Notes under the pieces: model-generated
The model's input: the letters and a program-made list of their open reading frames with translations, nothing else
Told to the model about the DNA's origin: nothing
Databases searched by the model: none
Position numbers and translations under genes: made by a program
Shown: one piece after another, positions 1-40,000 of the stretch
Layout of the letters: each line of letters starts with the position of its first letter
Position numbering within the stretch: position 1 is the first letter of the stretch
Source of the DNA: an uncultured Clostridia bacterium
GTDB taxonomy: Bacteria > Bacillota > Clostridia > Oscillospirales > Ruminococcaceae
Reading direction: 5' to 3'
Assembly: GCA_947589215.1 (NCBI GenBank)
Contig: CANQCL010000009.1
Span: 13,303 to 53,302 of the forward strand
DNA: 40,000 bases

Positions 1-1566
1 CTCAGACTTTCTGCTTTGCATTTCCTCATCGCTTATCTCAACATTTATCTTGTTAGCAGGAATATCAATAGAAATAATATCTCCTTCTTTAACAAGCGCA
101 ATAGGTCCTCCTACCGCAGCTTCGGGAGAAACGTGTCCGATTGCAGCACCCCTTGTAGCTCCTGAAAATCTGCCGTCGGTGATAAGCGCAACGCTCTCGC
201 CTAGACCCATTCCCATAATAGCAGAAGTAGGATTGAGCATCTCTCTCATTCCCGGTCCGCCCTTTGGTCCTTCATAACGAATAACAACAACGTCGCCCGG
301 ATTTATCTTTCCGCCCAGAATTGCATTCATTGCGTCCTCCTCACAGTCAAACACCCTTGCAGGACCTGAATGTGAAAGCATCTCAGGCGCAACTGCCGAG
401 CGCTTTACAACACAGCTGTCCGGAGCTAAATTTCCTCTCAAAACAGCAATTCCACCCGTTTTGGAATAAGGATCATCAATATCCCTAATAACATTGGTAT
501 TCTTATTTTTGCAGTCCTTTATATTCTCTCCCACTGTTTTTCCTGTGCAGGTAATGCAGTCGGTGTTAAGAAGATTTTTCTTTGAAAGCTCGTTCATAAG
601 CGCATATACTCCGCCTGCTTCGTTAAGCTGCTCCATATAGGTGTTTCCGGCAGGTGCAAGGTGACAAAGGTTAGGCGTTCTGTCGCTGATTTCATTTGCT
701 ATATCTAAATTTAACTCTATTCCGCACTCGTGTGCAATAGCCGGAAGGTGAAGCATTGAGTTTGTTGAACAGCCCAAAGCCATATCGCAGGCAAGAGCAT
801 TCATAAATGCCTTTTCAGTCATTATATCTCTAGGCTTTATATCCTTTTTCAAAAGCTCCATGATCTGCATACCTGCGTGCTTTGCAAGCTCTATTCTCTC
901 TGAATATACAGCAGGAATAGTTCCGTTGCCTTTAAGTCCCATTCCAAGAACCTCTGTAAGGCAGTTCATTGAATTTGCCGTATACATTCCCGAACAAGAA
1001 CCGCAGGTAGGACAGCCGTGTTTTTCATATTCGTCAAGCTTTTCAGCGCCTATCTTGCCTGCGTTAAATTCGCCGACCGCTTCTGAAATACTTGAAAAGC
1101 TAGTCATCTTTCCATCAACGTGTCCTGCGAGCATCGGACCTCCCGAAACAAATATCGTAGGTATATTGACCCTTGCCGCCGCCATTAAAAGTCCCGGTAC
1201 GTTCTTGTCGCAGTTTGGAACCATAACAAGCGCATCAAATGCGTGGGCTATCGCCATAGCCTCAGTTGAATCGGCAATAAGGTCACGGGTAACAAGACTG
1301 TACTTCATTCCCTGATGTCCCATAGCGATTCCGTCGCAAACGGCTATCGCAGGGAAAACAATAGGAGTTCCTCCTGCCATTGCGACCCCAAGCTTTACGG
1401 CATCTACTATTTTATCAATATTCATATGACCAGGTACTATCTCGTTATATGACGATACAATACCAACCAACGGTCTTGAAATCTCCTCTCTTGTCAGTCC
1501 CAGTGCATGATATAACGCGCGGTGCGGAGCGTTATTTGCTCCTTCTTTTATGTTGTTGCTTATCAT
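1..1566 (-). CDS. ilvD: dihydroxy-acid dehydratase; the C-terminal ~40 aa are cut off by the window edge
   Basis: Absent from the ORF track because it runs open to position 1. My translation of the minus strand from ATG 1566 gives [47 protein letters not shown]... At 300-120 it reads [62 protein letters not shown], the IlvD/Edd hallmark block. The frame stays open for all 522 codons. Confidence 0.93.
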
Positions 1567-2101
1567 ACTTCTTTTTCTCCTTATCATTAAATTTATTTAT
1601 TTCTTTTATAATGTTCTTTACAACTGTGTAAACAGGTACTCCGCCGCTTACGGTAATTACACTGTTTCTTATGTAAAGTCTTTTTCTTTTGTCAAAAAGC
1701 CTTTTTAAATCCTCTCTTTTTGAATTATAAGCCAGCGGTCTGTTTTTATCTCCCTTTATACGATTATAGCATACTGAAAACTTTGTATCAATAAAAACAG
1801 GTATTCCAAACTTCTTGGCGGCACGTCCGTTTTCCTCACGCAAAAGCGCTCCGCCGCCTGTGGCTATTACACCTTTTTCATTTCCTAACTTCTTTATCGT
1901 TTCTGTTTCCAGATTTCTGAAATACTCTTCGCCTTCGGCTTCAAATATTTCGCTTATGCTTCTGCCCTCTTGTTTTTCGATATAGTCGTCCATATCAATA
2001 AAACTGCACTTTAAAGCGCAAGCTAGTCTTTTTCCCACAGTTGATTTTCCGCAGCCCATAAAGCCGCAGAGAAATATTGGTTTCATAATCTTTAAATACA
2101 C
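1532..2101 (-). CDS. aroK: shikimate kinase
   Basis: P-loop [15 protein letters not shown], a GGGALL motif and a ~170-aa core. Position 2101 is a GTG, and ATG 2086 (MKPIFLCG) is equally plausible. The 3' end overlaps the ilvD start by 35 nt. Confidence 0.85.
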
Positions 2102-2142
2102 TCCATTAAGGAGTATTACCTCCTGACATTTTCATAGTAAAA

Positions 2143-2991
2143 CTACTTAAAATCTCTCTTTACAATTTCATTCATCTCATCTATTATGCCGTTCACTTCA
2201 TCAATAGTATACTCGTCTCTGTCCCATATCTTATGAGCCGATACCGCCTGCCATACCAGCATTGCCATTCCGCCGATTGCTTTTTTGCCCATCTCCTTTG
2301 CCTTTTTCAAAAGCAATGTCTCTTCAGGATTATACACAATATCGAAAACCGCATCGCACTTTTCAATTACTTCATCTGATACAGGACAAGCGTCAACCTT
2401 TGGATACATACCCACAGGGCAGGCGTTTACAAGCAAATCATACTGCTTGTTTGTATCGATTTTAGTGTTCAAAACTATATTTACCTTTGCGTCAGACTTA
2501 ATAGCCTTTATCTCCTTTTCAACCTGAATTGCAAGCGGCATATCAGATTCCAATACGGCAATATTCAAACTAGCTCCTGCCAGTGCCGACTCAATAGCTA
2601 TCATTCTTCCTGCTCCGCCGCAGCCGATAAGCAAGACCTCTCCCGATAGCTTTGCGCCCATTGAACGCACCGTCTCTAAAAAACCGTCGCAATCGGTGTT
2701 GTAGCCTGTTGTTATGCCGTTTTTATTGTCAACACAGTTTACCGAATTATATCTCTTTGCCGACTCGTCCAGCCTGTCAATTTGATCTATGATCGCTACT
2801 TTGTGAGGTATAGTAATATTGTAGCCAGCCATAGAATTAAGCTCGTCTGCGCTTGACTTCAAATCCTGCGGACTTATCTCTCTTACCTCATACTCAAACT
2901 CACGGTTTCTAAGCTCAAACAGCCTTTTGTGAATTGGCGGAGACATTGTATGCTTTAATGTCTCTCCTAAAATACAGTATTTGCGTTCCAT
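2143..2991 (-). CDS. aroE: shikimate 5-dehydrogenase
   Basis: HTMSPPIHK, NITIPHK, YNTDCDGF and a Rossmann GCGGAGR motif, 282 aa. Adjacent to aroK. Confidence 0.9.
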   Translation of the reverse strand: MERKYCILGETLKHTMSPPIHKRLFELRNREFEYEVREISPQDLKSSADELNSMAGYNITIPHKVAIIDQIDRLDESAKRYNSVNCVDNKNGITTGYNTDCDGFLETVRSMGAKLSGEVLLIGCGGAGRMIAIESALAGASLNIAVLESDMPLAIQVEKEIKAIKSDAKVNIVLNTKIDTNKQYDLLVNACPVGMYPKVDACPVSDEVIEKCDAVFDIVYNPEETLLLKKAKEMGKKAIGGMAMLVWQAVSAHKIWDRDEYTIDEVNGIIDEMNEIVKRDFK

Positions 2992-3019
2992 TTCTATGTA
3001 TTAGTCCTTTCGTATGTAA

Positions 3020-3502
3020 TCACAGTTTAATCTCGACAGTTCTTGAAGTGGGAGAATACTCTTTATACCTTACTCCTGCCATATCAAACATTCGTTTAGA
3101 GGCTATCACTTCTTCAGTATTAGAGTATTTATCCTCCATATAAATGACCTCTTTTATTCCGCTTTGAATTATAGCCTTTGCACATTCATTGCACGGGAAA
3201 AGCGACACATATATTTTAGAGTTCTTAACCGAACCTGTAGAGCTGTTTAAAATCGCATTCAGCTCTGCGTGGCACACAAACGGATACTTAGTATCAAGAG
3301 TGCTCTCGCCCTCTCTAGCCCAAGGCATTTCATCATCATTACAGCCTGTGGGCATTCCGTTATAGCCTACCGAAAGTATCTTGTTTTCATTTGACACTAT
3401 ACACGCTCCCACCTGTGTGTTTGAATCCTTTGAGCGCTGTGCCGAAAACAAGGCTATACCCATAAAATACTCGTCCCACGAAATATAATCGGTTCTTTTC
3501 AT
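3020..3502 (-). CDS. comEB: dCMP deaminase (ComEB-type deoxycytidylate deaminase)
   Basis: Zinc-deaminase motifs HAELNAI and PCNECAKAI, 160 aa. Confidence 0.85.
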
Positions 3503-3514
3503 ATTCTTTCACTC

Positions 3515-3649
3515 CTATTGCGGCTTTAACTTTTCACCGTCTAACTCTTCATCATCAAAAGTTTCCTCAATCTCAAGCCCAAGCTCCTCAAAAAGCCTGT
3601 CGAATTCAGCTTCCGATTCTATTTTATCTTTCGTATTAAAAAGTCCCAT
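3515..3649 (-). CDS. hypothetical small acidic protein (44 aa)
   Basis: Below the ORF-track size cutoff. My translation is MGLFNTKDKIESEAEFDRLFEELGLEIEETFDDEELDGEKLKPQ. An AAGGAG sits 10 nt upstream of the ATG. The ORF fills the glcK-comEB gap on the same strand. Confidence 0.3.
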   Translation of the reverse strand: MGLFNTKDKIESEAEFDRLFEELGLEIEETFDDEELDGEKLKPQ

Positions 3650-3690
3650 AACAGCCTTGCTCCTTACACTTATTAGACTTATTAGAATTT

Positions 3691-4656
3691 CTATTTCTGA
3701 TTTTCCTTAGCAAGCCCCAAGAAAGCCGCACCTATTAAACCTGCGTTATTGCCAAGCTTCGCTATAACTATCTCGGTATTCTTAGGTGAGTTTCTTGTGT
3801 AAACTTCCCTCTCCACAATCTCCTTCATAGGCACAAGCAACGGATCTCCCTCGTTACAGACGCCGCCGCCGATACACAGTATATCAGGCTGAAAAATGTT
3901 GATTGTATTTGTAATTCCTGCCGCAAGATACTTTATATATTTATCCACGACGTCTTTTGCCGTCTTATCGCCCTTTCTCATAGCCTCAAACGCAAGCCTT
4001 GCACTTACCTTGCCGTACTCCTCTGCCATTTTGTGCATTATGCTGTCGGTGTTTCTGTCCATAGCCTCTTTGGTCATTCTAACAAGACCCGTCGCCGATG
4101 AGAAAACCTCGAAACAGCCCTTTCTTCCGCAGGTACACTGAGGTCCGTCTACATCTATGACCATATGACCTATTTCTGCTCCTGCATAATTAAATCCCGA
4201 ATATATCTTTCCGTCAATAATTATTCCTCCACCAACTCCTGTTCCAAGAGTTATGCATACAGCGTCTCTAGCTCCCTTTGCTGCACCTGCAACATACTCA
4301 CCATATGCTGCGGCGTTAGCATCGTTTTCTATATATACAGGCAGATTTAACTTCTGCCTGAACATCTTCTCCATCTCAACATTTTCAAAACCCAAATTGC
4401 ACGAATACTCTATTACTCCGCTGTCTGAATTTGCAATTCCCGGAGTTCCTATTCCGATGCTTTCAATATCATCTATGCTAAGCCCTGCTGACTCTATAGC
4501 TCCTTTGGTTACCGATATCATATCGTCACATATCTCCCTCGCAGGACGAGGAAGGTTGGTCTTTGTCTTAGCTTTAGATACGATTTCAAAATCCTCATTT
4601 ATTACACCGGCGGCTATATTCGTTCCGCCGAGATCTATTCCAACATAATACTTCAT
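3691..4656 (-). CDS. glcK: ROK-family glucokinase
   Basis: GIDLGGTN ATP-binding start, the ROK zinc motif CTCGRKGCFE, 321 aa. Confidence 0.87.
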   Translation of the reverse strand: MKYYVGIDLGGTNIAAGVINEDFEIVSKAKTKTNLPRPAREICDDMISVTKGAIESAGLSIDDIESIGIGTPGIANSDSGVIEYSCNLGFENVEMEKMFRQKLNLPVYIENDANAAAYGEYVAGAAKGARDAVCITLGTGVGGGIIIDGKIYSGFNYAGAEIGHMVIDVDGPQCTCGRKGCFEVFSSATGLVRMTKEAMDRNTDSIMHKMAEEYGKVSARLAFEAMRKGDKTAKDVVDKYIKYLAAGITNTINIFQPDILCIGGGVCNEGDPLLVPMKEIVEREVYTRNSPKNTEIVIAKLGNNAGLIGAAFLGLAKENQK

Positions 4657-4754
4657 CTATTTAATTCTCCCGAACATCTATAATCATACTTATACATAGT
4701 GTATAATATCATATTATACCATTAAAGTCAAATTAAATACGGTTTAATCGTCTT

Positions 4755-5090
4755 TCATCTTTTCGGTATGTAAACGGTCAGTCTTTTATTATTCTGTATG
4801 CAAAAATCTATGACATACTTTGTACCGCGCGATTGCCCGTCCCAAAAAGCAATTACTTTATCACTGTAATCTACAATCAGATTATTGCGGATAAGCGGTG
4901 CTTTTCTTCCGTATTTTTTATATTCAGGCAGAAATTCCGTCAGTATCAGCTTGTTGTGAAATGCGTATTCCCTTGCACAGGTGTCAACTCCTTTTGCCCC
5001 TCCAGATACAATTTCCGTTGTATTTTCCGGCAGATATTTTTTTAAATCTTTTACTCTTATACTTCTTGAACCTATTACTGCAACTTTCAT
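4755..5090 (-). CDS. SLOG-superfamily (DprA/LOG-like Rossmann, DUF2493-type) small protein
   Basis: VSGGAKGVDTCAREYA resembles the DprA/SLOG GxAxGxD motif, and AFWDGQSRGT is also present. AGGAG lies 8 nt before ATG 5090 (MKVAVIGSRS), so I trimmed the ORF-track start at 5108. Confidence 0.55.
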   Translation of the reverse strand: MKVAVIGSRSIRVKDLKKYLPENTTEIVSGGAKGVDTCAREYAFHNKLILTEFLPEYKKYGRKAPLIRNNLIVDYSDKVIAFWDGQSRGTKYVIDFCIQNNKRLTVYIPKR

Positions 5091-5220
5091 TTTAAAGTCT
5101 CCTAACACTAAAAATCATATGTAAGCTATGCATAGACTATAATAGTATCACACATAGCCTATAATTGCAAATTTTTTTGTATATCATAATTAATAATAAA
5201 TAATGAATGGAGTATTAATT

Positions 5221-5463
5221 ATGGATACGATTACAGCGGTAAAAAACAGAATTTTTCAGCTTTGTGATAAGCATAATATTTCAATTAACAAACTGGCTAA
5301 CATATGTGCTTTGCCTCCGTCATCTGTTAAGAATATTCTATATGGAAAAAGTCAAAATCCAAAGCTGCTTACGATTAAAATGATTTGCGATGGACTTGGT
5401 ATAACCCTATCAGAATTTTTCAATACTGATGATTTTAATAATTTAGAGCAAGAAATTAAATAG
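5221..5463 (+). CDS. XRE-family helix-turn-helix transcriptional regulator
   Basis: ISINKLANICALPPSSVKNILYGKSQNPKLLTIKMICDGLGITLSEFF is a Cro/CI-type HTH. GGAG lies 8 nt before ATG 5221. The ORF-track start at 5203 lacks an SD. Confidence 0.8.
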   Translation: MDTITAVKNRIFQLCDKHNISINKLANICALPPSSVKNILYGKSQNPKLLTIKMICDGLGITLSEFFNTDDFNNLEQEIK

Positions 5464-5600
5464 ATAATTTTATAATTTTAACGTGTTTCTTTTTTAATAA
5501 AATTCAAGAGTTATTACAACTCTGTTTTAACTCTAATTATACATATAACTCCATAAAAAGTCTATAATAAATTTAAAATAAAATTATTAAGGAGTTATTT

Positions 5601-5780
5601 ATGAAAAAGGAAAGACATTTTGGATTAAGAATTGATGATGAATTACTAAGAAAATTTCATTATGTGTGTGACTACAACGGTCGCTCAGCTAACGGACAAA
5701 TTTTATATCTAATTAGAAAATGTGTTAAAGAATTTGAAAATGCTGAGGGTGAAATAAAGGTTGAGCTTGAAAACAGATAA
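5601..5780 (+). CDS. ribbon-helix-helix (Arc/CopG-like) DNA-binding protein, 59 aa
   Basis: Below the ORF-track cutoff. My translation is MKKERHFGLRIDDELLRKFHYVCDYNGRSANGQILYLIRKCVKEFENAEGEIKVELENR. It shows a beta-strand-then-two-helices RHH pattern, and AAGGAG lies 7 nt upstream. Confidence 0.6.
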   Translation: MKKERHFGLRIDDELLRKFHYVCDYNGRSANGQILYLIRKCVKEFENAEGEIKVELENR

Positions 5781-5879
5781 TATAAGTACAACTTATACAA
5801 ATTATCAAAAATATATATTTTACTTATACAAGAATATGTGATATACTATACTGTAAGAATTAATAAAGGAGATTGTTTT

Positions 5880-7142
5880 ATGGGTATGACTATGACTCAA
5901 AAGGTGCTTGCCGCACACGCTGGTTTGGATAGCGTAAAGGCAGGAGACCTGATTATGGCAAATTTGGATATGGTACTCGGAAACGATATCACCTCTCCTG
6001 TTGCCATAAACGAATTTAACAAAGCCGGCTTTGACAGTGTTTTTGACGGAAGTAAAATCTCTATGGTTATGGATCATTTTGCTCCGAACAAGGATATTAA
6101 AGCTGCAACTCAGTGCAAGCAGTGCAGAGATTTCTGCGGAGAGCTTGGAGTTAAGAACTTCTTTGACGTTGGAGATATGGGCGTTGAGCACGCTATACTT
6201 CCCGAAAAAGGACTCGTAGCGCCCGGCGACTTGGTTATCGGCGCTGATTCTCACACTTGTACATACGGTGCGTTGGGTGCGTTCTCAACAGGAGTTGGCT
6301 CAACAGATATGGCTGCCGGAATGGCTACAGGCAAGGCTTGGTTTAAAGTACCTCCTGCTCTAAAGTTTAATATTACAGGAAAGCTAAACAAGTGGGTTTC
6401 GGGCAAGGACGTTATTTTGCACATTATCGGTATGATAGGCGTAGACGGCGCATTGTACAAGTCAATGGAGTTCTCGGGCGAGGGACTTAAAAACCTCACT
6501 ATGGAGGACAGACTTTGTATGGCTAATATGGCTATCGAAGCAGGCGCAAAAAACGGAATCTTTGCAGTTGACGAGGTTACGCTTGATTTTGTCAAGGATA
6601 AGGTTTCAAAGGAATTCAAGGTGTATGAGGCTGATGCAGACGCCGAATATGAAAAGGTTTATGATATTGACCTTTCACAAATAAAGCCTACTGTATCTTT
6701 TCCGCATTTACCGGAAAACGCTAAAACCTTCGACGAGTTCGGCGATATAAAGATAGATCAAGTGGTTATCGGCTCATGTACAAACGGAAGAATCGAAGAC
6801 CTACGTGCCGCTGCTGAAATTCTCAAAGGCAAAACGGTCGCAGACGGCGTAAGATGTATAGTAATCCCTGCAACTCAGAAGATTTATCTTCAAGCAATGG
6901 AAGAGGGACTTTTGAAAATATTTATCGACGCAAGATGCGCGGTTTCAACACCTACCTGCGGTCCGTGTCTGGGAGGACATATGGGCATTCTTGCAAAGGG
7001 TGAAAGAGCCGTTGCTACAACAAACAGAAACTTTGTCGGAAGAATGGGACATCCTGAAAGTGAAGTTTATCTAGCTTCACCTGCTGTTGCTGCGGCATCG
7101 GCAGTTACAGGAAAGATTTCTCAGCCAACAGAAGTAATGTAG
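5880..7142 (+). CDS. leuC: 3-isopropylmalate dehydratase large subunit
   Basis: Aconitase-family motifs GADSHT and GSCTNGR. The ORF-track start at 5838 is a GTG. ATG 5880 ([10 protein letters not shown]) follows AAAGGAGA. Confidence 0.93.
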
Positions 7143-7151
7143 AAAGGTGGT

Positions 7152-7640
7152 ATGAATATGAAAGCACTAGGAAAAGTACACAAATACGGCGACAACGTAG
7201 ATACAGACGTTATCATACCTGCAAGATACTTAAACACAGCAGATCACAAAGAACTGGCCTCACACTGTATGGAGGACATAGACATCGACTTTGTAAAGAA
7301 GGTCAAGAAAGGCGATATTATGGTAGCGGAAGCTAATTTCGGCTGCGGTTCATCTCGTGAGCACGCACCAATCGCTATTAAAGAGAGCGGGATATCCTGC
7401 GTTATTGCAAAGACGTTCGCCAGAATTTTCTACCGCAATGCAATCAATATCGGACTTCCTATTATTGAGTGTCCCGAAGCTGCTGAAAACATCAGCGACG
7501 GTGACGAGGTAGAAATTGATTTTGACAGCGGTATAATTACCAACAAAACTAAAGGTGAAAGCTATCAAGGACAGCCTTTCCCTGAGTTTATAAAAAACAT
7601 TATAAATAAGAACGGTCTTTTAAATTCACTAAAAGGCTAG
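7152..7640 (+). CDS. leuD: 3-isopropylmalate dehydratase small subunit
   Basis: [11 protein letters not shown] motif, 162 aa short-type LeuD, 9 nt after leuC. Confidence 0.93.
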
Positions 7641-7653
7641 TGGAGGTATTATT

Positions 7654-7968
7654 ATGATTATTTTAACAATCGACAGTATACCCGGAAAAGAAATTGAAGC
7701 GTTAGGTCTTGTTAAAGGAAGCACAGTTCAGTCAAAGAATATGTTCAAGGATATGGGACAGGGCTTTAAGAGCATGGTCGGCGGAGAGCTTAAAAGCTAC
7801 ACCAAGATGATGAACGAGTCAAGAGAGATAGCTACAAAAAGAATGATCGAAGAAGCTCAAAGCATGGGCGCTGACGCAATAATCGGAGTAAGATTTGCAA
7901 CTTCATCAGTATTACAGGGTGCGTCTGAAATTATGGCATTCGGCACTGCTGTAAAAATCAAAGGTTAA
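7654..7968 (+). CDS. YbjQ/UPF0145 family protein
   Basis: 104 aa. The [38 protein letters not shown] pattern is typical of the YbjQ family. It is embedded between leuD and leuB. Confidence 0.8.
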
Positions 7969-7984
7969 TCGAGGAGACTTAAAT

Positions 7985-9058
7985 ATGAATAAGAAAATCG
8001 CAGTAATCAAGGGAGACGGAATAGGTCCTGAAATTGTCAATGAAGCTGAAAAGGTATTAAACAAGGTTGGAGAAAAGTATGGTCACACATTTGAGTATAC
8101 AGATGTTTTAATGGGCGGCTGTGCTATTGACGCAACAGGCGTTCCCCTGCCACAGGAAACAATAGATATATGTCTTGCATCAGACAGCGTTTTATTAGGC
8201 GCTGTGGGCGGTCCGAAATGGGACACACTTCCGGGAAATCTTCGTCCTGAAGCAGGACTGCTCGGCATTAGAGGTGCAATGAAGCTGTTTGCAAACATTC
8301 GTCCTGCTAAATTAATACCTGCTCTTGCAGGGGCTTGCCCGCTCAAAGACGAGATAACCAAAAACGGTCTTGATCTTGTTATAGTTCGTGAACTTATCGG
8401 CGGAGCATATTTCGGTGAGCGTGACACTCACGTTGACGAAAACGGCGTAAAGCACGCAAGCGATTCAATGGCTTATGCCGACTACGAAGTTGAGAGAATC
8501 TGTCGTGTGGCATTTGATATGGCAAGAAAAAGAGGCAAAAAGGTCCACTCGGTCGACAAAGCAAACGTACTTGATTCATCACGTTTATGGAGAGAGGTTG
8601 CACACAAGGTAGCAGAGGAATATCCGGACGTTGAGTTTCAAGACATTTTAGTCGACAACACAGCTATGCAGCTTGTACACAATCCCGCCCAGTTTGACGT
8701 AATGGTAACCGAGAACCTGTTCGGAGACATTCTTTCAGATGAGGCTTCAATGATCACAGGCTCGCTGGGTATGATACCATCAGCGTCACTTGGCGAAGGC
8801 TCACTGGGACTTTACGAGCCTATTCACGGTTCTGCGCCTGATATTGCAGGGCAAAACAAGGCTAATCCTCTTGCTACAATTCTCTCTGTAGCAATGATGC
8901 TCCGCTACTCATTTGATATGAGCAAAGAAGCTGACTCTATAGAGGATGCAGTTGACAAGGTTCTGGCAGACGGCTACCGCACAGGCGACATTATGTCTGA
9001 GGGTATGAAGTGCGTTTCGTGCAGTGAGATGGGAGATTTAGTGGCTGACAGAATATAA
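7985..9058 (+). CDS. leuB: 3-isopropylmalate dehydrogenase
   Basis: [20 protein letters not shown] signature, 357 aa. Confidence 0.95.
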
Positions 9059-9088
9059 ATACAACTCTAAAATCTACAAATATAGAAA

Positions 9089-9126
9089 ACGGCAAGGACT
9101 AATCATTTGTCCCTGCCGTTTTTTTA
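9089..9126 (+). terminator. intrinsic terminator after leuB
   Basis: ACGGCAAGGAC / GTCCCTGCCGT form an 11-bp stem with 1 mismatch, followed by TTTTTTTATTT. The 3' arm overlaps the convergent queH stop region. Confidence 0.7.
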
Positions 9127-9749
9127 TTTCTTTCACGCTCTGCTTTTGAATATACACATCCGCAGTAATCCTGACGATACAGATTATATTTTCTTGAAAG
9201 CTCAATAGAACGCTTATATCCATTTTTCTTTTTAAAGTCGCTTGGAAGCCATTTAACTCCTCCGTACTCCCCTGCCAGACGCTCGCCTATTTCATTTAGC
9301 TTTTCTGCGTTTTTATAAGGGCTTATTGAAAGAGTCGTTGTGAAATATTCAAACCCGTTTTTCTTAGCATATTCTATAGCTTTTCGCAGCCTTATTTCAT
9401 AGCATTTAAAACATCGCTCGCCGCCCTCAGGGATATCCTCCATTCCCCTAACCTCATCATAAAATTCTCTGTCGTTATACTTGGGAATTTCTATATTGAT
9501 TTCTTTGTCAAGCGGCATCTCAGAAACCAGCCTTTTAAGCTCGCTTACTCGGTATTCAAACTCAGACTTTGGGCTGATATTCGGATTGTAATACAAAAGC
9601 GTAATATCAAAATACTGTGAAAGATACTCCAAAACATAACTAGAACAAGGCGCACAGCAACTGTGAATCAACAATCTTGGTTTATTACCCTTTTTACACG
9701 AACTTTCCTTTATTATGTTTTCAAGCTCTTTGCTGTAATTTCTTTTCAT
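9099..9749 (-). CDS. queH: epoxyqueuosine reductase QueH (DUF208)
   Basis: HSCCAPCS, CFKC and DYCGC cysteine motifs, 216 aa. Confidence 0.85.
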   Translation of the reverse strand: MKRNYSKELENIIKESSCKKGNKPRLLIHSCCAPCSSYVLEYLSQYFDITLLYYNPNISPKSEFEYRVSELKRLVSEMPLDKEINIEIPKYNDREFYDEVRGMEDIPEGGERCFKCYEIRLRKAIEYAKKNGFEYFTTTLSISPYKNAEKLNEIGERLAGEYGGVKWLPSDFKKKNGYKRSIELSRKYNLYRQDYCGCVYSKAERERNKKTAGTND

Positions 9750-9930
9750 TACTTTTCTCCGTAAAACAAAATAAATTCAGATATTTGAACACATTAATTA
9801 TACCCTTGTACGTTATGCTTGTCAAACATAACGATGCTTAAACTACCATAATTTATTTGCATTTTTTAGAATGATAATAAGCTCGCTCGCATATATATGT
9901 TATGAAAACGACATCGGGGAGTTGGGTATT

Positions 9931-10203
9931 ATGAATTTTTCAGGAGATACAGACCGTTCAATAATACTGGGACAATACATAGTTGATAATAAGTGTACAG
10001 TTAGAGCTTGTGCAAAGGCATTCGGGATCAGCAAAAGTACAGTGCACAAGGACGTAAGTGAAAAGCTTCAAAAGACAAAACCTCAGCTATACAAAGAGGT
10101 AAAGAAAATTCTTGACTTTAACAAAAGCGAAAGGCACATAAGAGGCGGTATGGCTACAAAGCATAAATACGAAGAACAGAAGCTAAAAAACAATTCACAG
10201 TAA
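9931..10203 (+). CDS. spoIIID: sporulation transcriptional regulator SpoIIID
   Basis: YIVDNKCTVRACAKAFGISKSTVHKDVSEKL...ILDFNKSERHIRGGMATKHKY matches the SpoIIID HTH and basic tail. ATG 9931 follows GGGGAG. The ORF-track start at 9871 would give an atypically long protein. Confidence 0.85.
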   Translation: MNFSGDTDRSIILGQYIVDNKCTVRACAKAFGISKSTVHKDVSEKLQKTKPQLYKEVKKILDFNKSERHIRGGMATKHKYEEQKLKNNSQ

Positions 10204-10204
10204 A

Positions 10205-11122
10205 ATGAACAAATTTAATATATCCCCGAAGCATCGGGGATTTTTTAATACTAAAACCGCCAGAATTTGTGTCGGAATAATTGCTTTCTTGACTTTATTT
10301 TGTATCCCATTTATAATTGTAATAACAGATATAGAGGGGATGGATATGTTACAAAATATAGTTAGGGGTATTATACTGCTAATAGAAATCGTTTTTCTGG
10401 TTATTTTTATTCTGCCGTTTTATAAGCACATAAGCAATATCGGGAACGTAGTCGGGTTAGGCATAACGATTTGCTTGATTTTTATAACTTTGTTCTGGAG
10501 TTACGTTGTAAGGCTTATAAGCAAGCTATGGCATTGCTTGGGCGGACGTATTCTTCTAATCATTATTGCGGCTTTGATTTTAGTATCGGTTATTTGGTGC
10601 ATTTATATTTCAATCAGAATGGTCTATGCTTATAAAAACTATCCCGATAAGGAAACGACCGTTGTCGTTCTTGGGTGCAAGGTAAACAAAGACCACCCCA
10701 GTAAAATGCTCCGTCACAGGCTGGAAGCAGCATATGATTATCTATCAAAAAATAAAGACATTAAGTGCATAGTTTCAGGAGGTCAGGGACCTGACGAGAA
10801 AATGACCGAAGCTGATTGTATGTACAACTATCTTGTTGATTTGGGAATATCGCCCGACAGAATTATTAAAGAAAGCAAAGCGACAAGCACATATGAAAAT
10901 ATAAAGTTCTCATACGAAATAATAGGGCAAATGAATCTACCGAAAGACATTACTATAGTCACAGACGGTTTTCACGAATATCGAGCGTCAATAATTGCAA
11001 AAAAACAAGGCATAAATTCGTATTCGGTTTATGCAAAAACGACAAAGATAGATTTACCCTATTACTGGCTCAGAGAATGGATGGGGCTTTTTCAGGAGAT
11101 ATATCTAAAGCAGCAGGGGTAA
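10205..11122 (+). CDS. YdcF/ElyC/SanA (DUF218) family membrane protein
   Basis: The C-terminal DUF218 core reads VVVLGCKV...IVSGGQGPDE..E.....YL...GI....I..E..ATSTYEN, preceded by 3-4 TM helices. The maximal ORF begins at 10205 but reads through the spoIIID terminator. ATG 10340/10346 after GAGGGG is a likely true start. Confidence 0.7.
   Translation: MNKFNISPKHRGFFNTKTARICVGIIAFLTLFCIPFIIVITDIEGMDMLQNIVRGIILLIEIVFLVIFILPFYKHISNIGNVVGLGITICLIFITLFWSYVVRLISKLWHCLGGRILLIIIAALILVSVIWCIYISIRMVYAYKNYPDKETTVVVLGCKVNKDHPSKMLRHRLEAAYDYLSKNKDIKCIVSGGQGPDEKMTEADCMYNYLVDLGISPDRIIKESKATSTYENIKFSYEIIGQMNLPKDITIVTDGFHEYRASIIAKKQGINSYSVYAKTTKIDLPYYWLREWMGLFQEIYLKQQG
10222..10246 (+). terminator. intrinsic terminator after spoIIID
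   Basis: ATCCCCGA-agca-TCGGGGAT followed by TTTTTT, 19 nt after the spoIIID stop. Confidence 0.75.
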
Positions 11123-11237
11123 CCCCTGCACACAGTGCTGACTTTTTTATGTTTACAAAATTTGTTTATTTTGAGCAACAGCAGGCTTATCAATTGATAA
11201 TTGACAATGAATAATGGATAATTGTCAGAAGAAAGCT

Positions 11238-11268
11238 AAAAGCGTTCGGAAAAATTCCGAACGCTTTT
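11238..11268. terminator. bidirectional terminator-like hairpin at the 3' end of the YD-like repeat gene
   Basis: AAAAGCGTTCGG-aaaaatt-CCGAACGCTTTT is a 12-bp perfect stem with T-rich tracts on both strands. It lies 6 nt beyond the stop of the 11274-12677 gene. Confidence 0.6.
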
Positions 11269-11273
11269 GTTAT

Positions 11274-12677
11274 CTACTTCGTCTTTTTATTAACAACCTT
11301 GCTCCACTTTCCAAAATACTTCCTGCCATTTGCAAGTTTATATGCTCTTACCTTTACAAAGTATTTCTTCTTTGGTTTCAGCTTCTTAAGTGTCACTTTA
11401 TTTTTCTTTACTGTAACTGTCTTCTTATTCTTTGTGAATTTATTATTCGTAGCATACTGAACCTCATACCCTGTTGCTCCGCTTACCTTTTTCCACTTTA
11501 CATTCAGCTTCTTTTTCTTTGTGGTCAGTTTAACAGATTTTACTTTGGCGGGTTTGGTTACGCTTACTTTTGTTGTGCTTGGGGTTGTCTTTGACTTGTT
11601 TACTGGACTGACGGTTTGATTTGGTTTGTTTGAGTTATTGTTTGGGGTTTGTGATGGGTTATTACCACCTATTTTTTTATAAGTTGCCTTTTCCCAATCA
11701 ACCCCACTATCTTCAAAATATGTTTTATTCCCGTTTTCATCATATTCGCACTTTATCCAGGTATCATTATCACTATCTAATCCATATGCTGTTTTTACAT
11801 TTCCGTTACTATAGTATGTGTATGTCCATGCAGTTGAATGTGAATAACCGTCACTGGTTTCAAAAAAAGTACAATTTCCCTTTGAATCATAGGTGTGTTT
11901 TTCCCAATAACCGTTACTGTATTCATGATATGTCTCATTCCCATTTGAATCATAGGTGTACTTTTCCCATTCGCCGTAACTGTTTTCAAAGTATGTTTCA
12001 TTTCCATTTGAATCATAGTTATGCTTGTCACCGTTACTATTTTCAAAATATGTACGATTTCCGTTTGAATTATAGGTAGACTTTTCCCAATAGCCTTCAC
12101 TGTCTTCGTAATATGTACGATTTCCATTTGAGTCATAGGTTTCCTTTTCACCATTACTGTTTCCTATATAAATATTTCCGTTATCGTCATACTTGGTCTC
12201 TTCCCAGAAGTTATCACTGTTTTCAAAGTATATCCCGTTCTCATCACATTCATATTTTACCCAAAAGTCATTATTACTATCTATTCCATATGCAGTTTTT
12301 ATTTTTCCATTAACATTGTAAGTATATTCCCATGTTAGTGTATATGAATAACCGCTACTATCTTCATAATAAGTTATATCTTCGTTTGAATTATAAATGC
12401 TTTTTTCCCAATAACCATCTCCATCATTAAAATATGTCTGATTTCCATTTGAGTCATAGGTTTCCTTTTCACCATTACTGTTTTCATAAGATGTTTGATT
12501 ACCTGTAGAATCATATGTAGACTTATACCAATAACCTTCACTGTTTTCATAATATGTACAAACATATCCTTCTACAGGTTCACCAACATTTACAGCCTCA
12601 GCTATTGTAGGTAAAGCTCCTGCCAAACTAACTGTCATTACCAATACTGTCAATAAATTTAAAATTCTTTTTGTCAT
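11274..12677 (-). CDS. secreted YD-like repeat protein with a C-terminal basic FN3-like domain
   Basis: Signal peptide MTKRILNLLTVLVMTVSLAGALPTIAEA. About 14 copies of a ~21-aa unit (YDSNGNETYFENSxGxWEKxT). A P/S/T/N linker follows, then KLNVKWKKVSGATGYEVQYATNNKF...YFVKVRAY...GKWS. Confidence 0.8.
   Translation of the reverse strand: MTKRILNLLTVLVMTVSLAGALPTIAEAVNVGEPVEGYVCTYYENSEGYWYKSTYDSTGNQTSYENSNGEKETYDSNGNQTYFNDGDGYWEKSIYNSNEDITYYEDSSGYSYTLTWEYTYNVNGKIKTAYGIDSNNDFWVKYECDENGIYFENSDNFWEETKYDDNGNIYIGNSNGEKETYDSNGNRTYYEDSEGYWEKSTYNSNGNRTYFENSNGDKHNYDSNGNETYFENSYGEWEKYTYDSNGNETYHEYSNGYWEKHTYDSKGNCTFFETSDGYSHSTAWTYTYYSNGNVKTAYGLDSDNDTWIKCEYDENGNKTYFEDSGVDWEKATYKKIGGNNPSQTPNNNSNKPNQTVSPVNKSKTTPSTTKVSVTKPAKVKSVKLTTKKKKLNVKWKKVSGATGYEVQYATNNKFTKNKKTVTVKKNKVTLKKLKPKKKYFVKVRAYKLANGRKYFGKWSKVVNKKTK
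11673..12560 (-). repeat. in-frame coding tandem repeats (63-nt period) with a nested ~321-nt duplication
   Basis: The motif CCATTTGA(A/G)TCATAGGT recurs throughout. A 44-nt exact copy occurs at 12119-12162 and 12440-12483 (offset 321 nt = 107 aa), matching the duplicated NSNGEKETYDSNGN. Confidence 0.85.
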
Positions 12678-12728
12678 TTGTTTTCCTCCATATTGAAAAT
12701 ATTATTTTGTACTTTAGTGTACATCAAT

Positions 12729-12757
12729 ATTATAATACACATTTCTAGTTTTGTCAA
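12729..12757 (-). promoter_or_regulatory. consensus sigma-A promoter for the YD-like repeat gene
   Basis: The minus strand reads TTGACA (12757-12752), a 17-nt spacer, then TATAAT (12734-12729). Confidence 0.55.
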
Positions 12758-12761
12758 CACA

Positions 12762-12797
12762 TTTTGTGTATAAATAAAAATCCCCGTTTTGTGTATA
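12762..12797. promoter_or_regulatory. direct repeats TTTTGTGTATA x2, candidate XRE operator
   Basis: Exact 11-mers at 12762-12772 and 12787-12797 (25-bp spacing) between the divergent YD-like gene promoter and the XRE gene start. Confidence 0.35.
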
Positions 12798-12822
12798 TTA
12801 CAATTAATATGAGGTGATATAT

Positions 12823-13137
12823 ATGAAATTCGGAGAAATCCTAAGAGAGTTAATTGAAGAAAACGACCTAACTCAAAAGCAGGTTGCAAAGGATTTAAAC
12901 ATTGCTCCGTCTACACTGGGAAACTACATTCACAACAGCAGAGAACCTGATTTTCACACAATAAAAATGATAGCAAGCTACTTCAAAGTTTCAATAGATT
13001 ACTTAATGGACTACCGCTCTACACTTGCAGAAAACAAAAGCGAGGACGAGCTTTTAAGAATTTACCGTTTACTTCCTATAACCTATCAAATTTTACTAAT
13101 TGAGCAAGGAAAATTACTTTTACGGTTGTACAAATAA
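12823..13137 (+). CDS. XRE-family helix-turn-helix transcriptional regulator
   Basis: LTQKQVAKDLNIAPSTLGNYIHNSREPDFHTIKMIASYFKVSIDYL is a Cro/CI HTH. GAGGTG lies 6 nt before ATG 12823. Position 12814 is a GTG. Confidence 0.8.
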   Translation: MKFGEILRELIEENDLTQKQVAKDLNIAPSTLGNYIHNSREPDFHTIKMIASYFKVSIDYLMDYRSTLAENKSEDELLRIYRLLPITYQILLIEQGKLLLRLYK

Positions 13138-13139
13138 AT

Positions 13140-13166
13140 ATCCCCGAGCAATTCGGGGATTTTTTA
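13140..13166. terminator. bidirectional intrinsic terminator between the XRE gene and the GH59-like gene
   Basis: ATCCCCGA-gcaat-TCGGGGAT followed by TTTTTT, preceded by an A-rich run. The 8-bp stem is the same as in the terminator at 10222. Confidence 0.75.
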
Positions 13167-16100
13167 TTTAACTTTAATTTTTATCAACTTTTTATTCCAC
13201 TTACCGTATATCTTTACAAGCTTGTTGTTGATATTTTTATACTCAGCATATGCCCTAACTCGTATATAGTAAGTTTTCTTGCTCTTGATTTTACTTCCCT
13301 TGATTGTAAGCCTTTTGTTTGGAGTGAATTTTTTAAATACTATATTTCTTTTCTTAAATTTCTTTGCTTTTGAAACTTGTACCTCGTAACCATTAGCATT
13401 ATTAATCTTCTTCCAGCTTACATTTAACTTTCTTTTCACCTTGCTCTTTACGGTGAGTTTTTTGATTTTTGCATTTTTCATAGCTTTCTTAGCTGCTTTT
13501 TTGTCACTTTTAACAGCGTCAGCACTTCTAGTAGCAGATGTAGAAGACTTGGTTTTAGACGGTGCTGCCGTTGAAGGAGGATACTCTCCCACATGGTCCT
13601 TAATATCCGCCTTAGCTGTTTCAAATGTTTCACCAAAAACCTCAATACAGTCGATAATAAAGTAACCGCTTTTTACTGTAATTTTAATCGTGTGCTGTTC
13701 GTTTGAAAGATTACTAATATTATATAGGCTTTGACGGTACAAAACACTGGAAGTAAGATTTATATTGTTACCCATAGATTTTCCGTCAAGCTCAATATCC
13801 ACTGTGCTTTCAGTTCTGATTCCGCCCACAACAAAGTTGATCCCTGTTCCGTTAAAGGTATACTCAAGAGAAGCGTTTCCCTCGCTTGTCGAAACGCTTG
13901 TTCTGTTATACAGAAAGAACGAATCTCCCACTTTACGCGTCCAGCTACCGCTGTATTTAACTGAGCTGTCAAGCGGGTCAATTCTTTCTGTATATGAAAC
14001 TGCATCCGCTCCTGTAATACTCTCAGAAGCTTTTTCAATTTTCAGGTTATCATATTCAGATAAGTAAAAACTGCCGTACAATCCTGCTCTGCCCAAAAGA
14101 TATGGATTGATTGTATCGGTATAGCCGAATATAGCAGTGTTATTAACATAGAACACTATCTCATTACCCACAGCGCTCACTTTTAAGTTATACCATTTAT
14201 TTGCGTCAAATCCCCTAACTGTACCCTCACTTAAAACCGTATTTGCTTTCATGCATTTGTATTTTCCGCTTTGTGCCAGTGATATCCAATAGCCAGACTT
14301 ATTGATTGCCGCAACGTTACTGCACGTTCCAACAGACCTCAGACCTACCCCGACATAATTATAATCGGATGCCTTCGGCTTGGTATCAAGCTTCACATCA
14401 GCAGAAACGCTGTAGTCTGCCCATTCGGTATCTCCTAAGGTAGTAGTGGGAGATGCTCCGCCTCCCCAGTTGAATGGGTCGTTGCTGCTATTTATCTTTT
14501 GTTTGAGTACCTTTGAACCGTCCGACTTTTTAACGACCTCAAATGCTCCGCCTGCGTCGCAGGTATAGAGCGGCGTTCCGCCTCTTTCTTCTATAAACTC
14601 ATCTGAATAGTTAAAATCATCTGTATACGGAAGTGAAAGATTTGTATCGGTTTCGCTTTTCTGATATGAAGATTTTTCTTCGTCAGCATATCCCTTCTGA
14701 CCTGTCATGGTAGTTAGCGTTACAATAGAATACGGCTCAACGGTATATGTAAAGCCTCCGTTATCAGGAGTTATCGTTTCAGAGTTTTTAAGCCAGTTTG
14801 CATCATAAGCTTGACCTGCGTCGGGACCCTTTGTGACCCAAGCTGTCAAAGGTGAATCAGCTTTACTAAGGTTGCTCACCGAAACATTATAAGTTCTTTC
14901 ATTAGATGTATCGTTTACAAACACCATTGTGTAATCCCCTGTTTCAGGATCAGCTAAAGTTATATAATTGTTGGTTGTGCTTCCTATTCCGTGGCCGTCT
15001 CCGTCAGGCGTTCCGTCACCATAGCAAGCGCCGTCAACATATTTCATATTATCAGTTTGGAATCTTGTAAAATGCTCCATAATGTAAGTTCCAACCTGAA
15101 CCTCATAGTGTCCGCTCCACGGCGTATCAGCCAATATAAGCTGCTTTGGAACATACTGCGCGCCTGTATAATATGCCGCAACCGCAGGCTGGAATTCATA
15201 CATTGTCATTCCGCCGCCCGTCGAACCGCTCTGGGCATACATATTAAGAACACGAACCGCAATTTCAAGAGGTCCGTTTACACCTGTCAAGCCTTTTCCT
15301 TTTGCAACACTGTCAAGCTCTTTTCCAGAAGCATTTGTTGCGTTTACGGCATACTGCGGGTCTATTGTTACCGAAGAACCCTCTGAATACCAAATCTCTT
15401 TGCCGTACTCCTTTTTTAGCTTCAGAGCATTTTCACTGGACCATGTAGAATAGTGAAATCCCAAAACATCGACAGCGTCTCTTAACTCTGCGTCATTCAT
15501 CATCTCGTCAGCAATTTTATAGTGTCCGACCTCATCGGACGCAACTAACTTGATTTGACTGTAATCATACTTCGCTCCGGATTCTTTTGCGGCAGAATCA
15601 AGATGATTTCTTAAATACTTGATCCATTTAACGTCAATATTGCTCGTTTCATTTCTGTCAGGACTTATATAATCAAATTTCAGACCGTACTCATCATAAG
15701 CGGCATCTAACGTATTTTTATACCACTTAAATCTCTTTGCCATATTTTCTTCATTTGTTACACCGTTTGACCCTGTCCATTTAGGTGAGCCCCATCGAAG
15801 CATATCTAAAGAAATATCAGGATTAATTGTTTTTGCGTCTACACACATATGAAACCCTGCTCCCCTGTTTACATTAGCCTCTTCGTTCTCAGCACGCATA
15901 GTAGCAGGTTCTGTTCCTGAGCTTGAATCGCAGTCAGAGCCAAGCTCGATCTTTATATGAGAAAGACCTATACCCGTTTCCTTGTTGAACAAATAGTTCA
16001 TTATCTCCCAATAAGCGTCAGGGTTCTTTTCTTTATAATCCATAAGAAGTCTTGAAGAATTGTTAGCAGAAATCGCTCCAAGTCTAAGTGAATCCTTTGT

Positions 16101-16244
16101 GATTTTGCTGCCGTCAACGCTGATTGAAAAAGCGCTTTCAGCATTAGCCTTTATATTATCTTTAGCCATTGGCATAACCCCCATTATAGAAAAAGTTAAC
16201 ACAATCGATGTAATAACGGCAAATATTCTTGAAGCATTTATCAT
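13164..16244 (-). CDS. secreted multidomain glycoside hydrolase, GH59 (galactocerebrosidase-like), with lectin, CBM-like and basic FN3-like domains
   Basis: Signal peptide present. NNSSRLLMDYKEKNPDAYWEIMNYLFNKETGIGLSHIKIELGSDCDSSSGTEPATM parallels the GALC block [52 protein letters not shown] (recalled from memory). A ConA/lectin-like region lies at aa ~540-740 and a CBM-like domain at ~745-880. The C-terminus reads KLNVSWKKINNANGYEVQ...YYIRVRAY...GKWN. Confidence 0.72.
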   Translation of the reverse strand: MINASRIFAVITSIVLTFSIMGVMPMAKDNIKANAESAFSISVDGSKITKDSLRLGAISANNSSRLLMDYKEKNPDAYWEIMNYLFNKETGIGLSHIKIELGSDCDSSSGTEPATMRAENEEANVNRGAGFHMCVDAKTINPDISLDMLRWGSPKWTGSNGVTNEENMAKRFKWYKNTLDAAYDEYGLKFDYISPDRNETSNIDVKWIKYLRNHLDSAAKESGAKYDYSQIKLVASDEVGHYKIADEMMNDAELRDAVDVLGFHYSTWSSENALKLKKEYGKEIWYSEGSSVTIDPQYAVNATNASGKELDSVAKGKGLTGVNGPLEIAVRVLNMYAQSGSTGGGMTMYEFQPAVAAYYTGAQYVPKQLILADTPWSGHYEVQVGTYIMEHFTRFQTDNMKYVDGACYGDGTPDGDGHGIGSTTNNYITLADPETGDYTMVFVNDTSNERTYNVSVSNLSKADSPLTAWVTKGPDAGQAYDANWLKNSETITPDNGGFTYTVEPYSIVTLTTMTGQKGYADEEKSSYQKSETDTNLSLPYTDDFNYSDEFIEERGGTPLYTCDAGGAFEVVKKSDGSKVLKQKINSSNDPFNWGGGASPTTTLGDTEWADYSVSADVKLDTKPKASDYNYVGVGLRSVGTCSNVAAINKSGYWISLAQSGKYKCMKANTVLSEGTVRGFDANKWYNLKVSAVGNEIVFYVNNTAIFGYTDTINPYLLGRAGLYGSFYLSEYDNLKIEKASESITGADAVSYTERIDPLDSSVKYSGSWTRKVGDSFFLYNRTSVSTSEGNASLEYTFNGTGINFVVGGIRTESTVDIELDGKSMGNNINLTSSVLYRQSLYNISNLSNEQHTIKITVKSGYFIIDCIEVFGETFETAKADIKDHVGEYPPSTAAPSKTKSSTSATRSADAVKSDKKAAKKAMKNAKIKKLTVKSKVKRKLNVSWKKINNANGYEVQVSKAKKFKKRNIVFKKFTPNKRLTIKGSKIKSKKTYYIRVRAYAEYKNINNKLVKIYGKWNKKLIKIKVK

Positions 16245-16304
16245 TATTATTCCTCCTCGTTATTATTATAAAAAAACCTTTTATCATTAACTTATTTTAA
16301 ATTT

Positions 16305-16333
16305 ATTATACAGTATTTACTTTTACTTGTAAA
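16305..16333 (-). promoter_or_regulatory. sigma-A-type promoter for the GH59-like gene
   Basis: The minus strand reads TTTACA (16333-16328), a 17-nt spacer, then TATAAT (16310-16305). Confidence 0.45.
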
Positions 16334-16387
16334 TAACGTTTATATATTCAGTTGAATAAATTTCTTTACTGAGAAAATAATAGAATT

Positions 16388-16771
16388 ATGAATATAAAAA
16401 ACAAGCTTAAAAATTTTAAATACAGTAAGGCATACTACTATGTCGTAGGCGGAATAACAGGAATTGCAAACGGACTTTTCGGTTCCGGCGGAGGAATGTT
16501 AAGCGTTCCGCTTTTAGAAAACACAGGTCTTAAAGCAAAAAAAGCACACGCTTCTTCAATAGCTATTACGCTTCCGCTGTCGATAATAAGCACTGCTATA
16601 TATTCAATCAAAGGACACATTAACTATTCGCTCGCACTCAAATTTGTACCTTTAGGTATTCTGGGAGCTATTGCAGGAAGCTGGCTTTTAAAAAGGATAT
16701 CTAACAAGGTATTGAAAAAAATATTCGGAATTATTCTTATAATTTCGGGAATCAGGATGCTGATGCTATGA
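16388..16771 (+). CDS. half-size TSUP (TauE/SafE) family membrane protein, subunit 1
   Basis: 127 aa, ~4 TM helices, GLFGSGGGML motif. Confidence 0.75.
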   Translation: MNIKNKLKNFKYSKAYYYVVGGITGIANGLFGSGGGMLSVPLLENTGLKAKKAHASSIAITLPLSIISTAIYSIKGHINYSLALKFVPLGILGAIAGSWLLKRISNKVLKKIFGIILIISGIRMLML

Positions 16772-17151
16772 GTATTTTTGTAATTGCTGTTGTTTCTTTC
16801 CTCAGCGGATTTATAGCCTCTCTCGGTCTGGGAGGCGGAATGGTGCTTATAATTTACCTTACGATATTTTCAGGTATGGCACAGCTTGAAGCGCAGGGAA
16901 TAAATCTCATTTTCTTTATACCTATTGCCTTGATTTCAATTATACTGCACACAAGGTCAAAGCTAATTATATGGAAAAAAATACTCCCGTCAATAATAAC
17001 AGGAGCAATCTTAGCACTTCTATTTAGTTTTATTGCAAGTATGCTGGGTTCTGAAATTCTATCTAAAATATTCTCAGTTTTCATAATAATAATTGGCATA
17101 AAAGAGCTTATTAAAAAATCTGATAAACAAAATACAGCAGAGCATAAATAA
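16768..17151 (+). CDS. half-size TSUP (TauE/SafE) family membrane protein, subunit 2
   Basis: 127 aa, ~4 TM helices, SLGLGGGMVL motif. An ATGA start/stop overlap links it to the preceding gene. Confidence 0.75.
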   Translation: MSIFVIAVVSFLSGFIASLGLGGGMVLIIYLTIFSGMAQLEAQGINLIFFIPIALISIILHTRSKLIIWKKILPSIITGAILALLFSFIASMLGSEILSKIFSVFIIIIGIKELIKKSDKQNTAEHK

Positions 17152-17161
17152 TCGCTCTGCT
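17136..17161. terminator. hairpin between the convergent TSUP and ruvX genes
   Basis: AGCAGAGC-10 nt-GCTCTGCT followed by ATTTATTTT. The TSUP stop codon lies in the loop. Confidence 0.5.
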
Positions 17162-17174
17162 ATTTATTTTCGCT

Positions 17175-17594
17175 TTATTTTTTCTTTCTTCTAAAATCAA
17201 GATAGCTTTCAAGAATAATAGTCGCCGCTACTTGATCAATTACCTCTTTTCTCTTTTTACCTCTTGTATTAGTCTCGTTAAGAAAATTATGTGCGGAAAC
17301 TGTAGTCGAACGCTCGTCCCACATATTTACCGGAACATCTACAAACTCATTCAAGGCATCGGCAAACCTCCTGCATTTTTCTGCTCTTGGTCCATAGCTT
17401 CCGTTCATATTAAGCGGAAGCCCCACTATTATCTCTCCGACCTCATATTCTCTAGACATATGAGCGACCTTTGTGACAAGCACATTGAAATTGCGTTCCT
17501 CAATAGTTCCTATCGGTGAGGCTAAAAACTCTGTTCTGTCGCAAACAGCAAGACCTGTTCTTGCATCTCCGTAATCGACTGCCATTATTTTCAT
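17175..17594 (-). CDS. ruvX: Holliday junction resolvase-like RuvX/YqgF
   Basis: MKIMAVDYGDARTGLAV start, 139 aa YqgF fold pattern. Confidence 0.9.
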   Translation of the reverse strand: MKIMAVDYGDARTGLAVCDRTEFLASPIGTIEERNFNVLVTKVAHMSREYEVGEIIVGLPLNMNGSYGPRAEKCRRFADALNEFVDVPVNMWDERSTTVSAHNFLNETNTRGKKRKEVIDQVAATIILESYLDFRRKKK

Positions 17595-17611
17595 AAATTC
17601 TTCTCCTATTA

Positions 17612-18352
17612 TTATTTAACTTTTATCCGGCTTAAAGTCTCACCGATTTTCTCATGTATGACCAGATCGGCACTGCTGTCCATATCCGTTTTATCACGGT
17701 TTATCAAAACAAGATATTTGCCTCTGAAATACCTTACCAAAGACGCCGCAGGATAAACCACCAAAGACGTACCTCCTATAATAAGCATATCAGACTTCTC
17801 AATATGTTCTATTGCGCCTATGACAGTGTTGTTGTCAAGACCTTCCTCATACAAAACTACATCAGGCTTAACTCGACCGCCGCATTGATTGCATACGGGA
17901 ATATCCGTGCTGTTTTTCATATAAAGAGCGTCAAAAAACTTATGGCACTGCTCGCAGTAGTTTCTGTGAACCGAGCCGTGAAGCTCGTATACCTTTTGGC
18001 TGCCTGCCGCCTGATGAAGGCCATCTATGTTCTGAGTTATAACGCAGGACAGCTTACCCTTTTCCTCCAGTTCAGCTAATTTTTTATGCGCTTGGTTAGG
18101 CTTTATATCGAGAGCAAGCATTTTTTCCTTGTAAAACTTGAAAAACTCCTTCGGCTTATTTTCATAAAATGTGTGCGAAAGCATTTGCTCAGGAGGATAA
18201 TCGTACTTCTGATTATACAATCCGTCAACGCTTCTGAAATCGGGTATTCCGCTTTCAGTCGACACGCCTGCTCCGCCAAAGAAAACTATTGATTTGCTTT
18301 CATCTATCATCTTTTGCAGAAGTTTTATCTTATCTGAAATAATTTCTTCCAT
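17612..18352 (-). CDS. cobB: NAD-dependent protein deacylase (Sir2/CobB)
   Basis: GAGVSTESGIPDFRS, TQNIDGLH, catalytic HG, and a zinc ribbon CEQC...CNQCGG. Confidence 0.88.
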   Translation of the reverse strand: MEEIISDKIKLLQKMIDESKSIVFFGGAGVSTESGIPDFRSVDGLYNQKYDYPPEQMLSHTFYENKPKEFFKFYKEKMLALDIKPNQAHKKLAELEEKGKLSCVITQNIDGLHQAAGSQKVYELHGSVHRNYCEQCHKFFDALYMKNSTDIPVCNQCGGRVKPDVVLYEEGLDNNTVIGAIEHIEKSDMLIIGGTSLVVYPAASLVRYFRGKYLVLINRDKTDMDSSADLVIHEKIGETLSRIKVK

Positions 18353-18396
18353 TATCCTATCTCCTTTACCTAATTACTTTTTATGTATCATAATCA

Positions 18397-19410
18397 TTAT
18401 TTATAACAGTCTGATATCTCCTTTAATCTTTTCTTAGCCGCTTTAACAATTCTCTCAGGACCTAAAACCTTCGCATTAGTACCAAACGTAAATAGCCAGC
18501 CCCAAAAGGTAGGGCTTATCTCAACGTCAACGTTTATACTGAATTTGTCTTTATTTTTCTTGTTGATAAGAACATTGCTCCCAAACCTGTCGATAACAAC
18601 ATTGATAAGCGAATTATCAAACTCTATCTCTACGTTTTCTCTGTCTCCCCCATACATATCGTAGGTAGCCTTTAGACTTTTTACGATCTCGTTTTCGTCA
18701 ACTGTCAGAGAACGTCTTTTGTCCTCGCATAACCTAACGTCTGATATCCTGTCAACTCTGTATCTGCAAAGCTTTTCATGCTTGTTACAGTAGCATATGA
18801 GATAGTACTTATCGTTTTCCCATATAAGCTGATAAGGCGAGACGCTGTAAAGCTCTCCGCCGTGTCTGAACTGCGCCTTTTTGTCTATGCTGTATTCATA
18901 GTATTTAAACTCTATCTGGTAATTTGAAAATATCGCTTCGTGAATTATATTTATATTGTAGTATATTCTCTCATTAAAGGTTTTTGTACGGTTGGCAACA
19001 TACACGTTTCGCCTTAAACCCTTAGCCTTATACTTAGAAGTCAACGTCTGAAGCTTGCCGATAAGCTCATCAGACTTCTTTTTTGTAAGAAAAACCGACG
19101 AAGCCACTGCGTCTGCAAGCACATAAAGCTCCTCGTCCTGAAAGGTTCTTGAACCTACATAGTATGCGTTTGCGTGCCCTCTTTTATCTGCCAGTATATC
19201 AAGACCGCTTTCCTGAAGCGAAGTTATATCATCATAAATAGTCTTTCGTTCAGCCTTTATACCATAAGTCTCAAGCTTTGATATAAGCTCCTTTCCGGTC
19301 AAAGAATGTGTCTCGTCAGTCTCATTAAGCAGAATTTTCTGTAAAATCAAAAGCTTTAACTTCTGTCTCGAATATCCTCCGTTTGATATTAGATTATAAT
19401 TCTTTTCCAT
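18397..19410 (-). CDS. WYL-domain transcriptional regulator (wHTH-WYL-WCX architecture)
   Basis: N-terminal wHTH (LTGKELISKLETYGIKAERKTIYDDITSLQESG) and a central WYL-like block (YQLIWENDKYYLICY...YRVDRI). The ORF-track start at 19437 is a TTG. ATG 19410 follows AAGGGAAG. Confidence 0.8.
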   Translation of the reverse strand: MEKNYNLISNGGYSRQKLKLLILQKILLNETDETHSLTGKELISKLETYGIKAERKTIYDDITSLQESGLDILADKRGHANAYYVGSRTFQDEELYVLADAVASSVFLTKKKSDELIGKLQTLTSKYKAKGLRRNVYVANRTKTFNERIYYNINIIHEAIFSNYQIEFKYYEYSIDKKAQFRHGGELYSVSPYQLIWENDKYYLICYCNKHEKLCRYRVDRISDVRLCEDKRRSLTVDENEIVKSLKATYDMYGGDRENVEIEFDNSLINVVIDRFGSNVLINKKNKDKFSINVDVEISPTFWGWLFTFGTNAKVLGPERIVKAAKKRLKEISDCYK

Positions 19411-19443
19411 AGATACTACTTCCCTTTTAGATTTCAATTTTAT

Positions 19444-19677
19444 TTAGTTTTTTGTAATATCTCCATTCTTTTCTCTCTTTAAATCTGATACCTTGACCTT
19501 CGTTCCGTCTGGTCGCAAAAGCTCGGTATGCTCAAGCTGCTCAGTGAGATTTCTTACATACCCACGACGGTACTCGTCTCTAAGTCTCTTTTGCTCGCTC
19601 AATTCTTCCTGTGTCAGCTTTCTCTGCTTTGAAAGCCTATAAAGCTGTGAAATTCTGTCGAGTTTTTCCTTTTCCAT
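19444..19677 (-). CDS. DUF896 (YnzC/UPF0291) family protein
   Basis: 77 aa. INELARKSK-like RISQLYRLSKQRKLTQEELSEQKRLRDEYRRGYVRNL pattern. 33 nt upstream of the WYL gene on the same strand. Confidence 0.8.
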   Translation of the reverse strand: MEKEKLDRISQLYRLSKQRKLTQEELSEQKRLRDEYRRGYVRNLTEQLEHTELLRPDGTKVKVSDLKREKNGDITKN

Positions 19678-19717
19678 TTAAACTAATTTACCTTTCTCAT
19701 TTTATATATTCTTTTTT

Positions 19718-19746
19718 ATTTTAGCACACCTTTTATTAAAACGCAA
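19718..19746 (-). promoter_or_regulatory. candidate promoter of the DUF896-WYL operon
   Basis: The minus strand reads TTGCGT (19746-19741), a 17-nt spacer, then TGcTAAAAT, an extended -10 (-10 at 19723-19718). Confidence 0.45.
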
Positions 19747-19816
19747 CCGCATTATCATTAATTGTCCAAAAAATTTCCCTAAAAATAATTTTATAAAAAA
19801 ACTTTTAGAAAATCTA

Positions 19817-19845
19817 TTGACAAAAATTAGTTTAAGATATATCAT
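19817..19845 (+). promoter_or_regulatory. candidate promoter upstream of the 78-aa ORF
   Basis: TTGACA (19817-19822), a 17-nt spacer, then TATCAT (19840-19845). Confidence 0.4.
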
Positions 19846-19856
19846 AAAATTGTAAA

Positions 19857-19870
19857 AGAACATTTGTTCT
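19857..19870. promoter_or_regulatory. LexA (Cheo-type) SOS box
   Basis: AGAACATTTGTTCT has the form GAAC-N4-GTTC with perfect arms. It lies 11 nt downstream of the putative -10 and 50 nt upstream of ATG 19921. Confidence 0.55.
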
Positions 19871-19920
19871 ATTTGATTTACAAAACAACCGGGTTGACAT
19901 TTTAGAAAGGACATAAAAGT

Positions 19921-20157
19921 ATGGAAAATTTATTCAGAGCTTATATTAAAACTGCCGACGCTTTAAAAAAGCAGAATGAACGTCTCAAAGAAAAAATCAA
20001 AAAAACAACTGATGTAGACGAAAAAAAGGCGCTTATAAAGCGTTCAGAAACCCTTTATTCAGAATATCTTGACGTTCTTTACAGTGCAAAAATGATTGAA
20101 AATTATTTCAAGCCAAAACCAAATGTAAGTATATCTCATAAAAAAGACATCGCTTAA
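19921..20157 (+). CDS. hypothetical K/E-rich coiled-coil protein (78 aa)
   Basis: ORF with GAAAGGA 9 nt upstream. I recognise no family. Confidence 0.5.
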   Translation: MENLFRAYIKTADALKKQNERLKEKIKKTTDVDEKKALIKRSETLYSEYLDVLYSAKMIENYFKPKPNVSISHKKDIA

Positions 20158-20192
20158 GCTGCTCATATCAAGAAAGGAAATTTACAATATAA

Positions 20193-20519
20193 ATGAAAAA
20201 GTATACGAATAAAAGGGTGCCTATTGAGTTTTTATATTGTGAGAAAAAAATAAGAACCGGAAAATACGCTTCAACATCAAACAAAGAGATAATTAAATTC
20301 CTGCGAGAGATAATAAACGATGATTTGACAAAAACTCAGAAACAATATATCATTATGTATTATATGAACAATATGAAAATTCACGAGATCGCTCAGGAAT
20401 TCGGAGTTAATAAATCCACTGTATCGAGAACTATCAAACGTGCTAAAAACAGAATTTACGAGCGGTTAAAATACACAAACTTCAGGAGCTTTATAGATGA
20501 TGAAGACGCCGATATATGA
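20193..20519 (+). CDS. sigma-70 region-4-type HTH protein (108 aa)
   Basis: LTKTQKQYIIMYYMNNMKIHEIAQEFGVNKSTVSRTIKRAKNRIYERL resembles sigma region 4.2 / YlxM-type HTH. No region 2 is present. Confidence 0.65.
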   Translation: MKKYTNKRVPIEFLYCEKKIRTGKYASTSNKEIIKFLREIINDDLTKTQKQYIIMYYMNNMKIHEIAQEFGVNKSTVSRTIKRAKNRIYERLKYTNFRSFIDDEDADI

Positions 20520-21882
20520 CTTCTTAACTGAATATAAAAACAAAGGCGGGATTAGGTTTCATATGCCGGGTCATAAAGGCAGAGGTCCAAACGAAATGAA
20601 AGCTGTTTCGCCGTATGATATAACTGAAATATCAGGCGCTGACTTTCTTTTTGACACATCAAATTACGGTATAATAAGCGAAAGCGAAAAAAACGCTTCA
20701 CAGCTTTTTAATTCGGCTCTTACATTATACTCAACAGAAGGCTCTACATTGGCAATCAAGACAATGCTTTTTCTCGCTGTTAAGGGTAAAAAGAGGAAAA
20801 TCCTTGCTGTGAGAAATGTACATAAAGCTTTTATTAACGCCTGCGCTTTAATTGATATTGATGTCGACTGGCTTTATACTGATAAGGCTCTTAATTCTGT
20901 ATGTACAATAAAGCTTACTTCAACTGACTTAGAGAAAGCTTTGTCAGCTTATAAAAAGGACGAGCTTCCAAGTGCTGTATACATCACCACCCCAGACTAT
21001 CTGGGAAATATGCTTGATGTGAAAAGTCTATCTGATGTATGCAAAAAATATGATATTCCTCTGCTTGTTGATAACGCTCATGGGGCGTATCTAAACTTTT
21101 TGACTGATAATTTACACCCTTTATCTCAAGGGGCAGATATGTGCTGTGATTCAGCGCATAAGACGCTTCCCTGCCTTACAGGAGGAGCATATCTGCATAT
21201 ATCTAATAAAGCAAAAGATGAATTCAAAAACAAAGCGGCGGTCAAAGAGGCTATGCAAATTTTTGCAACTACTTCCCCGTCCTACTTGATTTTAGAATCT
21301 CTCGATTTGTGCAACAGACTTTTAAGCGATAACAAGTATATCGACCGAATTAATAAACTCTGCAAAAGAGTTAAAAAGCTAAAGGCAGAGATAAAATCAA
21401 TAGGCTATTACGTAATTGATAAACCTAATACAGAACCGCTAAAGCTGGTTTTACTTACAAACGCACTAAACATTAACGGCAAAGAATTGCTTTGTCTTTT
21501 GGAAAAGCACAATATTTTCTGTGAATATGCAGATGAATCAGCCATAGTATTAATGATTTCGACCGAAAATAACGAAAATGATTTTAATGCTTTTTTGTAT
21601 GCGCTGAAAGATATTAAAAAAGAGGTAAATAATCAATCTTGTTTTTTTAAAGATGATTATATAACTATTTGGCCGGCAGAAAAGAAGATGTCAATCAGAG
21701 ACGCTTTATTCAGCAAATCGGAAACGATTTCTATTGAGAAAGCGCTGGGAAGAATATGCGCGTCTTCTGTATCAATTTGCCCGCCCTGTATTCCATTGGT
21801 AATAAGCGGAGAGGTCTTTGACCGAAACACTATAAATTTGCTCAAAAGGTATAGCATTTTTTCTGTTAATGTGGTACAATGA
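20497..21882 (+). CDS. PLP-dependent Orn/Lys/Arg decarboxylase family protein (YaaO-like)
   Basis: FHMPGHKGRG start and an SAHKTLP lysine-PLP motif, 461 aa. It sits upstream of holB-yaaT, as B. subtilis yaaO does. Confidence 0.8.
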   Translation: MMKTPIYDFLTEYKNKGGIRFHMPGHKGRGPNEMKAVSPYDITEISGADFLFDTSNYGIISESEKNASQLFNSALTLYSTEGSTLAIKTMLFLAVKGKKRKILAVRNVHKAFINACALIDIDVDWLYTDKALNSVCTIKLTSTDLEKALSAYKKDELPSAVYITTPDYLGNMLDVKSLSDVCKKYDIPLLVDNAHGAYLNFLTDNLHPLSQGADMCCDSAHKTLPCLTGGAYLHISNKAKDEFKNKAAVKEAMQIFATTSPSYLILESLDLCNRLLSDNKYIDRINKLCKRVKKLKAEIKSIGYYVIDKPNTEPLKLVLLTNALNINGKELLCLLEKHNIFCEYADESAIVLMISTENNENDFNAFLYALKDIKKEVNNQSCFFKDDYITIWPAEKKMSIRDALFSKSETISIEKALGRICASSVSICPPCIPLVISGEVFDRNTINLLKRYSIFSVNVVQ

Positions 21883-21947
21883 ACTACAAGAAGCAAGATA
21901 CCTTTTATCTTGTTTTTAAAAACCTAATTTATGAAAAGGTTATTCTT

Positions 21948-22931
21948 ATGGAGAATTTTTCATTTTATGAAAATAATATATTAAAGAACACGATAAGCTC
22001 AATGGTGGTTAAAAACAGGGTTGCAAATTCCTTACTTGTTTACGGAGAAAAGGGACTAGGCAAAAAAACTGCCGCTGATTATATTTCGGCTGCACTTCTT
22101 TGTGAAAAAGGCAATGGTATGCCTTGCGGAAAATGTAAATCTTGCAAAATGGTCTTACACAAAACGCATCCAGACGTCATCTACGCCGTACCAAGCGGCA
22201 AAAGCGGAAACTATAAAATAGACACTCTGCGTGAGATAGTTGAAAATGCGCCAATAATGCCGAATGAGGGCAAATATAAAATATATATTATTTCAGATAT
22301 GGACAACACACTTGTTCCGGCGCAAAACGCTCTGCTCAAGCTTATTGAAGAACCGCCCGACCATTGCGTAATTATACTGACAGCTCAGTCTCGCTCATCT
22401 CTTCTGCCGACCATTATTTCTAGAGTAGTGTCTCTTTCGGTACACGAAGTAAGCAGCGTCTCTTGCGAAAAAGCACTTGCACAATATGGTTACAAATCTG
22501 ATGATATAAAAAAATCTGTAGAAATTCTTGGCGGGAACATTGGAAAGTGCAAAAGCTATTTAGACGGAGAAAACATATTTGACGCTGTAAAAATAACCAA
22601 AAGCATAACAGACGCTATAATTGCCGCTGAGGAGTATCTGATTCTTAAAGAGTTCAGCGAGCTTATCGGAGACAAGCCTATGACATTGCTTGTTTTGGAG
22701 CTTCTCTGTGAGGTTATACGAGACGCAATGTCAGTAAATGCCGGATGTAATGAAAATATGCTGATAAGCACATATAAAAACGGTGCTGTAAAACTGGCAG
22801 AACATATATCAAAAGCTAAAGCAAGAAAAATATATCTTGTTATAACCAAATATATTGAAAGGATAAATTCAAACGGAAATCTTAGTCTTGCGATAAACTC
22901 ATTATGCTCGGAAATAAAGGAAGCTTTGTAA
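21948..22931 (+). CDS. holB: DNA polymerase III delta' subunit
   Basis: GEKGLGKKT P-loop variant, zinc module CGKCKSCK, and TIISRV (SRC-like). ATG 21948 follows AAAGG. The ORF-track start at 21879 overlaps the upstream gene. Confidence 0.85.
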   Translation: MENFSFYENNILKNTISSMVVKNRVANSLLVYGEKGLGKKTAADYISAALLCEKGNGMPCGKCKSCKMVLHKTHPDVIYAVPSGKSGNYKIDTLREIVENAPIMPNEGKYKIYIISDMDNTLVPAQNALLKLIEEPPDHCVIILTAQSRSSLLPTIISRVVSLSVHEVSSVSCEKALAQYGYKSDDIKKSVEILGGNIGKCKSYLDGENIFDAVKITKSITDAIIAAEEYLILKEFSELIGDKPMTLLVLELLCEVIRDAMSVNAGCNENMLISTYKNGAVKLAEHISKAKARKIYLVITKYIERINSNGNLSLAINSLCSEIKEAL

Positions 22932-22964
22932 AGAAGTTTGAAATTCAAATAACGGAGGAATAAT

Positions 22965-23828
22965 ATGGCTGAAATAATAGGCGTTCGCTTTAAACGCGTG
23001 GGGAAAGTATACTACTTTTCCCCTAACGGAGCTAAAATAGAGGTTGGAGAAAAGGTAATTGTTGAAACCTCACGTGGTATTGAATGCGGTGAGGTTGTAC
23101 TCGGCAACAAAGAAATAAAAGACAACGAGCTTAGTGTACCTCTTAAAGATATAATACGCGTTGCAACAGAAAAAGACCTCGATAAAATAGAACAGAATAA
23201 AAAGACTGAAGCGGAAGCATTTAAAATATGTGAAGAAAAAATATCAAATCACGGGCTGAATATGAAGCTCGTCGACGTTGAATGTACATTTGACAATAAC
23301 AAACTGCTTTTCTACTTCACATCTGAAAACAGGGTCGACTTCAGAGAGCTTGTAAAGGATCTGGCATCGGTTTTCAGAACAAGGATCGAACTGAGGCAAA
23401 TAGGTGTTCGTGATGAGGCTAAAATGCTCGGAGGGCTTGGTATCTGCGGCAGACCGTTTTGCTGCAAATCGTTCTTAGGAGATTTTCAGCCGGTATCAAT
23501 AAAAATGGCAAAGGATCAAAGCCTGTCATTAAATCCATCTAAGATTTCAGGAACCTGCGGAAGACTTATGTGCTGTTTAAAATACGAACAGGACGGCTAT
23601 GAGGAACTTATCAAAGGACTTCCTAAAATCGGTGCGTTTGTAGAAACTCCTGACGGAAAAGGAAATATTATCGATATAAATACTCTCACCGGGAAAATCA
23701 GAGTTAAAAATTCTGATACTGAGGCTGTAAACACTTACTCGAAAGATGATATCAAGGTTATAAAAGACGGAAGCAGTAAAGATGACAGCGAAGAATTAAA
23801 TGAACTGAAAGAGCTAGAGGATAAATAG
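22965..23828 (+). CDS. ricT: PSP1-domain protein YaaT/RicT (stage 0 sporulation / RNase Y regulator complex)
   Basis: PSP1 C-terminal block CGRPFCCKSFL...GTCGRLMCCLKYE. Conserved position after holB. Confidence 0.88.
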   Translation: MAEIIGVRFKRVGKVYYFSPNGAKIEVGEKVIVETSRGIECGEVVLGNKEIKDNELSVPLKDIIRVATEKDLDKIEQNKKTEAEAFKICEEKISNHGLNMKLVDVECTFDNNKLLFYFTSENRVDFRELVKDLASVFRTRIELRQIGVRDEAKMLGGLGICGRPFCCKSFLGDFQPVSIKMAKDQSLSLNPSKISGTCGRLMCCLKYEQDGYEELIKGLPKIGAFVETPDGKGNIIDINTLTGKIRVKNSDTEAVNTYSKDDIKVIKDGSSKDDSEELNELKELEDK

Positions 23829-23893
23829 AACCCACTTTTCAACAAGCAAAAGCACCTACCCAAATTCGGATAGGTGCTTTAATATTATCTTAA

Positions 23894-24535
23894 TTAATCA
23901 TCATAAACAGACTCAGATTCCCAAGATAAAATATTTCCAGTTTCGCTGTCGATTTCAAAATCATACTCCATATCTTTGTAAACTATAGAGCCTTCATAAA
24001 TCTGTCTGCCGTCGTCATACTCTGAGTGAATCCGAATATCTTTTTCGGTTGCTCCTTTTACTTTACTTAGCGCTGTTTTCTTTGCGTCGTTTAAAGACAC
24101 TTTTGCATTATTTTGCGCCGCTGAACCGAAATCATTATCTATGTCTGTATCCTTGCTGCGAATACTTCCGTCCTGAGCGGAAATCTCATACTCATACTCT
24201 TTATTGCCTGCGTAGAAGTCAACCTCGTACAAGGATATTCCGTCATCAATTTTCTGATTTATTCTTATTCCTGTAATATCAGATTCGGATACATTCGCAT
24301 CCTTTAAAGCTATTTTTTTAGCGTCATCTTCTGAAATTGAAGTATTTGCAGCATTTGTACTCTGCAAAGTTGTTGTGCTTTCAGATTGCTCTGTAACGCT
24401 TGTATCGGCAAGACTCTCCGACAGCTGAGTGGTATCACTTGATACATCAGATGAAGTTTTATCTTTTTCGCCGCACCCTGTCATAACTGCCATTATTGAC
24501 ATTAATACAGCCATAATTATAATTTTTGTTTTCAT
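23894..24535 (-). CDS. lipoprotein with two PepSY domains
   Basis: Lipobox MAVMTGC. Two DAKK.AL......E.DI.........DDG...YE..F.......E.EI.A..G.I repeats. Confidence 0.75.
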   Translation of the reverse strand: MKTKIIIMAVLMSIMAVMTGCGEKDKTSSDVSSDTTQLSESLADTSVTEQSESTTTLQSTNAANTSISEDDAKKIALKDANVSESDITGIRINQKIDDGISLYEVDFYAGNKEYEYEISAQDGSIRSKDTDIDNDFGSAAQNNAKVSLNDAKKTALSKVKGATEKDIRIHSEYDDGRQIYEGSIVYKDMEYDFEIDSETGNILSWESESVYDD

Positions 24536-24640
24536 TGTTCTGACCTCCGTAATTTTAAATTGCTTTTATTCTATCAATCTATTTTTAACATTTTTACAAT
24601 AAAATATGTATGATTTGTGATTTTGCTAAAAATTACTTAA

Positions 24641-24676
24641 CAAATATAAACCGGCACCGAGTTAGACGATGCCGGT
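24641..24676 (-). terminator. terminator after mazF
   Basis: On the minus strand, ACCGGCA-13 nt-TGCCGGT followed by TTTATATTTG. Confidence 0.5.
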
Positions 24677-24738
24677 ATATTTATATATAACCATCTATTT
24701 TTAATAAGTAAACATTATTTTGCGATATGATATATTTT

Positions 24739-25131
24739 TTAAGTTCTGCCGCCTAACCCGAAGGAAATCGACAACGCACTGTTCACAGCGGACATTGAAT
24801 TCGTATCAAGCTCGCCCATTCTCTCTTTTAGACGGGTTTTATCTATTGTTCTTATCTGTTCTAAAAGCACCACTGAGTTTTTAGCAAGACCGCAGCTTGA
24901 AGCGTTTACTGCAATATGAGTTGGCAGCTTTGCCTTATCCATTTTGCTTGTTATCGCCGCCGCTATAACGGTAGGGCTGTGCTTGTTCCCGACGTCGTTC
25001 TGTACAATAAGCACAGGTCTCATCCCCCCCTGCTCTGAGCCGACTACCGGGCTTAGATCTGCGTAATATATTTCTCCCCTGTGGATTCCGTTGTCATAAT
25101 AACCCGACACATATAACACTCCCATTTTCAT
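24739..25131 (-). CDS. mazF: type II toxin MazF/PemK family endoribonuclease (EndoA/NdoA-like)
   Basis: [42 protein letters not shown]...KAKLPTH.....[13 protein letters not shown] is nearly collinear with B. subtilis EndoA. The GGGAG SD favours GTG 25110 over ATG 25131. Confidence 0.88.
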
Positions 25132-25329
25132 TTGATATTAGTGTTGACCGCACAAATAAGTTTTAAACACCTTTATATTAAAAAACGGGGAGCAAAAGGT
25201 GTGATAGTTTATTATATGACATTGTTCTTTATATTGTGATAAAAAATTTATTGAGTTGTTGTAATGCAGAATTTTATTTTCAACAGTTTTAAATGAAATT
25301 TTATCTTACGTCATTTACGCTTAAAACCC

Positions 25330-25358
25330 TTGCGTTTACTAACAAAATAGTGTATAAT
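25330..25358 (+). promoter_or_regulatory. candidate sigma-A promoter of the gatCAB operon
   Basis: TTGCGT (25330-25335), a 17-nt spacer, then TATAAT (25353-25358). Confidence 0.5.
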
Positions 25359-25364
25359 AAAATC

Positions 25365-25594
25365 TAAGTATTGGAAACTTGAGAAAAAGTTTTCGCTCAA
25401 GCCTTTTTCAAAAGGCTTGCGGGTCAAGGGCAGAGCCCTGTCGCCGACCGCAGTCGGCGAAATCCCCCTTACGTAGTGCGCTCCGCACAGGGTGAATTTA
25501 AAAATAGTCCAGTGGACTGTTTTTAAAGAGGGGCATGCCCTGCAAGAGAGGGCTGCCCCTAAAAACAGAAAAATTTCAGAAAGGACAAATCGTT
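25365..25594 (+). promoter_or_regulatory. structured GC-rich 5' leader of gatC (unclassified cis-regulatory RNA candidate)
   Basis: Seven consecutive hairpins in an AT-rich intergenic region: 25372-25393, 25398-25419 (10 bp perfect), 25427-25439, 25441-25460 (8 bp perfect), 25476-25488, 25500-25524 (an A5/U5-flanked terminator-like stem) and 25529-25560 (12 bp with one bulge). Confidence 0.5.
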
Positions 25595-25873
25595 ATGGAT
25601 TTAGAAATGGTAAAATACTTAGCAGAGCTTGGTAAACTTGATTTTACCGAAGATGAGCTTAAAAAGGCGTCAAGCGATATGACAAGCATTATTGAGCTTA
25701 TGGATAAGGTAAAGGAAATCGACGTCACCTATGACGCTCTTGCCGATAACAAGAATATATATTTAAACGACTTAAGAGAGGATTTCAATGAGCCCTCAAT
25801 GCCTACCGAAAAGGTAATTGCCAATGCTAAAAACAGAGATAACTGCTTTGTTGTTCCAAAGGTAGTGGAATAA
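25595..25873 (+). CDS. gatC: Asp-tRNA(Asn)/Glu-tRNA(Gln) amidotransferase subunit C
   Basis: MDLEMVKYLAELGKLDFTEDEL...VPKVVE, 92 aa. GAAAGGA lies ~10 nt upstream. The ORF-track start at 25535 lies inside leader hairpin 6. Confidence 0.88.
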   Translation: MDLEMVKYLAELGKLDFTEDELKKASSDMTSIIELMDKVKEIDVTYDALADNKNIYLNDLREDFNEPSMPTEKVIANAKNRDNCFVVPKVVE

Positions 25874-25919
25874 CAAAACGCACATTAATAAATTCCGTAT
25901 TAATTAAGGAGAATAATCA

Positions 25920-27377
25920 ATGGAACTGAAAAACAGCAGTATTAATGATATAAGAAAAGCTCTAGACGGGAAGGAAATTTCCGTAAAAGAGCTTACCGAC
26001 GAATACTACAGCCGTATTGAATCGGCAGATAAAAAGCTTGACTGCTTTATAACCCTTTCAAAAGAACAGGCTTATAAGGCTTGCGATAAAGCACAGGAGA
26101 AAATCAATAATGGGCAGGCTTCACCGCTAACTGGAATACCAATGGCGATTAAAGACAACATCTGTACAGAGGGTGTTAAAACCACCTGTGCGTCAAGAAT
26201 GCTTGAAAACTTTATTCCGCCTTACAACGCAACGGTTATGGATAAGCTAGAAAACGAGGGAATAGTAATGCTCGGAAAGGTTTCTATGGACGAGTTTGCA
26301 ATGGGCGGTTCGACTCAAACTGCGGCATTCAAGAAAACTAAAAACCCATACGATACTACGAGAGTACCGGGCGGTTCATCGGGCGGCTCGGCAAGCGCCG
26401 TTTCTGCCGACCTTTGCACAGCGGCTCTCGGCTCAGATACAGGAGGCTCAATACGTCAGCCTTCATCTTTCTGCGGAGTTACAGGTATGAAACCAACCTA
26501 CAGCCGTGTTTCAAGATACGGTTTGGTTGCGTTTGCATCATCTCTCGACCAGATAGGACCTGTAGCTAAAAACGCTCAGGACTGCGGAACTATACTAAAT
26601 GCTATCTGCGGCTTTGATATTCACGACGGAACATCTGCTAAAGTAGATGTTCCCGACTTTAACGCAAAAATAGGCAAGGATATAAAGGGGTTGAAAATTG
26701 CTCTGCCTAAAGAGTTTTTTGCCGATGGAATAGACGATGTTATAAAAACTGCGGTTTTAAAAGCCGCTGACGAATACAAGTCTATGGGCGCAGAGCTTGT
26801 AGAATGTTCTATGCCGTCGCTTAAATATGCAATTCCGGCATACTATCTTATTGCGTCTGCCGAAGCAGCTTCAAACCTTTCAAGATATGACGGTATAAAA
26901 TACGGCCACAGAACTGAAAAAAAGTGCGAGTCATATGACGAGCTTATAAAAGCGTCAAGGCGTGAGGGATTCGGCGACGAGGTTAAAAGAAGAATACTGC
27001 TCGGCAACTACGCTCTTTCGAGCGGTTACTACGACGCTTATTACGGAAAGGCAATGGCTTTAAGACAGCTTATAAGAAAAGAATACAACGATATTTTTGA
27101 AAAGTGCGATGTAATTTTAACACCTACAACGCCAACTACGGCATATCGCTGTGATGAAAACATATCTGACCCTGTAAAGATGTATCAGGCTGATATTTGC
27201 ACTGTTACCGTAAATATTGCAGGACTTCCTGCAATCTCGACCCCGTGCGGATATGACGATAAGGGACTTCCTATCGGAATGTCTATTATAGGAAAGCCTT
27301 TTGACGAGCAGACGGTAATTCAGACAGCGAACGCTTATGAAAAGAACTTTACAAGAGTTTTACCAAACATAGATTAA
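25920..27377 (+). CDS. gatA: Asp-tRNA(Asn)/Glu-tRNA(Gln) amidotransferase subunit A
   Basis: Amidase signature GGSSGGSASAV and KDNI, 485 aa. Confidence 0.95.
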   Translation: MELKNSSINDIRKALDGKEISVKELTDEYYSRIESADKKLDCFITLSKEQAYKACDKAQEKINNGQASPLTGIPMAIKDNICTEGVKTTCASRMLENFIPPYNATVMDKLENEGIVMLGKVSMDEFAMGGSTQTAAFKKTKNPYDTTRVPGGSSGGSASAVSADLCTAALGSDTGGSIRQPSSFCGVTGMKPTYSRVSRYGLVAFASSLDQIGPVAKNAQDCGTILNAICGFDIHDGTSAKVDVPDFNAKIGKDIKGLKIALPKEFFADGIDDVIKTAVLKAADEYKSMGAELVECSMPSLKYAIPAYYLIASAEAASNLSRYDGIKYGHRTEKKCESYDELIKASRREGFGDEVKRRILLGNYALSSGYYDAYYGKAMALRQLIRKEYNDIFEKCDVILTPTTPTTAYRCDENISDPVKMYQADICTVTVNIAGLPAISTPCGYDDKGLPIGMSIIGKPFDEQTVIQTANAYEKNFTRVLPNID

Positions 27378-27396
27378 TAAACGGAGGAACAGACAA

Positions 27397-28824
27397 ATGG
27401 AAAATAAATATATAACAGTCATCGGTCTTGAAATTCACTCCGAGCTGCTTACAAAATCAAAGGTTTTCTGCACCTGCAACGCTGAGTTCGGAGGCGACCA
27501 AAACACAAGGTGCTGTCCTGTATGTACAGGTATGCCGGGAACTCTGCCTGTTATCAATCAGACTGCCGTTGAATACGCAGTAAAAGCAGGCTTTGCTTTG
27601 GGCTGTAACATCAGCAAGTTTTCTGTGTTCGACAGAAAAAACTACTTCTATCCCGACCTGCCAAAGGCATATCAGATATCTCAGCTTCAAAGACCCCTCT
27701 GTTTAGACGGTCTTGTTCCTATTGAGGTCGACGGCAAAAAGAAAAATATCAGAATTAACCGTATACATCTTGAAGAGGACGCAGGAAAGCTTATACACGA
27801 CGATTTCAACGGCGTTTCGCTTGCCGACTACAACAGATGCGGAATACCTCTTATCGAGATAGTTACCGAGCCTGATATTTCATCTGCTGAGGAAGCACAG
27901 GCGTTTGTGTCGCAAATTGCACTTTTGCTAAAATACGCAGGTGTCAGCGACTGTAAAATGGAACAGGGTTCGTTGAGATGCGACGTAAATATTTCTCTTA
28001 TGAAGCCCGACGATAAAGAGTTCGGCACACGTGCGGAAATCAAGAACCTAAACTCAATAAAGGCAATCGGCAGAGCAATTAAATACGAGGAAAGACGTCA
28101 GGCTCTCTTGCTTGACGCAGGAAAGCGTGTTATCCAAGAAACAAGAAGATACAACGAAAACCGTGACGTCACCACTTCAATGAGAAATAAGGAGAACGCT
28201 CACGATTACAGATACTTTCCTGAGCCGGATATTTTGCAGGTAAATTTCACTGATGAAATGCTCGACGAGATAAAAGCTAAGCTCCCTGAAATGCCCGACA
28301 AAAGAATCAAGAGATACGTTGAGAGCTTCGGGCTAAGTGAAACAGACGCTAAAATATTAATTCAGTCTAAGGTCGTTTCTGATTTCTTTGACGATGCTGT
28401 AAAAGCATATAACAATCCAAAGAGCATAGCATCATTTATTCTGCGTGAATTTATGAGAAGACTCAATCTCGGTGAAATTGATTTGGATAATCTCAATTTC
28501 ACAGCTGAGGATCTTGCAGAACTGGTTAAGCTTTCTGACGAGGAAAAGGTGTCTTTAAACGACGCTAACAAGACGTTCAGAGAGATGGTCGAAACAGGAA
28601 AGCTATGCAGTGAAATTATAAAGGCAAACGGATACTTGATAGAGCTTGACAATTCAAAGGTAGAAGCAGGAATTGACGAGATTTTAGCAGCTAACCCCGA
28701 GCAGGTTGAACAGTACAGAAACGGCGAAACAAAGGTATTCGGCTTCTTTATGGGAAAATGCACAAAGGCGCTTAAAGGCGTCGGCACACCAAAGGTTATA
28801 AAAGAAATTTTAGAGAGCAAGCTT
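27397..28824 (+). other. GatB domain of the fusion ORF (codons 1-476)
   Basis: IGLEIHSEL, CPVCTGMPGTLPV, and the C-terminal YqeY-like FGFFMGKCTKALKGVGTPKVIKEILESKL. Confidence 0.88.
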
Positions 28825-30285
28825 AAATCCGGTGAAACACAACAGCAAACACAGACATCGGAAGAAAGTGCAAAGTCTGAAAGCAACTCAAAGCCTGACA
28901 CATCAAAGCTAACTAAATATGAAAACCCCGATAAATTCACACCAAAAACAAAAGCAGATAACGACAAGCTGTTAGTTATAAGCGGTAAAAACGTAATGCA
29001 GGAATTTGACGTTGAAACTGCTCAGAACAATATCGGCTCGGAGGTTGAGTTCTCCGGCTGTGTTCATAAGGTCAAATCAATGGGAAGCATCTCATTCGTT
29101 GTTATACGAACAGCGAGAGACGTTATTCAAACCGTATATAATAAGGATAACTGCAAGGACAGCATAGACGGTCTGCATGAGGGTTATTTTGTTCATATTA
29201 AGGGTACTGTAAACGAAAACAAGCGTGACCAAAACGGCATTGAGATAATTCTGAGTGAGATCAAACTGATCTCAAGACCTAAAGAGGAATACCCTCTCAA
29301 GATTTCTCAGGGCGAGCTTAAATGCACGTTAGATGTAAATCTCGACAACAGAAGCGTTTCTTTAAGAAACCCTTATCAGCGTGCTATTTTCAAGCTTCAG
29401 GAAGGGCTTGTTCAGGGTATGCACGAGTTTATGAAAATGAACAACTTCACTGAGATCCACACTCCGAAAATCGTTGCTCAGGGCGCAGAGGGCGGAGCAA
29501 ATATATTCAAGATAGATTATTTCGGTCACCCTGCATTTTTGAACCAGTCTCCTCAGTTTTATAAGCAGGCTGCTATCGCTTTCTATGACAGAGTTTATGA
29601 AATAGCCCCTGTTTACAGAGCAGAAAAGCACGCAACATCACGTCATATAAACGAGTATATCGGTCTTGACTTTGAGATGGGATACATCGATAGTATGTAT
29701 GATGTTATGAATATGGAAACGGCAATGCTCAAACATATTTTTGCGTACATTGAGAAAAACTACTCTAAGGAAATAAAACTTCTCAACGCTGATGTTCCGC
29801 ATATTACTGATATACCATCAATAAGGTTTTCTGACGCTATTGAACTTTTGCGAGGCAAGAATGTTTCAACGAAGTTCGATTTAGACCCTGAGGACGAGGT
29901 AAATCTCTGCAAGTATGCAAAAGAAAAGTATGACAGCGAGTTTATATTCATAACCCACTTCCCCAGCTCTAAACCTCCGTTTTACGCTATGGACGACAGA
30001 GAAGACCCTAAAGCCGCATATAAGTTTGACCTTATATTCAGAGGGCTTGAGATAACCTCAGGCGGTCAAAGAATTCACGATTATGACGAGCAGGTAGCAA
30101 AAATGAAACGTCAGGGATTAGACCCTGCCGACTTTGAAAATTATCTGGAGTCTCATAAGTACGGTCTTCCTCCGCACGGCGGTTTGGGAATAGGTCTGGA
30201 ACGTCTTTTGATGAAGCTTCTTAACTACTCAAATATTCGTGAAACATCAATGTTCCCAAGAGATTTAAACAGATTGCTGCCATAA
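27397..30285 (+). CDS. gatB: fusion protein: amidotransferase subunit GatB joined to an archaeal-type aspartyl-tRNA synthetase
   Basis: A single 962-codon ORF. The N-terminal 476 aa are GatB through the YqeY-like tail (..KVIKEILESKL). A 48-aa linker follows, then a 438-aa class IIb AspRS (LNQSPQFYKQ, VYRAEKHATSRHINEY, SGGQRIH, GLPPHGGLGIGLERL, FPRDLNRLLP). Confidence 0.9.
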   Translation: MENKYITVIGLEIHSELLTKSKVFCTCNAEFGGDQNTRCCPVCTGMPGTLPVINQTAVEYAVKAGFALGCNISKFSVFDRKNYFYPDLPKAYQISQLQRPLCLDGLVPIEVDGKKKNIRINRIHLEEDAGKLIHDDFNGVSLADYNRCGIPLIEIVTEPDISSAEEAQAFVSQIALLLKYAGVSDCKMEQGSLRCDVNISLMKPDDKEFGTRAEIKNLNSIKAIGRAIKYEERRQALLLDAGKRVIQETRRYNENRDVTTSMRNKENAHDYRYFPEPDILQVNFTDEMLDEIKAKLPEMPDKRIKRYVESFGLSETDAKILIQSKVVSDFFDDAVKAYNNPKSIASFILREFMRRLNLGEIDLDNLNFTAEDLAELVKLSDEEKVSLNDANKTFREMVETGKLCSEIIKANGYLIELDNSKVEAGIDEILAANPEQVEQYRNGETKVFGFFMGKCTKALKGVGTPKVIKEILESKLKSGETQQQTQTSEESAKSESNSKPDTSKLTKYENPDKFTPKTKADNDKLLVISGKNVMQEFDVETAQNNIGSEVEFSGCVHKVKSMGSISFVVIRTARDVIQTVYNKDNCKDSIDGLHEGYFVHIKGTVNENKRDQNGIEIILSEIKLISRPKEEYPLKISQGELKCTLDVNLDNRSVSLRNPYQRAIFKLQEGLVQGMHEFMKMNNFTEIHTPKIVAQGAEGGANIFKIDYFGHPAFLNQSPQFYKQAAIAFYDRVYEIAPVYRAEKHATSRHINEYIGLDFEMGYIDSMYDVMNMETAMLKHIFAYIEKNYSKEIKLLNADVPHITDIPSIRFSDAIELLRGKNVSTKFDLDPEDEVNLCKYAKEKYDSEFIFITHFPSSKPPFYAMDDREDPKAAYKFDLIFRGLEITSGGQRIHDYDEQVAKMKRQGLDPADFENYLESHKYGLPPHGGLGIGLERLLMKLLNYSNIRETSMFPRDLNRLLP
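28825..28968 (+). other. low-complexity K/S/E/T/Q linker (codons 477-524)
   Basis: KSGETQQQTQTSEESAKSESNSKPDTSKLTKYENPDKFTPKTKADNDK. It stays in frame, with no stop codon and no obvious internal SD+ATG. Confidence 0.8.
28969..30285 (+). other. aspS: archaeal/eukaryal-type AspRS domain of the fusion ORF (codons 525-962)
   Basis: An OB-fold (VEFSGCVHKVKSMGSISFVVIRTARDVIQTVY) plus all three class II motifs. Collinear along its whole length with Pyrococcus-type AspRS (recalled from memory). Confidence 0.88.
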
Positions 30286-30385
30286 TTTTTTATCACATTG
30301 TTGTCACATTGAAGATTTATTATATGTGCAATGCCTTTTAGGTTATAAACATTGACACGCTCAATTAAAAGAATGGAGAAATAAT

Positions 30386-31834
30386 ATGGACGAGAACAAA
30401 AATCAAGAGGAAATTTTGAATGAAGAACTTCAATCCTATGAAAATCCATCTAATGAAACTCAATCTGATGAGGTAATTTCTGATGATATCCTAGACGATG
30501 AAAATTCTGAAAACGACGCCGATATTTCAGATAATGTATTTGATGCTGAAAGCACATATACTCCGATTTTGGGTGAGGACGCTGAAACTGATAATTTAAC
30601 AGAAAGTGATTCTGTTAAAAAGAAAACAGATTTAACTACAAAAATTTTGATACCTGTTATTGTTGTTCTTGCGGCAGTAATTGTTACACTTGTACTTCTT
30701 GAAGTAAACAGATCTAAAATTAATGCTTCATCTAACAGCTATACCAATTCAGCTTTGGCAAGCTCTAATGCTCAGGTTCCCGAACCTTCTTTTAAAATAG
30801 ACGGAAAAAAAGTTAACACCGATGATTTGGTATTTTTAAAAATTGGTGAATATGAGGTAGGCTTTGACGAGCTTAGAAACTGCTATTATCAATTTTTATA
30901 CAACTACGGTCCATACTATGGCGTATCTGAGGACACCTTCAAAAGTGCAAGCGGCGATGAACTTAAAAGTATGTTCAGTTCATTCAAGGACAGTCTTGCC
31001 GAATATATAAAAGGCGGTTATGTTCACGCAAGCTATGCAAAGGAACACAACATAACCCTTGATAAAGAAGATGAAAAAACTGTTGCGGATAGAATTAAGT
31101 CGATAAAAGATGAACAGGGCGATAATTATAAATCTTTCTTAAAAGAAAACTATATGACTGAAAATTATCTTAATATAGCTATGAGAAACAATGTTATGGC
31201 TGATAAGGTTGAAGAAGCACTGTCTATTCCTGAGAAGGATTTTTATAAAACCGCTGAAAAAGAGCTTTATCAGGTAAAGCAAATATTTATTCCTTTTGGC
31301 TCTGAAGAAAAAATATCAGACGAAGTATTATCTTCAAACAGCATTAAGGATTATGATAAGCTTTCTAAGCCTGAAAGGGCTGAGGCAATCCTTTCAAATT
31401 ATGAGGCTTTAAGCGACAGTAAACAAAAACAGGCTAAAAATGCTTCTAAAAAGGTTGCCGACAATATTTACAAGAAGCTTAAATCCGGTGCAGATTTTGA
31501 TACTTTGATGAAGAATAACACTTATGATTCCTTGTATGAGAGTTATCCTAAGGGTGTATTAGTAGGCAAGGATTATGAATACGACGAAGCTTATCTCGAA
31601 ACGGCATTGAAATTAAAAGAAAATGAAATGAGCGAGGTCATTGAATCAAGCTCAGGATATCATATTATTATGCGTGTTCCCTTTGATAAGAAGTATATCA
31701 ATAAAAATATTGATTACTTTGCTCAAACCTATAATGACAGCGCTGTCAATAAAGTTCTGTATAAGGTATATGAAGATCTTGATATTGAACAAACCGATAC
31801 TTACAAAAATTTTCAGTACGGAGATTTAACTTAG
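30386..31834 (+). CDS. membrane-anchored PpiC/parvulin-type peptidyl-prolyl isomerase (PrsA/SurA-like)
   Basis: Acidic ~95-aa N-terminal tail, TM helix ILIPVIVVLAAVIVTLVLL, and a C-terminal parvulin block SSSGYHIIMRVPF. Confidence 0.7.
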   Translation: MDENKNQEEILNEELQSYENPSNETQSDEVISDDILDDENSENDADISDNVFDAESTYTPILGEDAETDNLTESDSVKKKTDLTTKILIPVIVVLAAVIVTLVLLEVNRSKINASSNSYTNSALASSNAQVPEPSFKIDGKKVNTDDLVFLKIGEYEVGFDELRNCYYQFLYNYGPYYGVSEDTFKSASGDELKSMFSSFKDSLAEYIKGGYVHASYAKEHNITLDKEDEKTVADRIKSIKDEQGDNYKSFLKENYMTENYLNIAMRNNVMADKVEEALSIPEKDFYKTAEKELYQVKQIFIPFGSEEKISDEVLSSNSIKDYDKLSKPERAEAILSNYEALSDSKQKQAKNASKKVADNIYKKLKSGADFDTLMKNNTYDSLYESYPKGVLVGKDYEYDEAYLETALKLKENEMSEVIESSSGYHIIMRVPFDKKYINKNIDYFAQTYNDSAVNKVLYKVYEDLDIEQTDTYKNFQYGDLT

Positions 31835-31856
31835 TATAAATATAATAAGAGTTTAA

Positions 31857-31887
31857 AGCAGAAGTATAAAAGCTTCTGCTTTTTTTA
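31857..31887 (+). terminator. intrinsic terminator after the PrsA-like gene
   Basis: AGCAGAAG-8 nt-CTTCTGCT followed by TTTTTTTATTTTT. Confidence 0.75.
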
Positions 31888-31938
31888 TTTTTAACCAATC
31901 ATATATAATCTCAGCCTTTTAAAAAATTATAAAAAAAA

Positions 31939-31952
31939 TAAACATTTGTTCT
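31939..31952. promoter_or_regulatory. LexA-like box 1 at the dinB promoter (one arm mismatch)
   Basis: TAAACATTTGTTCT (AAAC-N4-GTTC) abuts the -35. It differs by one base from the box at 19857, within the last 13 nt. Confidence 0.45.
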
Positions 31953-31980
31953 TGACAACTGCAAACAAATGTTCTATAAT
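31952..31980 (+). promoter_or_regulatory. consensus sigma-A promoter of dinB
   Basis: TTGACA (31952-31957), a 17-nt spacer, then TATAAT (31975-31980). Confidence 0.65.
31962..31975. promoter_or_regulatory. LexA-like box 2 in the dinB promoter spacer
   Basis: CAAACAAATGTTCT (AAAC-N4-GTTC) lies between -35 and -10. Confidence 0.45.
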
Positions 31981-31988
31981 AGTATAAA

Positions 31989-32002
31989 AGAACATAGGTT
32001 CG
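31989..32002. promoter_or_regulatory. LexA (Cheo-type) SOS box 3 downstream of the dinB -10
   Basis: AGAACATAGGTTCG has the form GAAC-N4-GTTC with perfect arms, ~9 nt after the -10. Confidence 0.65.
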
Positions 32003-32057
32003 TTAATACTATATTAAAACGCTTAGCGTAACATTATGAATTTAGTAAAAGGAATGA

Positions 32058-33344
32058 ATGGTTATGGAAACAAAAAAGGAAAGAGTAATACTTCACATTG
32101 ATATGAACAATTGCTACGCATCTATTGAATGTAAGCTCAACCCGGAATTAAGCGGAAAATGCGTAGCTGTTGCAGGAAATCAGGAGGAACGTCACGGGAT
32201 AATTCTTGCCAAAAATGAACTTGCTAAAAGCTATGGCGTTAAAACAGGAGAACCTATATGGCAGGCAAAGCAAAAATGTCCCGAGCTTGTTACAGTACCT
32301 CCTCACTATGAAGAATACTTAAAGCACTCAAAGGCGGCAAGAAAAATATACTCTGACTACACAGACAAGATCGAGCCGTTCGGAATAGACGAATGTTGGA
32401 TAGATATAACTGGTTATTGGCGAAACGGTAAGCAGGCAGACGGAAAAGCTATAGCCGATGAGATAAGAGAACGGGTAAAATCAGAGCTTGGGATAACAGT
32501 TTCTATCGGCGTAAGCTTTAACAAAATATTTGCAAAGCTTGGCTCTGATATGAAAAAACCGGACGCAACCACAGTTATCACATATGAAGGAAAGGATTGC
32601 TTTAGAGATAAAGTATTTCCTCTTGATGTTGGAGAGCTTTTGTATGTGGGAAAAGCTACAAAGAAAAGGCTCAATCAAAGAGGTATTTTCACTATTGGTG
32701 AACTGGCACAAACCCCCATATCAAAGCTTCAAAGCTGGCTGGGAAAATGGGGGCAATATCTTTGGGTTTATGCAAACGGACTTGATATATCTCCCGTTGA
32801 GAATGACGGCAATAAGCCATTGGTCAAATCGGTCAGCAACGGAACGACATCATACCGTGACCTTGAAAACGACAACGACGTAAAAATAATCACTTTTGCG
32901 CTTGCAGAAAGCATAGCTTCAAGACTTCGTGCTATTCACTCTAAGTGCGGAGCAATCTCAATTTCGGTTAAGAACAATAAGCTATACACCTATTCAAAAC
33001 AAAAAAAGCTTCACATACCTATTGATGACGCCTATGAAATAGCAAAAATCGCACTTTCCCTCTACAAAGATTCCTACAACTGGGCGGCAGGAAACCCTAT
33101 CCGTGCCATTTCAATTTGCGTTTACGAGCTTTATGATATCTATTCCGACTATCAAACCTCTATTTTTGAAAATTCAGACACAAGCAAAAAGCACGAAAAC
33201 CTCAACAAAACGGTAGACCGCCTAAGAGAGAAATACGGCTACACTTGTATAAGGCGGGCAATTGTTATAAGCGACAGAGGATTTGCAAATTTCTCAACTA
33301 AGATACAAAACGAAGTACATCCTGTTGGGGTATTTCACTCTTAG
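32058..33344 (+). CDS. dinB: Y-family DNA polymerase IV
   Basis: HIDMNNCYASIE and SIGVSFNKIFAKLGSDMKKPD match the Y-family palm motifs. ATG 32064 (METKKER) is an alternative start. Confidence 0.9.
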   Translation: MVMETKKERVILHIDMNNCYASIECKLNPELSGKCVAVAGNQEERHGIILAKNELAKSYGVKTGEPIWQAKQKCPELVTVPPHYEEYLKHSKAARKIYSDYTDKIEPFGIDECWIDITGYWRNGKQADGKAIADEIRERVKSELGITVSIGVSFNKIFAKLGSDMKKPDATTVITYEGKDCFRDKVFPLDVGELLYVGKATKKRLNQRGIFTIGELAQTPISKLQSWLGKWGQYLWVYANGLDISPVENDGNKPLVKSVSNGTTSYRDLENDNDVKIITFALAESIASRLRAIHSKCGAISISVKNNKLYTYSKQKKLHIPIDDAYEIAKIALSLYKDSYNWAAGNPIRAISICVYELYDIYSDYQTSIFENSDTSKKHENLNKTVDRLREKYGYTCIRRAIVISDRGFANFSTKIQNEVHPVGVFHS

Positions 33345-33398
33345 ACCGGCGGTAAAGCAGGAGACAATATACAAGAAGTTAGAGGTCAGATGCAAGAG

Positions 33399-33435
33399 AA
33401 GAGCGTTCGGAAAATTTCCGAACGCTCTTGTTTTT
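33399..33435 (+). terminator. intrinsic terminator after dinB
   Basis: AAGAGCGTTCGG-aaaattt-CCGAACGCTCTT is a 12-bp stem followed by GTTTTT. The core is near-identical to the hairpin at 11238. Confidence 0.7.
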
Positions 33436-33568
33436 AACAGCTATGTACGACCCTCCATTGTACAAGCCCTAATAATTTTCAAACTTTTTATAGGCGGCAA
33501 TGCGTGCAGGGGCACCCCTGCCGGCTCGCCGGTCTTGCTTCTTGCCTTTTGCTGCTGAGCGCCGTTTC

Positions 33569-34063
33569 CTAAACATCATAGACAAAGACAAAATCGTCCA
33601 TAACGAAGTCTTCTCCTATATCGGCTATCTGCGTCCGCTCTATGTACATTCCAAACTTCTTGTAAATCTCTATCGAGTGCTTATTTCCCCTGTTTACAGT
33701 AAGCCAGATTTTTGAAAGCCCTCGTTTTTTTGCTTCTTCTTTCAAGAACTCAAAAGCCTGTCTTGAAAACCCTTTGCCTCTTTCCGATTTAAGCAAATAG
33801 ATTTTTGAAAGAAACAGCACTCCGCCTTCCTGCTCAACAAAACCGAAATAACCTACGCTTTTACCGTTCTCTACAAAGTTGTAATATTCGTAGTTCTGCT
33901 TTTTGATTTGCTCTGCTATAACCTCAGCTGACTGAAATTTCTGTACCATATATTCTATTTGTTCCTCGGAAATTATGCTGATATAATGCTCGTTCCAGAT
34001 TTCGCTTGCAAGTCTGGCTGTTTCCTCAATTTGTTTTTTAGTTCTAACCTTTCTAAGCTCCAT
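33569..34063 (-). CDS. GNAT-family N-acetyltransferase
   Basis: Motif A RGKGFSRQAFEFL, 164 aa. The start overlaps the upstream stop (TAATG). Confidence 0.8.
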   Translation of the reverse strand: MELRKVRTKKQIEETARLASEIWNEHYISIISEEQIEYMVQKFQSAEVIAEQIKKQNYEYYNFVENGKSVGYFGFVEQEGGVLFLSKIYLLKSERGKGFSRQAFEFLKEEAKKRGLSKIWLTVNRGNKHSIEIYKKFGMYIERTQIADIGEDFVMDDFVFVYDV

Positions 34064-35268
34064 TATTCTTCAATTCCTTTCAGCATTTCAATAAACTGCC
34101 TTGCTATTCTCGGAGAGCGTCCTCCACGCTCAAGAGCAAATATCTCAGCTCTCTTCTTTAAATCATCGGCAGACATATCTAGCTCATATTGCTTTGCCAA
34201 ATCTACAACAACGCTGAGATACAGATTTTTGTCCGGCTTTTCAAATACGACCCTGATCCCAAACCTGTCTGACAAAGACAAAAGCTCCTGCATAGTATCG
34301 TTAAAATGAATGTCGTCCCCCTCACGGGTCGAGAAAGATTCCTTGATAAGATGACGGCGGTTTGATGTAGCATAAATTACTAAGTTATCCGCAGCAGACG
34401 AAACACTTCCCTCTAAAATAGCTTTAAGAGCTGCAAAGTCGTCGTCATTCTCGGTAAATGATAAATCGTCTATAAACAGAATAAATTTCAGCGGATTCCT
34501 GCTGACGGTTTCAACGATAAGCGGAATCTCATGAAGCTGTTTCTTTTTCAGTTCAATAAGCCTCAAGCCTCTGTCCTTGAATTCGTTTGCTATAGCTTTA
34601 ACAGTCGAAGATTTACCTGTACCGCAGTCGCCGTACAAAAGAACATTATTAGCAGGCTTGCCGTTAAGAAGCGCAAGGGTGTTGTCGATAACCGTCTGCC
34701 TTTGAGCCTCATAACCCGAAAACTGCGACAGCCTTGTATTGTCAGGAAAGCTGACAGGTTGAATTTTCCCTTTCTTAATAACGAATATGTGATTTTTTGC
34801 ATAGATTCCGTAACCGTACTTGTTTATCTCACAAATTCTTTCTTCATATATCTTTGAAAAATCTATATCCTCAGTTTTCCATTTAGCAAGACCGCTGTAA
34901 CCTATGGCTCTCTCCACATCACCGCAGCTTATCTTTGCAAGATTTTCAAGTATAATAAGCTCACTTGCCAATCGCTCCTCTAAAAGAGGGCTTATTGGCT
35001 CTCCTGCACCCTTTTTAAGCATATAGATGTTTTCATCTTCCAAAACGATATCCAAAATAAATCTTGTAAGATTATCGCTGTGATCATAAAGCTCGCTTAC
35101 GAATTCAGAATATTCATTAATTAAACATTTCATATCGGCTGTTTTATCGCTTATATCGCTAAGAAGCTTTAAAAGTTTTTCTACCGTTTTATGTTTTACA
35201 ACGTTTCTGAAAACTGCAAGAGACGCACTTTCTTTTATAATTTTATTGAAATCCGTCATTTTACTCAC
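34063..35268 (-). CDS. DUF815-type AAA ATPase
   Basis: Walker A LLYGDCGTGKSST, Walker B ILFIDDLSF, and a ~190-aa N-terminal region of unknown function. Confidence 0.7.
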   Translation of the reverse strand: MSKMTDFNKIIKESASLAVFRNVVKHKTVEKLLKLLSDISDKTADMKCLINEYSEFVSELYDHSDNLTRFILDIVLEDENIYMLKKGAGEPISPLLEERLASELIILENLAKISCGDVERAIGYSGLAKWKTEDIDFSKIYEERICEINKYGYGIYAKNHIFVIKKGKIQPVSFPDNTRLSQFSGYEAQRQTVIDNTLALLNGKPANNVLLYGDCGTGKSSTVKAIANEFKDRGLRLIELKKKQLHEIPLIVETVSRNPLKFILFIDDLSFTENDDDFAALKAILEGSVSSAADNLVIYATSNRRHLIKESFSTREGDDIHFNDTMQELLSLSDRFGIRVVFEKPDKNLYLSVVVDLAKQYELDMSADDLKKRAEIFALERGGRSPRIARQFIEMLKGIEE

Positions 35269-35388
35269 CGTAATATATAAACATATTTACTAAATTCTTC
35301 GCTGATAACATTTTATATTAGCGAAAAATAAGCCTTAATGTCTTATTCTGATAATAATATTATACCACCTATGTCAAGCACGGTGAAC

Positions 35389-35421
35389 AAAAAACTGTCC
35401 TGTAAATTTATACAAGACAGT
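35389..35421 (-). terminator. intrinsic terminator after aspartokinase
   Basis: On the minus strand, ACTGTCTTGTA-taaatt-TACAGGACAGT followed by TTTTTTG. Confidence 0.7.
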
Positions 35422-35428
35422 CTGTTAT

Positions 35429-36748
35429 TTATAACCTCTGCATCACAAAAATATCATAAATAGCATTAATAGCCGTTTTGAAATCCGCTTCTTCTACCCC
35501 AATGATTATATTAAGCTCGCTTGAGCCTTGATCTATCATCTTTACATTGACATTGCTGTGTGCCAAAGACGCGAATATCCTGCCGGCAGTTCCTCTGTTT
35601 GATCTCATTCCCCTGCCGACAACTGCAACAAGAGCAAGGTCGGTTTCAATTTCTATAGAATCAGGCTGAACATTTCTGTGAAGTCCTGCTAATATCTCCT
35701 GCTCCTTTTCTGCAAACTCGTCAAGATGAACAATAACGCTCATAGTATCAATGCCCGATGGCATATGCTCAAAGGAAATTCCGTTCTTTTCAAAAACCTC
35801 TAAAACACGCCGTCCGAAACCAAGCTCGGAATTCATCATATCCTTTTCGATATTAACAACAGCAAAGCCTTTCTTTCCCGCAACGCCGGTAATTGTGTAT
35901 TCCGGCTTCTGCGAGGTAGACTCAACAATCATCGTACCTGTGTCGTCGGGCTTATTTGTGTTCTTGATATTAATAGGAATACCTGCTTTTCTTACAGGGA
36001 AAATCGCTTCATCGTGCAGAACTGTTGCGCCCATATACGAAAGCTCACGAAGCTCCTTATATGTAATTGTAGTAATAGGCATAGGATTGTCAATAATTCT
36101 CGGGTCGGCAATCAAAAATCCCGAAACGTCGGTCCAGTTTTCGTAAACATCAGCGGTCACAACAGAAGCTACAATAGAACCCGTTATATCAGAACCGCCC
36201 CTTGAAAAAGTCTTTATAGTATCATTAGGCATAGAACCGTAAAAACCCGGAATAACAGCATACTCCACTCCTTCAAGACGCTCTCTCATAACAAATGCCG
36301 TTTTGCTGCTGTCATAAGCTCCCTTATCGTCGAAGAAAACAACATCGGCAGCGTCGATAAATTCAAAACCGAGATACTTTGCAAGCAGTATTCCGTTTAA
36401 ATACTCTCCTCTTGATGCCGCATAATCCCTGCCTGCCTTTTGCGTAAAGCAAGCCTTTATAGTATTAAATTCTTCTTCTAAAGAAATGTCAAGAGACAGT
36501 TCCTCGATTATTCCGTTATATCTTGACTTTATATCCTCAAACTCTTTTTCAAAATCCTGACCTCTTGCCGCCTTTGCATAACAGGAATAAAGCATATCTG
36601 TGATTTTCGTATCACCGTCAAATCTTTTTCCAGGCGCTGACGGAATAACATATTTTCTTGAACTGTCTCTTTTTATAATATCGGCTACCTTCTTGAACTG
36701 TTTGGCGTCCGCAAGCGAGCTTCCGCCGAACTTTACTACCTTAATCAT
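35429..36748 (-). CDS. aspartate kinase
   Basis: MIKVVKFGGSSLA start, amino-acid-kinase fold, and two C-terminal ACT-like regions, 439 aa. Confidence 0.9.
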   Translation of the reverse strand: MIKVVKFGGSSLADAKQFKKVADIIKRDSSRKYVIPSAPGKRFDGDTKITDMLYSCYAKAARGQDFEKEFEDIKSRYNGIIEELSLDISLEEEFNTIKACFTQKAGRDYAASRGEYLNGILLAKYLGFEFIDAADVVFFDDKGAYDSSKTAFVMRERLEGVEYAVIPGFYGSMPNDTIKTFSRGGSDITGSIVASVVTADVYENWTDVSGFLIADPRIIDNPMPITTITYKELRELSYMGATVLHDEAIFPVRKAGIPINIKNTNKPDDTGTMIVESTSQKPEYTITGVAGKKGFAVVNIEKDMMNSELGFGRRVLEVFEKNGISFEHMPSGIDTMSVIVHLDEFAEKEQEILAGLHRNVQPDSIEIETDLALVAVVGRGMRSNRGTAGRIFASLAHSNVNVKMIDQGSSELNIIIGVEEADFKTAINAIYDIFVMQRL

Positions 36749-36800
36749 TATTTATCTACGCCTATAATGGCGTCCTCCTCTCAATACTCGCATTGTTACT

Positions 36801-36829
36801 ATTATATTAGTATTATAAAAATCCGTCAA
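36801..36829 (-). promoter_or_regulatory. sigma-A promoter of the aspartokinase gene
   Basis: The minus strand reads TTGACG (36829-36824), a 17-nt spacer, then TATAAT (36806-36801). The resulting leader is only ~45 nt. Confidence 0.55.
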
Positions 36830-36907
36830 CTGACATTTAATACAAATAATTTATAACATTTCTTAGTTTTTTGTTGAAATACAACTGTATTTGTACTGCA
36901 AACACTT

Positions 36908-38116
36908 TTATCTTGACAAGAAAATACTCAGTATATTATGACCTTTCTCTATAAAAACGCCTGTTTCTTTACAGGTTTGCTCTGTTAACTCATCTTTGCC
37001 CTCAATCTCGCCCTTTTTGTGATACATCAGAAATGGAATAGGGTCGTTTGTGTGGGTTCTAAGTTCAAGCGGAGTTGCGTGGTCAGGCATAATAAGAACC
37101 TTGTAGTCGTCATATTCTTCTAAGGCATTTAAAACAGGTCCGAGAATCTTCTCATCGATCAGTTCAAGTGACCTTTTCTTGTTCTCTATCTCATGCCTGT
37201 GACCGCACTCGTCCGGCGCTTCAACGTGAATATACACAAAGTCCTGACCGTTTTTAAATTCCCGAATAGCGGCACTGGCTTTTCCCTCAAAGTTGGTGTC
37301 AATATATCCTGTTGCGCCCTCAACATTTACAACATTCATACCGCTGAACTTTCCTATTCCCTTTAAAAGGTCAACAGCGGAAATTATCGAGCCTTTAAGT
37401 CCGTATTTCTCCTCAAACGGCATAAGAGCCTTTCTTGTGCCCTCTCCCCAGAACCACATAGAGTTCGCAGGTCTTAATCCTCTTGCCTCTCTTGCTTTGT
37501 TTACAGGGTGGTCTTTCAGTACATCATAGCTTTCAACCATCATATCGTAAAGCTTTTTAGCATTTGGATGCGACGGTATGTAATCCTTTATCGGCTTTCC
37601 TGTTATATCGTGCGGCGGAGTAAGCGTTCCGACATCCGTTGTGCCATTATTCCAAATCAAACAGTGACGGTAAGAAACTCCCGAATAAAGCTGAAACTCA
37701 TCATTATTAAAATGTTCAGACAAGGTTTTTACTATTTCTCTTGCCTCAGCGGTTGAAATATCATCGGCACAATAATCGAGAATAGTTTTGTCGGCATAAT
37801 CAGTCTCATCAGACAGTGTTACAAGATTACATCTGAAAGAAACGTCAGTAGGTTTCATATCAATACCTATTGAGCCTGCCTCAAGCGGAGAACGTCCCGA
37901 ATAATAGATTTGAGGGTCGTAGCCCAATACCGCAAGATTTGCAACGTCGCTTCCCGGCTTCATATTATCCGCAACCGTTTTTACAAGACCCATATAGCTT
38001 TTCTTAGCCAGTTTATCCATATTAGGAGTAACTGACGCTCCCATAGGAGTCTTATCCCCCAGCTCCTTTACAGGATAGTCTGCCATTCCGTCGCATAAAA
38101 GTACAAGTGTTTTCAT
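36908..38116 (-). CDS. cofactor-independent phosphoglycerate mutase family protein, archaeal ApgM type (COG3635)
   Basis: MKTLVLLCDGMAD and HVEAPDECGH metal-site motifs, 402 aa. Confidence 0.8.
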   Translation of the reverse strand: MKTLVLLCDGMADYPVKELGDKTPMGASVTPNMDKLAKKSYMGLVKTVADNMKPGSDVANLAVLGYDPQIYYSGRSPLEAGSIGIDMKPTDVSFRCNLVTLSDETDYADKTILDYCADDISTAEAREIVKTLSEHFNNDEFQLYSGVSYRHCLIWNNGTTDVGTLTPPHDITGKPIKDYIPSHPNAKKLYDMMVESYDVLKDHPVNKAREARGLRPANSMWFWGEGTRKALMPFEEKYGLKGSIISAVDLLKGIGKFSGMNVVNVEGATGYIDTNFEGKASAAIREFKNGQDFVYIHVEAPDECGHRHEIENKKRSLELIDEKILGPVLNALEEYDDYKVLIMPDHATPLELRTHTNDPIPFLMYHKKGEIEGKDELTEQTCKETGVFIEKGHNILSIFLSR

Positions 38117-38202
38117 TTATATAATTCCTTTCATTAAATGATTTTAATGTATAGTATTTAAAATAGCTTTACTTTCAATATATGATTAAAAATTTTTTAG
38201 GT

Positions 38203-39399
38203 TTAAGCTTCTTCAATCACCCAAAGCTGACTGTCATCAAGCGGATTGAAATCCTTTTGAAAAACTCTGTATTTTATAAGTCTTTTTGAATTAGTAACCA
38301 GCTTTGAAAAGCGAGAATACTCAGTTGAAATTTTATAAAATCCGTCTGTTTCGGTCAGCCTGTATCCGTTGTTCTTTATCGCCTTTCCGCACTTAAACCC
38401 AAACATACCGTCACAGAGAAGATTGCCCTCTTTATTGACTATTCTTACGCTACCGTCAAGATTAAGTCTTATATTAAAGGTCTGATTTAGATTACTATTA
38501 AGCTTTGAAAGCCCTGCCCTGCCGTTTTCATATATTGTCAGATAGGAGCCGTCGCAAGCTGATTTTATCTTCATATTTTTTTTGACTTTCAGTGCTTTTT
38601 CCGTATTTTCCGAAAGTCTTTCATAATAAGCGTTCATAAATGCCGCAACGTGCTGTTCGGTCAAGGGCAGCATATTCATAAGCGCATTTTCAAATGTTGT
38701 ATCCTGTACTGACTTTACATCTGCATAGTATTTTGCGGATTCCAAAGACAGGATATTTAACATTTCGCCAATACTTTTATATAAATAAGCATCATACAAG
38801 ATATCGTTTCCTTTTAATGTATGAAATCTATCCATATTTGCAAGGGCATATTTCTCATAGCAATGATGCGGATTATTTTTAAACGGCAGAGATATAAGAT
38901 TCGTCGTATGAACAGTACAGCCAATATCAGAAATAAAATGAATACATCTTCCCAAAGAATCAAGAGCCATATCAGTCATATTATTAGCAAACTGGATAAG
39001 ACTCATTGTATAATTTTCCTCCAGCATTGTTCTTGCAGAAGGGGCATACTGCCCCAACCTATTAACGTAAAACCCGTTATACGTCGGCTGAATAGCACTT
39101 CCATTCTTGTCGCATGAAGAATAGTAGTGCATTCCGCTGCCTTTATTTCTGTCTCCCTTAAAATCAGGAACTATAACGCCGTATGATATACGGTCTTTAT
39201 GCTCTTCAAAAAACTTATACGCATCTATTTTACCATCGTTTTTCAAAATCTCAAGAGCAGATTCAAATATAGACGTATGAGTATCCGAAAACCAAGCGTA
39301 CGCTTTCTTTTTATTAAACATCACTGCTCCAGCTGTGCATATCCCCAAAGAAACAAGAAACTTCTTATTTGTTTTCATTGAATTCATAACCTTTCTCAA
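38203..39399 (-). CDS. secreted zinc-dependent phospholipase C family protein with a C-terminal ricin-B-like domain
   Basis: Predicted signal cleavage AYA|W gives an N-terminal Trp. The zinc ligand pattern is W1..H6, PDF..GMHYY, HFISDIGCTVH and HHCYEKYA (compare alpha-toxin HYFGDIDTPYH and HVKFETFA). The likely start is ATG 39378 (MKTNKKF). Confidence 0.75.
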   Translation of the reverse strand: MRKVMNSMKTNKKFLVSLGICTAGAVMFNKKKAYAWFSDTHTSIFESALEILKNDGKIDAYKFFEEHKDRISYGVIVPDFKGDRNKGSGMHYYSSCDKNGSAIQPTYNGFYVNRLGQYAPSARTMLEENYTMSLIQFANNMTDMALDSLGRCIHFISDIGCTVHTTNLISLPFKNNPHHCYEKYALANMDRFHTLKGNDILYDAYLYKSIGEMLNILSLESAKYYADVKSVQDTTFENALMNMLPLTEQHVAAFMNAYYERLSENTEKALKVKKNMKIKSACDGSYLTIYENGRAGLSKLNSNLNQTFNIRLNLDGSVRIVNKEGNLLCDGMFGFKCGKAIKNNGYRLTETDGFYKISTEYSRFSKLVTNSKRLIKYRVFQKDFNPLDDSQLWVIEEA

Positions 39400-39411
39400 G
39401 CAAACGGCAAC

Positions 39412-39783
39412 TCACTGCTGTGAAGTCATCTTATCTAAATCAGAATAAGTTTTAGTACACTTGCCTGTACCCGTAACTTTACCATTTTCATCATATTCAA
39501 TATCTATAACCGTCTCGCCTACAGATTTATTATACATCTCAGCGGCTTCCTCAAAGCTAATGCCGCCGTCTTTGTTCTTAACTGCATTTTTAGCTCCAAG
39601 AACAGAAGCAATACCTACCGCCGTTGAAACTCCGGTAAAATTTCTGACAAACCTAACAAATATATTCTTATGCTTTCCGTCTTTTTTCCTGCCTTTAAAA
39701 ATCAGGCTCATAACAAAAGAGACCAAAGCAATACTGCCTGCCTTTTCAGTATCATAATTGCAAAACGCACTAAACCTTCTCAT
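39412..39783 (-). CDS. hypothetical protein (123 aa)
   Basis: The ORF ends 12 nt upstream of the PLC gene on the same strand. It has one or two hydrophobic segments. I recognise no family. Confidence 0.4.
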   Translation of the reverse strand: MRRFSAFCNYDTEKAGSIALVSFVMSLIFKGRKKDGKHKNIFVRFVRNFTGVSTAVGIASVLGAKNAVKNKDGGISFEEAAEMYNKSVGETVIDIEYDENGKVTGTGKCTKTYSDLDKMTSQQ

Positions 39784-39903
39784 AGGTGTTCTCCTTTTCA
39801 GACTAACACGATCGTGAAAAACTACGTTAATTATATACTAATATGTGATATTTTTCAAGTAAATATTATTTTCATACACTACAGGTTAAAAAATTATTTA
39901 CAC

Positions 39904-39940
39904 AAATAAAAAACCACAGACAAAAACAAATCTGCGGTTT
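39904..39940 (-). terminator. terminator of a minus-strand gene lying beyond the window end
   Basis: On the minus strand, AAACCGCAGA-10 nt-TCTGTGGTTT (one G-U pair) followed by TTTTATTTG. Confidence 0.45.
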
Positions 39941-40000
39941 AGCACAAATATTTAATTTATATTACAAATTCTCTTATAATAACAAAATATCCGCATTTAC

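Follow-up and report, generated by a model that had tools for sequence, protein, structure and literature searches.

A GatB-AspRS fusion in Ruminococcus-type bacteria is a candidate covalently tethered Asn-transamidosome

A gene encoding a complete bacterial GatB, a tether with an adaptor and a complete archaeal-type AspRS, in this order and in a single chain (Pfam and NCBIfam matches), was found in DNA from an uncultured Clostridia bacterium; the whole analysed stretch of 40,000 nucleotides is referred to as the window. We consider it likely that the fusion protein forms a covalently tethered Asn-transamidosome together with GatA and GatC. Within this physical association of AspRS with GatCAB, the GatB-AspRS link is covalent, and the assembly with GatA and GatC is suggested by the operon. 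The fused locus fits such a particle because both halves are full length, the AspRS half is most similar to a non-discriminating (ND) enzyme, GatB-AspRS fusions are recurrent and unfused relatives link aspS2 to gatCAB, often behind an Asn-specific T-box. Transamidosomes are a textbook case of substrate hand-over, keeping a deliberately mischarged tRNA from the ribosome, and to our knowledge all characterised transamidosomes are non-covalent, ranging from stable to very dynamic.

The initial annotation had taken this architecture to be new. That holds for the literature, since no description of a GatB-AspRS fusion was found in searchable papers, but less so for the databases, which contain hundreds of such sequences, some of them labelled bifunctional. 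JGI/IMG names some members 'amidotransferase B subunit/nondiscriminating aspartyl-tRNA synth...', and the NCBI name for the family is only 'GatB' or only 'AspRS'. Because of this single-function naming, pathway reconstructions may miss AspRS or the Asn route in carriers.

Domain architecture of the fusion protein

The fusion gene and its parts are as follows.

27397..30285, + strand: gatB::aspS2 fusion gene, 962 codons plus stop, ATG start
27415..28263, + strand: GatB cradle (catalytic) domain, residues 7-289; PF02934 (GatB_N), E 9e-120, profile positions 1-276 of 277
28381..28824, + strand: GatB helical and YqeY-like tail domain, residues 329-476; PF02637 (GatB_Yqey), profile positions 1-148 of 148
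28825..28896, + strand: flexible acidic tether, residues 477-500; hypervariable, length held, low pLDDT
28897..28998, + strand: conserved clade-specific adaptor, residues 501-534; motif D-[TI]-S-K-L-T-x-Y-x-N-x-[DN]-K-Y-x-P
29047..29271, + strand: OB-fold anticodon-binding domain of AspRS, residues 551-625; PF01336 (tRNA_anti-codon)
29065-29067, + strand: His557, inside the OB domain, aligned to structures
29332..30264, + strand: class IIb catalytic core of archaeal-type AspRS, residues 646-956; PF00152 (tRNA-synt_2), E 1.6e-81

A GGAGG Shine-Dalgarno sequence lies ahead of the ATG. The single uninterrupted frame of 962 codons described earlier is confirmed by the ORF list, and its translation contains every motif that had been quoted. 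The GatB half is complete, as had been claimed: the GatB_Yqey profile is matched over its full length, and residues 3-478 score 619 bits with the GatB equivalog NF004012 (curated cut-off 338). This half aligns end to end with GatB of A. aeolicus (3h0l_B) and T. maritima (3al0_B), and structural superposition of its model on solved GatB chains gives TM 0.85-0.90. By sequence, it is a member of the Asp-tRNA(Asn)/Glu-tRNA(Gln) amidotransferase subunit B family, with the corresponding activity predicted.

The other claimed half, a full archaeal-type AspRS, was likewise recovered with its OB domain and tRNA-synt_2 core. Both archaeal-type models were passed, NF003483 (aspartate--tRNA(Asn) ligase) with 539 bits against a cut-off of 353 over residues 540-962 and TIGR00458 with 395.5 against 368.4. 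On this half, the bacterial aspS models failed (181 against a cut-off of 443), and no PF02938 match, and hence no GAD insertion, was found with Pfam. Among 64 aligned fusions, QSPQ, RAE..H..R..NEY, GGQRIH and GLGIGLERL are invariant. Family models and motifs thus identify an archaeal-type class IIb AspRS of the aspartate--tRNA(Asn) ligase family.

The best PDB match of the AspRS half is T. thermophilus AspRS2 (1n9w/3kfu, E 1e-99), the non-discriminating enzyme present in the crystallised transamidosome. His557 aligns with the His of the non-discriminating 1n9w and with Trp26 of the discriminating T. kodakarensis enzyme (3nel/1b8a); across the family this position is His in 113 of 121 sequences and Tyr in the remaining 8. 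Replacement of Trp26 by His is reportedly a signature of non-discriminating enzymes. A second signature, a conserved Pro in the anticodon-binding L1 loop, which we take to be a requirement for tRNA-Asn recognition by archaeal-type ND-AspRS, was not found: the Pro of 1n9w aligns with Gln612, in a variable column (F67, I15, P10, A9, Y9, Q4). Because the Pro rule was derived from other lineages, its absence lowers confidence in ND status without excluding it. We infer that the AspRS half is non-discriminating, that is, that it would charge tRNA-Asn as well.

The segment between the halves, codons 477-524, had been described as a low-complexity linker. The segment is not uniformly so: residues 477-500 form the tether, and residues 501-534 carry the conserved motif, with pLDDT values of 63-82 and one short strand in the AF2 model. 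The tether is hypervariable (mean column conservation 0.24 over query residues 481-500) and predicted to be disordered (AF2 pLDDT <50 at 480-498). In 121 sequences it is 19-25 aa long (median 21), rich in E/A/S/K/T and acidic, with a mean net charge of -3.4. The adaptor, which the model suggests is probably folded or ordered, has Tyr at 508 in 110/121, Asn at 510 in 109/121, Tyr or Phe at 514 in 121/121 and Pro at 516 in 119/121 sequences. It precedes an 'EF' corresponding to the 'MEF' with which stand-alone clostridial AspRS2 enzymes begin.

The geometry of the junction is sensible. The GatB tail, which is flexibly attached and binds the tRNA D-loop/elbow (PMC2811023), is joined to the N-terminal, anticodon-binding OB domain of AspRS. 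In the AF2 model of the full-length protein (pTM 0.48) the AspRS half is poorly modelled, and the model is therefore uninformative on docking between the modules.

Operon context and proposed tRNA hand-over

The fusion gene is the last of a gatC-gatA-gatB::aspS order, with gatC and gatA directly upstream.

25370..25595, + strand: structured leader just 5' of gatC; inverted repeats, at least seven tight hairpins, RNA fold energy
25596..25873, + strand: gatC, 92 aa; Pfam GatC, TIGR00135 above cut-off
25920..27377, + strand: gatA, 485 aa, glutaminase subunit of GatCAB; TIGR00132 617.6 against a cut-off of 481, Pfam Amidase E 1e-153

The start of gatC was placed at the ATG at 25596, which has an AAAGGA Shine-Dalgarno sequence and also gives 92 aa in independent gene calls; the longest-ORF start at 25535 was rejected. 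At two other fused loci, L001 and L003, a gatA homologue lies directly 5' of the fusion; a gatC homologue is found upstream of gatA in L003, and a gatC-like ORF at 8177-8500 in L001. The leader has a minimum free energy of -93.7 kcal/mol against -64.4 +/- 4.6 for shuffled sequences (z = -6.4). It is identical in the same-species assemblies L081 and L082, not present at L001 and L003, and is species-specific. It had no Rfam match even at E<=10 and was rejected as a T-box. No T-box (RF00230) was found in the window, either at the gathering threshold or at E<=10, or at L001 and L003. Since the fused operon descends, by the GatB tree, from the housekeeping-type gatCAB lineage and lacks an Asn T-box, it is probably expressed constitutively. 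No asnS, asnA/B, second aspS, glnS, second gatB or tRNA-Asn gene was detected in the window plus 10-kb flanks (about 60 kb of genome). Bacterial GatCAB requires the U1-A72 pair of tRNA-Asn; no tRNA gene was found in the window, the same-species loci or the fused loci.

In the mechanism we propose, the fusion would assemble with the GatC and GatA encoded directly upstream, and dimerisation of AspRS would probably give a (GatC-GatA-GatB::AspRS)2 particle. The AspRS module would grip the anticodon of tRNA-Asn and attach aspartate, while the GatB tail, kept near by the acidic tether of about 21 residues and the adaptor, would bind that tRNA by its elbow. Next, the CCA end carrying aspartate would flip into the GatB cradle, where the aspartyl group would be phosphorylated and then amidated with ammonia from GatA, yielding Asn-tRNA-Asn without free mischarged Asp-tRNA-Asn. 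Both the hand-over and the 2:2 stoichiometry are put forward here as expectations from the architecture.

A bolder version, possible but doubtful, is that the fusion is the only GatB and the only AspRS in Ruminococcus/Hominimerdicola. One obligate (GatC-GatA-GatB::AspRS)2 particle would then make Asp-tRNA-Asp, Asn-tRNA-Asn and, with glnS absent, Gln-tRNA-Gln, and the tether and adaptor would sort the products, Asp-tRNA-Asp being released and Asp-tRNA-Asn passed to the amidotransferase. As the sole GatCAB in a host without glnS, the fusion would have to serve Glu-tRNA-Gln too, for which a tethered AspRS brings no obvious benefit; this also weighs against the tethered transamidosome in general. 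If this version is true, Asgard archaea and Aminipila would have converged on the same solution, and joining the two enzymes covalently would be a general way of securing fidelity in indirect aminoacylation.

The fusion might instead serve stoichiometry or stability without channelling. It would ensure 1:1 co-expression, or AspRS would stabilise GatCAB; AspRS would act mainly as the ordinary, possibly sole, tRNA-Asp enzyme, and any Asp-tRNA-Asn would diffuse to GatCAB. The missing L1-loop Pro is in line with this, a general-purpose enzyme would fit both the lack of a T-box and the housekeeping-type descent of its GatB, T. thermophilus AspRS2 stabilises GatCAB (PMC4206432) and bacterial transamidosomes can be dynamic (PMC3367201). 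However, a tether of tightly held length followed by a conserved adaptor goes beyond the needs of co-expression, which relatives already obtain from operon adjacency. Furthermore, His557 is conserved, and the same N-to-C order is seen in at least three independent fusions. We therefore regard a fusion without channelling as unlikely.

Conservation and recurrence of the fused frame

The possibility that one gene yields two separate mature enzymes, by cleavage in the tether or by an internal start for AspRS, is highly improbable. The disordered and exposed tether would be accessible to proteases in principle, but the aligned fusion sequences contain no conserved cleavage-like motif in this hypervariable segment. 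Gene callers sometimes begin truncated copies at internal Met codons; however, such calls are few (P0438 and P0439, on two contigs each) and are 99% identical to the corresponding stretch of the fusion. No plausible internal start for a separate AspRS was found among the only three in-frame start codons within codons 440-600: Met534 has no Shine-Dalgarno sequence and is K/I/L/V in most members, and Met562 sits within the OB domain. Split alleles were also considered and rejected, the short cluster members being GatA contaminants or truncated gene calls. Moreover, an open frame and a fixed tether length across the family would be needless for a link that is discarded.

When protein sequences were clustered at 90% identity, at least 183 distinct clusters, cultured isolates included, kept the open frame and the same domain layout at 913-976 aa and down to 68% identity. 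The fusion is under long-term selection. That the studied contig had lost a gatB stop through an assembly or annotation error, which the initial annotation had wanted checked, has a negligible chance, because assemblies from ENA, Logan and NCBI contain the identical 962-aa protein on 5 contigs, called as one gene, the frame is open in all these clusters, some of which come from isolates whose contigs reach 1.3 Mb, and in a genome scan L001 and L003 independently yield single ORFs (964 and 955 aa).

The carriers form a large group of Ruminococcus-type bacteria from gut and rumen; among its cultured members are isolates of Ruminococcus and of Hominimerdicola (R. albus group). In the GatB tree the fused clade is monophyletic, with the unfused L002/L004 as its sister, which shows a single origin within the Ruminococcus-type clade. 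Stand-alone clostridial enzymes share about 51% identity with each half.

Further GatB-AspRS fusions were found in Asgard archaea (P0121, Baldrarchaeia, 949 aa; P0283, Asgardarchaeia, 970 aa; also P0176 and P0222) and in Aminipila sp. (P0122, 1090 aa), the latter with an AspRS of the bacterial, GAD-containing type. They share the order of GatB followed by AspRS and a spacer of roughly 50-60 residues between Pfam boundaries. Unlike the Ruminococcus-type family, with its thousands of sequences, they are rare (1-7 members per cluster) and known from sequence databases only, and they are just 29-43% identical to it per half (33-38% for P0121 and P0283, 43% and 29% for Aminipila). Because this identity is below that to the stand-alone enzymes, the Asgard and Aminipila fusions are of separate origin, and the fusion arose independently at least three times with the same N-to-C order.

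Such Rosetta-stone-type evidence from at least three lineages points to GatB and AspRS acting as a physical pair. The fusion would provide an intrinsically stoichiometric particle for cryo-EM and for the kinetics of the CCA-end flip, and its tether length and adaptor sequence could be varied to gauge the contribution of proximity to fidelity. Members of the family abound in fibre-degrading bacteria of gut and rumen.

Comparison with known systems

The T. thermophilus Asn-transamidosome (3kfu; AspRS2 alone, 1n9w) combines the same enzyme types, an archaeal-type ND-AspRS2 and GatCAB, with tRNA-Asn as its third component. Its AspRS2 is the closest match of the AspRS half and shares the His at the Trp26-equivalent position, and its GatB (3kfu_F) aligns with the GatB half. 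The Thermus complex is stable through the catalytic cycle (PMC3367201), but consists of separate polypeptides held by tRNA, whereas in the fusion a tether and a clade-specific adaptor join GatB and AspRS into one chain. In addition, the position of the Thermus L1-loop Pro is Gln or variable in the fusions, and the fusion host is a mesophilic gut or rumen member of the Clostridia rather than a thermophile.

Archaeal-type aspS2 is also genetically linked to gatCAB in the T-box-controlled operons of Clostridia, of the C. acetobutylicum type (cited in PMC4206432), and many Clostridia have a stand-alone aspS2 beside gatCAB. Among the loci sampled here, aspS2 lies upstream of gatCAB at 13, and L030 has the order gatA-gatB-aspS2 with a 10-nt gap. 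T-box leaders were detected in 4 of 11 tested unfused operons (L030, L071, L009 and L039), with the Asn specifier AAC in L030 and L071, the two that were read. In these operons the genes are separate, whereas the fused clade has no T-box, and the fused GatB groups in the tree with the housekeeping-type L002/L004 and not with the aspS2-gatCAB operons.

The Deinococcus radiodurans GlnRS with a YqeY/GatB-tail domain (PMC1865053) is another aminoacyl-tRNA synthetase joined to a GatB-derived tRNA-binding module. Unlike the fusion, it carries the tail domain only, as an aid to tRNA binding; it lacks amidotransferase activity and has no connection with Asn synthesis.

Finally, the bifunctional AspRS/GatC family NF009460 (PRK12820) also joins AspRS covalently to a GatCAB subunit in nature, although the subunit is GatC instead of GatB, the AspRS is of bacterial type and the order is reversed. 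Membership of the fusion in this family was rejected, given the different architecture and a score of 80 bits against a cut-off of 1379. Because NF009460 joins AspRS to a GatCAB subunit, hard-wiring of the Asn pathway has a curated precedent.

The gatB::aspS2 gene and its occurrence

The fusion gene occupies 27397-30285 on the forward strand as one uninterrupted 962-codon ORF. A GGAGG ribosome-binding site precedes it, and gatC and then gatA lie directly upstream. Pfam recognised four domains in the encoded protein:

Residues 7-289: GatB_N
Residues 329-476: GatB_Yqey, with the profile complete
Residues 551-625: OB anticodon-binding domain
Residues 646-956: class II core, tRNA-synt_2

In addition, the protein exceeded the curated cut-offs of the NCBIfam equivalog models for both enzymes, scoring 619 bits against 338 with the GatB model NF004012 (residues 3-478) and 539 against 353 with the aspartate--tRNA(Asn) ligase model NF003483 (residues 540-962). 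TIGR00458 was also passed (395.5 against 368.4), and the bacterial-type aspS and asnS NCBIfam models were both failed. The four domains and the two equivalog scores confirm the fusion of GatB to AspRS proposed in the initial annotation, and all the motifs quoted there are present in the translated ORF. The start of gatC is most likely the ATG at 25596 (92 aa), which is served by an AAAGGA Shine-Dalgarno sequence and on which independent gene calls agree. The longest ORF (25535-25873, forward strand, 112 aa) begins inside a hairpin region, and its start is most likely not the one used.

The fusion is not an assembly artefact. The exact 962-aa sequence is recorded in NCBI, Logan and ENA assemblies, on five contigs, and in the ENA and Logan placements shown it is called as a single gene in the same context. 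In two homology searches, all four domains were present together in no fewer than 183 separate 90%-identity clusters, covering 95-100% of the query at lengths of 913-976 aa and identities down to 68%. Isolates are among the carriers, namely Ruminococcus sp. Marseille-P6503 (on a 1.3-Mb contig), Ruminococcus sp. YE71 and Hominimerdicola sp. 21CYCFAH17_S; the former Ruminococcus albus is now placed in the genus Hominimerdicola. In a representative library clustered at 50% identity, the whole Ruminococcus-type fusion family forms one cluster. The 90%-identity cluster P0029 also holds true GatA proteins with no alignment to the fusion, so its member count of 7,380 overstates the number of fusion sequences. 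Its 477-aa members, which resembled stand-alone GatB and thus split alleles, are GatA and reflect a clustering artefact, and its 439-aa and 507-aa members were rejected as split genes because they are truncated gene calls. No credible internal translation start that would yield a separate AspRS was found in the fusion gene. Judged from these sequences, the fusion is genuine, and it is both abundant and recurrent; the functions proposed for it below are predictions.

The junction between the two enzymes

The initial annotation had described a 48-residue low-complexity linker, a description that holds only for the first part of the junction. The stretch 477-500 is hypervariable among 121 family sequences (mean column conservation 0.24 over residues 481-500), with a length kept at 19-25 residues (median 21), an E/A/S/K/T-rich composition and a net charge averaging -3.4. 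In contrast, residues 501-534 are conserved in the same sequences as D-[TI]-S-K-L-T-x-Y-x-N-x-[DN]-K-Y-x-P, with near-invariant Y508, N510, Y/F514 and P516, and are predicted to be ordered. The near-invariant E536-F537 corresponds to the 'MEF' with which stand-alone clostridial AspRS2 begins, and therefore about 58 residues have no counterpart in the separate enzymes. An AlphaFold2 model of the fusion protein (mean pLDDT 73.8, pTM 0.48) served solely to tell ordered from disordered stretches of the linker. Disorder was predicted at 480-498 only, and residues 501-540 were modelled with moderate confidence (pLDDT 63-82) and contained a short strand. The modelled GatB half superposes on solved GatB chains (TM 0.85-0.90); the AspRS half was recognised but poorly modelled, and no PDB chain covers both halves. 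On this model, the junction reads as a flexible tether followed by a folded adaptor.

Origins of the fusion and its unfused relatives

Further proteins joining GatB to AspRS were found among the cluster representatives from homology searches:

P0121: 949 aa, Candidatus Baldrarchaeia, same GatB-AspRS order, representative library
P0183/P0283: 970 aa, Candidatus Asgardarchaeia, same order, representative library
P0176 and P0222: same order, representative library
P0122: 1090 aa, Aminipila sp., GatB followed by a bacterial GAD-containing AspRS

Against stand-alone clostridial enzymes, each half of the window fusion shows about 51% identity; against the archaeal fusions the figure is only 33-38%, and against the Aminipila fusion 43% and 29%. 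Since the halves are nearer to stand-alone enzymes than to the distant fusions, these identities place at least three GatB-AspRS fusions as independent, with GatB first every time. The representative library holds other GatB fusions as well (P0177, P0182 and P0143). GatB was seen joined to asparaginase N/C domains (817 aa), resembling a GatD-like glutaminase joined to GatB, and, in the library, to a tRNA_bind domain (701 aa) and to GatC (a GatC-GatB protein of 589 aa).

Species-representative genomes were scanned with universal GatB motifs, and 80 loci were dissected; the scan is a sample rather than a census and cannot show the absence of a second gatCAB copy. Two further fused genes were among the loci listed, L001 (964 aa) and L003 (955 aa). 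A stand-alone archaeal-type aspS2 lies immediately upstream of gatCAB in 13 of the 80 sampled loci, and a bacterial-type aspS adjoins gatCAB in five; L016, from a Bacillota MAG, has a bacterial-type aspS on each side of gatA-gatB (6260-8005 and 11495-13270). The closest unfused GatA/GatB among the loci listed are those of L002 and L004 (57-59% and 65-67%), which lack a neighbouring aspS. The fused sequences form a monophyletic group in a neighbour-joining GatB tree, with L002/L004 as sister, a topology that indicates one fusion event in the Ruminococcus-type clade. The Oscillospiraceae locus L030 carries unfused gatA-gatB-aspS2 with a gap of 10 nt. It was rejected as a pre-fusion ancestor because its halves share only 46% and 42% identity with those of the fusion, below other stand-alone enzymes; by this comparison it is a parallel arrangement and not a direct precursor, despite the same gene order. 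Its aspS2 is closely followed by tRNA-Met and tRNA-Glu genes.

A comparison of the window with L001/L003 showed no conservation of the genes flanking the fused operon. Both loci have a gatA homologue directly upstream of the fused gene, and upstream of gatA a gatC homologue was detected in L003 and a gatC-like ORF in L001. From these comparisons, conservation therefore appears to be limited to gatC-gatA-gatB::aspS. Elsewhere in the window we observed:

13164-16244, reverse strand: 1026-aa protein with GH59 (galactocerebrosidase-type) and its lectin, thioredoxin-like and fn3 domains
16388-16771 and 16768-17151, forward strand: overlapping 127-aa genes, each half of a TauE/SafE exporter profile, C-terminal half then N-terminal half, a split, permuted pair
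24739-25131, reverse strand: PemK/MazF-family toxin gene

Upstream of the toxin gene on the reverse strand, a search for an antitoxin ORF gave only unrelated 26- and 38-aa ORFs, and the toxin may be an orphan or paired with an unusually small antitoxin. About 1 kb past the right end of the window, the locus L083 (contig ERZ27249206 NODE_166, 1-8850) carries tape-measure, Dit and Sipho_Gp37 phage tail genes adjoining the cotJA/B/C sporulation genes, probably a prophage.

The probable link to tRNA-Asn and the proposed role of the fusion

Among solved structures, T. thermophilus AspRS2 (1n9w, E 1e-99), the non-discriminating enzyme contained in the transamidosome crystal 3kfu, comes nearest to the AspRS half. 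His557 of the fusion is aligned with a His in this enzyme and with Trp26 of the discriminating T. kodakarensis AspRS, and 113 of the 121 family sequences have His at this position. The L1-loop Pro of Thermus AspRS2 aligns with Gln612, in a column that is variable in the family. In the work of Charron in 2003 and Feng in 2005, the His and the Pro reportedly mark non-discriminating archaeal-type AspRS; thus one signature of non-discrimination is present here and the other is absent. Unfused aspS2/gatCAB operons of other Clostridia are preceded by T-box leaders in four loci:

L030, 7964-8179: T-box leader
L071, 6496-6744: T-box leader
L009, 6480-6820: T-box leader
L039, 6242-6501: T-box leader

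The specifier is AAC, an Asn codon, in L030 and L071, the two that were read, and this regulation in relatives gives independent support to the asparagine link. No T-box was found at the fused loci (the window, also checked at a permissive threshold, and L001/L003), no leader conserved among the fused loci was found, and no known leader upstream of gatC in the window matched Rfam at the gathering threshold or at E<=10. That region contains the following element:

25370-25595, forward strand: hairpin leader upstream of gatC, 226 nt, at least 7 tight hairpins

Its RNA MFE z is -6.4 and it matches no Rfam family. Same-species assemblies carry it unchanged, other fused loci lack it, and it occurs once in all DNA examined. 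It may serve as a regulatory leader peculiar to this species, or be a structured element that was inserted.

In published work, the tail of GatB has a flexible attachment and contacts the D-loop of the tRNA (PMC2811023), and the archaeal-type Thermus transamidosome is described as remaining stable throughout catalysis, in contrast to the dynamic bacterial-type ones (PMC3367201). With the GatB tail linked to the anticodon-binding end of AspRS, the two modules that bind the tRNA body would lie on one side of the tRNA, and the two catalytic pockets would be left to share its acceptor end. Since class II AspRS enzymes are dimers, we infer a 2:2:2 particle of GatC, GatA and the fusion protein. No asnS, asnA/B, second aspS, glnS, second gatCAB or tRNA-Asn gene was found in the window, its 10-kb flanks or the fused loci. 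The fusion may have an accessory role in its carrier genomes, as a published survey gives the related clostridial genome of Ethanoligenens harbinense two copies each of gatCAB and aspS and a single asnS, with glnS absent (PMC4206432); Ruminococcus is not among the entries of the supplementary tables of that 2014 survey. Against such a role, however, the fused GatB groups with the housekeeping-type lineage and the fused operon has no T-box.

Full-text literature searches turned up no account of a GatB-AspRS fusion, so the novelty claimed in the initial annotation holds for the literature searched, but the architecture is visible in JGI/IMG, where some members are labelled 'amidotransferase B subunit/nondiscriminating aspartyl-tRNA synth...'. 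NCBI names the members GatB only or AspRS only, and NCBIfam has no model for the fusion. From its sequence, we rate the GatB-AspRS fusion as a putative covalent form of the transamidosome, one that differs from the curated AspRS/GatC fusion of NCBIfam (NF009460) in joining AspRS to GatB.
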